63,906 bases of DNA, filler included, from Sphacelaria rigidula (GCA_964200075.2; 11 parts of 11 records of this genome joined end to end with filler, not necessarily neighbours in it), one strand, 5' to 3'. Shown: positions 1-63,906, numbered from the whole stretch's first letter. The notes: generated by a model not told the origin, from the letters alone. Program-made: numbers and translations.

Positions 1-330
1 CATTGCTCGTTGTGGAAAAAAATAATAGGGCGAGGACTCGAGTCATTGCTCGCTGTGGGAACAAACTAATAGGGCGAGCACTCGAGTCATTGCTCGTTGT
101 GGAAAAAAGTAATAGGGCGAGCACTCGAGTCATTGCTCGTTGCATAAAAAAAGTATGACTCGAGCGCACGAGTCACTGCTCGTTGTAAAAAAAAGTAATG
201 ACTCCAGCACACGAGCCATTGCTTGTTGTAAAAAAAAGCAATGACTGGAGCACACGAGTCATGCTCGTTGTATTTTCAAAAAACATCCACGAGGGCACTC
301 GTTTCGACGAGTAATGACTCGTCCGACGTG
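1..330. repeat. Degenerate ~40-bp tandem repeat (GAGTCATTGCTCGTTGT-A(n)-TAATGACTCGAGCAC), part of a dispersed element
   Basis: About 7 diverged units are visible. The reverse complement, including the flank GCACTCGTTTCGACGAGTAA, recurs at ~50620-50870 and ~51636-52160. Confidence 0.8.
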
Positions 331-563
331 TGAAAATGTCCTCAATATCTCCGCTTTCATCGTCGGCATCTGACGCACGGAGACGACTTCCAAAGTTCTG
401 TTCCGTTAAAACGATCGAGCCATGTTCCACGCCTCTCCGTGTAATTGATTCTAGAAACAAAAAGCAAAAAAGACACTACCGTAGTAAAACGGGCCAGCAC
501 AACGATCCCAACATCGAAAATGTTGCTCAGTTTAGTCCATGCGCCCCCTGACTGCAACATCCA

Positions 564-630
564 TGCTCCGTCTCGAAAGGGATGCGTGGTCAATGGTCAA
601 ACGACTAAGGCAAACAACAAATGAGTACGC
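564..630 (+). mobile_element. Short C-tailed element, family A, with ~15-bp target-site duplication
   Basis: TGCTCCGTCTCGAAAGGGATGCGTGGTCAATGGTCAAACGACTAAGGCAAACAACAAATGAGTACGC, flanked by CCCTGACTGCAACAT at 546-560 and 630-644. Confidence 0.75.
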
Positions 631-796
631 CCTGACTGCAACATTCCATTGGTCGGACAGCTCGTGAGCCACCTAAAATTACTACTGTCATCAAAGAGGA
701 CTCTCAGGCCCCTTGTCTAAGACGTACGTGACAGCGGGTCGGAGAAGCCAAAGCGCTACCTTTTCGTTACTCCCTGTGCTCGGTGTCTAGCGCTTT

Positions 797-1216
797 TTTG
801 TTGTTGTTGTTGTTGTCGCACTTTGAACCCTGCCCCTCCCCGGGATAAGTCCGTGGTCTTGAGGGATCGACCCCTCTCTCCCCCGGTAATACACGCCTTG
901 CATTTTGGTCTCGCGGATTGGGTCATGACTATTAGCACTCCCGCACCGCATCAGCTCACGTCAGACAAACTTGGTCGATTACTTTTTTTGCTCACGTTCT
1001 CACGCGGTCTCGCGGATTGGGTCATGACTATTAGCACTCCCGCACCGCATCAGCTCACGTCGGAAAAATTCGGTCGACTACTTTGTTTACTCACGTTCTC
1101 ACGCTTTCCACGGTGCAAATCATACATAACGAAGAAAAAATCCAGCGCATCGGGAATCGAACCCTCGTTCTCTCCACCCTGATGGCGACAGTCGGACCAT
1201 TACACCACCGGAGCGC
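797..1216 (-). mobile_element. tRNA-derived SINE, family 1, with (CAA)n tail
   Basis: Minus-strand head has A box TGGTGTAATGG and B box GGTTCGATTCCC. It has an internal ~100-bp duplication and a (TTG)n tail at ~798-816. Further copies at ~5305-5610 and 63819-63906. Confidence 0.8.
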
Positions 1217-1299
1217 GGGGCGCAAGATCAACACACTAATAATAAGTAATGTCTAGGTTGCTCATGATCGAAGCATCCTGTCTGGTCATATCGGCTGTT

Positions 1300-1862
1300 G
1301 ATTGTGTCCTTGTTCGGTGGCTCTGCGGTGCCCCCCGGTGTGTGTCTGTATCTGCTCTGCTCTCTTGAATTCTTTGGGCTTCACCACTTCTGCAGTCTCC
1401 TTCTCTGCTCTCCCTTCCCCCCATATTTTTCTCTCTAAATGCGTCATTTCCTACCGGTGTATGGCGGAGCAGTGTGGTACCTCGCTTCACTGTGTTTGTC
1501 CATGGGTGAGGGGGTCCATACCCCAAATAGTGCGGTCGTGGCAGATGAGCCGCGATCTTCTCTTTTCCCACCGCCTCCTGTTTTCTTCGACGGGGTATCA
1601 GTGTGGTTCTGCGCAAGGCCTTCTCCGCCGAAACCATGTGACAGGGACCGGCCATTCTTTTCTTTTCTCTTCATCTTTGTATACTTCCTTCCTCTGTCTT
1701 AGTCTACTCTGTTGCTCTGATCTACCCTCTTTTTTTTTTCTTCAGGGAGTGATTCAGTTTTGTGTTGTCTTACGTACGTCCATCATGTGACCACGGTTGG
1801 GTCCCTGGGGGGTCAGTTCCCTGGGGGGTCAGATAAAGTACGACAATCAATCAATCAATCGA
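1300..1862 (+). mobile_element. 3' end of a non-LTR retroelement with (CAAT)n tail
   Basis: Shares CCGGTGTATGGC(G/A)GAGCAGTGTGGTACCTC...TCATGTGACCACGGTTGG...GGGGGTCA with 17458-17815, and the 3' part with ~22960-23150 (minus). It ends in ACAATCAATCAATCAATC. Confidence 0.6.
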
Positions 1863-2045
1863 TCAAATCATGACCTGTCCGATGTGCGCAACATTCACTC
1901 GGCGATGGAAAGGCCGAGAATTATCACAAAGTTGAGGTCCTCACTTTCACGCCAACAATACGTGCCCTGTTCGACATCCGTCGGTGGGAGCGTCTCGGAA
2001 ACTGCCGACTCATATAGTGTACTCCTCGATATACTTCAAAACATT

Positions 2046-2250
2046 AGAGAGTTCCGGAAAACGCTTTTTTGTTATCTCTGAGTGCAGATATCTCAGGATC
2101 AGAACGTAGCGAAAAACATATTTCTCCCTCCGTCAGATATGGTATTACCCTGACTTTTTTTCTTCCGATGAGGTTTTTTATTTGATTCTGCGCTTTGATT
2201 CTGACATATGTGAACTCAGGAATAACAAAAAAACTAATTTCCCGAAACTT
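2046..2250. mobile_element. MITE with ~60-bp imperfect TIRs
   Basis: AGAGTTCCGGAAAACGCTTTTTTGTTATC...GAATAACAAAAAAACTAATTTCCCGAAACTT. Second copy at ~11862-12068. Confidence 0.7.
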
Positions 2251-3017
2251 CTTTGTCTTCACAAAAAGTATGAATGTGGTGATAAAAAAACAAAAAAATG
2301 TTACATATATTTCGGCTGGGTCACTCCGTCCCTTCGCCAGTACACCACCTCTGTTGCTATGGGAACCTGTGTGCTCACACGAAATGGATAGGAAGTGCTC
2401 ACCAGATGCCGGTTTTCATAAACATTTCCTTATGTTTCGGCACAGAACCCATGCATGGGGCATACTTTTGTAGTGATATAAATTATTCGCTCGAAGCGCG
2501 ATTATGCGTTCAACATCGGCACACGGTGGACATTGAGAACCCGTTTGAAGTCAGGCGAAGAACTAAAAGATGGGACATGTTCTGTTTCACTGTACTGCAG
2601 CACAGCACACGCTCACGTCCTCTCTCATGGGCTGAAGCTGTTATTGTTCTGTGGTGTATTTAGACCTTGCGAAGACGGTTTGGTCTCCGCTGAGATTGCC
2701 TGAGTTGCAGCATTATTGTGTTAATCTATCTGTCGAAAGTAGTATCAGTCGGGACGCAGTGGTGTCTATATATACCCTGTTTCTTGAAAACTTGGTGTGT
2801 TGACTGTTTCGTCTTGTGCTGAACTTAAACGAACAAGGCGCTGCCCAGACCCATCTCTGCGTGACACCAAGCATGGCTGGGTAAAGACACACAGCCACCG
2901 CCGGTATACGCCGCTCGACAGGCTGAGCCGATCACAGTTATCTGATCTGATCTGACCTGCGGTGATCCATAGTTAATCTACGTTATCCAGAGCCCTTTGT
3001 TCCGACATTCGGCGATG

Positions 3018-3073
<56 letters not shown>

Positions 3074-3336
3074 GCGTGTGTGTGTGTGTGTGTGTTTTGT
3101 GTGTCTTATCGTCCCATCTATTCTGGACGCCGGTCTACACCTTACGGTATATGTGGGCGCACCAGCCGGGGTCACACAAGAGGAAGGTCAACACATGATT
3201 TTTTTTTTCTTGTTTGTTTTCAATACCCCACCTTGCTTCTGTGGTGCTTGCCTTCATTTTTTATCGCAAGAGAGGTGCAGCAATCCCGTCACCATTTAGT
3301 CGAATTTTGAGTACCCACGACATAGTCGCTCTCCAC

Positions 3337-3338
<2 letters not shown>
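3018..3338 (-). mobile_element. tRNA-SINE family 2 long body with (CA)n tail
   Basis: (GT)n at ~3020-3094 followed by a body shared with 9062-9300 and 13735-13990. Confidence 0.75.
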
Positions 3339-3373
<35 letters not shown>

Positions 3374-3590
3374 ATTGCTGCTGGTGCTGGTGCTCCTGTT
3401 GTCTTTACATTAATAATCGTTCCGATATCTGCGCGGTACATAAGTACTGGGCATCTGATGCGGACGCCTTTCGTGGTCAATTGGCACTATGTGAGAAAAA
3501 ATCCCAGATCGCTCCGAGATTTGAGCCTACGACCTAGCCGTCAGAGGGTTTCGAGATTTCCAACTGAGCCACCGGGGCGGGGCGACCGGC
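3337..3590 (-). mobile_element. tRNA-SINE family 2 short variant with (CAA)n tail
   Basis: Head GCCGGTCGCCCC..GGTGGCTCAGTTGG with a B-box-like motif and a different body (CCGATATCTGCGCGGT...), also seen at ~50868-50970. (TTG)n tail. Confidence 0.7.
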
Positions 3591-5304
3591 TATTATACTC
3601 GATAAACGCAGTAATGCATCGACAGTGTGAAATATCAATGGTCAAACTGTGCGTGTTTGGCGCATATTTACGTCGGCAACGTCACTATATCTTGCCGTCC
3701 GGGTTAGGTTCGTCGCCGATCAGGTCATGTAGAAAAAAACGATCAGTTGATCAATCGGTCCTTGGATTTCAGGCCACTTTCGGCGCCCGACACGCACCAC
3801 TACAGCAGGGCCAAACGGACGGCAACGAGTTGCGGTCGAACGGGGAGTTTTGTGATCACATGGGCACTCCATTTTCAAAATCATCGCAAAATCTGTCTCA
3901 CTCGAAGCGTGCTTCATAAAAGTAACGTGATTCGAGCCTGAGGAGTGTGATGCGGTTTAAAAAGCACAAGTTCTCCCTGATCATAGTGGACATCATTTTC
4001 CCGTGCTTTGCACTTGCTACAAATAAAAAACTTCCTACTGCAGTGCTGCTACGATTCGTGAGCGAGTGGTGCCACGGAAGGGATTCACAATTATGGTGTG
4101 AGGTTCGAGTTTTTTATAGCCCTGTATCTCATCCAAAAACGACAAATGGAATACGCCGCGATTAATTAGCGTTCCACTGAGCAAGGGAATCCCGAATGAG
4201 TTAGAAAACGGGAACGTCCTCACCTATATTCTGGTGTAGTAGCTCCCAACTTTAGGATCCCCTGAATAAAAATAGATTTGAGCCCAAATGTGCGACCCCT
4301 ACCGGAGGATGACTTAAGCCTTAGATTCAGTTGGAGAATGACTCAAGCTTGAGATTAAATTGCCCTGCTCACTTCGAGGCTCACCTGAGCTCTAGCACCA
4401 GCCGGCATCTCTTCTTCCTGCTGCCAACGGTCCATGATTATCTGAGATCGATCGTTCCGCAGGCAGATAGACCATCATCCGAACATGAAAAACGAATAAA
4501 GGATGAACAAAAATATCGTCGTGAACAATGCATGTTCAGACAAAAATCAGTCTCCAAGATATTTCTGCGTCGCTGCATACATGGATCGGGATGCGAGGAT
4601 AGGTGGTAGGGCAATAGGTTTTCGGAACTCATGCTCGGCCAACACGGCAGCACGTGCCGGGCCACTCATGGCGAAAACAAAAACAAAGTGTTTGCAGGCG
4701 GTGTCAATGCAGCATAGCCTTGAAAATATCCGGTCAAAGTCTTCGTGTGTACGCATTTGGCGCGGAAACATCTATTATAGTGCAAGTGCACGATAATCAC
4801 GTGATGCCTAGCCATGTGAAGCCTAGGACTGCCTAGAGTTGTGTCTGAAGCAGGAACACTGAACAAGAGAAGATTACAACTCTTGTGTGCGTGATTCGCG
4901 GAGAGCTTCTGCGGGCTTCAGGCATGACGCTCACCATGTGCCATGTCAATAATGATTAATCATCTCCTGTAGTTGCTCGCCCACTGCCATTGTATGCAAT
5001 CGGCGGCTACCGGTACGTGTGAAGCGAAAACATCGGCCGTGTTTTGACCCGATGATGAGAGCGCGTCGCGAAATTCAAACAGTGGTCTTTATCGTTTTGT
5101 TCGATCGGGAAAATTGTTCAGTGAGACAAACCCTACGCTAGCCCGTGAAAACGGGGTCAACAGCTCCCCTGCTTTACATCTTTTGTGCTCTCTCTTGTCC
5201 GTCCCGAAGTTCATGGCATACCGATAGGTTCGATACCGCACGCGTGAATGAAAATCACCGGGCTTACTCCAGTCTAATGTGGAGTTTATTTATTATATGT
5301 GTAT

Positions 5305-5610
5305 TTGTCGCACTTTGAACCCCTCTCCTTCCTCGGGGCGAGTCCGTGGTCTCAGGGAACCAGCCCATCTCTCCCCCGGTACACGCCTTGCGTTATGGTC
5401 TCGCGGATTGGGTCATGACTATCAGCACTTCCACACCGCGTCAACTCACGTCAAACAAACTCAGTCGACTACTTTGTTTACCCACGTTCTCACGCTTTCC
5501 ACGGTGGAAATCAAATACTACGAAGAAAAACCGAACGTATAGGGAACCGAGCCCTCGTTCTCTCCACCCTAATGGCGATAGCCGGACCATTACACCACTG
5601 GGATGGGGCG
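5305..5610 (-). mobile_element. tRNA-derived SINE, family 1 copy
   Basis: Colinear with 815-1216, without the internal duplication. Confidence 0.75.
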
Positions 5611-5651
5611 GCTCCAAGGAGTTATCGGCGACATATGGATATTATTTGCGT

Positions 5652-5719
5652 GGGAGGGGGGGGGGGCGTATTCATTTGTTGCTTGCCTTAGTCGTTTGAC
5701 CATTAACCAAACATACCAT
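5652..5719 (-). mobile_element. C-tailed element family A, partial, at contig end
   Basis: G-run followed by CGTATTCATTTGTTGCTTGCCTTAGTCGTTTGACCATT. Confidence 0.7.
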
Positions 5720-5819
5720 NNNNNNNNNNNNNNNNNNNNNNNNNNNNNNNNNNNNNNNNNNNNTTAATTAATTAANNNNNNNNNNNNNNNNNNNNNNNNN
5801 NNNNNNNNNNNNNNNNNNN
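5720..5819. other. Artificial contig spacer, first of 10 (others start at 11539, 17358, 23177, 28996, 34815, 40634, 46453, 52271, 58089)
   Basis: 44 N + TTAATTAATTAA (stops in all frames) + 44 N, recurring every 5819 or 5818 bp. Confidence 0.97.
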
Positions 5820-7849
5820 GAGTTGCTTTATTCTGTGGTGTCGCCACTTCCAGGGACAGCCATATGTCTAACCGGTCTAACCTCTCCGCGAGGGAGGGGG
5901 GGGGGCAGGTAGTGTTCCACGGTACTTTCCGAGGGGTGGGGTTGTTGTTTCTCGAGGCAAACGCCTCTTTTCCCTGGAACAAGTGCCGTTGGAAAGCAGA
6001 CAAGAGCTCACCACGGGTGTCGTAGAAGCAGATTTGACGCCTTATGAAGTCTTCGTCATTTTTCCCCGCCGAGAGGCCAAAGAGGGGTTTTGAGGTGGGG
6101 AGGTGGGGGGGGCTCTGCATTTGTAGCAAGGTTGAGAACTATTCTCGTTCGCTGTGACTAGCGTCTCAACGCAGTTGCGGTCGTCGGCGTGAGCGTTTAC
6201 CCTGTCTTTACCGCTGGTGGGGTCGGTCATGCGGTGGTACGGAGTGCTGACACCGATGTCCACGACACACGCAAGGCAGAGGAAGGGGATCTGTTTCTTG
6301 GCGCCCTTTGGCACTGGCTTCGTTCCCTGGGACACAGAGACCTAGGTGGTGCACACGGAGCACCTGTTGATGTCGAACGAATCGGGAGGAGGACGAAGGG
6401 ACGGTTGCGGAAAGTGCAGCGAGGAAAGTACGGAAGGAAACATAGTTGAACCGTGAGCGAATGCGTGACCAACGGGTGTTGGAAGCGATGATGTCAAGTG
6501 GTTGGAAAAAGCAAGAAGTTGGATAATAGGTTGCTTTCGGTAATCACGTTACGAGCTGAGCTAGTCTGAAGCATTTTTGGGCAGTTGACCACTTTTGCAC
6601 GGCCCGGCCCGTCCAAGAGTCGACAGCTGAAATTTGAGGGGTACTCCTTGACTATCTTACCGTGGTGAAACCACCCGCATGTTAGTAATTGTGGTAGATT
6701 CTAGAACCAGATTTCGAGTATAGGACCGAGGCGAACAAGCAAGCACAGCATGTAAAAGTTAGTTGTATTGCGTAAACACAGAAAAGGTGGGAGGTCCTCT
6801 TCTAGCGAACCGTTCTCCATGTGTGTTGAATCGTGGGCTGAATTTGGATGGTGTCACCTCCCATGCGAAAGTACACCGAACATATACATGAATTGGGCTG
6901 GTAATTGGACCACTTGATACTGTCTATCTCCACCGTTGTAACTGGAGGTAAACCGGAAATGGCTACGAGAGCGCCAGTTGTCCAGTTTATCTGGGGGTTT
7001 GTCGTGCCCGGGTAGTTTTATGACAGTTTTTATTATGGTGAGTCTATAACAAAGAAACACTGTATATAGTTAGACTGTACGATTGAAGTCTTCACTGTAC
7101 AGTAATACAGGTACCACAAACTTCGTTGGTACCTTGTTGTTCTCAGTTTTACATATATCGACCATAGCGGGTAGGTCGACGGTTGGTCAGTCGAATGAGG
7201 AAAATGAAGAAATAGAGAAGAAGCGTGACTTATTTACGGTGGAACGCTTGATGCGGAAGTGCCGAACGCCAAACCCCAATTGCCAATTGCATGGTAAAGA
7301 ACGTTCTGAACATGATGCGGTACTTGCACACTACAGCTCGAAGTGATGCAGCAAATATATCCCTCTCGAAGAAACAATGATAAATAAATGGTAACCCGCG
7401 ATCACAAAATGCACAAGCATTCTTTTGTACGACAGGCGTGTTTTTCGGTCCGGACGTGGAGAATTTTGCGCCCTTGTCCCCGGGTACTGTCAGTCTTGGC
7501 TTACTTATTCCCATCCTCCGCTCCTCATGGAGAGTCTCTGCTGCTGCATACTACAGATGGAAGATTTTCGAATCGCTCACCACGTTGAATGACATTTTCA
7601 AGCAGTACAAGCCTCTTAGCTGGTCAATGTGAGTGATTACATTTTTTACAACTATTCACGATTTTTGGAGGGGGAGTACGTCAAACACGGTGATTCTTTT
7701 GCCTCGGGCGGCGCTCCCGCGAGGCCCCCCTCACCAGCCGGGGGAGGCGATTAACTGAAAAAAATCAATGTACTGACCACTAGCGTGGCCAGTTTGAACC
7801 TAACTGACCAGAGCTGCTGGTTCACGGCCCTCTGAACAATGCTACTTTT

Positions 7850-8410
7850 GTAGGGTTAGGGTATGTTCAGTAGGGTATGAGAGTATTTACAGAACTTACA
7901 GAGAACTAATGGGCTCCGGCATGGAATTCGCACAGGGGTTACAGAAGAACCTATCGGGTAGGTATAGGAGGCTTACAGAGAATCCAGAACTTGTCGAGCG
8001 AGGAATGAAAATTGTATAGAAAATCAAACCCGCACCCGGGTATTTTTTACAAAGGTATGCCCCAAGCCGGGTAGGGGTAAATCTTGTGTACAGAAAATAT
8101 AAAACTGTCGGGTAAGGGTATAGGGGGGGCACAACAGTCCCGGAACTATCGTGGGCCGGTATGAAAGCCTTACAGAAGTCACAGACCGCTCGAGTGGGAG
8201 TATGAAAGTGTTACTGAAGTCACAGACCTATCGAGTAGGGGGATGAAAGTCTTCCAGAGTTTACAGAAATATCGGGTAGGGCAATGAAAGTATTACAAAA
8301 GCTATAGAAATGTCGGGTACCGGTATGAAAGTCTTCCAGAAGTCACAGAACTGTCGGGAAGTGATCAAACTCGGCAAGATACCCCGGGTAAACAACAAAC
8401 CGTATCCTAT
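7850..8410. repeat. Degenerate ~40-bp tandem repeat block, probably the interior of a non-autonomous transposon
   Basis: Recurrent GTCGGGTA..GGTATGAAAGTCTTACAGAAGTCACAGAAC units, with more at ~8800-8925. Confidence 0.55.
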
Positions 8411-8946
8411 ACAACACAGGGTTGGACACCACCGCCATCAAATTCGATTACCTGCACCTTGCTACTTGATACCGCTGGTGGCGCAGATGAAGCGCCCCCA
8501 CTCGATCCACCACTCGTGTCTACAAATGATCCACCCCGACGGTCTGCACTGCTTTCCTTTTTTCGCTTTTCCACTCAACTGTACCCCGTAACCCGTCAGT
8601 GTACGAAAATCGAAAAACAGAAAATAAATGATGGGTGTATGGTTTTGAGTGAACGAGGGGGGTTTGATTGATGGGGGTTAGGGAACAAATAACGTAAGTT
8701 ATCATACTGCGTAGGGATTGAATCAATACTCACACCTCCCCCGGACATATACCTGGAATTTGCCTGCATCGGATATACACACAAGTCTAAGAGTAAACCC
8801 TGATCCCGGGTTGGGATTATGGGAGGCTTCGAGGCCTTACAGAATTGTCGACCAGGGGTGTGATGGACTTACAGAATTCACAAAACTGCCGGGTACCGCA
8901 ATGAAAACTTTACAGAGGTGACAGGATTCAAGAACACACAGCAGTA

Positions 8947-9575
8947 GCCGATCGCCCCAGTGGCTCAGACGGTAACCTCGAAACCTTTTGACGGTTGGGA
9001 TGTGGGTTCGAATCTCGGGACGATTGGGTTTCTGTCACACCATGCTCAAGAATGTGTTGCCATCTCATCTATTTCTGGACGCCAGTCTACACCTTCCGGT
9101 ATATGTGGGCACACTAGCCGGGATCACACAGGAAGAAGGTCAACACAGAAAATTTTCGCTTTTGTTTTGTTTCAGTCCTCCACCTTCTTTCTGCGGCGCT
9201 TGCCTTTATTTTTTATCGCGAGAGGAGTTCAGCAGTCCCTCTCCCTCGTCGACCATTGAGTCGAATTTTGTGTGCCGACGACATTGTCGCTCTCCACTGT
9301 TGGGCATTAGAAAAGCTCCCAGATCGTTCTGAGATTCGAGCCCACGACCTAACCGTCAGAAGAAGGTGTCGAGCTTACCAATTAAGCCACCGGGGCGACC
9401 GGCTAGAGTGGAGAGCGACTATTCGTGCGTACACGAAGTTCGACTTCACGGTCGACGAGGGGAGGGACCGCTGAACTCTTCTCTCCGTAAAAAAAAAGAC
9501 AAGCACCGCAAAAGGAGGGTGGAGTTCTCGAAAACAAAGATAAAAAACTCCTGTGTTAGCCTTCCTCTATGCGGT
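8947..9575. mobile_element. Cluster of three tRNA-SINE family 2 pieces (8947-9045 +, 9062-9403 -, 9407-9575 +)
   Basis: Heads GCCGATCGCCCCAGTGGCTCAG...GGTTCGAATCTC and its reverse complement. Body segments lie in both orientations. Confidence 0.75.
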
Positions 9576-10859
9576 AAAATTATATTTACCCATAGAGGGG
9601 GAAATGAGAATCCACCCACAACTTCTATCATGACCGATCCCGCGTCGTTTTTTATTCGGGAGCCCACTTTTCCTAAATTTCAGGCGTTAGACCAACTTGT
9701 ATGGCAGCCAACCCCGAATCTGACGGGAACCCAATATGTGCCAAATCGGGGGGACTCAGATTCGCGAAACTCAGATTCGTTTGTACGCCTGTATGTGTCA
9801 TAGTTTCACACATTTGTTGAAATTGCTCCGTACACGGAGGATCATTTTCTGCAGGGGCGTGGTGTCACAATGAAGCCGAAGAACAGGCAGGCAGTAAATC
9901 ATTTTTCAAGAGCAGCGTCGTACCGTGGTACCCTAGGGTCTAATTGCAGCGCAGTACACTCCACAATCACAGTACGCGGTAGTGCCGTGTGCTAATACAC
10001 GACGATACAGTCGGTATTGCGAGGACAGTGCGCACTGTGCGACAAGAGTTCACGAGTGCAGTGCTATTCATCGCCCTTCAAGTACAGCGACAGCAGAGGG
10101 TAGGATAGTACAGTAACGTCTACTACGATACACACAGACAGTAGCGCAGTGCAGCATGAAGTATTACCATCGCACCAGGGTACGGCGTCAACACTTCTCA
10201 TCCGCTTGTCAAACCCCGTGCGAAGCACCGTGCGAAGCGTCGCTTTGCAAGCACAGACAGTTCAGTAGTGTAAGGTTGCAAATACAGATTGTTCTCGCGA
10301 ACACAGCAGGCTCCTGTATACTTTGCAAATACACTACAGAAAGTACAACGATACAAGTGCACATACTCTGCACACAAAAAAGCTCGCATTCGGCAGCGGT
10401 GTTGTCGGCGATATCTGTAGGTCTACACCGTCTAACGGGAGGACTCACCTGAATCCTTTTGGGACTAAAAAATAAGTCTTCGAGCGACCTGCCCAATGAC
10501 GGTGAGGCAAAATTTATCGACCAGACCCGAACGACCAGCGCGGGGATTGTTGTCGAGTGTGATGCTACTACAAAGATCATGTGGGAACCCTATCCCAGGC
10601 CCCGATATGCCTTCCCAGGTTTTTAAGTGTAGGGTGGTCGCAGCTTGTTTTTATGGTATTACTTGCACTTAGTATAGCGTTCCCGAGTGTTTCCGGAGTG
10701 TTTTTTGGGTCCCAATTCTGTACTGAAACTTAGTACTTTATACTAACACAGGGTGGACCGGAAAGAATCGGGAAGGAGTGTACATGCTACAATGTGATCA
10801 TTTTCACGAGGCACTAAACCCAGGTGGGCCGTGGAAAGACAAAACGAGCTACGGTAATG

Positions 10860-11340
10860 GATTCTGCTTATCCCTATGCCGATGACTTGCAGTGTATAGT
10901 TAACATGTATGTAGTAGGCGGGGATGAAGAAGCGGTATATAGGCAGTTGATTTCGATGGCTGAGAATTACTCAGAACATGCAAGGGAGTATGCAACGGTA
11001 TCTGCTGCTGGAGTGGGGGAGGCGCACTGCGCTCTACTTATACTGTACTACACTGTATGTATGCGCACCGCAAGGCTGATATACCCTTCGAAGAGGATTT
11101 GCCGCATGCAACAAAGAGAGAAATGGCGGCCCACCCCGACCACAAAGGACTGTGTGGCAAGGAGATGGGGATAAATATACCATCCAAAGCCACAAGTGGA
11201 GGGCGGCCCGCCGGTCGCCGTATCCTGTTGGAAGTTCTCTACCGCGACCCATGCTGCTTGCTACATCAGATGTACTCTACCTAATGCACACCCTGCACCT
11301 GAAAATAGATTGGATGAAACTTTCGGCCTTCATCATAACC
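10860..11340 (+). pseudogene. Possible decayed IS630/Tc1-like transposase N-terminus
   Basis: PYADDLQCIVNMYVVG resembles the PYSxDLRxxxV start of the Tc1/IS630 HTH region. A similar PYSDELRWTV occurs at ~30010 (minus). Motif-level evidence only. Confidence 0.3.
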
Positions 11341-11351
11341 CTACGGTTACA

Positions 11352-11538
11352 TACAACAGCCGATCCTAATTTTGGGGGTTGAGACTGCTGCCGAGATAGC
11401 CCCCCCCCCCAAACCGGCCAACAACGTGCACGGACGTGATGATCATGACTGCCGTTAAAGCTGGTTTCGTGCTGCACGACGCGACTGATTTGGGCGTTAT
11501 ACTTGATTTCGGACTGCTACACGCCTCTCATGTGGGCG
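11352..11538 (+). repeat. Internally deleted copy of the unidentified coding repeat family X
   Basis: The terminus CAGCCGATCCTAATTTTGGGGGTT is joined directly to sequence encoding CTDVMIMTAVKAGFVLHDATDLGVILDFGLLHASHVG, homologous to 26548-26700 (minus). Confidence 0.7.
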
Positions 11539-11638
11539 NNNNNNNNNNNNNNNNNNNNNNNNNNNNNNNNNNNNNNNNNNNNTTAATTAATTAANNNNNN
11601 NNNNNNNNNNNNNNNNNNNNNNNNNNNNNNNNNNNNNN

Positions 11639-11840
11639 CCCCAGCTCCACTGGCCTCAAGGTCTCGGTTGTCAGCCTTTACAACACCTTATCATTATTTC
11701 GGAGTGAAACGCCTGCAGCCCTGCACCATCTGGCCTGGGCTACACAGCAAGGGTCATCATCCACAGGATGCCCTTGTTCCCCCCTGGTCATCATCCAGGA
11801 TCCACTTTATACTCAACCGTAACGGCGTGACTCCGCCACA
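11639..11840 (-). mobile_element. Partial LTR related to the gypsy LTR at 25279-25499
   Basis: Minus strand starts TGTGGCG and shares GCCGTTACG(G)TTGAGT and TGTTGTAAAGGCTGACAAC...TGAGGCCAG. Confidence 0.65.
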
Positions 11841-11861
11841 GATATCAACGTATTTCGATAC

Positions 11862-12068
11862 TGGAGAGTTTCGGAAAACGTTTTTTTTTTGTCATTTCAG
11901 AGTGCAATTATCTCAGGATCAGAGTGTAACGAAAAAAATATGTTTCCCTCCGGCGAACGTGGTATCCCCTTCATGTTTTTTTATGAAGCATTTTTTTTTT
12001 TATCTGCACTCTGATCCCGAGATATTTGCACTCTGAAATAATAAAAAAAACGTTTTCCGAAATTTTTT
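11862..12068. mobile_element. MITE inserted at a TA in the LINE RT
   Basis: TIRs TTTCGGAAAACGTTTTTTT..TTTCAGAGTGCA / TGCACTCTGAAATAATAAAAAAAACGTTTTCCGAAA. Removing it rejoins RT codons MMLEREI-SKYVDI. Confidence 0.75.
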
Positions 12069-13042
12069 ATTTCCCTTTCTAGCATCATAGCACCTCTCGC
12101 ACACTCTGTCACCTTTTCCACATTCTCCATATATTTCCTCCTATTCCCGTTTTCCACGTCTTTTATTACGGCCCACTTTTCCGTACTGCACGATACACCT
12201 TTTTTCGTAAGTCTAGAAAGACACAGTACGTCGTTAGCCCGGCGTCTTTCCTACCTTGAATAATCTTACCTAACGTGTGCACATGGTGTGCGCAGCTACA
12301 ATTTGGTCTAAACCTGCTCACCCCTCGCTGATTTTTTCTTCCGTCTCCAGCGCCGTTCCCACTTTATCGTGTAGAACCTTTGCATCACGTTTTCCCCATG
12401 GTGCTCAGTAGCGTTATCCCTCCATAGTTCCCTGGGTCAGCCTTGTCTCTTTTCTCAAAAAGGTTCACTACTGCTCCTTCTCTCCACATCTTGGGTTGAT
12501 ATACACTTTTCCCCAGATCCAATTATAGAACATAGCGATCATGGTAATATTTCCCCCTCCTCCGTGCTTCATAAATCCGTTCACTATTTCGTCTGCCCCT
12601 GCTGCCTCTCTCTTCTTGAGTTTAGCTACACACTCCTTTACCTCCTCTCTTGTGAACTTTCCGCAATTTTTTCAACCACTGCCCTTCCGTTTTTGTGTCC
12701 ACACTTCCCTTTGCCCACGCGTTGGTTTCTTTCTCGCACTCCGCCTCGAACTCCTTGCTAGTTGTTGGCGTTCCTAGTTTTCGGTAGTGCTTTACCAGCA
12801 TCTCTCTCTTACGCTTCGAATTACGAACCATTTTACCGTTCTGCGCTCTTGGTTTGGTCGTTCCCCTTACCCACCTCCCCTGCCTGTTTACCCGGTATCC
12901 CTTCTATCCCTGCTCACATTTACTTCCTCCCACCACCACAATCTTCATGTGTCTCATTAAAAACATCATCCTATATTCCCTTAATTTTCTCCACCATCTT
13001 TGTACCTCTTTCATAGCTTTGTCATACTCCCCCACCCCACCG

Positions 13043-13157
13043 GTGCTCCGTCTCGAAGGGGATGCGTGGTCAATGGTCACACGACTAAGGCAAGCAACAA
13101 ATGAGTACGCCCCCCCCGCCCCCCCGCCCCCCCGCCCCACCCCACCCCACCCCACCG
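13043..13157 (+). mobile_element. C-tailed element family A inserted in the LINE
   Basis: Full 68-nt body, then a C-rich tail. CCCACCCCACCG is duplicated on both sides. Confidence 0.8.
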
Positions 13158-13732
13158 TAGTTTTTTTTCGATGCATATTTTGCGTGGGCCTCTTCCCTTA
13201 CTCCCATAGCCTCTGTTAGTTGCTTTTCCCATCATTCTTCTGCTCTGTTGCGTACGATCATTTGTGTCTCTCTATGACTTTACTCGCTGTGGTCTTGAAC
13301 AGTTGCTCCTATAATTCTACAATCTTCGCTCGTGTCCGGCCTTTTTCTATTTCGGTATTAGCTGTACCTGCACTTTTCAACAGCTCGCCAGATTTCATTG
13401 CAATTTAGGCCATCTCTTTGTAGACTTCTTGGCGTTTTTCTCATACGCCTGGTATAAATCTCCATTTGGCAACATTCCTACCCTGCCAGGTTTTCATAAT
13501 TCTCGTATGTTGGCTGTTTGTCCATACCAGGCAATGATCCATAGCTGATACGTCCGCTGCGCATACAGGTACGTTCATTTCCCTACTACTTCCATGTTTT
13601 ATCCCTAATAGTCAAGACTGGAGTTTTCTCTCATTGGTATGCAGTGTCTACAATAATTCATCGTTGATCTGGCTTTCTTATTTTATCGTGCAACGTCGTC
13701 ATCTCGGTATCCTCGAGGATCTTCACTATCTC

Positions 13733-14116
13733 TGTGTTGTGTGTGTGTGTGTTGCCATCCCCTCCATTCCGCACACCAGTATACACCTTTCGGTATATGT
13801 GGGCGCATCAGCCGGAGTCACACAGGGAAAAGGCCAACACAACAGTTCTTTATTTTGTTTTAGTAATCCACCTTCCTTCTGTGGTGCATGCCTTATTTTT
13901 TACCGCGAGGGGGGCTCAGTAGTTCCTCTCCCCCGTCAACCGTGAAATAGAAATTTTGTGTACCCACGGCATAGTCGCTCTTCACTACTGTTGGAGAGGG
14001 TGTGAGCAAAATTCACAGGAAATGCGACTTCACCGAGAGTTGAACCCACAACCGAACCGTCATACGGTTTCGAGATCACTAAATGAGCCATCAAATGAGC
14101 CATCGGGGCGGCCGGC
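13733..14116 (-). mobile_element. Full-length tRNA-SINE family 2 inserted in the LINE endonuclease
   Basis: Head at ~14030-14116, shared body, (GT)n tail at ~13734-13752. Confidence 0.75.
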
Positions 14117-14359
14117 TCTCTACCCAAATCTCATTCCTCTTCTATTCCCCATATTGCCCAATGCTATCATTCGGTCGGCTTGCGTTTCCAATCCTTGCAT
14201 TGAAATCTCCCACTCACATAAACTTCTCGTTGCACTTGATACTTCTGTGCATCTGCTGCTATCTCTCCGAACATCTCCTCCATATCGACTCTGGGGACAT
14301 ACAGATGCTGTCTGAGAGAGAACCTTCCGCTCCCCGGTCTCCTGGTACCCTTATCCACA

Positions 14360-15498
14360 CAGGCTGGGTCAAGGGCATCACCCTGAAAATATTCGTCTGC
14401 AAAACTTCGCGCCGTTTGTAGGAGTTAGACCCTGAAGTTTTGCACAACCGTGCAACGGACCATTACAAAAGTTTCGATGAACGATATTATTTACTTGTTT
14501 CATCGGTTTTCGGGGGCCCCGGTGTTCTCGGGGATCCTGGACCCCGAGGGGCCCCGAAAACGGGATAAGAATCGAATAAAAAATCCCTCGTCCATCGGAA
14601 CATTTTAATTGTCCATCGCACGCGTGTGCTAAATTTTATGGTCTAACTGCTGAAAACGGCGTGCTTTTTTCTGCAATGAAGTGAGCTTGAAACGTGCAAA
14701 CTTCTAACTACTTGATTTCAGCAAAAAAACATATTTATTCGGGGATCTGTTGAGAAAAAACTGTATAAAATTGTGCGGTTTTTGCCACCAAACTTTGTAT
14801 ATGTGTTCCTTGAACCACCCGGGACGCACAATTGTAGGCTTTTTTTTTTTTTGTGGAGAATTCTGTACCGTCTCCCGGGGGGGGGTTCGCGGTGGGACTC
14901 CCGGAAGTCGGCAAAGAGCTGAGAATTGTTTTGGAATGTATCGAAAATAAGTTGTCAACAATTCGTTTTTTTTTTATATGGAGCACCAATACCGACGGAA
15001 CTGCCAAATGTGAGGGCGATCCGAGCTCTTCTTCAACAGATGTAAGGTAAATCTTCCTTGGTCTTTCGTGACTATCATACATCATCAGTGGAAATCCGAC
15101 GACGCCAAAACCCCACATTACTTAAATTCCATGGTTTGGGATATAACACAACCTCATAGTAACCGTTTTCAAACCTTTTGTTTCTCTCGGTGTTTTCCGT
15201 CAGATTCCCGAACTTCTGGTGATCACTACGATACAAAGGTTATGGAAATTGGGTAGAAATTTGGCTGAGAATTCGTGATTTCAACTTTAGAACAATTTGA
15301 AGGGCGCTGATTGGTCGAGGTATCTTTTCGCCCTCAGCATCACCGGTATGTATGGCCTTGAACACAAAGACCCGGCTATGTCACCCTCTTTGCCCGTTCA
15401 TTGCGGTCAGTATGATACCATGTGTGTGACTATTGGGTACGTCTTACGGAAGACATCAGCTAATGACATAATTTTGGGTAATATGCGCAACCCAGTTG
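14360..15498. mobile_element. Non-autonomous TIR element (~1.14 kb) in the LINE endonuclease, with an internal foldback at ~14408-14664
   Basis: Imperfect ends CAGGCTGGGTC..GCATCACCCTGAAAAT / ATTTTGGGTAATATGCGCAACCCAGTTG-TA. Excision restores FDESLWIR. Confidence 0.65.
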
Positions 15499-17276
15499 TA
15501 GGCTCTCGTCGAATCTTGTGTCCTTGAACTCTTCTGCTATGTCATACAGGTATTCCTTGACTAGGATTCCTACTCCCTGCGCTCCCCTATGCTTGCGTTT
15601 CGGTCCCTTCCCCTCTTTGCCTATCCATGCGTGCTCTTCGACCTTGCATGCCATTTCCACCCTATATTTCTCCCATGACTCTTGGATTTCCACGATATCT
15701 AGGTCACCCTTACTTCCTTATTCGGCTGTCTCTATTATTTTCAGCTTGTCCGTGGCCAAGCCACACACGTTTCATCACCCTATTCTCAGCTTCCTTTCGA
15801 ACTACTGTCCACTTTGGTTGTGTCTGTTGTTCTCTCTTCCCGATATTTTCACGTCTATTTTATTCTTCCTTGCTTGATATTCCTTTCCGTTTCCGACCCG
15901 GTCCTCGTCTGTTTGTTTTGGGCCGCTATTCCCCTCCCCCCTCCTTTCCCTCATGGGGATTTACTTGTTCCTGCTTGCCCTTACCTCCGTTGACACGAGG
16001 GCTACGTCTCAGGTTTGCTATTCCATTGGGTATGCATACTCTCACGACCGTACCCCTCTCACCCATGCTGAATTTTTACTTGCCTCTACCCTCACCCATC
16101 CCTTGCTCGCTCTCCGTTATAGCATGACTCGGAAGTGTTCTCCCTCCATGTTTACTTTTCCTATTGCCAAGCGGTATAGTGCTACTTCATCGTACTTTCT
16201 CTTCAACTTTATTCTCGTCATATCACCAGGGACCCCATACACTAGCACTACTAGTACTTTACCGGTCCACTCTCTATCTTTCTCCATCCACCACTCCTTA
16301 CCGTCGCTCTCTCCATCTCTTTTGAGAGTATCTCCGGCTTGTTTGTTTCCAGTTCTGCGGTGGGATGTAGTCAAGGTACTGGGATATCTCAACCCTTGTA
16401 CTTGTTGGGGGGCTGGTGTCTTTCAATTCTTTTTCTGGCTCTCCGATACTGAATAGTATCTCCAACTCAGGCTCGTAGCCTGAAGCCAAGTCCAACATCC
16501 TTAGTACAAGTACCCCGCGTTTGAGCCAGGCGACCCGCGTAGTAAACCATCCAGACGCCCCACGATCGTATCCTCTATCGTTTTATCCCGCTGCCGTACT
16601 GCTTACTTTCCTCCAGGGAGTTCATGTTCACCGTGTAAGGTTCAAGGATGGCTTGCATAACAGGAAGTCTTGAACATCGGGACATCACGTTCGCCCAATC
16701 TACTTACGTTTCACCATGAGTAGCTGCCGCACTAATGCTCCCGAGTAGACCTTCGCTGTCGGAAGCTTGGCCAACGATTCCCCTACATTTTGTATTCGCT
16801 TCTATCCTTCAAGATCTCAAGATATCCACGTACTGCCTGGTGCTTGTCTTATTTGGCCATGTGGTCAGTCATTGACAAGGTGCTCGTTTCGTGAGTGCAG
16901 TAGTAGGTCTTGATGGTTTTGTCATGCACCTTACATCCTTTCCCTTCACTTGCGAAGATCTCATGTTTGGATTACGTGCTTCCTCACCAACAGCATGTAC
17001 TCTATCAGCCTACCGCAGGATTTACGGCATCGATCAATCTCTCAACGTGGCACGGGGAAGCCCAGTCAATCTAGATTTTCTGGGAGGGCCACATCACCGA
17101 GAGTTTTGTTTGTAAACAACAGCTGATCGAGATGTCTTCTAAGCGACGGGATCGGATACCATCTACGGGCCTTGTGTGTGAAGAACATCGCCTTTTTTTT
17201 GTTCTTGTCTTAACTCAGATGATATATTCCGTGACTCCCGGTGATATTAAAGGTATCAAGAAGAGCATTACGCCCT

Positions 17277-17323
<47 letters not shown>

Positions 17324-17457
17324 TCTCTCCGGCGCACAGAGGATCGGTCGTGGTCTGNNNNNNNNNNNNNNNNNNNNNNNNNNNNNNNNNNNNNNNNNNN
17401 NTTAATTAATTAANNNNNNNNNNNNNNNNNNNNNNNNNNNNNNNNNNNNNNNNNNNN

Positions 17458-17815
17458 TTCTTCCCTGCCGGTGTATGGCAGAGCAGTGTGGTACCTCTTT
17501 TTTTTTTTTTTTTGCCGATTGTTTTTTACGACTGGGTAAGAGTGTGGTTCTATGCAAGACTTTGTACACCGAAGCCATGTGGCAGAGATCGGCCATTTCT
17601 TTCTTTGCTTTGCTTTTCTCATCTTTTTTATTTATCGCTTTTCTTTTCTTTTCACGTCTTAGCCTACAATGTTTTTCCGTTCTGTTCTACTTTTTCTGCT
17701 TTTTTTTCTTCTGCAGCGAGTGGTTCGGGTTTGTTTCTTCTTGGGAACGTCTGTCATGTGACCACGGTTGGATCGCTGGGGGGTCACTTCAAGTGCGACA
17801 ATCAGTCGATAAATC
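17458..17815 (+). mobile_element. 3' end of non-LTR retroelement, same family as 1300-1862
   Basis: Colinear similarity, ending GGGGGTCACTTCAAGTGCGACAATCA. Confidence 0.6.
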
Positions 17816-17897
17816 AAAAATCAGAATCAACGAGAAAATGTCTGGGTTCCAACGGCAATATCCTCTGTGATGTTTGTTGTTCCCAAAACGATTTTTG

Positions 17898-18172
17898 CTA
17901 GGGCTCTTCACGAGAAAACGGGACGAGAGAATTTACCATGGCATGGAAAACGACGAGACGGGAAGGAAATTACGCTCCTGAAAGCACGACGGGACAGTAT
18001 AGAGTGGGACGGAAATTTCACGTCCCGTCCTGTACGGTCTTGTCTCGTCTCGTCTTGTCCCGTTATCACGGAGAAGAGTGAATGGTCCGTGAGATTCCCG
18101 TCCCGGTCCATCCCATTGCCATGGGAAAATGAGTACCGTCCCGTGAGAGTCCCGTCGTCACGGAAAGTGCTT
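17898..18172. mobile_element. MITE-like element with inverted subterminal GGGACG/CGTCCC motifs
   Basis: Left half is rich in ACGGGACG and right half in CGTCCCGT. Ends AGGGCTCTTCACG / CGGAAAGTGCTTG. Confidence 0.45.
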
Positions 18173-21100
18173 GCAGAACAACCCGAAACAACTGCGCCGA
18201 GGCCAAAGGCTTGTGTAACCCATGCCTTCACGCATCAGCAGACAAAATTTTGCAGATTTCGACGTTTTTGTACGGTACACTGTACCAAGTCAGGCATAGG
18301 TCGGGAATTACCCCCAAGGTTACTTTCAACTTCCTACGAAATTGAACGGATTCCCCGTTTCATCGACGGGAAACCCCGTCAGGATGTAAAGTTTTTTGTT
18401 TTCACCTCTTCATCGCATTAACCCGGTCATTCAGACCCACAGTCGAAATGCAGAACGTTCCGGGGTAACAACGCAGAGAAGCGTAGACTCTCCTCTGGTG
18501 GGGGGGTATCTCATTGCAGTGACGAGCTGCAGGCGGGAGCGTCTCCCGTCTGAATTATTTTCACTATCAACACATGGCCTCGGACGGAAAACTCTAAGCA
18601 GCTGTCTTCCCTGTTGCAAGGAATACACAATTCATAGATGAGCTCGGACGGGAAAACCTTGGGCAGCGCCACACCAGTAACCACCTATGAAACCATCGAG
18701 GGAAACCAGTGAGATACATATCGACAAGAACATGACTAAATATCAATAGGCGCAGCTGCTACCAGGGTAAGACAGAACACAAAGGCAGAACGGAAGAGAA
18801 AAAAACAAGAAAATGGGGTCGAGACAAGAGACGCCGACGACTCACGAAAGGGCAAAGCCAGAGCAGAGCCGACTAGTACGAGCCAGAAGATGCGAAGAGG
18901 AGGGAAGGAACATCACACGACAACTCCTTGTGGGGCCAAAAGTGTAAACCAATCAAATATGAATATTTTAAACCTTCGCAAACCTTCCACGGCTGAGTAG
19001 ACGGCCGGGCGGGTTAGTCGATTCGGGAATAATATACTCCACCATCTTGCAGGATTCCAGCAAAGTTGACGGTTGTCGGTGCGCGCACTTTGACTCTAGG
19101 CGAGAAAAATGAAAATGCGGTACTAGCTGAGAATGAGTTGCGTGAGGTTTGCATTATTCTGTGAACGGGTGGTATCTGACGTGGTGGTCCGCAAGACAGG
19201 TGTCAGGTGTCCCTTCGTACCTTCCCCCCGCATGTTTTCGATCGACAAAGCCGAGGGCAGGTCGGGTACGGCATGTACTTTTGAAGACTCGCTTAAAAAA
19301 CTCGGGTACTTATTCTACCCAAGGTTTGGGTAGATTGGGTACGGCCTCAAATATTCTACCCAACTTTTGGGTAGATTATGCAGGATCCCAAATACTCCAA
19401 TCCAATCGCGGGTAAGTACTCTCAGAAACACCTGGGTACAAAATATCACTTAGGTATGTTGGGGGTAAGACATCCAACACTCCACCCAAATTTTGAGTAC
19501 ATAGGGAACGATTTCAATACTCCTTCCAAACTGTGGGTAAGTAATCTCAGCAATACCTAGAGTACCACTTGGGTTATTACAATCAGGACGTCAATACTTG
19601 CTCTGCTTAGAAATTGGATAATTTGGGTACGAATTAAAATACTGCATTGTCAGTTTCTGCGCTGCGATGTGTGCAATTGAGCTGGAGTTCTTGTATGAGG
19701 TAGAAACTGATATTTCCTGTAGTTGGAGGCCAGTATGACTGTGATGTAATGCTTCATCGAGCCTGCTGATCCCATCATGCATTGATTCCGGTAGGGGTGG
19801 TGAAGAACGTGACACTAAACCATGAGCAGCACTAAATCTGGCGCTGGTACAAGTGCTGGTATTTTCAGAACAGTATTTTACCGTGACATACTCGTAGTCC
19901 ACGTGTGTCGCGTGACACTAGACGACTAGCTTGAAGACCACCTCAACGATAGCGCAGGAACAGTGTCCACAACACAGTTCGTGCAGTGTGGTAGGGCGAC
20001 TTGGTCTACAGCGACGGTGTGCACTGTGTACGACCCTGCTAGGGCTACAATCCATATCAGTGTTATTCCTTTTCAAAATTATGGAGGTGGTGTGTCTATC
20101 GTATAGATAATCCGAAACGGCAAAACACTTTGAGACGGTCATGCTCCAAGGCCTAACATATGATTCCGAAGGTAATAGTCGAGTTTGGGGAAGAAGGCTC
20201 CAAATCAGCCCGGATAAATGGCGCTACAGAGGTCGAGCACGCGTATCTCAGCGGGAGGGGGCAAGAAGGTATGTTGCTGCGTGGTCGAGAAGTATTCATT
20301 GGTCGATATATGTAGGTCCTGCCTGCGGCGATAATGCAATACATTGATCGCCTGTGGTCCGCGTACTCTGACGGCATACCGCCTCTACTGTACCAGGTAG
20401 GCCATGAGTGCGGCCAAGAGTAAGCATATGCTGTAGAGAGAGGGTACAACGTGTTCGCTGCTGTGCGGTGCGCTGTAACATGCATCGGCGCATGTCGCCA
20501 TGCTACAGTCATCCATGTCCACCGAGCACTTGTGATTCCCCGTGTGTGTTTGCTGCGAGTTGAAGACGACCCGAGGTTGACATTGCTCCCTCATGTTGGG
20601 CATGACTGCTCTCTGACACTGCTATAGTTGTTGCAGTATAGTCCGTAGAGATGACGTCTTCGCGAGTACAGGTTGATTGGTGGTATTGTAACACCCCCTC
20701 GGAAGATATGCTGTAGTGCTCATATGAGTTAGGATTAGGTAGCGCAAATCCCACGCCACAACGTGTAGCACGGCCTGTGCTTTAGTGACACTGGTCCTTA
20801 TTTCCTGCTGCATGCATCACGCGTGGACGGGTGGCCCCATGCGACATTCCGTTTGTAACAGTGCCCATGAGATGTGGTGATATGCTCTTCAGGGAGAACA
20901 AGATGTTCCCCCGCGATCGCACGGCGACGATTGCGGTATCAGCGAGTTGCACACGAATAGAGAGGATGTAAGGATGTAACCTGTGCGGTCATATCGCTGT
21001 GCAGGGCGAGGGCGGTCCCCTCAGCGATGTACGAGCGCGTGTGTCACCCCGCCTGTCCTGAAATTAGGATATTTATCAATATCTGACGGTGATTAACACC

Positions 21101-22139
21101 CCCTCATAAAAACGGTTCGAAGGTTTACGGGCGGGATAGTCCCGACATGTAGACACCAGCGCTTCTGTCCTGCGACGGAGTTTGTTCCTTCCCAACAATC
21201 ACGCAGTTCAGCTTATATCAGCGGGCGCAATCAGTCGTGTGTGTGTGAAGAACGTCCCGAAACATGAGTCAGAGTCAGGATTCCACGTGCGATGCCGTCG
21301 ATCGATTTCGGTTCAGCGGCTATGATTGTGCGGGTGTGCCGCTGTGACAAGGCGGGCTGGATTTGTAGGAGGCCATACTTTGTAAAATACGCCAGTCGCA
21401 TTCCTCCATTTATGCCACCATTGTTACGTGAAAAGGTGTGATGGCAGGGAACAAAGAGGGTGCAAGTACAACTTGGGTATGATTGAAGCCATCGTTGTGA
21501 ATCACGACGGACATTTGCATTGTACATGACACCCCGCAACATGCAACGTTATCATCCGCTCCGATTCGTCTAAATATCCTGTGTTCCTCAATCAACTCCT
21601 GGTGACTGCGAAGCACCATGTTCCCCGCGAATTAAGATTCCGATAACCGATGTCTTGGGGTCTTTGTGGTAAACATGAATGAAGGGGGGTTGACGCGAAC
21701 AAATGAGGTCCGAAATGAAATTTGGTGTGGTGGAATCTTCGTAATCCGGCAACGAAAAAATCGTTCAGTGCGCCGAAATATTGATTATGCCTACCCTAAT
21801 TGTGTGGCATGTGGTAGTTCTCAATAGCTACCTGTCGGCGAAGGAAGGCACCATATTTAGCTTGAGCATAGTATGAATGCAGCATGCAGCGCATGGTAGT
21901 CATGTTCTTTCGAGTTTTCCGTACAGCAGTAAACGTAGCCCGTGGTGTAGGTTCCGTTTACGGTCTGTACCACGCACGACGAGTTCCGTGCAGTATGGAA
22001 TAGTGCAACCAGGTATCTTTCGTGGAGCCTGCTGTACGGACTGTGTTGCGCCGAATATGCCGCAGTTATTGCTGCGACCCATGATAAATTACTGTTAGAG
22101 TTGATTGACGGGGTGCAAGTCCTGCCTACATGATTTGAC

Positions 22140-22840
22140 ATACCGTTCATGCGGTAATCATGATCCACCCCCCGCGCCGGGTCTCACTCGTGCTGCTTCT
22201 GCTCCTACCGCGTGCGCCGTCGAGGGCAGGTGGGAAGGATTGGAGCGGTTGCCAGCTCCAGCAGCAGGAGCGGTACACCCCCTGCGCGCCCGGTTGTATG
22301 GCGGCGGATGAGAGGAGAGACGCGGCGCGGTCTAATCGTGATTCCACTTTCGGGTGAACCATAGCCGGGGTTCACCAGCGACGGCACACCGGCCGCCGGC
22401 GAGCGCCCACCGTCGTTGGCCGGCGGCTCCCACCGACGCAGTCGCCGACAGTCTGCCGCGCATGGACGATGTCGCGGGGATATGCTGCCGGGAGTTCTGT
22501 TGGGGGGGCAACGGCCGACGCCACCCACCTCTACAGAAGAACCGCGCGTTGGGCAGGCCGACGTGCATACCCCCAAAAGGCGGAACCGGGTGTCGCTGTC
22601 GTGCGGAAAGGCGGCTGGTGTACAAGTGACGGGGACCACAGCGCACCTCTGACGAAGGAGAATGTGGTGCTCAGACTGTCGCCGCATGCTCTCCTCATGC
22701 AGGAGGGGCTAGTCAAGTTGCTGAAGTGTCAGTGTAAGCCAGACATGGCTGCGAGGCACAAATGCAAGAACTGCAGTTGTGGCAAGAGGGGCAAGCGATG
22801 TGTATTTGGATCTTGTGGATGCAACGGTGCAGGCGACCTC
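22140..22840 (+). pseudogene. GC-rich coding relic ending in a Cys-rich (CXC/Cys8-like) finger, possibly an Academ-type transposase C-terminus
   Basis: GGW..DG...LVKLLKCQCKPDMAARHKCKNCSCGKRGKRCVFGSCGC in ORF 22469-22972. No intact upstream frame. Confidence 0.4.
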
Positions 22841-23276
22841 CCGATATGGGCCCGGATGACGCAGCGGCCGCGGCGATCTCAACGTGACATGCACTGGGTG
22901 CTACTGCGGGGGTCGCGGGGCCCGCAGACGGTGAGTGAAGCACCGCCCTTACGCGCAAATTATCGCACTTGAAGTAACCCCCCAGCAAGTCGGTGGCGGT
23001 GACATGATAGACGTACCCAAAACATAACCAAACTCGAAACCGACCCTGAAAACCGTTAGAAGCAGAATAAAAGGATGGCGGAAGTATAAAATAAACGCAG
23101 ACGTAAAACAAAAAGCAACAGACAAAATATTGAGGGCAATGGCCTAGAAAAGGTATACCTTCTCGTTTTTTGCCTANNNNNNNNNNNNNNNNNNNNNNNN
23201 NNNNNNNNNNNNNNNNNNNNTTAATTAATTAANNNNNNNNNNNNNNNNNNNNNNNNNNNNNNNNNNNNNNNNNNNN

Positions 23277-25155
23277 GGCTTGATTTACAGCGCCGTTGCC
23301 ACTCGACGCCAACCCAAGAGTCTAGAGGTGAAGGGAAACGGGGGGGGGGAAGTGGCCTACGTGTCCGAAATGTTTCGCTCGACAGATCCTTGGATCGCGT
23401 GCACATTTTCACGGATTACCGAAAACTTGTGTATATTTTCAACCCGGAACCGTGCGTTACGTCTATGACGAAAGCATTGGCACAACGTTTGGAGGGTTGG
23501 AAAGCTGTTCTTGGCCAGCACCGTTACTCGAATTGCCATATTTCGGTTGACCGTAAGGCGTGGCTTGACTTGCTTTCGCGCTGGGTAATATTCTGGCTTT
23601 TCCTGTGCGCGCTGTGGCTGTGTATGGCCTGTGTGAACCTGATGACTCGATGCCGTCCAAATCTGTTGTTCGCCAAGCGCAACGAAAAGACCTTCGGGGC
23701 CGGAGATGCGGATGTGCAATCTTTCGAGTCGGACGTTGGTACTGCTACCTTGGACAGTAAGGGTCTGTTTCGTGTGCATATGCGTGGCCGAAACGTTTCG
23801 TGGATTCCGAGTTCTGACAAGCGGTTGCAGGTACGTCTGATGATTTGCGCGCACAGGCCGACGCCGGGCATCGTGGTGTGGCTGCGACGCTCGTGTGCTT
23901 GCAAGAATCCTGTGTCTAGCAGGGGATAGAAACTCGTGTGCGCGAATTTGTTCGCCAGTGTCTTCACTGTGCTGACTCGAGGGCGGGAGATGCTGTTCTC
24001 CGCTCGCTCGGCGAAACGGTCCATGGGACCACGCCGATTGAAGTCGTTCATTTTGACTTCTTGTACGTGGGCGAGAGTGGCCCGCTAGCTTCCCAAGGTT
24101 TGTCGGAGGATGCTGGGTTTCGATACATTTTGATAATCATGGATGATTTAAGCAACTTTGTTGCTCTGGAACCAGTAGCAGTGTGTACTGCTGAATCGAC
24201 CGCTGCATCTGTACTGAATTGGTGCAAACCTTTGGGGGCGCCCCGTGTGTGGGTGAGCGATACCGCCACGCATTTCAAGAATGCAATCTTGGCCCGATTG
24301 CGAGAGGCTTTGCGCGTTGATCACCACTTTGCGGTAGCGTATTCTCCGTGGTCTAACGGTACGTGCGAACGCATGGTCAAGGAAATAGTTCGTGCTCTTC
24401 GCTCTATTCTTCTTGAACAGCGTAGAGCGGTTTCCGAGTGGATGGACGTGTTGCCGGCGGTGAAATTGGCGCTTGATACAGCGTATCGTCGTCGTTTCGA
24501 TAGTACGCCGTACCACGTGATGTTTGGTCGTGTCCCTCGGATGTCTTTCTCGGTGCTGGTGTCTTCGTCGGCGGGGGAATGGAAGTGTGCTGTTTCGGAC
24601 GATGTTCAAATTAAGAGTGCATTGCAAGGAGTCCTGAACTTGCAAGAACCTTTTCGCGTTCAAGCGCAGGAACGTGTTGCCGCTGAACGTGCGCGTAGAC
24701 ATGAGGGGTCCTCGTGGGGGCTGGAAGTGTCGAATTTTGAGGCAGGCGACTATGTCTTGCATGCACGCGTGCGTCGTCCGGGCGTTACGCCCAAGTTGAT
24801 GGTGACTTGGACTGGTCCGTGGTGAGTGGTTGGTGCTCACCACCCACACGTGTTTGAGATTCAAAACATTGTTTTGGGGCGTGTTCAAACCGCCAATGTA
24901 GCTCGTTTGCGTTTTTATGTAGACTCGCAGCTCAATGTTACGGCTGACGTTAAGGACGTGCTCCAGCATGCTTTCAATCAGGGGCAATTTGAGATGGCTG
25001 GTATTGTCCCAGTGGCAGAAGCAGATAATCGTTCCTTGATGGTGTTGGTCGACTGGGTTGGTTTCGAAGTTGAGGAGCGTACGTGGGAACGTTTCAAGAA
25101 TATTTTTGAGGCCGCTCCGGAATTTCCTACGAAGGGGTGCGTACATTGCGCGTGA
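23277..25155 (+). pseudogene. Ty3/gypsy pol remnant: RNase H, integrase (HHCC, DDE, GPY/F) and chromodomain-like C-terminus
   Basis: FTDYRKLVYIF...QRLEGW...DLLSRW (RNase H); ICAH..GHRG..CLHC; VHFDF..SDTATHF..YSPWSNGTCER; PKLMVTWTGPW; LVDWVGFEVEERTWE. In-frame stops and frameshifts. Confidence 0.92.
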
Positions 25156-25278
25156 CTCGTGCCGTTCCTGCTTGCATTTCGAATGAGTTTGGTATTCAGT
25201 TGTGACGTACTCATCGGTGTGGTGTTTTCTGTGTGTCAAGCTTGTTGATCGATTTTCCTTCAACGCGCTTTGGGGGTC

Positions 25279-25499
25279 TGTGACGAATCAAAGCCGTTAC
25301 GTTGAGTTGGTAGTGATGATCTGGATAATGACCGGGGACACTAGGTTGATACCCTGGCTTGTCGAGGAGGCTGTGCCTACGAGGGCATTCCCGAATATTG
25401 AGAATGTTGTAAAGGCTGACAACTGAAACTGAGGCCAGCAAGACTGGGAAGCCCCTGAACAGCAGTGATCCAACAGTGCTTCCACTGGCTGGCGTCACA
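25279..25499 (+). mobile_element. 3' LTR (221 bp) of the gypsy element
   Basis: TGTGACG...CGTCACA inverted termini, preceded by a short G tract, downstream of the integrase. Confidence 0.8.
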
Positions 25500-25795
25500 A
25501 ACCCCCATTAACTGGCAGATGTAATTTGTACATCGGCAGAATCTGTTCGACGTATATCGTCATTTTGCTCGCCAATTCAGCATCCTGAAATTGAGCGAAA
25601 AAAATACTCATTTGCGAGCAGCCTCTGCTGTTCGAGTCTCACAGGGTATGGTGGGAGGGCAAGTAGAAACCATCAGAAAACACTCGGGACGCACGAGCTA
25701 CGGCAGCGATTCGAGATGCTGCTACTTGCTGATAGGCGCGACGTCCCGTACCCCACACACCTCGAGCTTACTCCACACCCCACTATTATCGCTTA

Positions 25796-26226
25796 AACAC
25801 GGGATCTTACAATTTGGGGATGGATCATTTATTGGGTGTGAGAAACCCGGAGGATTAAAATCTTCGTATCAGCACCAAATATTCGAAATATGGTTCCACT
25901 TAGTTATTGACAACTGCTACACGCCATATAGATTGGGATTTTGATCACCGAAATGTTGGGGTCCTAGGTGAAAACCCAATTTTGTGGACTTCCGGGTGTC
26001 CGAGCGGACGCCGAAATGGTTCCGACATTGTTTTTTTCACCTAGGACCCCAACATTTCGGTGGTCGAAATCCAAACTTCTATGACGTGTAGCAGTCGTCA
26101 ATAGCTATCAGTAGGTGAAGTAATGGAGCCATATTTCGGATATTTGTTCCGGATACGATGATTTTAATTCTCCGGGTTTCTCATCCCCAATAAATGATCC
26201 ATCCCCAATGTGTAAGATCCCGTGTT
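25796..26226. mobile_element. Long-TIR foldback MITE
   Basis: AACACGGGATCTTACAATTTGGGGATGGATC...GATCCATCCCCAATGTGTAAGATCCCGTGTT, with arms of ~180 bp. Second copy at 51188-51631. Confidence 0.9.
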
Positions 26227-26539
26227 TTTAGCCGTGCTTGCGCTTGCCCTTGTATCTTGACTACTTCCTACACACTGAGACTCTGAACTGAATCACGCAC
26301 ACAGTCACAGCACATATGTTCCGAAATGGCTTCAAGATATGTTCTGAAATGGCTTAAGAAATACTTCAACCGCAATCCAGATCCGGAAAAGTTGTATCCG
26401 TTTCTGCACAAAAGTTCGAGTCGTTTTAGGACAAAATCGAACCCCTTTCGGGCTAATGCCGAGATAGCCCCCCCACAAAAAGTGCACGGAGGATCGTCCG
26501 ACAAACCGGCTGCGATCCCACTATTGGGCTCATTTGCAG

Positions 26540-27515
26540 CAATGCCGCCCACATGAAAGGCTTGTAGCAGTCCGGAATCAGCTATAACGCCCAAATAAGT
26601 CGCGTCGTGGAACACGAAAGCAGCTTTAACGGCATTTATGATCCTCGCCTCCGTGCACATTTTTGGCCGGTTTTGGGGGGGGGGCTATCTCGGCAGCAGT
26701 CCGTAGGTATCTTTTTTCACTCTGCATGTCAAGAAGGTCTTCACAAGTGTTTGATCTCTCGTGCACTCCCCCCAACTCGCGTGTGGTCAAGCGCCCGGTC
26801 GGGGTGGCGGACAATCGACGATGAATAACACCCCCTAAGTTCATATTGGATCTATCTGGTTTTGCAGCAGCACCGTCCTTGCGGGCATGTGTGTGACAGA
26901 GAACAGTAGTAGCGGTGACGGAAATATTGCCCTGTTTTTCAGGGACATGTTCTTCAGCGCACAGAGGCGCGTGTTGTCCAAAAAGAGAGCCAGAGAGAAA
27001 CTGATCTTCGCATCGATGATGAGGTAGGTGCTCAGGCAAGACGAAGAGACGACGGGATTTCTCCGCACGTCGATGCTCTGGCATATGGAAAATTTGGCAC
27101 ATGCTGGTAAGATCAAGGATGCCAGTCTCTCGAGAGTTTGGTAATCACCGCGCGGGGACACACAAAGGGCACGGGCGAGGAGCTTCCTCACTGTCATTGC
27201 TTCTCTCTCCGGTGACATCGTCATCGACACGCGTGTACACCGCATTTCGTTGGGTGCACCTAGACAGAGTTGCTTAACCCTTGGACCGCGGTGTCCGTAG
27301 TCCATCTGGACCACGCGTGTACTTTTTCCAAGTGAATATTGATGTCGATTCAGCAGGTGACCTACTCTCGCGGTCTGACGGTCAAGTCCTGCTGCGGAGT
27401 ATAGGGGGGGAAGATGCTTTCGCTCTGTGTTACTCTTTCGTATCTTCCCTGCAAGAGAAAAATGCGACTTCAGCCCCATTTTAGTGTTGAACCCCGAAAA
27501 TTAAAATCGGCTGTA
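26540..27515 (-). repeat. Longest copy of dispersed coding repeat family X (unidentified protein)
   Basis: 212-aa ORF at 26841-27479 and a downstream segment AVKAAFVFHDATYLGVIADSGLL. Homologous to 35380-36062, 45795-46220 and 11352-11538. Confidence 0.7.
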
Positions 27516-29160
27516 TAGTGTGCACAGCCGTAAAGAACTAAGCAGCAGCGCCTGCCGACATGCAACCAAACTGCATGTCGTGACAACTTGCGGCGAGAAT
27601 AAACAAAATGCGCACCGATTCTTTTGAAATTTGCGATGTTGGACCTCTGTGATCATCGCGCTAGACACTAGTCCTCAACCCAAAAGTGCCGATGGCGCAA
27701 CGCGTAGAACTCGGTGACGAAGCAGAGGATTGGACTGCCGTTTCTTGCGTGCGCTTCCCACACCCCAAGCTAGGCCAACCTACTTCACTTTTTCGTTTGA
27801 GCGTGAAACTGAGCCGCAACAAACCCAAACGTACAAAAATGAGGTGTTTCGCGCTCTGGGAGGGGGTTTTCCCGCTGCTGGCGCGACGCCGGGAAAATGT
27901 GAAATAGCTTCTCCTAGATCTTGTGTGTATGCGGGGGGGTGTGAAGTGCCGTAGGCTGGCTTGCTTCCTGTGTCGAGAACCGCGCGATCTCCCGTGCTAG
28001 AGCTGTCCCATAGTAAATCAAGTTTATAAGTGATGGAGCGTGCGTTCTGCTCGAGAGGGCCTCGGCACAGGTGCGACGACCTACTGACGTGTTCATTACT
28101 CCTGCGCACTTATGTTTTTTTAGTTTGCCGCTGATTTTTGGTCGTTAGGCCCTCCAGTCCCAACCTTAACAGTGAAATTCGTGAAACGGGACATGATCTA
28201 GTGTTGTTCCTTCTCAACGTTATGGAGGCATTGTACTGAAATTTTAATTCATCATCCGCGGCGTCAATCGAAGACGGTTATACTCTAAGGCCTAAAATAT
28301 GCTGAGACTAAAGAGGGCGGACGTCCTTGGAAGCGAGGTCTCCACACCAGCACGGATACCTGGCGCTACAGACCAGCTTTCGCGCGTTTGACAGCCGGAT
28401 GGGAAAGGATGCCTATCACTACGAATGCAGAAAGCGTTTATTGCACGATATGTGTTAGAGTATTTGTAAGTTGACACTGTGTGTTCCCAGTGCCAGTACA
28501 ACGAGTACTGTAGAACTGACTGTATGATGCGAGCCACGGCTCGACAGGGCTAGAATACCCGCGATCCATTCGTGTAAAAAAAAACAAATTGCAACTCGCG
28601 CTCTGTTCTACTATGTAACCACGCGCCTACCAGAGAACGGTCAATATCTTCACGTGGGAGCACACTACGGAAGAATATCTGATTGATTCTGATAAAAGAA
28701 AACTACAGCAACTGCCCTTGTCATTTTCAGACCGTCGTGGTAACGCCCAAGCTAGGTCTGGCACTGTGAGGGAGGAGATGTTGCCCCCTGACCAAGCAGG
28801 TCCGCAGTGGCCCTTGACAGAAGACACTCATCTCCTTGGCTGCGTTGTGGGGCCGCGTCTTGCTCGGCACGGCGTATAAAACTCGTGGGTACCTGCCTCT
28901 AACATATGGAGAACCTAAACTAGCGTTTTTTTTCCGGCCTTGGTGCTAGTCTCGACCAACAGGGGGGCAATGTAAACAACAAGGATGGCAAGATCNNNNN
29001 NNNNNNNNNNNNNNNNNNNNNNNNNNNNNNNNNNNNNNNTTAATTAATTAANNNNNNNNNNNNNNNNNNNNNNNNNNNNNNNNNNNNNNNNNNNNCGGTA
29101 GCGTCGCCGGGCGTGCCGGCGGGGGGCGCTGGGGGGGGGGCGGGGGGGGGGGGGCGGGGG

Positions 29161-29349
29161 GGGTCCTCATGATCTTGGGTGCCGTTCTCATCATCTTGCA
29201 TGCCGTAGTCGTAAGACCATTGACCTCGCATCCTTGCAAAGCCGGGACGGAGCACGCCCGATTGTCGCCGGACCAGGCGGGGGGGGGGCATACTCATCTG
29301 TTGTTTGTCTTAGTTGTTTGATCATTGACCACGCATCCCTTTCGAAACA
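29161..29349 (-). mobile_element. Tandem C-tailed elements: family A (29281-29349) and family B (29161-29278)
   Basis: Both bodies lie on the minus strand, each ending in a C run (G run on plus). Confidence 0.7.
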
Positions 29350-30584
29350 GGGGGGGCGGGGGGGTGACATGGGGACAGCCGCCTGCGCAGAACAGCCGAA
29401 AAGCTCACCACGTCAACCATGTGTGTTTAGAAGTTTCCCACGGAAAATCGTAAGCCAGGAGCGAGGCCCGGGAAGAGCAAAGTGATCATTCTGAGCAATC
29501 ACGGTTATCAAATTGGTATTTTTGTTCCCCTGCAGGTGGGTTACAAATAGACTACTTCGCTGTCTAGTAGTATTTCTCATGTTGGTACCGATAATTCAAC
29601 CACAGATATCACGGGCATGATCAACGTGATTTTCATTCTGCTCGTGTTCTTTGCCGCCTGCCTGACCCCTCATGTATTGCCAGCGTAGCTTCACACTGCC
29701 TGTAGTGTTGTTGTGTAACACTAAGCAGAGGCATCAGCGGCATCAAGTAGACTGTGCTCAGTGGAGAGCGATGGCACACCAACTGTTTCTTGCCGTTGTA
29801 TCCAGCGAAGGCATATAGCACACACACACTGACTCTGCACGCATTTGACTGCCGGGTCAGAACCGGTCAGGGGTTCTCCGGGACCATTTCTACGTAGATG
29901 CCCCACATCAACATCAACATGTTTTTGACAAAAGGGCGTTTTGTGTATCGAGGAAACAGCTGTTCTGAACCCAAAGTGTAGCACAGTCCATCTGAGTTCG
30001 TCTGAGTAGGGTTCGCCGTCCAAGGGTCAAGTAGTTATGCAGCAACCATTTGACCAACAACAGCAACAACAAAACCAACAACCTACACCAACCAAGTCAA
30101 CACCTGAACCGGTTTACCGGAATTTCCTTCCCCAAGCCCATGATTTTGACACATACTCGTCCATATCAAAACCCAACCCTATGCTCAAGCCTGTGAAGCA
30201 AAGGCCAAGCCTAAGCATATCGAGAACCCTCTGGTATGGCGCGTGCAGCTGCAGCGCACACTGTGGAGCACGTGGGGAACCGTCAGGCCTAACGAAGATC
30301 CGAATCTCTGTGGTTCGTAACACTGAAATCGAGAGCATTTCCCTCAGCCACGGGTGTTTGGGCTCGCTTCAACTACTATATTGAACACATCGACGACGGA
30401 TCCCACACGGTTGGTTGCCTTTGCACGGGTGCTGATGTTCTCAAAAAGCGCGAGCTGTACCGTACCAGTATACATTTTTGCTTCGGGGTGGGGGGGGGGG
30501 GGAGACTACTCATCATATGGGTAAGTAAGATGACCTCTAACCTCGGGAAAAAAAGCGGCGGCATTCACCCAAGTCTGAACACAG

Positions 30585-31430
30585 TACACTTCACAAACCC
30601 CCTCAGCTCCACGTCACCCTGCGACGTTCTTGATTTCCGAGAGCTTGATGAGATAGTGCAATGTTTTCCCATCATCGTTTACTTTCGACGAGGGCGAGCT
30701 TCGACCATCGACCCAAGCTGTCAGCGCCTCAAAGTGTGCGCGTAATAGGCAACATTCTGATGGTGGCTCTGACGCAGTAGAGCTGAGGATTTGTATGTAA
30801 ACAATGGTTGGTACTCGATTTTACTTGATTTTAGACTGAACAAAGTTCTGAGAAAATGCATGGTCTGGGGCAGGTGAGCAGTGGACCCAGCTCGTCCAGA
30901 ACGTGTTTTGGTCCAAAATCGGCTGAAAGGCGTCGATTTGAGCTCTGGCAACGCACATTTTCACACGTCGGACAGATCATGATCTGTCTGAAAATTACTT
31001 CTTCTCAGTATACTGATCCGGATCATGATCCGTATCATCTGACCCTACTTTTCCATGTTTACTCCTTACGGTGCCGGACGCTGAGCATGCCGAGTAGTGC
31101 AAAGGTTGCGCTTTGGCTCTACTGACTCCGCTGTCACATATTTTGTGTTTTTGGACCAACGGACTCGAGAGTCTTCTTTCATTAGTTGTTTCAGACAGAT
31201 CATGATCTGTCTGACGTATGCACACTTTGCCCAGGGAACACTTTGCACCCCCTTGCCCGAGGGTTCTCGGTATACCTTGGTCGGGGTTAGGGTTAAGGTT
31301 AGGGTTGGCGGCATCTCCATAATACCAACCATTGTTTCGCCTCCTCTGACGAGGCTCTGACACTTGGATTTTGAAAAACGGAAATTTGATTATTTGCACG
31401 CATACTCGATGAACACCGGAGACACCAGAC
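30585..31430 (+). repeat. Dispersed repeat (uninterrupted copy at ~60930-61200) with a nested TIR insertion at ~30774-31352
   Basis: GGCTCTGAC is duplicated at 30765-30773 and 31353-31361. The insert has an AAACAATGGTTGGTA / TACCAACCATTGTTT inverted repeat and TTAGGG-like units near 31285-31305. Confidence 0.65.
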
Positions 31431-32959
31431 TTCAAAAAGAGGGTCACTGGTGGAGATGCTAATCGGGGACAAAATATAATAGGAATTTCTTGCAAAGAGT
31501 GTCATGGATTTTCCTCACGGAAAATCGCACAAGTCAATGAGATGGGAATGATCCGCCCAGTCGATCGGCGAAGAAGCGAATGGGCCGCCCGGTCGGTTGG
31601 GAAAAGAAGCGCAGAAGGCCATCTGCACTCATGACACCCACACGTCCTTGCTGCATTGCATCGCTCGTGCGGTCGGTTCATCGTTCATTTTCACGTCAAA
31701 ACTGTGACAGTGCAACACAGATGACCCGCTCTGGGGGTGCCAGTCTGCAAAAGGTCGAGACAAAGTCGATCGAAAACGCGCAGTAAAGTACAGCAGTGCA
31801 ATGCTTGACATTACAGCACAGTGTTGTCTTCTTCCTCTCACCCGTTGCGTTCGTTCCGTTTGTCTATGGGTATGACCAGGGATCAGACGACACGAAACTC
31901 TCCGACACCGCCATCCCTTCCTGCCTTCAGTTGCAAAAAACGTGCTTGGGCTGCGGTGGGAATTCATCTCCGAAGCAAATAGTTCTCCCATAAAAGCACA
32001 ACTGACCCATCATGCGGTGGCTGTTGTCTGTGTAAATAGACGAAGCCGAAGTGCACCGTACAACAAAGTACTATCAGTACAGTACAGCGCAGTACAGTAC
32101 AATGTTATCTTCTCTGTGAACCCCGCCGCATTCCTCCCTTCTTCTGTGCGTATCGTGGGGTATGGGATTACTCCTTTGGAGATCGTCACTAGAGATGGTC
32201 GCCTCTTTCTATAAATAACCGGCTCTAAAGTTGAACTCTCTGAACCCCGTTTAGGTCATCCAGAATGTCAGTGAACGTCCCATCCAGTGCACGATGGACG
32301 CGCATCAGTAGATATCAACACGTGAACAGTGTGGTCCAAGTCTGACGCCACCAAGGCGCTCCGATAAATTGTCGCCTTGACGGAATTACCACCCCACGTG
32401 TTTGCGTTGCATTCTAAAAGAATTAGAAGCGCTACATGTTGCGCGCCAGGCGAGTTAGAGTGAGGGGGGATGCGCCAGGAAGAAGATTTCTACCTTACGT
32501 TCGTAACCAAGGCATGGATGAACACTGGGTTTCCGAAACCTTCGTGCAACCTCGACATGCCGTAAGACAACAGAGCCAAGGAACTCAATGGGGAAGTAGA
32601 TTATGTGTGCTTCAATGGTATATTCGGAGAGCGTTCAATCGTCGTCATAGTGCGGGAAAAAGACTTTCGTTATCAGCCTTCCTTTCAAACGGAGCGCAGG
32701 CAAGCCCACGTGGCCGGCTTGGTGCTGCATGCTCTTGCAAATTCCGCTGCGTTTCCATACGTTTTCTGTGTCACGTTAGTATCGGTGTCAAGTCTCGGGC
32801 CACCGAGGGGAGGCGCTCCGACAAATTGTAGCCTTCGCGGGATTACCACCCCACGACTTTGGGTTGCATTCTCTTAGAATTGGGGGAGCCGCATGTTTGC
32901 GGCAGGCCGTGCATCGCCCAACGTATTGCAGAGTCAAGGGGGATGCGCTAGGAAGCAGA

Positions 32960-33310
32960 GTTTCCTTCAGGCTGGAGTTTTGTTCAGACCATATATGGCT
33001 GTATACATGCAACACAGTCACGTTGAGGCGGTAACCCGATCAGCTTTCCTTACAGCGTAGGCGTCCGATCAGTGAGAGCGTAAGCAAAAACAAAAAAAAT
33101 GCAGCTTACCGCGCGGCGCTTTCTTCTCAGGCCTTTCTTCGTTTCTTGGCTTCTATTTCTAGGAGTTCGATGAACGTTGAAGTCGCAGTTTTTTCTTTTC
33201 TTTGTCTCTTTCTCCATGAATTCAACAGCTGCCGCGGTTCGGTAAATTTTGGAGCTAAATTTTATTGTCTCTGTCTGCCCTGGCCGTCTATTTTAGCGTC
33301 ACAGTCTTCC
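32960..33310 (+). repeat. Dispersed repeat shared with ~61525-61760 and ~62045-62125
   Basis: TTTCCTTCAGGCTGGAGTTTT...TTTCCTTACAGCGTAGG...CAGCTTACCGCGCGGCGCTTTCTT in both. Confidence 0.7.
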
Positions 33311-33675
33311 GTTTGAAAGGGAAACAAAAATGCGCGCCAAACGGGTCAAACATTACGCCCTTGCCGTATCTTCCATCTCTTACTCATCACGTATAACATA
33401 GTTCCATAACCGATACAAATATACAACCTTTGGCTCAACCTCTTGGTAGTAGGCATTGCCTGTACCACCTCCCAATTTAAATGACTTCCTTTCCACGCCT
33501 ATCATGGAGGACGGGGCCGCCGATAGGCGGCCCCGTCCGATCCTTGTAGATATTAAAATAAAAATTCCTTTTTTCGAACTTTTTTTTTAATCTCATCATC
33601 TGTCCCGGGGTTTTCAGTTTTTACACCCGCCGGTGGCAGCAGCGAATTTCGGGGGTGGATTGGTGGGTTGGTGGA

Positions 33676-33770
33676 GGGGTACTCATGGTTCTGCATGCCG
33701 TAGTCATTGGACCGTTGACCGCATCCCTACAAGCCGGGACGGAGCACGCCGGGCTTATGCGGGACCAGGC
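33676..33770 (-). mobile_element. C-tailed element family B
   Basis: Minus strand GCCTGGTCC...GCGTGCTCCGTCCCGGCTTGTAGGGATGCGGTCAACGGTCCAATGACTACGGCATGCAGAACCATGAGTACCCC. Confidence 0.7.
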
Positions 33771-34759
33771 TCGCAATCAATCACCGAGCGCGAAGCGCCG
33801 TGATGTGTTCAGCGAGTTGCATGGAGGATGACCTGTATCATATTATACTACCATTGTCCGGCCCGAAGTTTACCTAGTATTTTGCAACGGGGAGGGGGGG
33901 GGGGGGGGGGTCAGTTGTACTATGTCATGGCCCACAGTTTATTTTCTACTCCAAATTAGTCCGACAGAAACAGTACCAGCGATGGCACTGCACAGCCTGT
34001 CATCGCTTGGTTCGCGAATGCCATGGAATGTCACTTGTGCACATCCTCGACAAAAGATTATATTGCCAAAAAGGGTACTGCGCACAGCATAGAATATATC
34101 GCCTATTGCAATAGACGCAATAGTCGATACTGTACGCAGTATAATTTTTCATGATGTATTCTATCGTCCAGGGTGTGCACTTGTGTCTGGGGGTGCAGTC
34201 AGACCCTAAAATAGATGGAGAACAACGCAGCGGCAGAGTTTTCTTCACAGCCGAGAGAAGGAAACCATGCGGGAGGCAAAAGACCCAGCAAAAGCGACTC
34301 TTGGCAATGTGCGGAGAATCAAACGTGCACGGCAAAAGAGCCGGTTCTATTGCGTCTCCTCTCCTCGTCTGCCGCTTTCATGTTCAGAGCTATGATTCAA
34401 AAATTAAAATTCTGTCGATGTTGGCGCATTTGCGGCCGTACGAAAAATTTCCCGCCGAAGACAGAATAGTTAGCTCTTTGAATCCGCGGATTTCGCTTCA
34501 CAGCTGCCGAGCGAGATTCCGCTACTACTTCTTGTTTCTGTGCGCTTTCAGGCCCTCTCGGATTTCCCGGTATAGTCGTGGAGAAACATGAAACTATTTC
34601 AGGTGTATACCGGCTGCGCCGTCGGCAATGAAAAAGATATTTTGCCCTCTAGGCAAATCAGACGGCCCCAGTTGAGATTCATAATGTTACGAATGTACCT
34701 GAAGATGTCGAAAGAGGTGCTCAGGTATGTACATATACTCCCTCCCCCCCCTCCCCCCT

Positions 34760-34814
34760 TGCTCCGTCTCGAAAGGCATGCGTGGTCAATGGTCAAACGA
34801 CTAAGGCAAGCAAC
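34760..34814 (+). mobile_element. C-tailed element family A, cut by the contig end
   Basis: C-tract followed by TGCTCCGTCTCGAAAGGCATGCGTGGTCAATGGTCAAACGACTAAGGCAAGCAAC. Confidence 0.75.
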
Positions 34815-35379
34815 NNNNNNNNNNNNNNNNNNNNNNNNNNNNNNNNNNNNNNNNNNNNTTAATTAATTAANNNNNNNNNNNNNNNNNNNNNNNNNNNNNN
34901 NNNNNNNNNNNNNNTCCCTCGGGTTTTCAGAACCGTTTCAATTTTGTTAACTTAGATAAAGTAAATCAAACTCTAAAGCTTTCACAGATAGATGTTGCGA
35001 ATTCGATGTTGTTATCGTGACGATCTCTGAGCAGCCGGGAGGACGCGCGGTAGAGAAAGGAAAGGTAGCAATGATCCGGTTTGCCTGCCGTACTGCCGAC
35101 CGCGTCGCGTGAAAGCCACAAGACCCTTGCTATCGGCGGTTGATGGCGTAGGTCTCGAATTCAACGACATGCGGTTGATCGTAGAGCAATCTTGACTATC
35201 CTTCCAACTTGCAATAATAGCCCATGACCTCCTGACATCGGAAAAACTATTACTTATGGGAACCTACTCGTACTACTGTACCGAGCTGTTCAGCGTGTGC
35301 TGCAGGTTGCGGCATGGGCTGACGCCTATGCGCCACGCTAGCAACAGTCAGGCCACCACCATAGGTATCTTTTTTTTTC

Positions 35380-36062
35380 ACTCCGCATGTTCAAATAGGT
35401 TTTTTCAAGTGCTTGATCTTTCATACACCCCCCTCAACTGGCGTGTTACATGCCCTTCTACTCGGGCGCCCTTTCTAGACGTCGGCGAAAATCAACGATG
35501 AAATACACCCCCTAACTTCAAGTTGGATCTATCTGTTATTGCCGCAGCACCGTCCTTGCTGGCATGTGTGTGACAGAGAACAGTAGTAGCGGTGACGTGA
35601 AGATTGCCCTATTTTTCAACATGGTTTTCAGCGCACAGAGGCACGTCCTGTGCAATAGGAGAGGCAGAGAGAAATCGATCTTGGCGTTGGTGATAGGCAA
35701 GAAGAGACCACGGAATCTTTCCGCACGTCGATGCTCTGGCACATGAAACATTCGGCACATGCTGGTAAGATCAATGATGCCAGTCTCTCGAGAGTTCGGT
35801 AGTCGCCGAGCGGGGACACACAAAGGACACGGGCGAGGAGCTTCCTCTCTGTCGTTGCTTCTCTCTCTGGTGATACCGTCATCGACACGCGTGTACACCG
35901 CATTCGTTAGGTGCACCTAGCCACAGCTGCTCAACTGCTGCGGACATTTGGGGGGGGAGATGGCTTCGCTCGGTCGTAAGTGCTTCGCGTTATCCCTGCA
36001 AGAGAGAAATGCCACTTCAGCCCCGTTTTAGAGATCAACCCCAAACATTAGGATCCACTGTT
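35380..36062 (-). repeat. Copy of coding repeat family X
   Basis: RCTRVSMTVSPEREATTERKLLARVLCVSPLGDYRTLERLASLILPACA...KNRAIFTSPLLLFSVTHMPARTVL, with the same terminus as ~27490-27515. Confidence 0.75.
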
Positions 36063-36464
36063 ACATGGTTGATTTGCCTTGTGCCGAGTTAAAACGCCCC
36101 TCTGTACCTCGGCGAGCACCCCAGATATGAGTAGATGCGCAACGCAACGCAACCCCCCCTCCTTTCCCCCCGGGCGCCCTTTTGTGTGTTGCGGTACCCC
36201 ACCGCGCAGCATGGTTCTGAGGTGTGGGAAGCTGAAACAGCAGAGTCGTGGAGACTGTAGCTTTCCCCTGTGACAGCACACGCATGTATTACCGGGCGTC
36301 GCGTTGTTGACATTGGCACAAATGACGCGAGTCTGCCGTAGTTGATTTCCGCCATCCTGGGACAGCGCCGCCTGACCGATTTCCTTGTCATGGTGTTTTT
36401 TTGTTTTTCGTCAACGGTACTACAAGTCGAGCATCTTTTCAGGACTCGCCTGATAATTGACGAA

Positions 36465-36735
36465 TTGTGGTTCTAGCGACAAAATTTGCCTTCGGATGTA
36501 AGCCCACGAGTTTTGCGTGACCACCCCCTCAATGTTTGCTCACATCACTTCAGTCAGGTCTGATTGACCTCTTCCTGTATTTACAGATGACTCCTGTCGG
36601 GAGTCCTGTTGTTTTAGCGACAAAATTTGCCCTCGGATGGAAGCCCGCAAGTTTTGCGTGACCACCCCACGTTGTTTGACGTCACTTCAGTCCGGCACGA
36701 TTGAGCATTTCCTTGCAGTGTCAGATGGTCCCCGC
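36465..36735 (+). repeat. Tandem duplication of ~140 bp
   Basis: TAGCGACAAAATTTGCC.TCGGATG.AAGCCC..AGTTTTGCGTGACCACCCC occurs twice. Confidence 0.75.
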
Positions 36736-37849
36736 CCCTTGTCGAGGAAGGATAAATGGCCCCGTAACCGCGCAGGGTTTTCTAGCGCACCATGTCCCCC
36801 CTTATCAGTGCAAAGTGTTATCTTTTGCTGTACTGTGGAAATAATACTCGAGCTCGAACATTTTGCCTTGTAGAAGAGACCCCTTTGGACACAGCCCACG
36901 TGCCCGTTCCTTATGCCGCTGCCCTGGCTGCTTCGTAGCACCCCCCCGATCTGGTCAGATATCAAGTCGTACCCCCCCAACACCGGTTGTATCGTAAGCT
37001 TGACTTGAGTTGCTGCGACACACCGTCCGCATCCCTCGGCGATGCGACGAGCGATGAGCTCTTTTCGGCGGATTTCAGAACCCTAATCCGATCTGGTCAG
37101 ATATCAGATCGTAGCCCCCCCCCCCCCCTCCTCTTTGCTGCATTGTAGCCCCTCACAGGTTTTGGTATCGTGTTTCTTTATGCTGAGTGAGCCTTATTGG
37201 TGACTGCGTTTCTAGTACCCGTAGTCACATTTCTTGTCGCTGTCGCATCTCTGTCCGTGTCCCCTGAGTATCTAGTGTTATTTTATTTTTGTTTTTTTCT
37301 TCGAGGTTTCTTTTCGCGATGAGACGACTGTAGGTTTAGTCCAGCCTCCTAGATGTTTGGAATTTTGATGACTCTTTTTCTGGATGTGTTTGTTGTTGTC
37401 AGTACTCAACCCCCCGCCGCCAGCCAAGAGAGCTCGCCGCACGGGAGTATTCCCTTACATCGTCTTGTTGCACGGGTCCTTGGTTACACCGTGTACTGCT
37501 AATGATACCGCCCTTGTTGTAGACCGTATTGATGCCCGACGACTGTTTCAGGTTGAAGTGAGTTACTGCATCTCGACAAGTTATCTGGATGTGTTCGCTT
37601 GTTTGTTCTACCCCTATCCCGTGGTGCAGCCTGGTCAGCTGGCGACACGAGTGTGTCCTCTTGTGTCGTTCCGTTGCTCGTGGTCCAGTGTTCCCCCGGA
37701 AATGACCAATCATACCGCCCTTGCTGTAGGTCGTATCTCCGCTGGACGATTGCTTTGAGTTGGGTATTGCGTCGTGACGTTTATTATTATTATTTGACAT
37801 CAAGTTTTGCCCATAACACGCGATAGTTGATCCGCCGGGCTGAACGAAA

Positions 37850-38330
37850 AGTTCTCTACCAATGACCCTTGGCTTTTTTACCCTGAGTGTCGTCTTGGAT
37901 GAGCTCGTGCCCACTCCCCCAGGAGTTTGAATTTCGCACTCCGGGCACATCAAACCTTGACTTTGGCTGCATCCCCGCTTTATCTCCCTGTTGCTGCGTA
38001 GTTCCCCCCCCATCGCATTGAAATCCACACTGCACGCCTTTTTCAAGGCAGGTTTCATACTTCAAACGCCCTGCCACGGAAACGAGCGGGGTTCCAATCT
38101 CGCTATACGCGACGGACGTGTCGGGACGGAGTCGAACAAAGACGTGGAGCTCACTTGGATTTGCGTCCCACAAGAGCAGTTGCAGCGATGCTCTGCCGCA
38201 ACTGCGTTTTCCCTTCCCTCTTACCGGATTATCTGGCATTCCATCCTTGTTCCGTGCGTACCATTTGGTGCTTTACTTTGTAGATGGACTTGCGTGTGTG
38301 TTGTCTTGTTCAACATAGGTGCGTGAGTGT
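37850..38330 (-). pseudogene. Possible highly decayed non-LTR RT fragment
   Basis: LQLLLWDANPSELHVF..DT and EIKRGCSQSQG resemble the RT subdomain 3-4 region. Weak. Confidence 0.3.
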
Positions 38331-39620
38331 CACGTAGCTACAATGTTTTCCTTTTTGTGGATTGAACGTTTCATGATGTGTCGGATCGCAGCGATGCTCG
38401 CCTTTTAGAGGTGTGGGAGAGTGATTATTTTTTTCTTCGCTTCATGCTTTTGTACGAGTGTAGCGTAGAAGAGCCCTTTCTCGTTGAATTTTCAAGTTCC
38501 TCGGCGCAATTACATTGTGCCGAGGTGATGATGATTCAACTGCATAAGGACTCGTCTAGGATGGGCTAGTGTGATGACGCCCGGAGGCGTTGCAAGATAT
38601 ACGCTGTACGGGTCTGCTCGTAGACCCTGAGTTCCGTAACGCGTTGTTATCGCGCTTTCTATTGTCATTGGTTGGGACTGTTCCGGCTTCGCCATAGGGC
38701 GTTGACCCATCTCAATCAGTTACCGGCTTGCCTTGGTCTCTACCCTTGGCCATCACTACGCTCTGCTCCTATGGCTGCGCCCCGGCTATACTGAGTAAGA
38801 GAGGCTTGTGGATATAACATGACGCTATGAAACACGTGAGTTCCTGATCAACAGTCTGCACATGGATGAACCTAGTTTGTGATTGTTCTTGGTGGATCGC
38901 TATAGGTCATACGTTGTGCCCACGTGGGAGCTTGGGTTAGCTGGAACCAATGGTATCTCCTGGTACTGGTGCTGAGAGACCTCAGCCAGTGCATTAGCTG
39001 CACCCTCATTATAACAATATACTATTAATAGTATTAGAATGAGATGCAAACTATGCGATGTTTGACAACAGTTCCAGCGGAGAAGCCAAGGCGCGAAGAG
39101 TGACTTTGATTTCAGACTGCGCACCCTGTATGCCTAGGTCCGCAGAGCCACGATGTTGAAATTGTTCAAATTCACTGCAGTTACGTTGGTGTGTAGCTGC
39201 CACAACAGCTGCTGTTCGTGCTCTTGTCTTGTTATCTTCGCAATGACGGTAAACGTGGGGTCGCAGCTCGGGGGCGTGTGCTTCCCGACTGGTACAGACA
39301 AAGGCAGGACACTCGCTAGTGCAACAAGATTGTCCATCTACTGATGTGGAGCGAGCTTTCCAGAGGAACAAAATCATCTCAACACCGACCACTCCCAGAC
39401 TTGAATAAATGTACTAGAACTGTAGTTCATTTCTCATTAGCCAAATCGTCATTTGTACGTGACGCTTGTATTTTCCGTTGATACTGTATGACTCGTTAGA
39501 TCACCGGCCACTTCTGACGCAGGTAGCGTTCAGCTTGCACTTTCCATGAATATAGTACCGAAAATCTGCACTTCCTACCCACAACGGTATTGTCTAATTT
39601 TTAGCCGAGAACGAAACTGT

Positions 39621-39827
39621 TGTAATGCGTGAGAGGACCGCGTGCTTGGAGGACCGTGTCGGAAGTTGAACATCCCTAGGGTTGGGGTTAGGGGGTCAGG
39701 GTTAGTGTTGGGGTCAGGGTCGTGGTACCTGCAGGGACTGGCCCGAATGGTTTTGGAAAACGTCGATACTGAGGTGTTTCGAGCTACAATGCGGTCCTCT
39801 AAGCACACAGTCCTCTCACCCACTACA
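39621..39827. mobile_element. ~200-bp inverted-repeat element with internal TTAGGG-like repeats
   Basis: TGTAATGCGTGAGAGGACCGCGTGCTT...AAGCACACAGTCCTCTCACCCACTACA. Copies at 53062-53254 and 57300-57498. Confidence 0.8.
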
Positions 39828-41134
39828 CTGTGACCTACGGAAAACGCAAAGGTGCTCTGGAACGGTCTGAGGTGTCAACATCCGCTGAGCCCTCTTCCCG
39901 GGGCAAAAACGATGGAGAAGGATCAAAACAGCACTTTTCAACAAGTTATTTTTTTCGGTTCATGACAAGTATAACAAGTAGCCTAACAAAGGAAAACGAA
40001 AATAGAAAATTGGAAGTGCGATTGCGAAGCAGAGCAATCTATACTGTACACAGTCTGTGTCGTCAGAGCATCCATGCAATCGAGCATGCGTGTACTATAC
40101 ACGGCCGTATACCTGCAAATAGGGACACTTGTGAAATCACACCATCATTGTACTACAAGTACACTACCGTTGTCTGCTGTCTGCTGTTCTGACTGTACAC
40201 TCTGTACAGAGGACAACGGACAACAACAGTAGTACAGATGCATCATGCAGATATATCCTCGAGGCCCTCAATTCCTGCTGCAAGAGGACAATTCATTCAT
40301 GACGATTGCGTTCGTGCTGGTGGTTTGTGTCTGCAGTGAACATAATCTTGTGCACCCTTGGGAGGCTGAAGCCTCCGCTGCAAGATGATCGATGAGTCAA
40401 TTCATGATTGTCTTCGTGCTGATGGTGTATGTCTACATATCTCCACGCACTCCTACTCTAAGTTGTACAGTGACGCGGTGTAGCGTACGGAGTAGCGCTG
40501 CGCAGCAGGTTAGTTGCCAATTGTCGCTACGAGTATACATACGTTATGGGTCGGCCGTAGGCCTTTAACAACAAATTGTGCGAATGGAGGTTTAACTTCG
40601 AGATGAGGCTCAAGCCTAAAACAGTGCTTTCCCNNNNNNNNNNNNNNNNNNNNNNNNNNNNNNNNNNNNNNNNNNNNTTAATTAATTAANNNNNNNNNNN
40701 NNNNNNNNNNNNNNNNNNNNNNNNNNNNNNNNNAGGATGTCTGACACACTTATGAGCCTCGTTTTTCGTGCAACCAAATACCCCCCCCCCTATCGTAGGA
40801 TGACTCATGAGCCGACTTGAAGTAGGCTCGTTGGACGTGCACAAGCCACAGTCCATGGGACACATGATTATGATTCAAGGGACTGGGCAATAGCAGGCAT
40901 ATTGTGAGATCATACATGATCGATGACGCTCAACTGGTTTGGTGGCAGATGCACCAGATGCATCAGATACATCGTAGGTGTACCACTAGATCAAAATGTG
41001 AAAAAAACATCTTTTGGTCACGTGCTCAGGAGTATCCGCGGATGCTCGCCCGGCACGGTCTGCTGCTGGAAATGTGGTTGAATGGTAGATCGATTGTCGA
41101 GGAGAGACATTTTTATACTCTGGACCCATGGGGA

Positions 41135-41742
41135 AATCGCTTACAACGTGGAGAGCCACCCTGGTGTATTCCTGATCCTCTTCTCTGGCTGGTACCGCGC
41201 GGGATACGGGGCATGCTCCTGGAGGTGACTTCCGTGAGGGGCGGTCACGTGTCGATCGACCGGGTATTTAACACGCCGGTGGTAAAGGTGTTTGGCAGGC
41301 CGAAGGCTACCCCGGTGTGGGGATGCCCGGCTTTCATGGATAGTAGGAGCTTGACGATATATATATTTAATAAGATATGGGTGTCCATGGTTTAGTATGG
41401 GGCTAGTTCAGGGAACGCGGTCCGGAAAATTGATTCCGTGTGGTGGGACGGGGTTAACGGGGTGCCCTCGAGAGAACAGCCCCACACTGAACCATGGACA
41501 TCCATACCTTATTAAAGATAAATGTCACCGGGCCCCCACGATCCAGCAAAGCCATGCACCGCCACACCCGTGTAGCCTTCGAGTCGCCAAACACCTCCCC
41601 CACCGTCGCGTTGCATACACGGTCAACCGACACGTGACCGCCCATCACTGAAGTCACTTCCAGCACGAACATACCCCGTCTCCCTGGCGGTACCTGGTAG
41701 AGAAGAGGATCGGAAATGTGGCTCTCCACGTTGTAGGCAATT
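41135..41742. repeat. Diverged inverted duplication (arms 41135-41404 and 41478-41742)
   Basis: The arms translate to homologous peptides on opposite strands: EVTSVRGGHVSIDRVFN..IFNKIWVSMV versus EVTSVMGGHVSVDRVCN..IFNKVWMSMV. Confidence 0.8.
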
Positions 41743-42217
41743 CCCCGACGGTTCGAGAGCATAAACATGCCACTCCTTGCGAATCGGTCTACGATTCCAT
41801 CACATTTTCAGCAACAGATCGTGTTGGGCGAGCATCCGCGGATGGTCCTGAGTGTCGGGAGACACATCTTGGAGCCAGACTGTTGGGTACATCAAATGTA
41901 CAGCGTGGCCTTGCGCCCGCGGTTGTCACTGAGGTGTCCTCCTTCGTAAGGGATTCAAGCTGGCCCTCCTCAGCGGCCGAGTTTCTATACAAGGAAAGTC
42001 CGTTCATGCGTGGTCCACTCCAGTCTGGCTCTGGGCGAGAGAGAAAATCCTCTGTCGGTAGCGTGCCGTAGCGTCCCCTTCACGGGATGATGGCGACGAG
42101 CGCATCGAAGGCCCCGAGCGTCGCGATGAGACACACCCTTCTCACCTTGGACGAATTCAGTGCTGGGTTCACCTTACCATGCGATAGTACCATCACATCA
42201 GGGCCGCCTGAATGATG

Positions 42218-42456
42218 AATGCTACGGTAGAGGTGCACATATATTTTCTGAGGTTAGAACTGTTAGGATGCCTTCATGTCATCCAGAACAAGACTTATGA
42301 AATATGTGAGAGTACGTCAGGATTACTATGCCAACATGGTAGAAATATCCCGAAATAATTTGCGAACGGGGATGCCACTCTTGTGCATCTAGAATCGTTT
42401 GGAGCCCCTGAACCAGACGAAATTTTGCGGGAAAAGTGCACCTCTACCATAGCATT
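42218..42456. mobile_element. MITE
   Basis: TIRs AATGCTACGGTAGAGGTGCAC / GTGCACCTCTACCATAGCATT. Second copy at ~54452-54709. Confidence 0.8.
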
Positions 42457-45164
42457 GCTCAGATCCCTAGCGTCTGTCGTATGTAAGCAATGCTCGCCAC
42501 GACAACTGGCCAGCACTAGTGACTCATTTAAGTGTGTACCTTTGCTACGTTGGAAGGAGGGATCATTCGGTGTGCTATGTCGAACCATGTCCTTCTTTAG
42601 CTGGTCGAATTCTGCCCCACTAGGCTGCCGTGCAGCAGACTTTGTGTAAAGCGGTGACGCCGATCCCCCCTTCTTCGAGTTACGCATAGATTGATCAGGT
42701 CCAGCATGTACCACAAAGGCGGAACTAGCACCCCACGTTTTTCGACACCCCCAAACAGATCGTACCCTACCTCATTGCCAAAGTCTGACACTTTCTACAG
42801 TAGCCCCCCCTAAGAAACAGCCTAAAACTGTCACGAAGAAATGGCCATACAGCGCCCGATGTTTGGTTTCAGGCTGCATGAAGCGCCTCATGTGGGCGAC
42901 ATTGGCGAAAACGAACCCAAGCGTTAGAATTCTCAGCTGCTCACCGTGCTCGGGTTTTTCATTTCGATTCACATGTAAATCTTACCTCCCTAAACCAACC
43001 ATTTCTTTTTTCGGAGGGGGGGGGGGGCTATCGTAGAAAGTGCCCTCCGTTCTGTCCGGGAGGGAGATGACAGCAAGTTTGCTATATACAGCAGGTTTAG
43101 CCTGCTGTGGAACAACTGACAAAGGCGACAGACCTTTTCGAGTTCGGCGAGCACCGTTGTTAACTGGCAACCGTGCTACCGATAAAGCGACAAGATCCTT
43201 ACCGTCGCTTCCTCATTTTCTCGCTGGGGCCGGTATCGGTGAAATACGAGCGAAACTGGCGCTGCCACCGCGCCCATTTCTGGCGGACCTCGTCTGGGGT
43301 ACCCTCCACAGGCGAACGAGTCACACGTGACATCACATCTGCAATTCGCGCAACAATACTCGGCGCCGGTAGAGCGTCGGGCTCCAGGCACCTTTGTGTT
43401 TGGTCACGCTTCGGAAGCCCGTCTCATCCAACACCCGGCCGGCTGCTCGCCCCCGCCGCCCTACCGCCGCCGTACGGCGGTGGAGCTCCACCGACCTGAT
43501 CGTTCCAGACGGCATAGCGAGCTAGCAAGCCCACCTCCCGCGTAAATCAACTCTCGCTGGTGTCCCTCCAAGTCCTGAAGGGTGCGGTCTAGGGGATATG
43601 TGGCTTTCAGCGCCCAAATCTCGCGCATGGACACGCGCATAGACACCTCCTGCGGGCACTGCTCACAGCATAACACAATGTTTGCCTCCTTCAGCCCTGC
43701 CAACGGCAGCTCCACCCCTGGAGGTCCCCCCAATCCCGAGAAGTATCCCCCCCCCCTGCCGCCCTCGCCACGGCCGCTGGTGCATATGTGGTCAGTATCG
43801 GCAGCCTACTCCGGCAAGCGGGCTGACTGTCTCTCAGCGTCTGCTGGAACCACGAACAACAATTTACGCGGGGTTCGCCGAAAGACTGTGAGACCGGCTG
43901 CTCCGCCGCGACCGCCAATCAAGGTCGGCCGAACACTATCTGACACATTCCTCACCACCGTTACTCTCGTTACGAAGACGGATATTTCCAACATGAATTT
44001 AATCAAATTGCACGTCCTCACCTGATACCGAGGTCGCACTCAACCTACGAACCGGCGGACGTGTCATCGCCTTTTGACCTCTACTCACCAAAATGGCGTT
44101 GCTAGATTTTGGGTCCACCTGAGCCACAATCCCGTTTCCAAGCCCACGCCCTCGATCGGCGATTGAATCGTCGTTACATCACAAGCCAAACACCCCACCA
44201 CCGACTACCGGTACGCCCTCATGAGGAGAGCCGGCGTCAACCTCGCAAACCAAAATCTCCCTGCCTTCCATACCAGTTCCCGGCAGGATTGATCCCGTCG
44301 AACCCGTCTCACCCTCTGGCGACGGAGGGGAGTTCTCTCTGGCGTGTATCCCCCGGTTTTCACCAATAACATCAGCCAACGACAAATCAGGCACATTCTC
44401 TGAGGTCGACCCGCCGCGACCAGGGGAGTCAATGTTCAACTCCTCCTTCCCCGCGGCTCGCGCCGCGGCACGTCGCCCGAGAGCGCCTGGAAGTGTTACC
44501 GCGCCGGCCCGCTGGGACTACGTAACCGGACCTTTCTTCCCACCCTTACCAAGAGTAACATCTGCACCTGACATCGTAGGCAGCACGCACACCAGCTAAA
44601 GGCACATCCCCGGCGAGAAGCAGCACAGCGGACTAATCGACGACCCCACTCCGAGGGAACCTGCGATTCGCTCTCCAGGAATTGAGATTCCTTGTCCTCA
44701 CAAGTAAATTCTTGTGTCTTCGGCGCTGAGGCGGATCTGCAAACCAGATCGGAGGAGAGCTCCCGGGACGGTCGCAGCAAAAACGTACTCGTGGGAGCGT
44801 CAAAGAAGATGTCTAGGCATTGTGTTCGACTGTTCATTAATGATGATTTGCTACACACACCAGATTCCTTGCTGAGCCAAGCCCAAGGCTTGAGGGTTTT
44901 GTGAGAACTGGCAAGAGTGGGGGTGCGCCAAACTCAACGTTCCACACGCAAAGCACTCAGTAGAATTGCTCATTACACCTGCTGGCGACATTTCACCCCC
45001 TACTTTGACAGTTACGTGGCGCACTCTTTGTCCACCAAGGTCCCCAGTCCCAACAACTGAAACGCCTGGAGATTGTCTAAGCCTTCGGTTCTATAAGCCC
45101 TCTCCAAAATCAAATTGTCTGTGTCTACTACCCTGAAATTATCATCCAGCCAAGTCTCTGCACT

Positions 45165-45790
45165 TTGGCCAAAATTCCAACGGTACGGCGTTTCAAGAAA
45201 CAGGGCCCGCACGAATGCGGCTACTACTGCGGTATTTATCTCGACTTCCACGTGGGCAAGGTGGCACTCAAGATAGTTGCGACTTGCCTCAGCGCCTACT
45301 GCGAGTGGAAGGGAATCTTTCCGGAAGCACAATGCAGCTTTCGATCCGGCCGGTCGACAGCCGACATGATGTCCGTTGTGCACAGGCTCCAAGAACTGAC
45401 CAGAGAGAAGAATCTACCACTGTGCATGTGCTTCAATGACCATCAAATGACATACGACTCAGTGCATTGCTCTCTGCTCTGGAACGTCCTAGCACGCTGC
45501 CGTATCCCCACATAGCTGATTTCCATCATCCGCCAATTCCAAAACGGCATTCGGGCATGCGTACGCCGTGACAGCGGCGAATCATCTGAGTGGCTGAATG
45601 TTTACCGGGGCCTCCATCAAGGCTGTGTGCTCTCCTCCGGTTTGTTCAACATCGTTTTCGCGGCGGTGCTTGCGGTGGCGTTCGACCACTTCTTGATCAA
45701 TGAAGCGGTGGCGCAGGACTTCATCCGCATCGCTGAAAGGAGCGGGAAGACCAGGGATAAAGCCAGCAAAGTGCTTTGAGCCATGCGATA
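45165..45790 (+). pseudogene. RTE-like LINE reverse transcriptase relic (the element probably extends upstream to ~43800)
   Basis: YCGIYL..HVGKVALKIVA..PEAQCSFRSGRSTADM..LQE..YDSV..LW, then GLHQGCVLSSGLFNIVF. Stops present, truncated just before YADD. Confidence 0.85.
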
Positions 45791-45794
45791 CACC

Positions 45795-46220
45795 AAGTGA
45801 ACGCGGTGTACACGCATGTCAATGACCATACCACCGCGGAAGAGCAACGGCGGAGAGGAAGAACTCGCCCGTGTCATTGGCTCATCCTCGTTCGGCGATT
45901 CGCAAACGCTAGAGAGATTGGCGTTATGTTACCAGCACACACCCGGTTTGCCATGTGCCCGCAGGCGGGTTATGGTAGCGCAGCCCCCACGACAAGATCG
46001 GAATGGCGAGGGTTGTCGTCTCTTGCCTGTGGCGCTGACCAATGCAAATATCGGTTCCTCTCTGGCTCTCTTTTTGGACAGGACGCACCTCTGTGCGCTG
46101 CAGAATACATCGTCGAAAAGCAAGGCGATATTCTCGTCGCCGCTATTGTTCTCACGGGCACCCATGCGAGCAAGGACGGTGTTGCGGCCATAAGGTCTAA
46201 TTGCCACTTGGGGGGTGTTA
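45795..46220 (+). repeat. Diverged copy of coding repeat family X
   Basis: GDSQTLERLAL...SLALFLDRTHLCALQNTSSKSKAIFSSPLLFSRAPMRARTVL. Confidence 0.7.
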
Positions 46221-46552
46221 TTGTCACCGTGGGATTTACCCGACCTCAATGTTGGAAAATGAGGCTGCGGAGCCATGCTCTTCAACGCTTCGTATGGTAT
46301 AGACTATATGTATGTAGTGTTGGGATCGCAGGTGCCGGTCACGAAGGTTCGGTCTGATGTGAGGATATGATGTGGGATAGCAGTTGTGATGCATGAATCA
46401 CCCTCCTCGGTTGACCGTTCAACACGGTGGGTTGTTAGGACTGTCTTGCCCGNNNNNNNNNNNNNNNNNNNNNNNNNNNNNNNNNNNNNNNNNNNNTTAA
46501 TTAATTAANNNNNNNNNNNNNNNNNNNNNNNNNNNNNNNNNNNNNNNNNNNN

Positions 46553-46613
<61 letters not shown>
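46553..46613. repeat. (TAA)n microsatellite at contig start
   Basis: Read directly. Confidence 0.95.
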
Positions 46614-46615
<2 letters not shown>

Positions 46616-49269
46616 CAATAAGGGAGAGGGTGGGGGGTACATACTTGTGTGTAGGACGGGGCGTCGGGGTTAGTGTGCTGTACTGGCAGGCGGGCAAACC
46701 CTGACCCGTCCTCAGCCGGCAAGAGTCAACAGCCACCTGCCACGAAGAGATATCGGGGATACGGTTTCGCAATGTTAGCAGCTCAACAGCTCAACACTGC
46801 GGCTTGAATGATGATTAGCGATGTTGTCGCGCCTGTACAGGACCAGTCCTCTGTCGGTTACCCGAAACAAGAATGCAGGTGCGGTTGTGCGTACGCGCAC
46901 ACCATTGTCTCTTTCAATATCTTCTCTTGCTGTCCCATTAAATCGCTGTAGGAGCGCAACTGCGCACGCAGGGATTTACGGAGGAAGACTTACAAGTAGC
47001 TTATCCATCCTGCAACTTGGCACGCCCGGACACTCGACACTCGGCATCAGCGGCTAAGCATATCTACATGAACTGTCTTCATCTTGGTCCACATTATCTA
47101 GACCCGCTATCGACACAAATATCCTCAACAAGGCGTGCTGGAGAAACATGAACAGAGAACAAATAAATATACAAAACACGCCTCTCCTCCAGTACCTTGT
47201 CTGCCCCTATAGTAGTGATCATCAACAAAGAGACGGACGACCGTAGTATCAAGTGATGACTGCAGAGTCCAAGAAAGGATGCTGCTATCCAAAAACAAAG
47301 TTCGATATGTGCTAGGCATGTTTTCACCATTTGATATTTCTATACTTCAGGGTCCAACCCGCCGTCAGGTGCCGTCAGACGGTCGTTCCTGAGCCGAAGT
47401 AGCAGCCGCAATCTTTGATGTATCGCAAATCGGTGGCGGAACATTTCCGGCGCTGAGTGCAATCCCTCTCTCCGAAACGTCGGCGGCATGCGGGCGCGTC
47501 GACAGTACTTTTCACCCTGCCCACTACCTTCTCTCTTCGCCATGCGCATCGCGCCTCCCTTTTTGCTATCCGCGAACTGGAAACCTCACTTGATGATTAC
47601 TTGTGTTCAGGAACACCAAATAGCCTTTGATATTTTTGATATTCCACCCACGTTAGATCCATCCCCTTCGATCGCCGTGCTTTTGTTCTGCACTTCCTGC
47701 GTTCTTATCCTTGTGCCGTGATTTGTATCGGGACGTACCCCGCGTCAGCAAATGTTCCCTAGCATCACCTCAGTGGGTTCGTTGTCCGGCTTGAAATCGT
47801 TCGCTTACTGCAACGAATGATGGAGCTTGTGGAACGCCCCGGAATCTTCCGAACTAACCCGTTCATACTTCAATATTACCTTGCTCCCCCATCGACCCTC
47901 TAGTTGAATGACGACGGCAAAATATCCGCCGCTGTCAATCCCGTCGCGCCCCTTATGCAACTCGAGTAGAGTGCATTTACGTGCGGATCCGACCCTGGTC
48001 TTTGAAGGGTTTCTTTCAACGCAAGTGCCGCCTGATTACGCCTCCATACCTTTCGTGTAAACTCTGACGGGTGAGTAGCCAGTGGCGCCTGAGCGTACCA
48101 CTCTCGGTATGAGGATAGGAGCTCCACTTACTTACTCTCTGCCTTACCGGATGCCTACCAAGCCGCTATATACCAATACAACCGCACCGCCATATCTTTG
48201 TGCCATGCCCCCTCCTCCGTGCGATCTGATTGGCTATGCAGATCAATGTACTTCAATTATTCTGATGATTCCAAGGCGTTTTGCAGGCAATGACTCTACA
48301 ATAGATAAGGGCTCTCTACTTGAATCACGTTGCGCAATCCAATGCACAGGTTACCCCGCGGGCGCAGAACCCTGCTGGCAGGTAACGTTTGTAGCTGGAT
48401 GGGGTTCATTTTTGTGCGGGCAGGTTGTCTTACTTCGCTTGCACGGGAAGCTCAACGCCTGCTGTGCGATCACCAGCCTACACACATCCTGCTTATAGGA
48501 TCCCATTTTTTCTCTAGAATATTAAACTTTGTGAAAGTCATAGCGTCGACCACTTCACATTATCCTTTGCCTTGGAATCGCTCGATTTGAGCGGTGACGC
48601 AAAGCGCCAAAAACCTCGTACGTAATATAGAAGTGCAGATTTCGGTGAAATGCCATCCCTGCAGATAGGTGCACTTTTGCTGCATTCTTCACTTAATTTT
48701 AGAGTACATGTATTTCGGGGCCAGTTTGTTCTACGAATCTCTGAGAAGCCAGCTTTCTTCTTTACTTGACTTTAGAGTACATTTTTTCGCTGATTATACA
48801 AATCAGCCTCTTCGCTTGCATTTCGCTGGGCATTAGGATGCGTTCCGGTTCTGCTTGGGTTTGGAGTACATACGCTTTCCACGCTGTGTTCTCCATGGCG
48901 TTTTTACGTTTGATGCATTTCCTCGTTGGATGGTGGACCCTTTGCCCGTCGGAGATGCCACCTCTCACCGTACACAGGCCATACATTCATTCGTGGAACC
49001 GGTATCGTAATCACTTGAAAATGGAATTGGCTGAATGCTCAGTTGGATCGGCTGTGCGGAACGGCTCTCCGTTCATTTTTGGGGCACACCGGGAGCATGT
49101 TGTGATCTTGCCCGCATGTTGCATCGTCTCGACTGTACTCGCCTTTTACCGTCTCTTGACTGCTGTTGCAGCTGCTGCTGCTACTCTGCTGTACATGCGA
49201 TTAGTACATGCGATTATTTTATCATGAGGCGCTACAACCAACGGCTGCTATTTCAGATTTGAGTCGGCA

Positions 49270-49420
49270 GCCGGTTGCCCCGGTGGCTCAGTTGGTAACC
49301 TCGAAACCTTCTGATGGTTGGGTCGTGCGTTCGAATCTCAGTTCAGTCAAACGATATGGGATTTCATCTCACACCATGCCCAACAGTGGAGGCTACTATG
49401 TCCTGGGGGTAGACAAAAAT
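49270..49420 (+). mobile_element. tRNA-SINE family 2, 5' portion
   Basis: GCCGGTTGCCCCGGTGGCTCAGTTGGTAACCTCGAAACCTTCTGATGGTTGGGTCGTGCGTTCGAATCTC...CCCAACAGTGGA. Heads also at 52371-52460 and 58189-58247 (minus). Confidence 0.75.
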
Positions 49421-51187
49421 CGACAACCTGTATGTTTTTGGTTTGCGGGGGCAATGAGATCCCCGCGTTCAATCAAGCTGAGCTCTCGGTTTGCGGGGGG
49501 CGATGAGATTTCCGCGTTCACCTCTGATTATGTTGGGCTGTTTGTCATGTGTCAAGCTTTTGCATAAGCCTCTGTCATCGGGACATGTATGTTCCTCTTC
49601 TGGCTAAAAACGAGGCAAACCTTCTCACTTTTGGAATCGGCATCATTTTCACTCGAAATTAGTACCCACATCATGATCAATTGAGGAAGGTATGAAACAG
49701 CGGCGAGTCGTCCTTCTCGACTGAACGCTCGGGGCAGGGTTGGCACGCCTCGAGCGCGTTGTGATTTTGCATGCACATCGCAATGTCTCGACTTCACTTC
49801 GCTTTTTTCCGTCTCTGGGCTGCTACTGCTATTCCACAGTACATGCGATTCATTTTTCATGAGGCGCTAAAAATAACGGTATCTACTATTTTAGAGGGGA
49901 CAATGGTTGATGGGAAACATCATGGAACGTTACAAACTAACACTAACACTGACACTAACACTAACCCCGACCCAAGGCGCACGAGACCCTCGGGCAAGGG
50001 GGGTGCATATATTCCCCTAGGCAAAGTGCGCATTGGCAGACCTCAAATCGTCGCTGCAGGCGCCCATTTCGACAAAAAACACGTTCTGGACGAGCTGCTC
50101 ACATGCCCCAAACCATAAATTTTCTCAGAACTTCCTGCAGTATAAAATCAAGTAGTCATCCCTGTCAGCCAATGTGTACGGACATTTCTTTAGGTCTACT
50201 GCTATTTTAATCCGAATAGCCCCCCCGGGGTTCATCGGATTGAGGTAGAGACGAACCCTTCTTAGAATTTGAATTGGCATCAGCTCAAGGTGTGCTGACC
50301 CTCTTTCTTTGCGGTGGACGCGCGTCTCGCACAAACCATCGCTTCTCACAGCCAAACGACTAAGGCAAGCAACGAATGAGTGCGCCCCCACCTCCTCCCT
50401 CAAGTCTCGCTCAAAATGAGGTTCTCAAAGCGAGGGGATGTACTAGCCTGCAGTTGGTGGGGCGTCTTGCAGGGGGGGCACCATTTTGTTATGCTGGAAA
50501 GTACGTTCATCGAGATGAGCCGTCGGAAAAACTATTCGCCCGAAATATTTTCAGATTTTTCTCGATTACAAGGAGCACCCCAATGTTACGCATGCGCGGT
50601 TGCCGGACAGTATGTAATTCTTCCAAACGTCGGACGACTCCTTACTCGTCGAAACGAGTGCACTTGTGGATTTTGTTTCAAACATGACGAGCATTACTCG
50701 TGTGCTCTAGGCTTTAATTTTTTACAACGAGCAATGACTCATTGCTCGAATCATTCAATTTTTTCACAAGGAGCATTACTCGTGTGCTCGAGTCATTCAG
50801 TTTTTTCACAACGAACAATGACTCGTGTGCTCGAGTCCTTGTTTTTTTTACAACAAGCAATGACTCGTGTTGTTGTTGTTGTTGTTGTCTTCACATTAGA
50901 AACCGTTCCGATATCTGCGCGGTGCATTCTTACTGGGCATTTGATGCGGGCGCCTTCTGTGGTCACAGGCTAGCAAAAAAAACAAAAAAACAAATTAGAC
51001 CCAGATTAAAACTCACAAAACGCGATACAAGCGAAAGAGGTATACATGATAAAGAAGAAAGAGAGTACATATGGTTGACCTCAGAAGACCCGGTGCCGTA
51101 GGTGGCCCTTCGGATTTTAGAGGGTGGCACCCGGCTTTCCAACTCGACGCGCGACGCCAAGTAGAAATGAACCGGGGGTCCGACTAT

Positions 51188-51631
51188 AACACGGGATCTT
51201 ACAAATTGGGGATGGATTTTTGGGGGGGATGAGAAACCCGGGGAATTAAAATCTTCGTATCCGCACCAAATCTTCGAACTATGGTTCCATTTCTTCATCT
51301 ACTGATAGCTATTGACAACTTCTACACGCCGTAGAAATTTATATTTCGATCACCGAAAGCTTGGGGTCCTGGGTGAAAAAATCAATTTCGGAACCATTTT
51401 GGCGTCCGTCCGGACACCCGGAATTCCCCAAAATTGTTTTTTCACCCGGGACCCCAAGATTTCGGTGATCGAAATCCAAATTTCTATCGCGTGTAGCAGT
51501 TGTCAATAGCTATCAGTACGGGAAGAGATGGGACCATATTTCGAAGATTTGGTGTGGATACGAAGATTTCGATTCTCCGGGTTTCTCATCCCCAATAACA
51601 GATCCATCCCCAATTTGTAAGATCCCGTGTT
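51188..51631. mobile_element. Long-TIR foldback MITE, same family as 25796-26226
   Basis: CTAT-AACACGGGATCTTACAAATTGGGGATGGA...TCCATCCCCAATTTGTAAGATCCCGTGTT-CTAT. Confidence 0.9.
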
Positions 51632-51690
51632 CTATGCTCGAGTCATTAAGTTTTTCGCAACGAGCAATGACTCGTGTGCTCAAGTCATTA

Positions 51691-52070
51691 CACACGCGGC
51701 CATTCGGCTACCCCCCACAATACTCTGTTCCGGTAAACGTTTTGAGCCTCCAGAGGAATTGAACGCCTCAAGGGGGTGCGCGGCCCTCCACAGGCGTGGG
51801 AATCAAACGCCTCCAGAGGCTTGTTTTGCCTCTGGAGGACCGCGCGTCCCTACGGAGGAATTTAGAGAATGCGCGGCCCTCCAGAGCACCACAGGTTTTG
51901 TTAGTCTCGGGGGATTCAGACCCCAGAAGTCACTGGAGCATCAGACGCCCTCCAGTCCAGAGGGTTCGTTTATGACCGCGCCTGAGATGAAATACCCTCC
52001 AGGGGGTATTTTACCCTCGAGATGATGAATATCGCGATAGAGGATGGGGGTAGCCGAATGGCCGCGTGTG
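51691..52070. mobile_element. MITE with perfect 25-bp TIRs and TA target duplication (Tc1/mariner-type)
   Basis: TA-CACACGCGGCCATTCGGCTACCCCC...GGGGGTAGCCGAATGGCCGCGTGTG-TA. Removal restores the host tandem repeat unit. Confidence 0.9.
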
Positions 52071-53061
52071 TATTTGTTTTACAACGACGAGCAATGACTC
52101 GTGTGCTCGAATCATCATTACTTCCACAGCGAGCGATAACTCGAGTGCTCGCCCCATTGATTTTGTAAATGTACTACTCGAGAGATACTCTCCGCCGCTT
52201 GAGTAGAACTCTGCTCTGTGTGTGTGTGTCGGGGAGGGGGGGAGGGGGGGTGGGTACTCATGATCATGCANNNNNNNNNNNNNNNNNNNNNNNNNNNNNN
52301 NNNNNNNNNNNNNNTTAATTAATTAANNNNNNNNNNNNNNNNNNNNNNNNNNNNNNNNNNNNNNNNNNNNAAAAGATTCCAGATCGCTCCGGGCATCGAA
52401 CCCCCCTACTCAACCATCAGAAGGTGACGAGGTTACCAACTGAGCCACCGGGGCGACCGGTTCCAGTAATGGGGACCTATAATAATCTGCATATGAGGTG
52501 TTTAGACCCATTTCCTGAAACCAACTATTCGAAGTATATCTCCTTTCTTCAAAATAGTTTTCAGATCTGGTTTCTGAAATCGTCCATCTGCATTCTTCAT
52601 GATAACTTATAAGATCTGGTTTCTGAAAACACCTATACACACCTATACCTCGCAACCCTTCACTCCAGAATCAAGACAACTCTGAGGACCCAACCCCCCG
52701 AAAGCCAAATGACTTCTTCAATCGCGTACAAATGAACCTATCGGGCAAATTTGACTACGGAATCCTCCGTACATTGTAGTTGTTGGCCATGATTGTTTCG
52801 TTTCCTATGTTTTTTCGTGCGTACACGAGGCTATTTGAGCTACGTGTTCTATCACGGCCGTGGGAACTTATGAATAGGGCACGACATCAGCCGACTGGCC
52901 TTGTTCGTCGTTGTAGTAGTCCTATCCTGACACTCTTGTGGTGAACCATCCGGTAGAGTTTACCACTCGGTAGTTGACAGATAGTTCTCGGAAATTGATC
53001 CGCGATAGCACCGCAGCACCACCATGGAAATTCATTAAACTCTTCTGAGGGTAGGTACCAT

Positions 53062-53254
53062 TGTAATGCGTGAGAGGACCGCGTGCTTAGAGGACCGCAT
53101 TGGAATTTGAACATCCCTATGGTTAGGGTTAGGGTTAGGGTCAGGGGCGTGGTATCTCCAGGGACTGACCCGATTAGTTTTGAAAAACGTCGATCCTGAG
53201 GTGTTTTGAACTACGGCGCGGTCCTCTAAGCACGCGGTCCTCTCGCGCATTACA
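53062..53254. mobile_element. Inverted-repeat element with internal (TTAGGG)3
   Basis: ~37-bp near-perfect inverted termini, with GGTTAGGGTTAGGGTTAGGGTCAGGG inside. Confidence 0.85.
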
Positions 53255-54451
53255 CAATGGCACCTTGTGTTCACGAAAATACACGAAAGGTCTATCGCGA
53301 ATTCGTTTTACCGAACAACCTCATGTGTACCCCATTCGTGCGGTACTACCATCGTTGTCCACCATCGATGTGACTAAACGTCGCGCGCGTATGTGATTCC
53401 ATGCTCGTGGGAAGCAACAAACCACTCGTGAGCTCCACTAGAACTTAAACCCGAACATGAATCCTAGAACTAACCCAAACCCTATTCCGTTCCCCACACA
53501 CTAATGGACCTCTCCTGCGGGTTGGTAGAGTAGATGTACGTATAGAGTATGTATGCATTGATAAGTAGGGTGCCTACACTAAGCTGACATGTTGGTAGGA
53601 TATTGATGACTAGGCTATGTCAGATATGCACTGGTAAGGTGTATATCTGGGCTTTATACGTTGGTGCGGTGTACATCTAGATCGTGTGCACTAGTAGAGG
53701 GTGCATCTAGGCTATGTGCCCTTCACTGCAGCTTTGAATCATGGTAATGCTACAGCTGTGTCACGGCACGACCAGAACACCAGCATGGGAAGAATATTTT
53801 ACAGAAGGGGGGTGAAAGAGAATGTTAGTTCCATGCAGTTATCATGAAAACGTGTGGCACGATATATTCACGGTAGTACCTTGGCAGTAATTCGATACCT
53901 TCATGAGGGCATCGTGATATTACCGCGGCACTGCCACGGTACTCTCATGGTACACTCATGAACGTATCGTGGAAGAATTTCGAGTACCATGGCAGTACCA
54001 TGGTGCTACCGTGCAGATTCATGGTCAGACCTACCCTTGCGACCATATAATACCACAGCTTGCTTCCGTAACAACCTATGAAAAGCACCGTAGGACAGAC
54101 ATCAGGTTATGAGTATCACTACACGTGTCTGATGTTTCCTAACGACACTGGCGTTTCCGCCGAATGCTTGCGTTCTAGGCCCATTATTATCGACGCTGTC
54201 TTTTCGGAGATCTCCGGGTTTTCCGGGACTGGCAAGGTACGTGAAGACTCTCAAACGCTTGCGAGCGCCGGGGCGCACACACAGGGCAGTTCTCCGAAGT
54301 GCTGCGTTGCGGTCCGAAGTTTTTCGGACTGCTCCGCAATGAAGCTGAAGAGAAAATCTAGCCGCTTCGAATTCGGAGGAGTCTGAACGCAGAGTCTGAA
54401 AATTCCGAAAACTATCGAGATTTCCAAAAAAACGGTGTCGATAATAATGGG

Positions 54452-54709
54452 CGAGTGATGCTACGGTAAGAGTGCAAAACCATTTTCTGAGGTTAGAATT
54501 CTTAGGAGCCCTTGATCTCATGCAAAACACCACTTACGAAAATGTGTGAAAGTACGCCAGGATTACTACTTCAATGTGCTGGGGATATCCCGAATGGGCT
54601 TGCAAACAGGGATACCCTGATTCATATTCTTGTGCATCTAAAATCGTTAGGAGCCCCTGAACTAGACAATATTTCGCGAAAAAGTGCACCCCTACCGTAG
54701 CATTGCTCG
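54452..54709. mobile_element. MITE, same family as 42218-42456
   Basis: CGAGTGATGCTACGGTA / TACCGTAGCATTGCTCG termini and a colinear interior. Confidence 0.75.
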
Positions 54710-55294
54710 GGCCTTAGCTTCGGGCTCCATCTCACGGTAGTCTCGAACGTGAGTTTTTGGTCTCAACGAGTTAATTTAATTGATCAATTGGTTGATCGAT
54801 TGGTTGTCGCACATTCAATCGTCTTGAAGGAACCCGGCCTTGGTCACACGATAGACGCACTCATTGTCTGTGGAAAAAACAGGAATGCTTGGCAAAGAGA
54901 ACTGGAGAGATGATGAGTATACAGATATATGCCGCGTGTATACATAGAATAACATAGGGGACAGAAACAATGAGAAGCACAACAAAAATACATACAAAAA
55001 AACTAGCAAAAGAGCGGACGATGTGAGTTTGGGGCAGTGACAACAGCGTAACGTCACATACAAATTTCACCACCGAGATGCAAGCATTCACTAAAACCCT
55101 TAGAGATTGCACGTGGGGTTGATTGTGCTTCCCGAGACCGAAGTTGATTGACCCCACTGCCCGGTTTGTCGGTCTCCGACGCAATCCACATCCCGTGGTC
55201 CCTTTTTATATCTCTGTCTACGTGCACATCACGCCGATCCCCACAAGGCGATACCGATGCATCCAAGAAGCGCGAAAACAAGAGGAACCGAGAA

Positions 55295-56647
55295 ATGTGC
55301 CCCATCACGACGACCACGAAACAGTGCAGTGAAGACGCCCACTCCCTCCTATTGATCGCTTTACGAATTTCCATGGCGGCCGAGTGGATTGACCTCTCCC
55401 ACGCCAAGCAACTGCAAATCACTTCCACATCGGTGTGTCGCGAAAGCCGAGATTCCATCTTTTTCCACGTGCGTGTTGTCACGAGAACTCCTCGCCGCCT
55501 ATGGACGCAGCCCCAAACGACCAAAGCCGGACGTCGGCAAAAGCGCCGGGGCGCCGGGGCCCCGCGCGTGCCATCTCTACGGGCAGGCAGTCTCACATTC
55601 GGTCAATATTACAACGCACCCATCGGCGGCATCCGCTGGCCGAAATACCTCAAGCATATCACTTTCGGGGAAAATTTTAATCAGCCTGTGCAGAACATCC
55701 GATGGCCCGCTTCGCTGCTCAGCCTCCAGTTTGGGTGCTACTTCAACCAATCTATCGTCGATATGAGCTCGTGGCCGAGCGGACTCCAACAGCTGAGATT
55801 TGGGTGTCATTTCAATCTGAGCTTGGATAATGTTGCATGGCCCGAGGGGCTACGAAGGATCATTTTCGGGGCGGACTTCAACAGACCCATTAGCGGGATC
55901 ACGTGGCCGAAACGGCTGAAAATGCTGGTGTTTGGTAACGACTTCAATCAAGCAGTGGGTGACGTCATTTGGCCGCAGGAGTTGCAGCGCGTGGTATTCG
56001 GCGCGACTTTCAATCAGCCCATGAAAGGGGTGAAATTTCCCGCTAGTCTTGAGAAACTGAGGATGGACATGGACTTCGACCAAGAGATCAGCAATATGTG
56101 GTGGCCTGCTGATAGCAATCTCCAGGAACTAGTATTCGGCTGCATGTTCAACCACTCTCTGGCAAATGCCGGCCTCCCTTCTGGGCTGAAATCGCTTCAT
56201 TTAGGCTGCAACTGGGACCAGCCGATTGGGGGTATGGATTGGCCGGAAGGACTGACAAATATCACGTTCGGACACGAGTTCAACCACACGCTGGATGGAG
56301 TCAAATGGCCATCAGGGTTGGAAGAGATCACGTTCGGAGCATCTTTCAACCGTTCGTTGGTCGGGGTGCCTTGGCCGAAGTGCTTGAAGTGCCTGGCGTT
56401 CGGCGATTGCTTCGATCGACCCGTGAACGAGGTGTCCTGGCCGGCGAGTTTAATAGAGCTTCACTTCGGGAGAGACTTTTGCCAACCGCTTCAAGACGTG
56501 AAGTGGCCACCAAGACTTCGGTGTGTAGTCTTCGGAGAATCCATGGAGATGGACGAAGTCGTGGATGCTGTCTTTGATCAAGGCAGCATTGAAATGATCG
56601 TAGTTGATGAAGAAATGATGTATTTAGAGCCGGCACTCGTAGTATGA
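55295..56647 (+). CDS. FNIP-repeat (LRR-like) protein, ~450 aa, single exon over this span
   Basis: 14 complete ~22-aa repeats of the form LxxLxFGxxFNQPxxxVxWPxx, then an acidic C-terminus, with no stops or frameshifts. The first in-frame ATG is at 55295; the track's 55148 start is TTG. Confidence 0.9.
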   Translation: MCPITTTTKQCSEDAHSLLLIALRISMAAEWIDLSHAKQLQITSTSVCRESRDSIFFHVRVVTRTPRRLWTQPQTTKAGRRQKRRGAGAPRVPSLRAGSLTFGQYYNAPIGGIRWPKYLKHITFGENFNQPVQNIRWPASLLSLQFGCYFNQSIVDMSSWPSGLQQLRFGCHFNLSLDNVAWPEGLRRIIFGADFNRPISGITWPKRLKMLVFGNDFNQAVGDVIWPQELQRVVFGATFNQPMKGVKFPASLEKLRMDMDFDQEISNMWWPADSNLQELVFGCMFNHSLANAGLPSGLKSLHLGCNWDQPIGGMDWPEGLTNITFGHEFNHTLDGVKWPSGLEEITFGASFNRSLVGVPWPKCLKCLAFGDCFDRPVNEVSWPASLIELHFGRDFCQPLQDVKWPPRLRCVVFGESMEMDEVVDAVFDQGSIEMIVVDEEMMYLEPALVV

Positions 56648-57299
56648 AGAAGCTGAGCGCTCGACGGAAATACGCAGGACGGGCTGTGCGGTGAAATGTC
56701 AAGTGACATTTTCCGTACCCGATGCAAAGGTCGGGCATATGTGGGTGCCACTGTGGCTGCACAAACACCCACATCGTACTCCTGATATTACCGTGCTGTA
56801 CGGCAGAGGGTGGAGGCAGTGAGGGGATGACATCGATTCATTCCTCATTGATGGCTTGTGGTGTAGATGTGACGGCTTACTGGACGATACATGCACGTAC
56901 GTAGATAAGCTATCACATTCATATGTGCGTCCAAGAGGTAGGGAGGGTACGTGACCATGTTCATTTAGAAATGTACAGCTGAAGGAGACGAGGATAAAAT
57001 ATATTTCGTGTATTTGATGACTGTGATGCTCAGCGGCGGGAGAGTACACGACCCTACAGTTTTTACCCACAAAAAACATTATGCCTGTATTGTGAACACA
57101 TGCGGAACATCAATCTCGGTCTAGGTAGTCTCTCCTGGACGCGTACTGTGTGGATTGAAGAGTTGGCATGCTGTAAAATTCGCAATATTTTCATGTAAGC
57201 TCAGGGGGAGCTACAAGTATCATTCGAGAATCCTTAGTGTGAAATCGCCGTACCATATTCACTGTACTACTGAATATGGATATAGGTTGATGAGGGCGG

Positions 57300-57498
57300 T
57301 GTAGTGTGTGAGCGAGCCGCGTGCTTTTTGGATCGCATCTGAGTTTAAACAACCCCATGCTTAGGGTTAGGGTTACGGCCAGGGTCAGGGACGCGGTCCC
57401 TGCAGGGACCGGCCCGAGCGGTCTAGAAAAATGTCGGTCCCGAGGTGTTTTGAACTCCGATGCGGTTCAAAAAGCACGCGATCCGCTCACGCATTACA
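57300..57498. mobile_element. Diverged TTAGGG-containing inverted-repeat element
   Basis: TGTAGTGTGTGAGCG..CGCGTGCTTTT / AAAAGCACGCG..CGCTCACGCATTACA, with TTAGGGTTAGGGTTA inside. Confidence 0.75.
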
Positions 57499-58007
57499 GC
57501 GGTGTGCCGGGCAGACCCAAGTACGCATGGGGTAGTAGGGAGTTAGCAGCCGAGTGGACAAAATGTGCCTTTTTATGCCATAGGGTATTTTCAGCTTCTG
57601 GGCCGATGAGATGGAGAAAAATACACACGTGCGAGTGATGCCGCGATAGTCCCCCCAGATTAGTGGATGGTTTGAAGAGGCACAATCTTTTATGTGAATC
57701 AAAATGACGAAGACGTCAAGCACACCGAGTAGCTGGGAACTAAGTCCCCCACGCCTGGGATCATTTCCGCCAATGTGTCTATATGAGACACTTCAGAAAG
57801 TCTGAAACCAGCTACAGTATCATGCGCTGTACGGTCATTCTTTTAGTGAGGGTTCTGGGGTTGTTTGGGAGGGAGTCTATCGCGGTATCACTCCCCCATG
57901 ACTGGGGGAGGGTGCTCGGGTAGGGGGGATGCACGGCCGAGAATGGCAGCGGCATGAGGGGAAAGTCACCATGTGTACTGCGGTACAGTCGACACTTTCT
58001 ACGACAG

Positions 58008-58042
<35 letters not shown>

Positions 58043-61000
58043 CCGCCCCCCCCCCCCCCCCCCCCCCCCCCGACACAACACCACCACCNNNNNNNNNNNN
58101 NNNNNNNNNNNNNNNNNNNNNNNNNNNNNNNNTTAATTAATTAANNNNNNNNNNNNNNNNNNNNNNNNNNNNNNNNNNNNNNNNNNNNCCACAACTCAAC
58201 CACCAGAAGGTTACGAGGTTACCAACTGAGCCACCGGGGCGACCGGCACCTAGTAGTACTGACTAAATATCTATTCCTTGACTGCTGTCGTTCGTCCCCT
58301 TACTTTTCGCGTTTCTCAAGTATTCATTTCTTGTATTTTCGTAGATACTCTGGTCGGATTGACTGTGGTACTTCTTGAGTCGCATGGCAAGGAAACGTGT
58401 TTGAGTCCGGATTCTGCGAATGACCGAAAGTGCATTATGAGCGCTGGTCGGAAATATGGATAATGACGCGCATACTCGAGTTCAGTCGTGCCTGCAGCAA
58501 CATCATCGTCCGCGGGTAGGTCGGCTCATTTCTCATATCGATCACAGTACAGCAGTACAGCACAGTATAGCGCAGTCCTGCTCGTGATAGCCCAATCTGT
58601 ATGCCGACACATCGCAGCGATTGATGGTTCCCCAGCATCACGTCGGGGCAGCAGCGAACGTTGGTGGTGATGGCGAGTCGAAAATAAACACGGACGACGA
58701 AAACCGTGTCTCCGTAAGGTGTGAAATGAAACGACCCAGTCCTCTATAGGCCTTCATCCACATTTTTACAGGTAGACGATGTTTCAGGGCGTGTCGTCTT
58801 ACTGGCTATCATGTTGGGTTTTGCAACATACACTCCAAACTTTCTGAGGGATGATTTGAATCACAATTCTCCAAAGTACACGACTTCCTGCGCATATTGC
58901 TCCACAGTGGTACAATGTTGCACTACGTGCGGTATCACGCACGACAACACGTACACAAATTCGGTGGACTTCAAGCCATGGTAGCTGCTGTGTCGACAGT
59001 AATTTCGTTCGCTGCCGACTTGGTCACTCGCCTTCCACAAAATGGTTAGTTCGATAGCAAAGTTAATCAAAACGAAGACATAGCTGTAAACCCTGCAAAC
59101 ACGGTGGTGTGTGTAAGAGCCCCAGATCCCAAGGAGACGGTACAACGTGGACGCTCGATTGGTTGCCTTCATTTGCCTGAACCTACGTCCTCGCCACAGG
59201 CAGTACATGGATACATTAACAAGGGAACTCTAGACATCGCACCCGTCAGCTTCAAGGAATGCTCTACTGTACACTACGGCAGTGCTGCCACTTCACTTGA
59301 GAATAGTGGCATAGTGTTACGCTACTTTCGTATCCTCCCTGCTTCTATGCGTGTTCATCCGGGGTTCATTCCATAACCATCGGGGTCACAATTGACTCTC
59401 CCACCTGCAACGCGAACATCATTACACACAATACACCTCGCTGCAGTGTAGGTCGCGCATGGGCATGCCAAGAAGCCATGATCTACCGCCGTATGGCACC
59501 GAGGTTTTCAACAAGCGCGGAAAGCACGATAACGTGATTCGAACACGAATTCATCACATGCTGTGTACCACACTGATGCTGCGATACTCATTTCCTGTGC
59601 CACACAGCGTTTTGCCACAATATGAAAACATCGGTTGTTGCTCTATCCTCTAGTTTCAAAACCCATTTTTGGAAACACTACTCCAGTCTGCTAACGACCT
59701 TTTCCATTCATCTCCGTGTTACAACGTTCTCGTTGTTCAACGCGTGGGCAGGCCCAATGCGGCGGTCTCAAGTGCACATGCCCGTCCACGCCAAAATTTG
59801 GTCATGGATGAGGCGGTGAGCAGGTACGGCGAATCACGGACCGGCGTGGGATGTTGTGGTAAGGCTGCCAAAGTACTCGGTGGTTCTGGTTTTTTGGCAT
59901 GTGTCGATATGGAGCAGCGCGCTGTGTTGAGTTGACAGATGTGTGAAGCATGTCTTTCAGTCGACGATGCTGCCATTATCGACACGCACGAAGCAATGGA
60001 GGGTCGCGCTGGATGAGATGGCCTTGGAAGTCCGCTCGCGCTTGCTGTTGTCGGGAGTCATGCTCCCCGGTGTGCGTGCTGTGGCTGCATGTGGTTTTGG
60101 TCGATTTTGCCGGCGTGTTTGATCAATTTGTCAAAATTTGTAGTTGAGATTGTTGCGCTACCGGGGCTGAGTGCGCCCTTCCTTACGCTGCGAGGAAATC
60201 GGAGTTTGGGTATACAAATATGTTCTTGTCTGTGAAATTTGTACTGAATATTGGGGCACCACCCATGTTCAAACAGTTATGCCACGAGATACATCACGCA
60301 TATACTCATCAACCTCCACAGGTTCATGATAAGCCCATGAGCATGACTGTGTACTGTTCCCTGACATGCCTGCACAGGACTTACGGAAGGATTGATGGAA
60401 GAAAAGCATCAATGGCCCCTCGAATAGGAACAATTTTCACGATCTCTACTAGGGTCTTGGAAAGTCACTAAAAGTACCACACAAACGCCGAGTCGAAGCG
60501 CAAACACGCTGCAGAGTCAGAGACTATTGTAGCAATGAGACATGACCCCCCTATTAGGTTTTCGCTTCGTGTTCGGGTCTACCCATTCCGGTATTTCACT
60601 CAAATTCAGTCGCAAATATACTTCTGTCTCAGCAACACCGAGGGCACACACGACTCCTCTTTCTTCCTGTGCGCCGTACAGTATTACATTCGAAGATTGG
60701 ATATGCGCACAGTCCGGCCACCCGGAGGCAAGCGAAGGCATTAACCAGTCATAGTGAAAACATGAAATATCTACGCTCGTTGGTATTAATTACAGAGTGT
60801 ACCACACTTCCAGCATCATAACTACAATACCCACGACCAACATGGTAGGTGCAGTAGTACTATATGTCTGACTCAGATTACGTGTGAACGCTCCCGTGCA
60901 AGCGGGTCAATTATACCTACTCTCAAAACAGTATACTTCACAAACCCCTTCAGCTCCACGTTACCCTGCGACGTTTTTCATTTTCGAAAGCTTGATGAGA

Positions 61001-62952
61001 CGGTGCAATCAATGTTTTGTCATCGCCGTTCACGTTCGACGAGGGCGAGATTCGACCTTCGACCCAAGCTGTCAGTGCCTGAAAGTATGCGCATGATCGG
61101 CAATACGCGGAGCCCTGGTGGTGGCTCTGACACTTTGATTCTGAAAAATGGAAATTTGATTCTTTACGCGCGTGCGCGATGAACACAGGACACACCAGAA
61201 CGTGAGAAGAGCGTCTCTATGTCGTTCGGGCTAGAGTTTCGTTTGAACCATGTCGCCGTACATGTGTGGCTGCATTGTGCAAAACACACAATAACGTAAG
61301 GTTGATCAGGCAGTGCAATGATTTTTCATCACCGCTAACCATAGACGAGCGCAAGATTCCACGTTGATCCGATCTATCAGTGCCTAAAAGTGCACGTAAT
61401 CGGTCATACGCGGAGCCCTGATGGTGGTGCTGACGCTTCGATTCTGAAAAACAGAAACTTCGATCTTACATGCATACATGATGAACGCGCAAAAGACGCC
61501 ACGAAGCAAGAAAAGTGTCGATGTTTCCTTCAGGCTGGAGTTTTCTTTGGACCATTCGTGACTGTATATCATGTGCAACATACTCACGTTGAAGCGGTAA
61601 CATGGTTAGTTTTCCTTACAGCGTAGGATTCCGATCAGTGAGGGCGTAAGCAAGAACGGTAAAAGCTGCAGCTTACCGCGCGGCGCTTTCTTCGCAGGCA
61701 TTTTCTTGTTTCTTGAGCTTCGATTTCTCAGAGTTCGGTGAATTCCGGTGTCGCAGTCATTTGTATTTTTTCGTCTCTTTCTGGGTTGTCTATTATTTGA
61801 CAATCGCAGCCTTTATTGTTTATGTGCAACGCATGACGTTCAAACGGTGACGCGATCATATTTCCTTACACCATAGGCGTCTGAATCGTGTAAGCGCGAC
61901 ATATGCGTGCGTCATATCAATATGATTTCAATCAACAACAATTGTAGGCGCAGTGTTTGTTGTTGCCTGTTTTCAGGCCTTTCTGTGTTCCTAAGATTCG
62001 ATTTTCCGGCGTTCGGGGTCCGGTGAATCCGACAGCCGATTTGCCGCAGTTCGGTGAATTTCGGAGCCGAATTTCATTGTCGCTCTCCTGGCCGTCTACT
62101 TCGGCGTCACAGTAGTGTTCCGTTTGCGGACGTGTCTTGGGGCGTTTCTTCGCACTTTTTTTTCGATCGAAAAAATGTGGCGGCGGAATCGACTTGAGCG
62201 AAATTTTCTCGTTTTGATGCAGTTGGGTCCAGATGGATTTTCAATCTTTCAATCGAAAAAAGACAGTAAAATTCGTGAAACGCCACATGGTCACGGGTGT
62301 ACAGTACAGACGGTTTGTACTTCGTGCATCGCTTGCAAGCAGTGTCTTGGGTGCGTGTGTGCGTGTTTCGTTCAGGAGGATATAGAAGAGAAGCGGGCAA
62401 CGTGCAGCGCAGACAGCCCAGGACTATCAGTTCTCTCTGCTTACAATGCCACGTGAAAAAGACTTCAGCAGCGTGCAGCTTTGTGCTGCCTGCACTGTCC
62501 ATGAGCGTGCACGCAACTCGGTTGCGCACCGTACCACGCAGTTCCGTCGCTGATGACTACCATGAGAGAAGATGCAAAGTGAAGTTTTCGCCAACAAACA
62601 TAAACAAAGCGCAACCAACTACTGCAGTAAATCTATCCTTGGGCTCAACTCGTGCGCTATGCTGCAGCATTGCGGTGGTGGCTGAAAATGAGTTGAATCG
62701 GGTTTGCATGGTCCTGTGGACACGTATTTTCTGGCGTGGTGGTCTGTAAGATACGAGTCAAGTGTCGCTTCGTGCCTTTCGCCCGCATGTTTTCGATCGA
62801 ACACGATCGTTTTTGACCTCGCTACATTCTTCTCCGCGCGCCGCTAATTATAATTTTTTTAGTTGAAGCCTTCTGGGAACATAAAAGTGGTGGATGTATC
62901 AGATTGGTGAAAAAACTCGGCTGCACTTTATCGGCGAAAACAAAAGTGCTAA

Positions 62953-63067
62953 GGGCGTGTCTCAGCACATTCGTGTCACAGATGGTTGAAATCACGATCA
63001 ATCAGACCGGGATTCTTGTTTCCCACCGCACATTTTCGATCGAAAACTAATGCGCTAAGACACGCCC
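62953..63067. mobile_element. PIF/Harbinger (Tourist)-like MITE, 115 bp
   Basis: TAA-GGGCGTGTCTCAGCACATT...AATGCGCTAAGACACGCCC-TAA, i.e. a 3-bp TAA duplication with GGGC termini. Confidence 0.8.
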
Positions 63068-63088
63068 TAAGGCCAACTCTAACGGGAG

Positions 63089-63781
63089 CCGTTCAAAATC
63101 CCTCTCGAAAACTGCCTTTTGGGCCCTTCTCCGTCGATTACACCCGAAAAGAGGGCTAGGCGGATGTTGACGCCTTGCGATGACTTGGTCTACTCGTTGA
63201 GACCGTTCTAGGGCAACTTAGCATTTTCCGCTGGCCGCACTTTTGGCCAAATCAGGCCAAACACGTATTTTCAGTAAAAAACGGTCAGGTGATCAACACT
63301 TCCACACGTCGAACAGCTCATGAGCTACCTAAATATTACTTCTTATTCGTGTACTGATTCGGATCGCGAGCTAGCTCATATGATCGCTTTTTCCATATTT
63401 TCTCCCTACAGCGCTGGACACCGAGCACGCGGAGAAGCGTAAAGGTAGCGCTTTGGCTTCTCAGACCCTGCTATCACGTAATTTGTTTTTTTGGATTAGC
63501 TATCTGAGAATCCCCTTCGATTTGTTATTTTCGGTAGCTCATGAGCTGTCCGACGTGTGAACACTTTCACGTGTTTTTTTATCGCTTGAACATTTTTCAT
63601 CGAAAACCCGTATCTGGTCAAAAACGAAGTGCGGCCAGCGGGAAATGCAAAGTTCTCCTGGAACGATCTCATTGAGTAGAGCAAGTCATTCCAAGGCGTA
63701 AACATCCGCCTAGCCCTCCTTTCAGGCGTAAAACGACGAAGAAGAGCCGAAAAGGCCGTTTTGAACAGGAAGTTCGAACGG
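63089..63781. mobile_element. Foldback element with ~250-bp diverged arms
   Basis: GAGGGCTAGGCGGATGTT...CAGCTCATGAGCTACC is mirrored by GGTAGCTCATGAGCTG...AACATCCGCCTAGCCCTC. Confidence 0.8.
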
Positions 63782-63818
63782 AAAACTGCCTTTTTGGCCT
63801 AGACCGACTCTAATGGTG

Positions 63819-63906
63819 CCGCACCCCGGTGGTGTAATGATCCGACTGTCGCTATCAGGGTGGAGAGAACGGGGGTTCGATTCCCGATGCGTTGGGTTCT
63901 TTCTTC
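63819..63906 (+). mobile_element. tRNA-SINE family 1 head, cut by the window end
   Basis: CCGGTGGTGTAATGATCCGACTGTCGCTATCAGGGTGGAGAGAACGGGGGTTCGATTCCCGATGCG. Confidence 0.8.

Follow-up and report, generated by a model that had tools for sequence, protein, structure and literature searches.

The window, by which we mean the whole stretch of DNA analysed here (63,906 bases), comprises 11 contigs of 5719 or 5718 nt connected by linkers of the form N44-TTAATTAATTAA-N44. Such a layout is what one expects of successive contigs in a draft assembly sorted by size, so the pieces end at real contig ends. The DNA is eukaryotic and repeat-rich, and a Pfam search of its 333 six-frame ORF translations recognised only a chromovirus-type integrase with a chromodomain, an FNIP-repeat ORF and a decayed LINE-type reverse transcriptase (RT). 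The window also carries two families of short C-tailed repeats, family A (66 nt) and family B (~93-117 nt), which are listed with the other features in Table 1. The original prediction had placed them at nine sites, and a copy is present at 9/9; blastn, direct reading and a covariance model that was trained on six copies and applied to each position of the window gave the same set. The model recovers eight scorable copies and no further one in the window, its next best match being of 10.8 bits (E 1.8), and the copy density is ~1 per 7 kb of window. Element pieces of 31-34 nt gave three matches each at up to 3 mismatches, and none in 100 shuffles.

Table 1. Positions of the C-tailed repeats, their target duplications and the other annotated features of the window (model, covariance model).
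Feature	Position	Strand	Evidence or remark
Left 15-bp target duplication of copy 1, CCCTGACTGCAACAT	546-560	+	
Family A copy 1, complete 66-nt tail-only unit	563/564-628	+	blastn; model 90.6 bits
Right 15-bp target duplication of copy 1, CCCTGACTGCAACAT	630-644	+	first three C's double as the only tail of copy 1
Family A copy, 5′ part lost at contig end	5667-5719 (element)	-	blastn, model; tail C11TCCC at 5652-5666
Left 13-bp target duplication of copy 2, CCCCACCCCACCG	13030-13042	+	
Family A copy 2, complete	13043-13108	+	blastn; model 92.9 bits
Tail of copy 2	13109-13144	+	G+C8, G+C7, G+C7, G+C4, then A, CCCCA
Right 13-bp target duplication of copy 2, CCCCACCCCACCG	13145-13157	+	
Chromovirus-type integrase core and chromodomain	23920-25152	+	both below Pfam cut-offs; decayed Ty3/gypsy element
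Family B copy 1 (B1)	29128-29278 (element 29163-29278)	-	model 75.1 bits; tail a ~35-nt G-interrupted C-run nearly to contig end
Family A copy	29276-29349 (element 29290-29349)	-	blastn, model; tail C10GCC
Family B copy 2 (B2)	33650-33770 (element 33679-33770)	-	model 71.4 bits; degenerate C-rich tail (CCCTCCACCAACCCACC...)
Family A copy, 3′ part lost at contig end	34760-34814	+	blastn, model; C-run just upstream (34744-34759)
Family A copy, old and degenerate	50320-50399	+	model 15.7 bits, E 0.06; tail CCCCCACCTCCTCCC
B-like 3′ fragment of 20 nt (52251-52270; ..GATCATGAGTAC) with C-rich tail, at contig end	52231-52270	-	direct reading
FNIP-repeat ORF, 499 aa	55148-56647	+	Pfam E 3e-42

Copy 1 (564-628) encodes APSRKGCVVNGQTTKANNK and then TGA, and the CCA at 561-563 represents extra bases at its 5′ junction. 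The copy at 29349 has the same TG start, an internal gap of 5 nt and a C-run just upstream (29350-29364). The old copy at 50353 is clear over its last 32 nt (50353-50384), the model stretching the match weakly to 50320. B1 comes directly after the tail of an A copy and consists of a 24-nt head (GCCTGGTCC...) and the shared 3′ module, its terminal ATGAG-AC motif being doubled; the nested order at 29128-29364 is A then B, with C-runs. B1 and B2 have a common 5′ start (GCCTGGTCC...), longer than that of A, and the B head has no other occurrence in the window. Weak similarity over ~30 nt (TCGAAA..GTGCTCAG..) was also noted upstream of two A copies, at 514-560 and 34708-34756, each stretch ending in a C-run. 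The likeness is weak and only ~30 nt long; it could reflect a host element shared by the 564 and 34760 copies, which we do not claim, or chance.

All visible 3′ ends (10/10, eight of them in window copies and two in the external copies L004 and L039 described below) consist of a GAGTAC-like sequence (GAGTACG, GAATACG, GAGTATG, GAGTGCG, GAGGAC or GAGTAC) followed by a C-rich run and not by poly(A), just as had been claimed. Run length varies from 3 C's in the 564 copy, where they are also part of the duplication, to ~35 nt, and the tails are C-runs broken by single G's. The tail of copy 2 looks like the terminal G+Cn recopied by slippage or re-priming. Clear target duplications were found for two copies, of 15 and 13 bp, in keeping with the 12-15 bp proposed originally. 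Both start with C's, which indicates that the primer strand ends in G's. Neither B2 nor the 50353 copy has a target duplication, and two other copies stand between C-runs on both sides, where a duplication is unscorable. Of the four A copies with a readable 5′ junction, three have a C-run directly upstream (13043, 29349 and 34760), and copy 1 lies at no more than a C5 within unique DNA.

The window contains 17 C/G runs of at least 10 nt, seven T-runs and no A-run. Several long C-runs (up to C44) follow unrelated sequence, at 17278-17323, 30483-30502, 33887-33910 and 37115-37131. A 15-nt motif, CACTTTCTACGAYAG, directly precedes a C-run in two unrelated places, at 58008-58074 (+, C34GCCGC28) and 43013-43027 (-); it may be the terminus of another C-tailed family, and there may thus be more than one such family here. 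The runs at 58008-58074 and the tail of B1 resemble each other. Three further repeats were observed. The first is a tRNA-like family at 3495-3592 (-), 9345-9402, 14046-14103, 52403-52460 and 58189-58246 (reverse complement ..GGTGGCTCAGTTGG.., with a T6 end), which is uncalled by ARAGORN and inside which two contigs begin; in the sequencing runs, the family A tail adjoins the C-rich 5′ end of this repeat in 8-9 contigs. A 43-44-nt tandem repeat (CATTGCTCGTTGTGGAAAAAA...) lies at 1-340, 50687-50870 and 52046-52166 and is very abundant in the sequencing runs, and a ~200-nt family with interstitial TTAGGG-like units lies at 39620-39828, 53061-53255 and 57300-57498.

External scans for family A, with an 18-nt core used on metagenome contigs, gave 16 loci and one true copy (L004) on those contigs, 33 loci and one true copy (L039) on prokaryote-labelled genome contigs, and no copy on viral contigs. 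The L039 contig is labelled as part of a bacterial MAG and is presumably algal DNA in the bin. In L039, an uninterrupted ORF of >680 aa runs into A, with RT motifs (GFRPNRS, FADD) and a CCHC knuckle. This ORF ends ...GAPSRKGCVVNGQMTKASNK-TGA (tail residues ...APSRKGCVVNGQMTKASNK), the TGA being the one in the element's AAATGAGTACG, and after it come GTACG, C13 and unrelated DNA. The module matches this LINE terminus at 97% identity. L004 has 107 open codons upstream of A and a C10 tail, and its C-terminal peptide has 35 protein relatives. The best named homologue of the parent is a protein of the brown alga Sphacelaria rigidula. A brown alga or a close relative is accordingly taken as the source; Physarum, which had come to mind for its homopolymer tracts, was set aside because of this homologue and of a sequencing run labelled as an algae metagenome. 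The 1360-aa protein P0002 contains Exo_endo_phos at 170-392 (an APE-type endonuclease) and RVT_1 at 740-989, and has the C-terminus found in family A; the solved structures nearest to it are L1 ORF2p and R2. Twelve proteins end with the same peptide as the LINE, and several others read past the stop into PPPP, which is the translated C-run.

Judged by this sequence match, family A is the last 66 nt of an autonomous LINE, made up of the LINE's final 19 codons, its TGA stop and GTACG. We identified its parent as a single-ORF LINE of ~1360 codons with an APE-type endonuclease, an RT and a C-terminal CCHC knuckle, whose stop codon stands only 5 nt before the C-run. An autonomous LINE or Penelope element sharing the 3′ end had been suggested as a check, and it is a LINE that was found (the L039 ORF and P0002). 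The original prediction of a minimal non-tRNA retroposon is borne out in that no small-RNA head is present, but a separate origin is not, A being the last 66 nt of the LINE. The head of family B is absent from this LINE. A parent LINE of family B was not found; the peptide reading of B gave 14 candidates, none with E ≤10.

Other LINE remains were also noted. A degenerate LINE at 12115-16272 (-), with ~49% protein identity to P0002 (aa 10-848), holds copy 2 in antisense; it is interrupted by ~1.1 kb between 14372 and 15493, and the start of the contig (11639) cuts off its 3′ end. A second and different decayed LINE-type RT lies at 45081-45812 (+; Pfam match at 45081-45776), reads FRSGRSTADM..., has one in-frame stop and ~29% identity to P0002, and is cut by the contig end at 46452, its tail lying outside the contig. 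Among the related proteins, the entries P0001 and P0010 show the LINE C-terminus fused to a lipase-domain gene model (P0001) in a brown-alga annotation and also filed under a bacterial MAG. Both cases suggest errors brought about by this repeat, one of annotation and one of binning.

Families A and B may share a three-way junction fold: a closing stem GUGCUC/GAGUAC, a hairpin with the loop GAAA in A and a loop of 8-10 nt in B, and a second hairpin with a variable loop. Between A and B the predicted stems are unchanged and the loops differ in sequence and length, and the unit and its closing stem begin at the same base. No compensatory change was seen at the 20 pairs in six sequences (0/20), and folding energies are not beyond those of shuffles (z = -1.65, -0.22, +0.18 and +0.66). 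In the protein, conservation within the C-terminal 107 aa is highest over the final 19 residues, with a mean pairwise identity of 0.83 vs 0.51 at -61 to -107 (66 pairs, ungapped), and this conservation fits with an added RNA-level constraint.

The statement that no tRNA-type A/B boxes are evident is consistent with our searches. ARAGORN called no tRNA gene, and Rfam gave no family at gathering score in the whole window and nothing at 500-700 with E ≤10. At 29096-29420, the only Rfam matches with E ≤10 are two C/D-box matches of 11 and 8.8 bits (thresholds 60 and 45), which were taken as chance. A classical SINE was rejected since there is no tRNA, 7SL or 5S head with a pol III promoter by either search; what the unit has of a SINE is a 3′ part common to a partner LINE (97% identity). 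The likeness of the heads to U6, 7SL and 5S is a passing resemblance by eye, with no support from Rfam. A self-cleaving ribozyme (HDV-like, hammerhead or hatchet) setting the 5′ end was considered, and Rfam gave no ribozyme match with E ≤10 at 500-700 or 29096-29420, which is weak evidence against it as such ribozymes are hard to find by sequence. In addition, a closing stem that pairs the 5′ with the 3′ end is unlike the topology of an HDV-like ribozyme, and a hammerhead-like CUGAUGA/GAAA core seen by eye is unconserved between A and B. A Penelope-like element was rejected because of the APE-type endonuclease, the nearest structures (L1 ORF2p and R2) and the lack of a hammerhead match. The features of a LINE 3′ terminus that were tested are all present, namely the continuity of the ORF, duplications of variable length and a simple-sequence tail.

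As for the 5′ end, no more than one base separates the starts of the copies at 564, 13043 and 34760, and the 29349 copy begins at the same point. A common start is thus seen in 4-5 of the 5 informative A copies and in both B copies (2/2), so that the claim of nearly identical starts for full A copies stands, the 5′ ends in the window being unstaggered. No window copy extends into the LINE ORF (tblastn and blastn with the region upstream of A in L004; tblastn with P0002), and tblastn with the LINE C-terminus found no copy of intermediate length in the window. Contigs of four sequencing runs of the source (X1, X4, X5 and X6; three studies) were placed on contig 1 at 85% likeness, and >1000 contigs carry the element in these runs. 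Those departing from the reference just before base 564 number 1267, 1080, 321 and 194 (X1, X4, X5 and X6), counts that are confounded by the reference's own boundary, every longer copy also departing there. The upstream consensus at 564 is identical to the L039 LINE sequence at 30/30 positions in X5 and 29/30 in X4, with an agreement of 0.53 and 0.44, respectively. By our estimate, roughly a third to half of the genomic copies continue into the LINE ORF. Further out, the X1 upstream consensus is C-rich, and in X6 a C-run stands right before base 566 in 41 contigs. The contigs of X6, an RNA run by guess only, are not counted as a sign of expression. After base 632, 662, 687, 126 and 136 contigs depart from the reference in the same order of runs, with a consensus of 20-26 C's. 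Tandem joints from 632 to 564, 565 and 568 occur in 39, 11 and 6 contigs of X1 and in 35, 8 and 5 of X4, the units being separated by CCCCC or CGCC. Among the joints listed, none corresponds to an empty site at the 564 copy. The summed depth over 574-764 in X1 is 4.4 million, compared with ~66 in single-copy bins; this is not a copy number and shows very high repetition only. Taken together, the common starts, the absence of extension into the ORF and the tandem joints speak against random truncation and favour a discrete unit that consists of the tail alone.

We consider it highly probable that families A and B are the 3′-terminal module of C-tailed non-LTR LINEs, retroposed by target-primed reverse transcription (TPRT) at nicks in G-runs. 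The LINE-driven TPRT of the original prediction agrees with the LINE partner, the duplications and the C tail. Its other proposal, priming on G-rich DNA ends, was not upheld, as the APE endonuclease and the 13-15-bp duplications point to nicking inside G-runs and not to attachment to free ends. In the proposed mechanism, the LINE protein would bind the 66-nt module, which can be folded as a three-way junction closed by GUGCUC/GAGUAC, and the endonuclease would nick the bottom strand within a G-run. The freed ...GGG-3′ end would then pair with the C-run of the RNA and prime reverse transcription, and a staggered second nick would produce 13-15-bp duplications starting with C's. Module-only copies with one and the same 5′ base appear to form a very large class in this genome, and they could arise if a module-only RNA is mobilised in trans, or if synthesis regularly stops, or jumps to another template, where the closing stem has its base. 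Each insertion would create a new C-run and with it a new target, giving nested and head-to-tail arrays (A-Cn-A, A-Cn-B-Cn), and the growing, G-interrupted C/G homopolymers would break short-read assemblies. The preference of the endonuclease for G-runs (from two duplications), the recognition of the RNA fold and the origin of the short form are the parts of this scheme that we infer.

Set against known systems, the element behaves as L1 and its passengers do, C taking the place of A, and it is also like the stringent LINE/SINE pairs described below. L1 has a poly(A) tail, a TTTT/AA nick site and Alu-type passengers. Like L1, the present LINE has an APE endonuclease and an RT, its primer would pair with the homopolymer tail, duplications start with the tail base and old tails are favoured as targets. 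Unlike in L1, the homopolymer is C and so cannot come from polyadenylation but must be templated or made by RT slippage; moreover, the ORF stops 5 nt before the tail, leaving no real 3′ UTR, and a small-RNA head is lacking in the passenger. LINE/SINE pairs of the stringent type (eel UnaL2/UnaSINE1, CR1) have a 3′ stem-loop and a short repeat tail. They resemble our case in the conserved 3′ module common to the LINE and the short elements and in a tail of reiterated units (here G+C7-8 three times in the copy with its tail from 13109), but here the unit repeated in the tail is in essence a single nucleotide, the 66-nt module makes up the whole short element and recognition of the fold is presumed. 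RIME/ingi, SIDER and the Entamoeba SINEs are likewise non-tRNA short retroposons from LINE ends with high copy numbers, although they are several hundred nt long with A-rich tails, and A is 66 nt and derives from the 3′ end only; RIME joins the 5′ and 3′ ends of its LINE. Tx1/R1 microsatellite LINEs (Kibi, Koshi, Waldo, Mino) also insert in simple repeats with a tail matching the target, whereas the preference here is for short C/G runs in otherwise unique DNA (C5 at copy 1), with no strict target. Finally, the telomeric Penelope-like elements Athena and Coprina share a C-rich 3′ end able to pair with G-rich DNA, but the present element has an APE endonuclease, a LINE-type RT and duplications, and no hammerhead motif. 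Listings from full-text searches on C-tailed retroelements and brown-alga transposons contained no poly(C)-tailed LINE or SINE, although 'poly(C)' in parentheses was possibly missed.

How the short copies arise allows other readings. That A and B are independent SINE-like retroposons, with unit-length RNAs of their own (66 to ~117 nt) that share the LINE recognition module, is a serious possibility, if somewhat short of an even one. The identical starts in the window (A 4-5/5, B 2/2), the tandem A-Cn-A joints starting at 564-568 in 56 X1 contigs, the 24-nt head of B that the LINE does not have and the copy density given above all speak for it, but neither ARAGORN nor Rfam (0 matches each) detected a promoter-bearing head, A has nothing that is not in the LINE, and a large share of the genomic copies run on into the ORF. 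Rather unlikely, in our opinion, is that the short copies are extremely 5′ truncated, dead-on-arrival LINEs whose common start reflects a hot spot of truncation or chance sampling within 63 kb. Three copies starting within one base and a fourth with the same start, the joints at 564-568 and the missing intermediate lengths in the window are hard to reconcile with it, even though A is a LINE terminus, severe truncation is usual in many LINEs and the 50353 copy is possibly shorter. Plain random truncation fits poorly with the common start; for the short copies, an own or processed RNA on the one hand and regular early termination or template switching on the other are about equally likely.

Two further explanations concern the C-runs and the contig ends. 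Of the 22 contig ends, four fall within a copy of A or B or within the tail of one (5719, 29096, 34814 and 52270) and two more are ≤35 nt from long C-runs (17357 and 58088); other contigs end at (TAA)n or T-runs. The original prediction was right that the element accounts for contig breaks, but the cause is an assembly effect and not G-rich DNA ends: contigs break at the element because very high repetition and homopolymers defeat assembly, and free G-rich DNA ends are not needed to explain the breaks. Endonuclease-independent capture at G-rich ends or breaks, in the manner of telomeric Penelope-like elements, would make these contig ends real chromosome or break ends, and a C-rich tail could indeed pair with G-rich overhangs. 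This is very improbable, however, as the partner carries an APE endonuclease, internal copies have 13-15-bp duplications in unique DNA, the fragmented assembly, of which the contigs are pieces sorted by size, has breaks at (TAA)n and T-runs too, thousands of run contigs continue beyond the element into unrelated sequence, and no hammerhead or other ribozyme match was found. Least credible of all is an artefactual origin of the C-runs, in sequencing or in assembly (no-signal G calls, for instance), next to an ordinary short repeat. Homopolymer G/C is a known class of artefact on some instruments, but the C-runs are internal to contigs, with the element on one side and unique DNA on the other, and they read as C without exception on the ORF's sense strand. 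They also recur in unrelated assemblies (L004 and L039) and as PPPP in read-through proteins, and four sequencing runs from three studies give a C-run as their consensus downstream of base 632. The reading we prefer remains a 3′-terminal LINE module moved by TPRT at nicked G-runs.

A wider reading, which we put forward tentatively, is that brown algae have APE-type LINEs with a poly(C)/G-nick logic and, with them, a 66-nt self-targeting retroposon whose 5′ end is set by an RNA event. In practice, the family explains one class of homopolymer tracts, and of contig breaks, seen in these assemblies, and repeat annotation should mask or model it, since its 19 terminal codons otherwise fuse into gene models, as in P0001. 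On the wider reading, the C-run of each copy would be the family's own target, making it the main source of long G-interrupted C/G homopolymers in these genomes. The 66-nt unit, amplified to something like 10^4-10^5 copies, may be the shortest retroposon known, consisting only of the enzyme's recognition module, which includes 19 codons and the stop of its parent; its exact 5′ end would come from cleavage or from obligatory template switching at the base of the closing stem. If it is mobilised alone, it would define the minimal template of the LINE enzyme. The question would also be raised of how a 3′ C-run is made and kept on an RNA with no poly(C) polymerase. Finally, a LINE lineage, apparently spread among brown algae, would have swapped the poly(A)/T-nick logic of L1 for poly(C)/G-nick, and would test the priming rule that a TPRT tail need only match the nicked strand, whatever the base.
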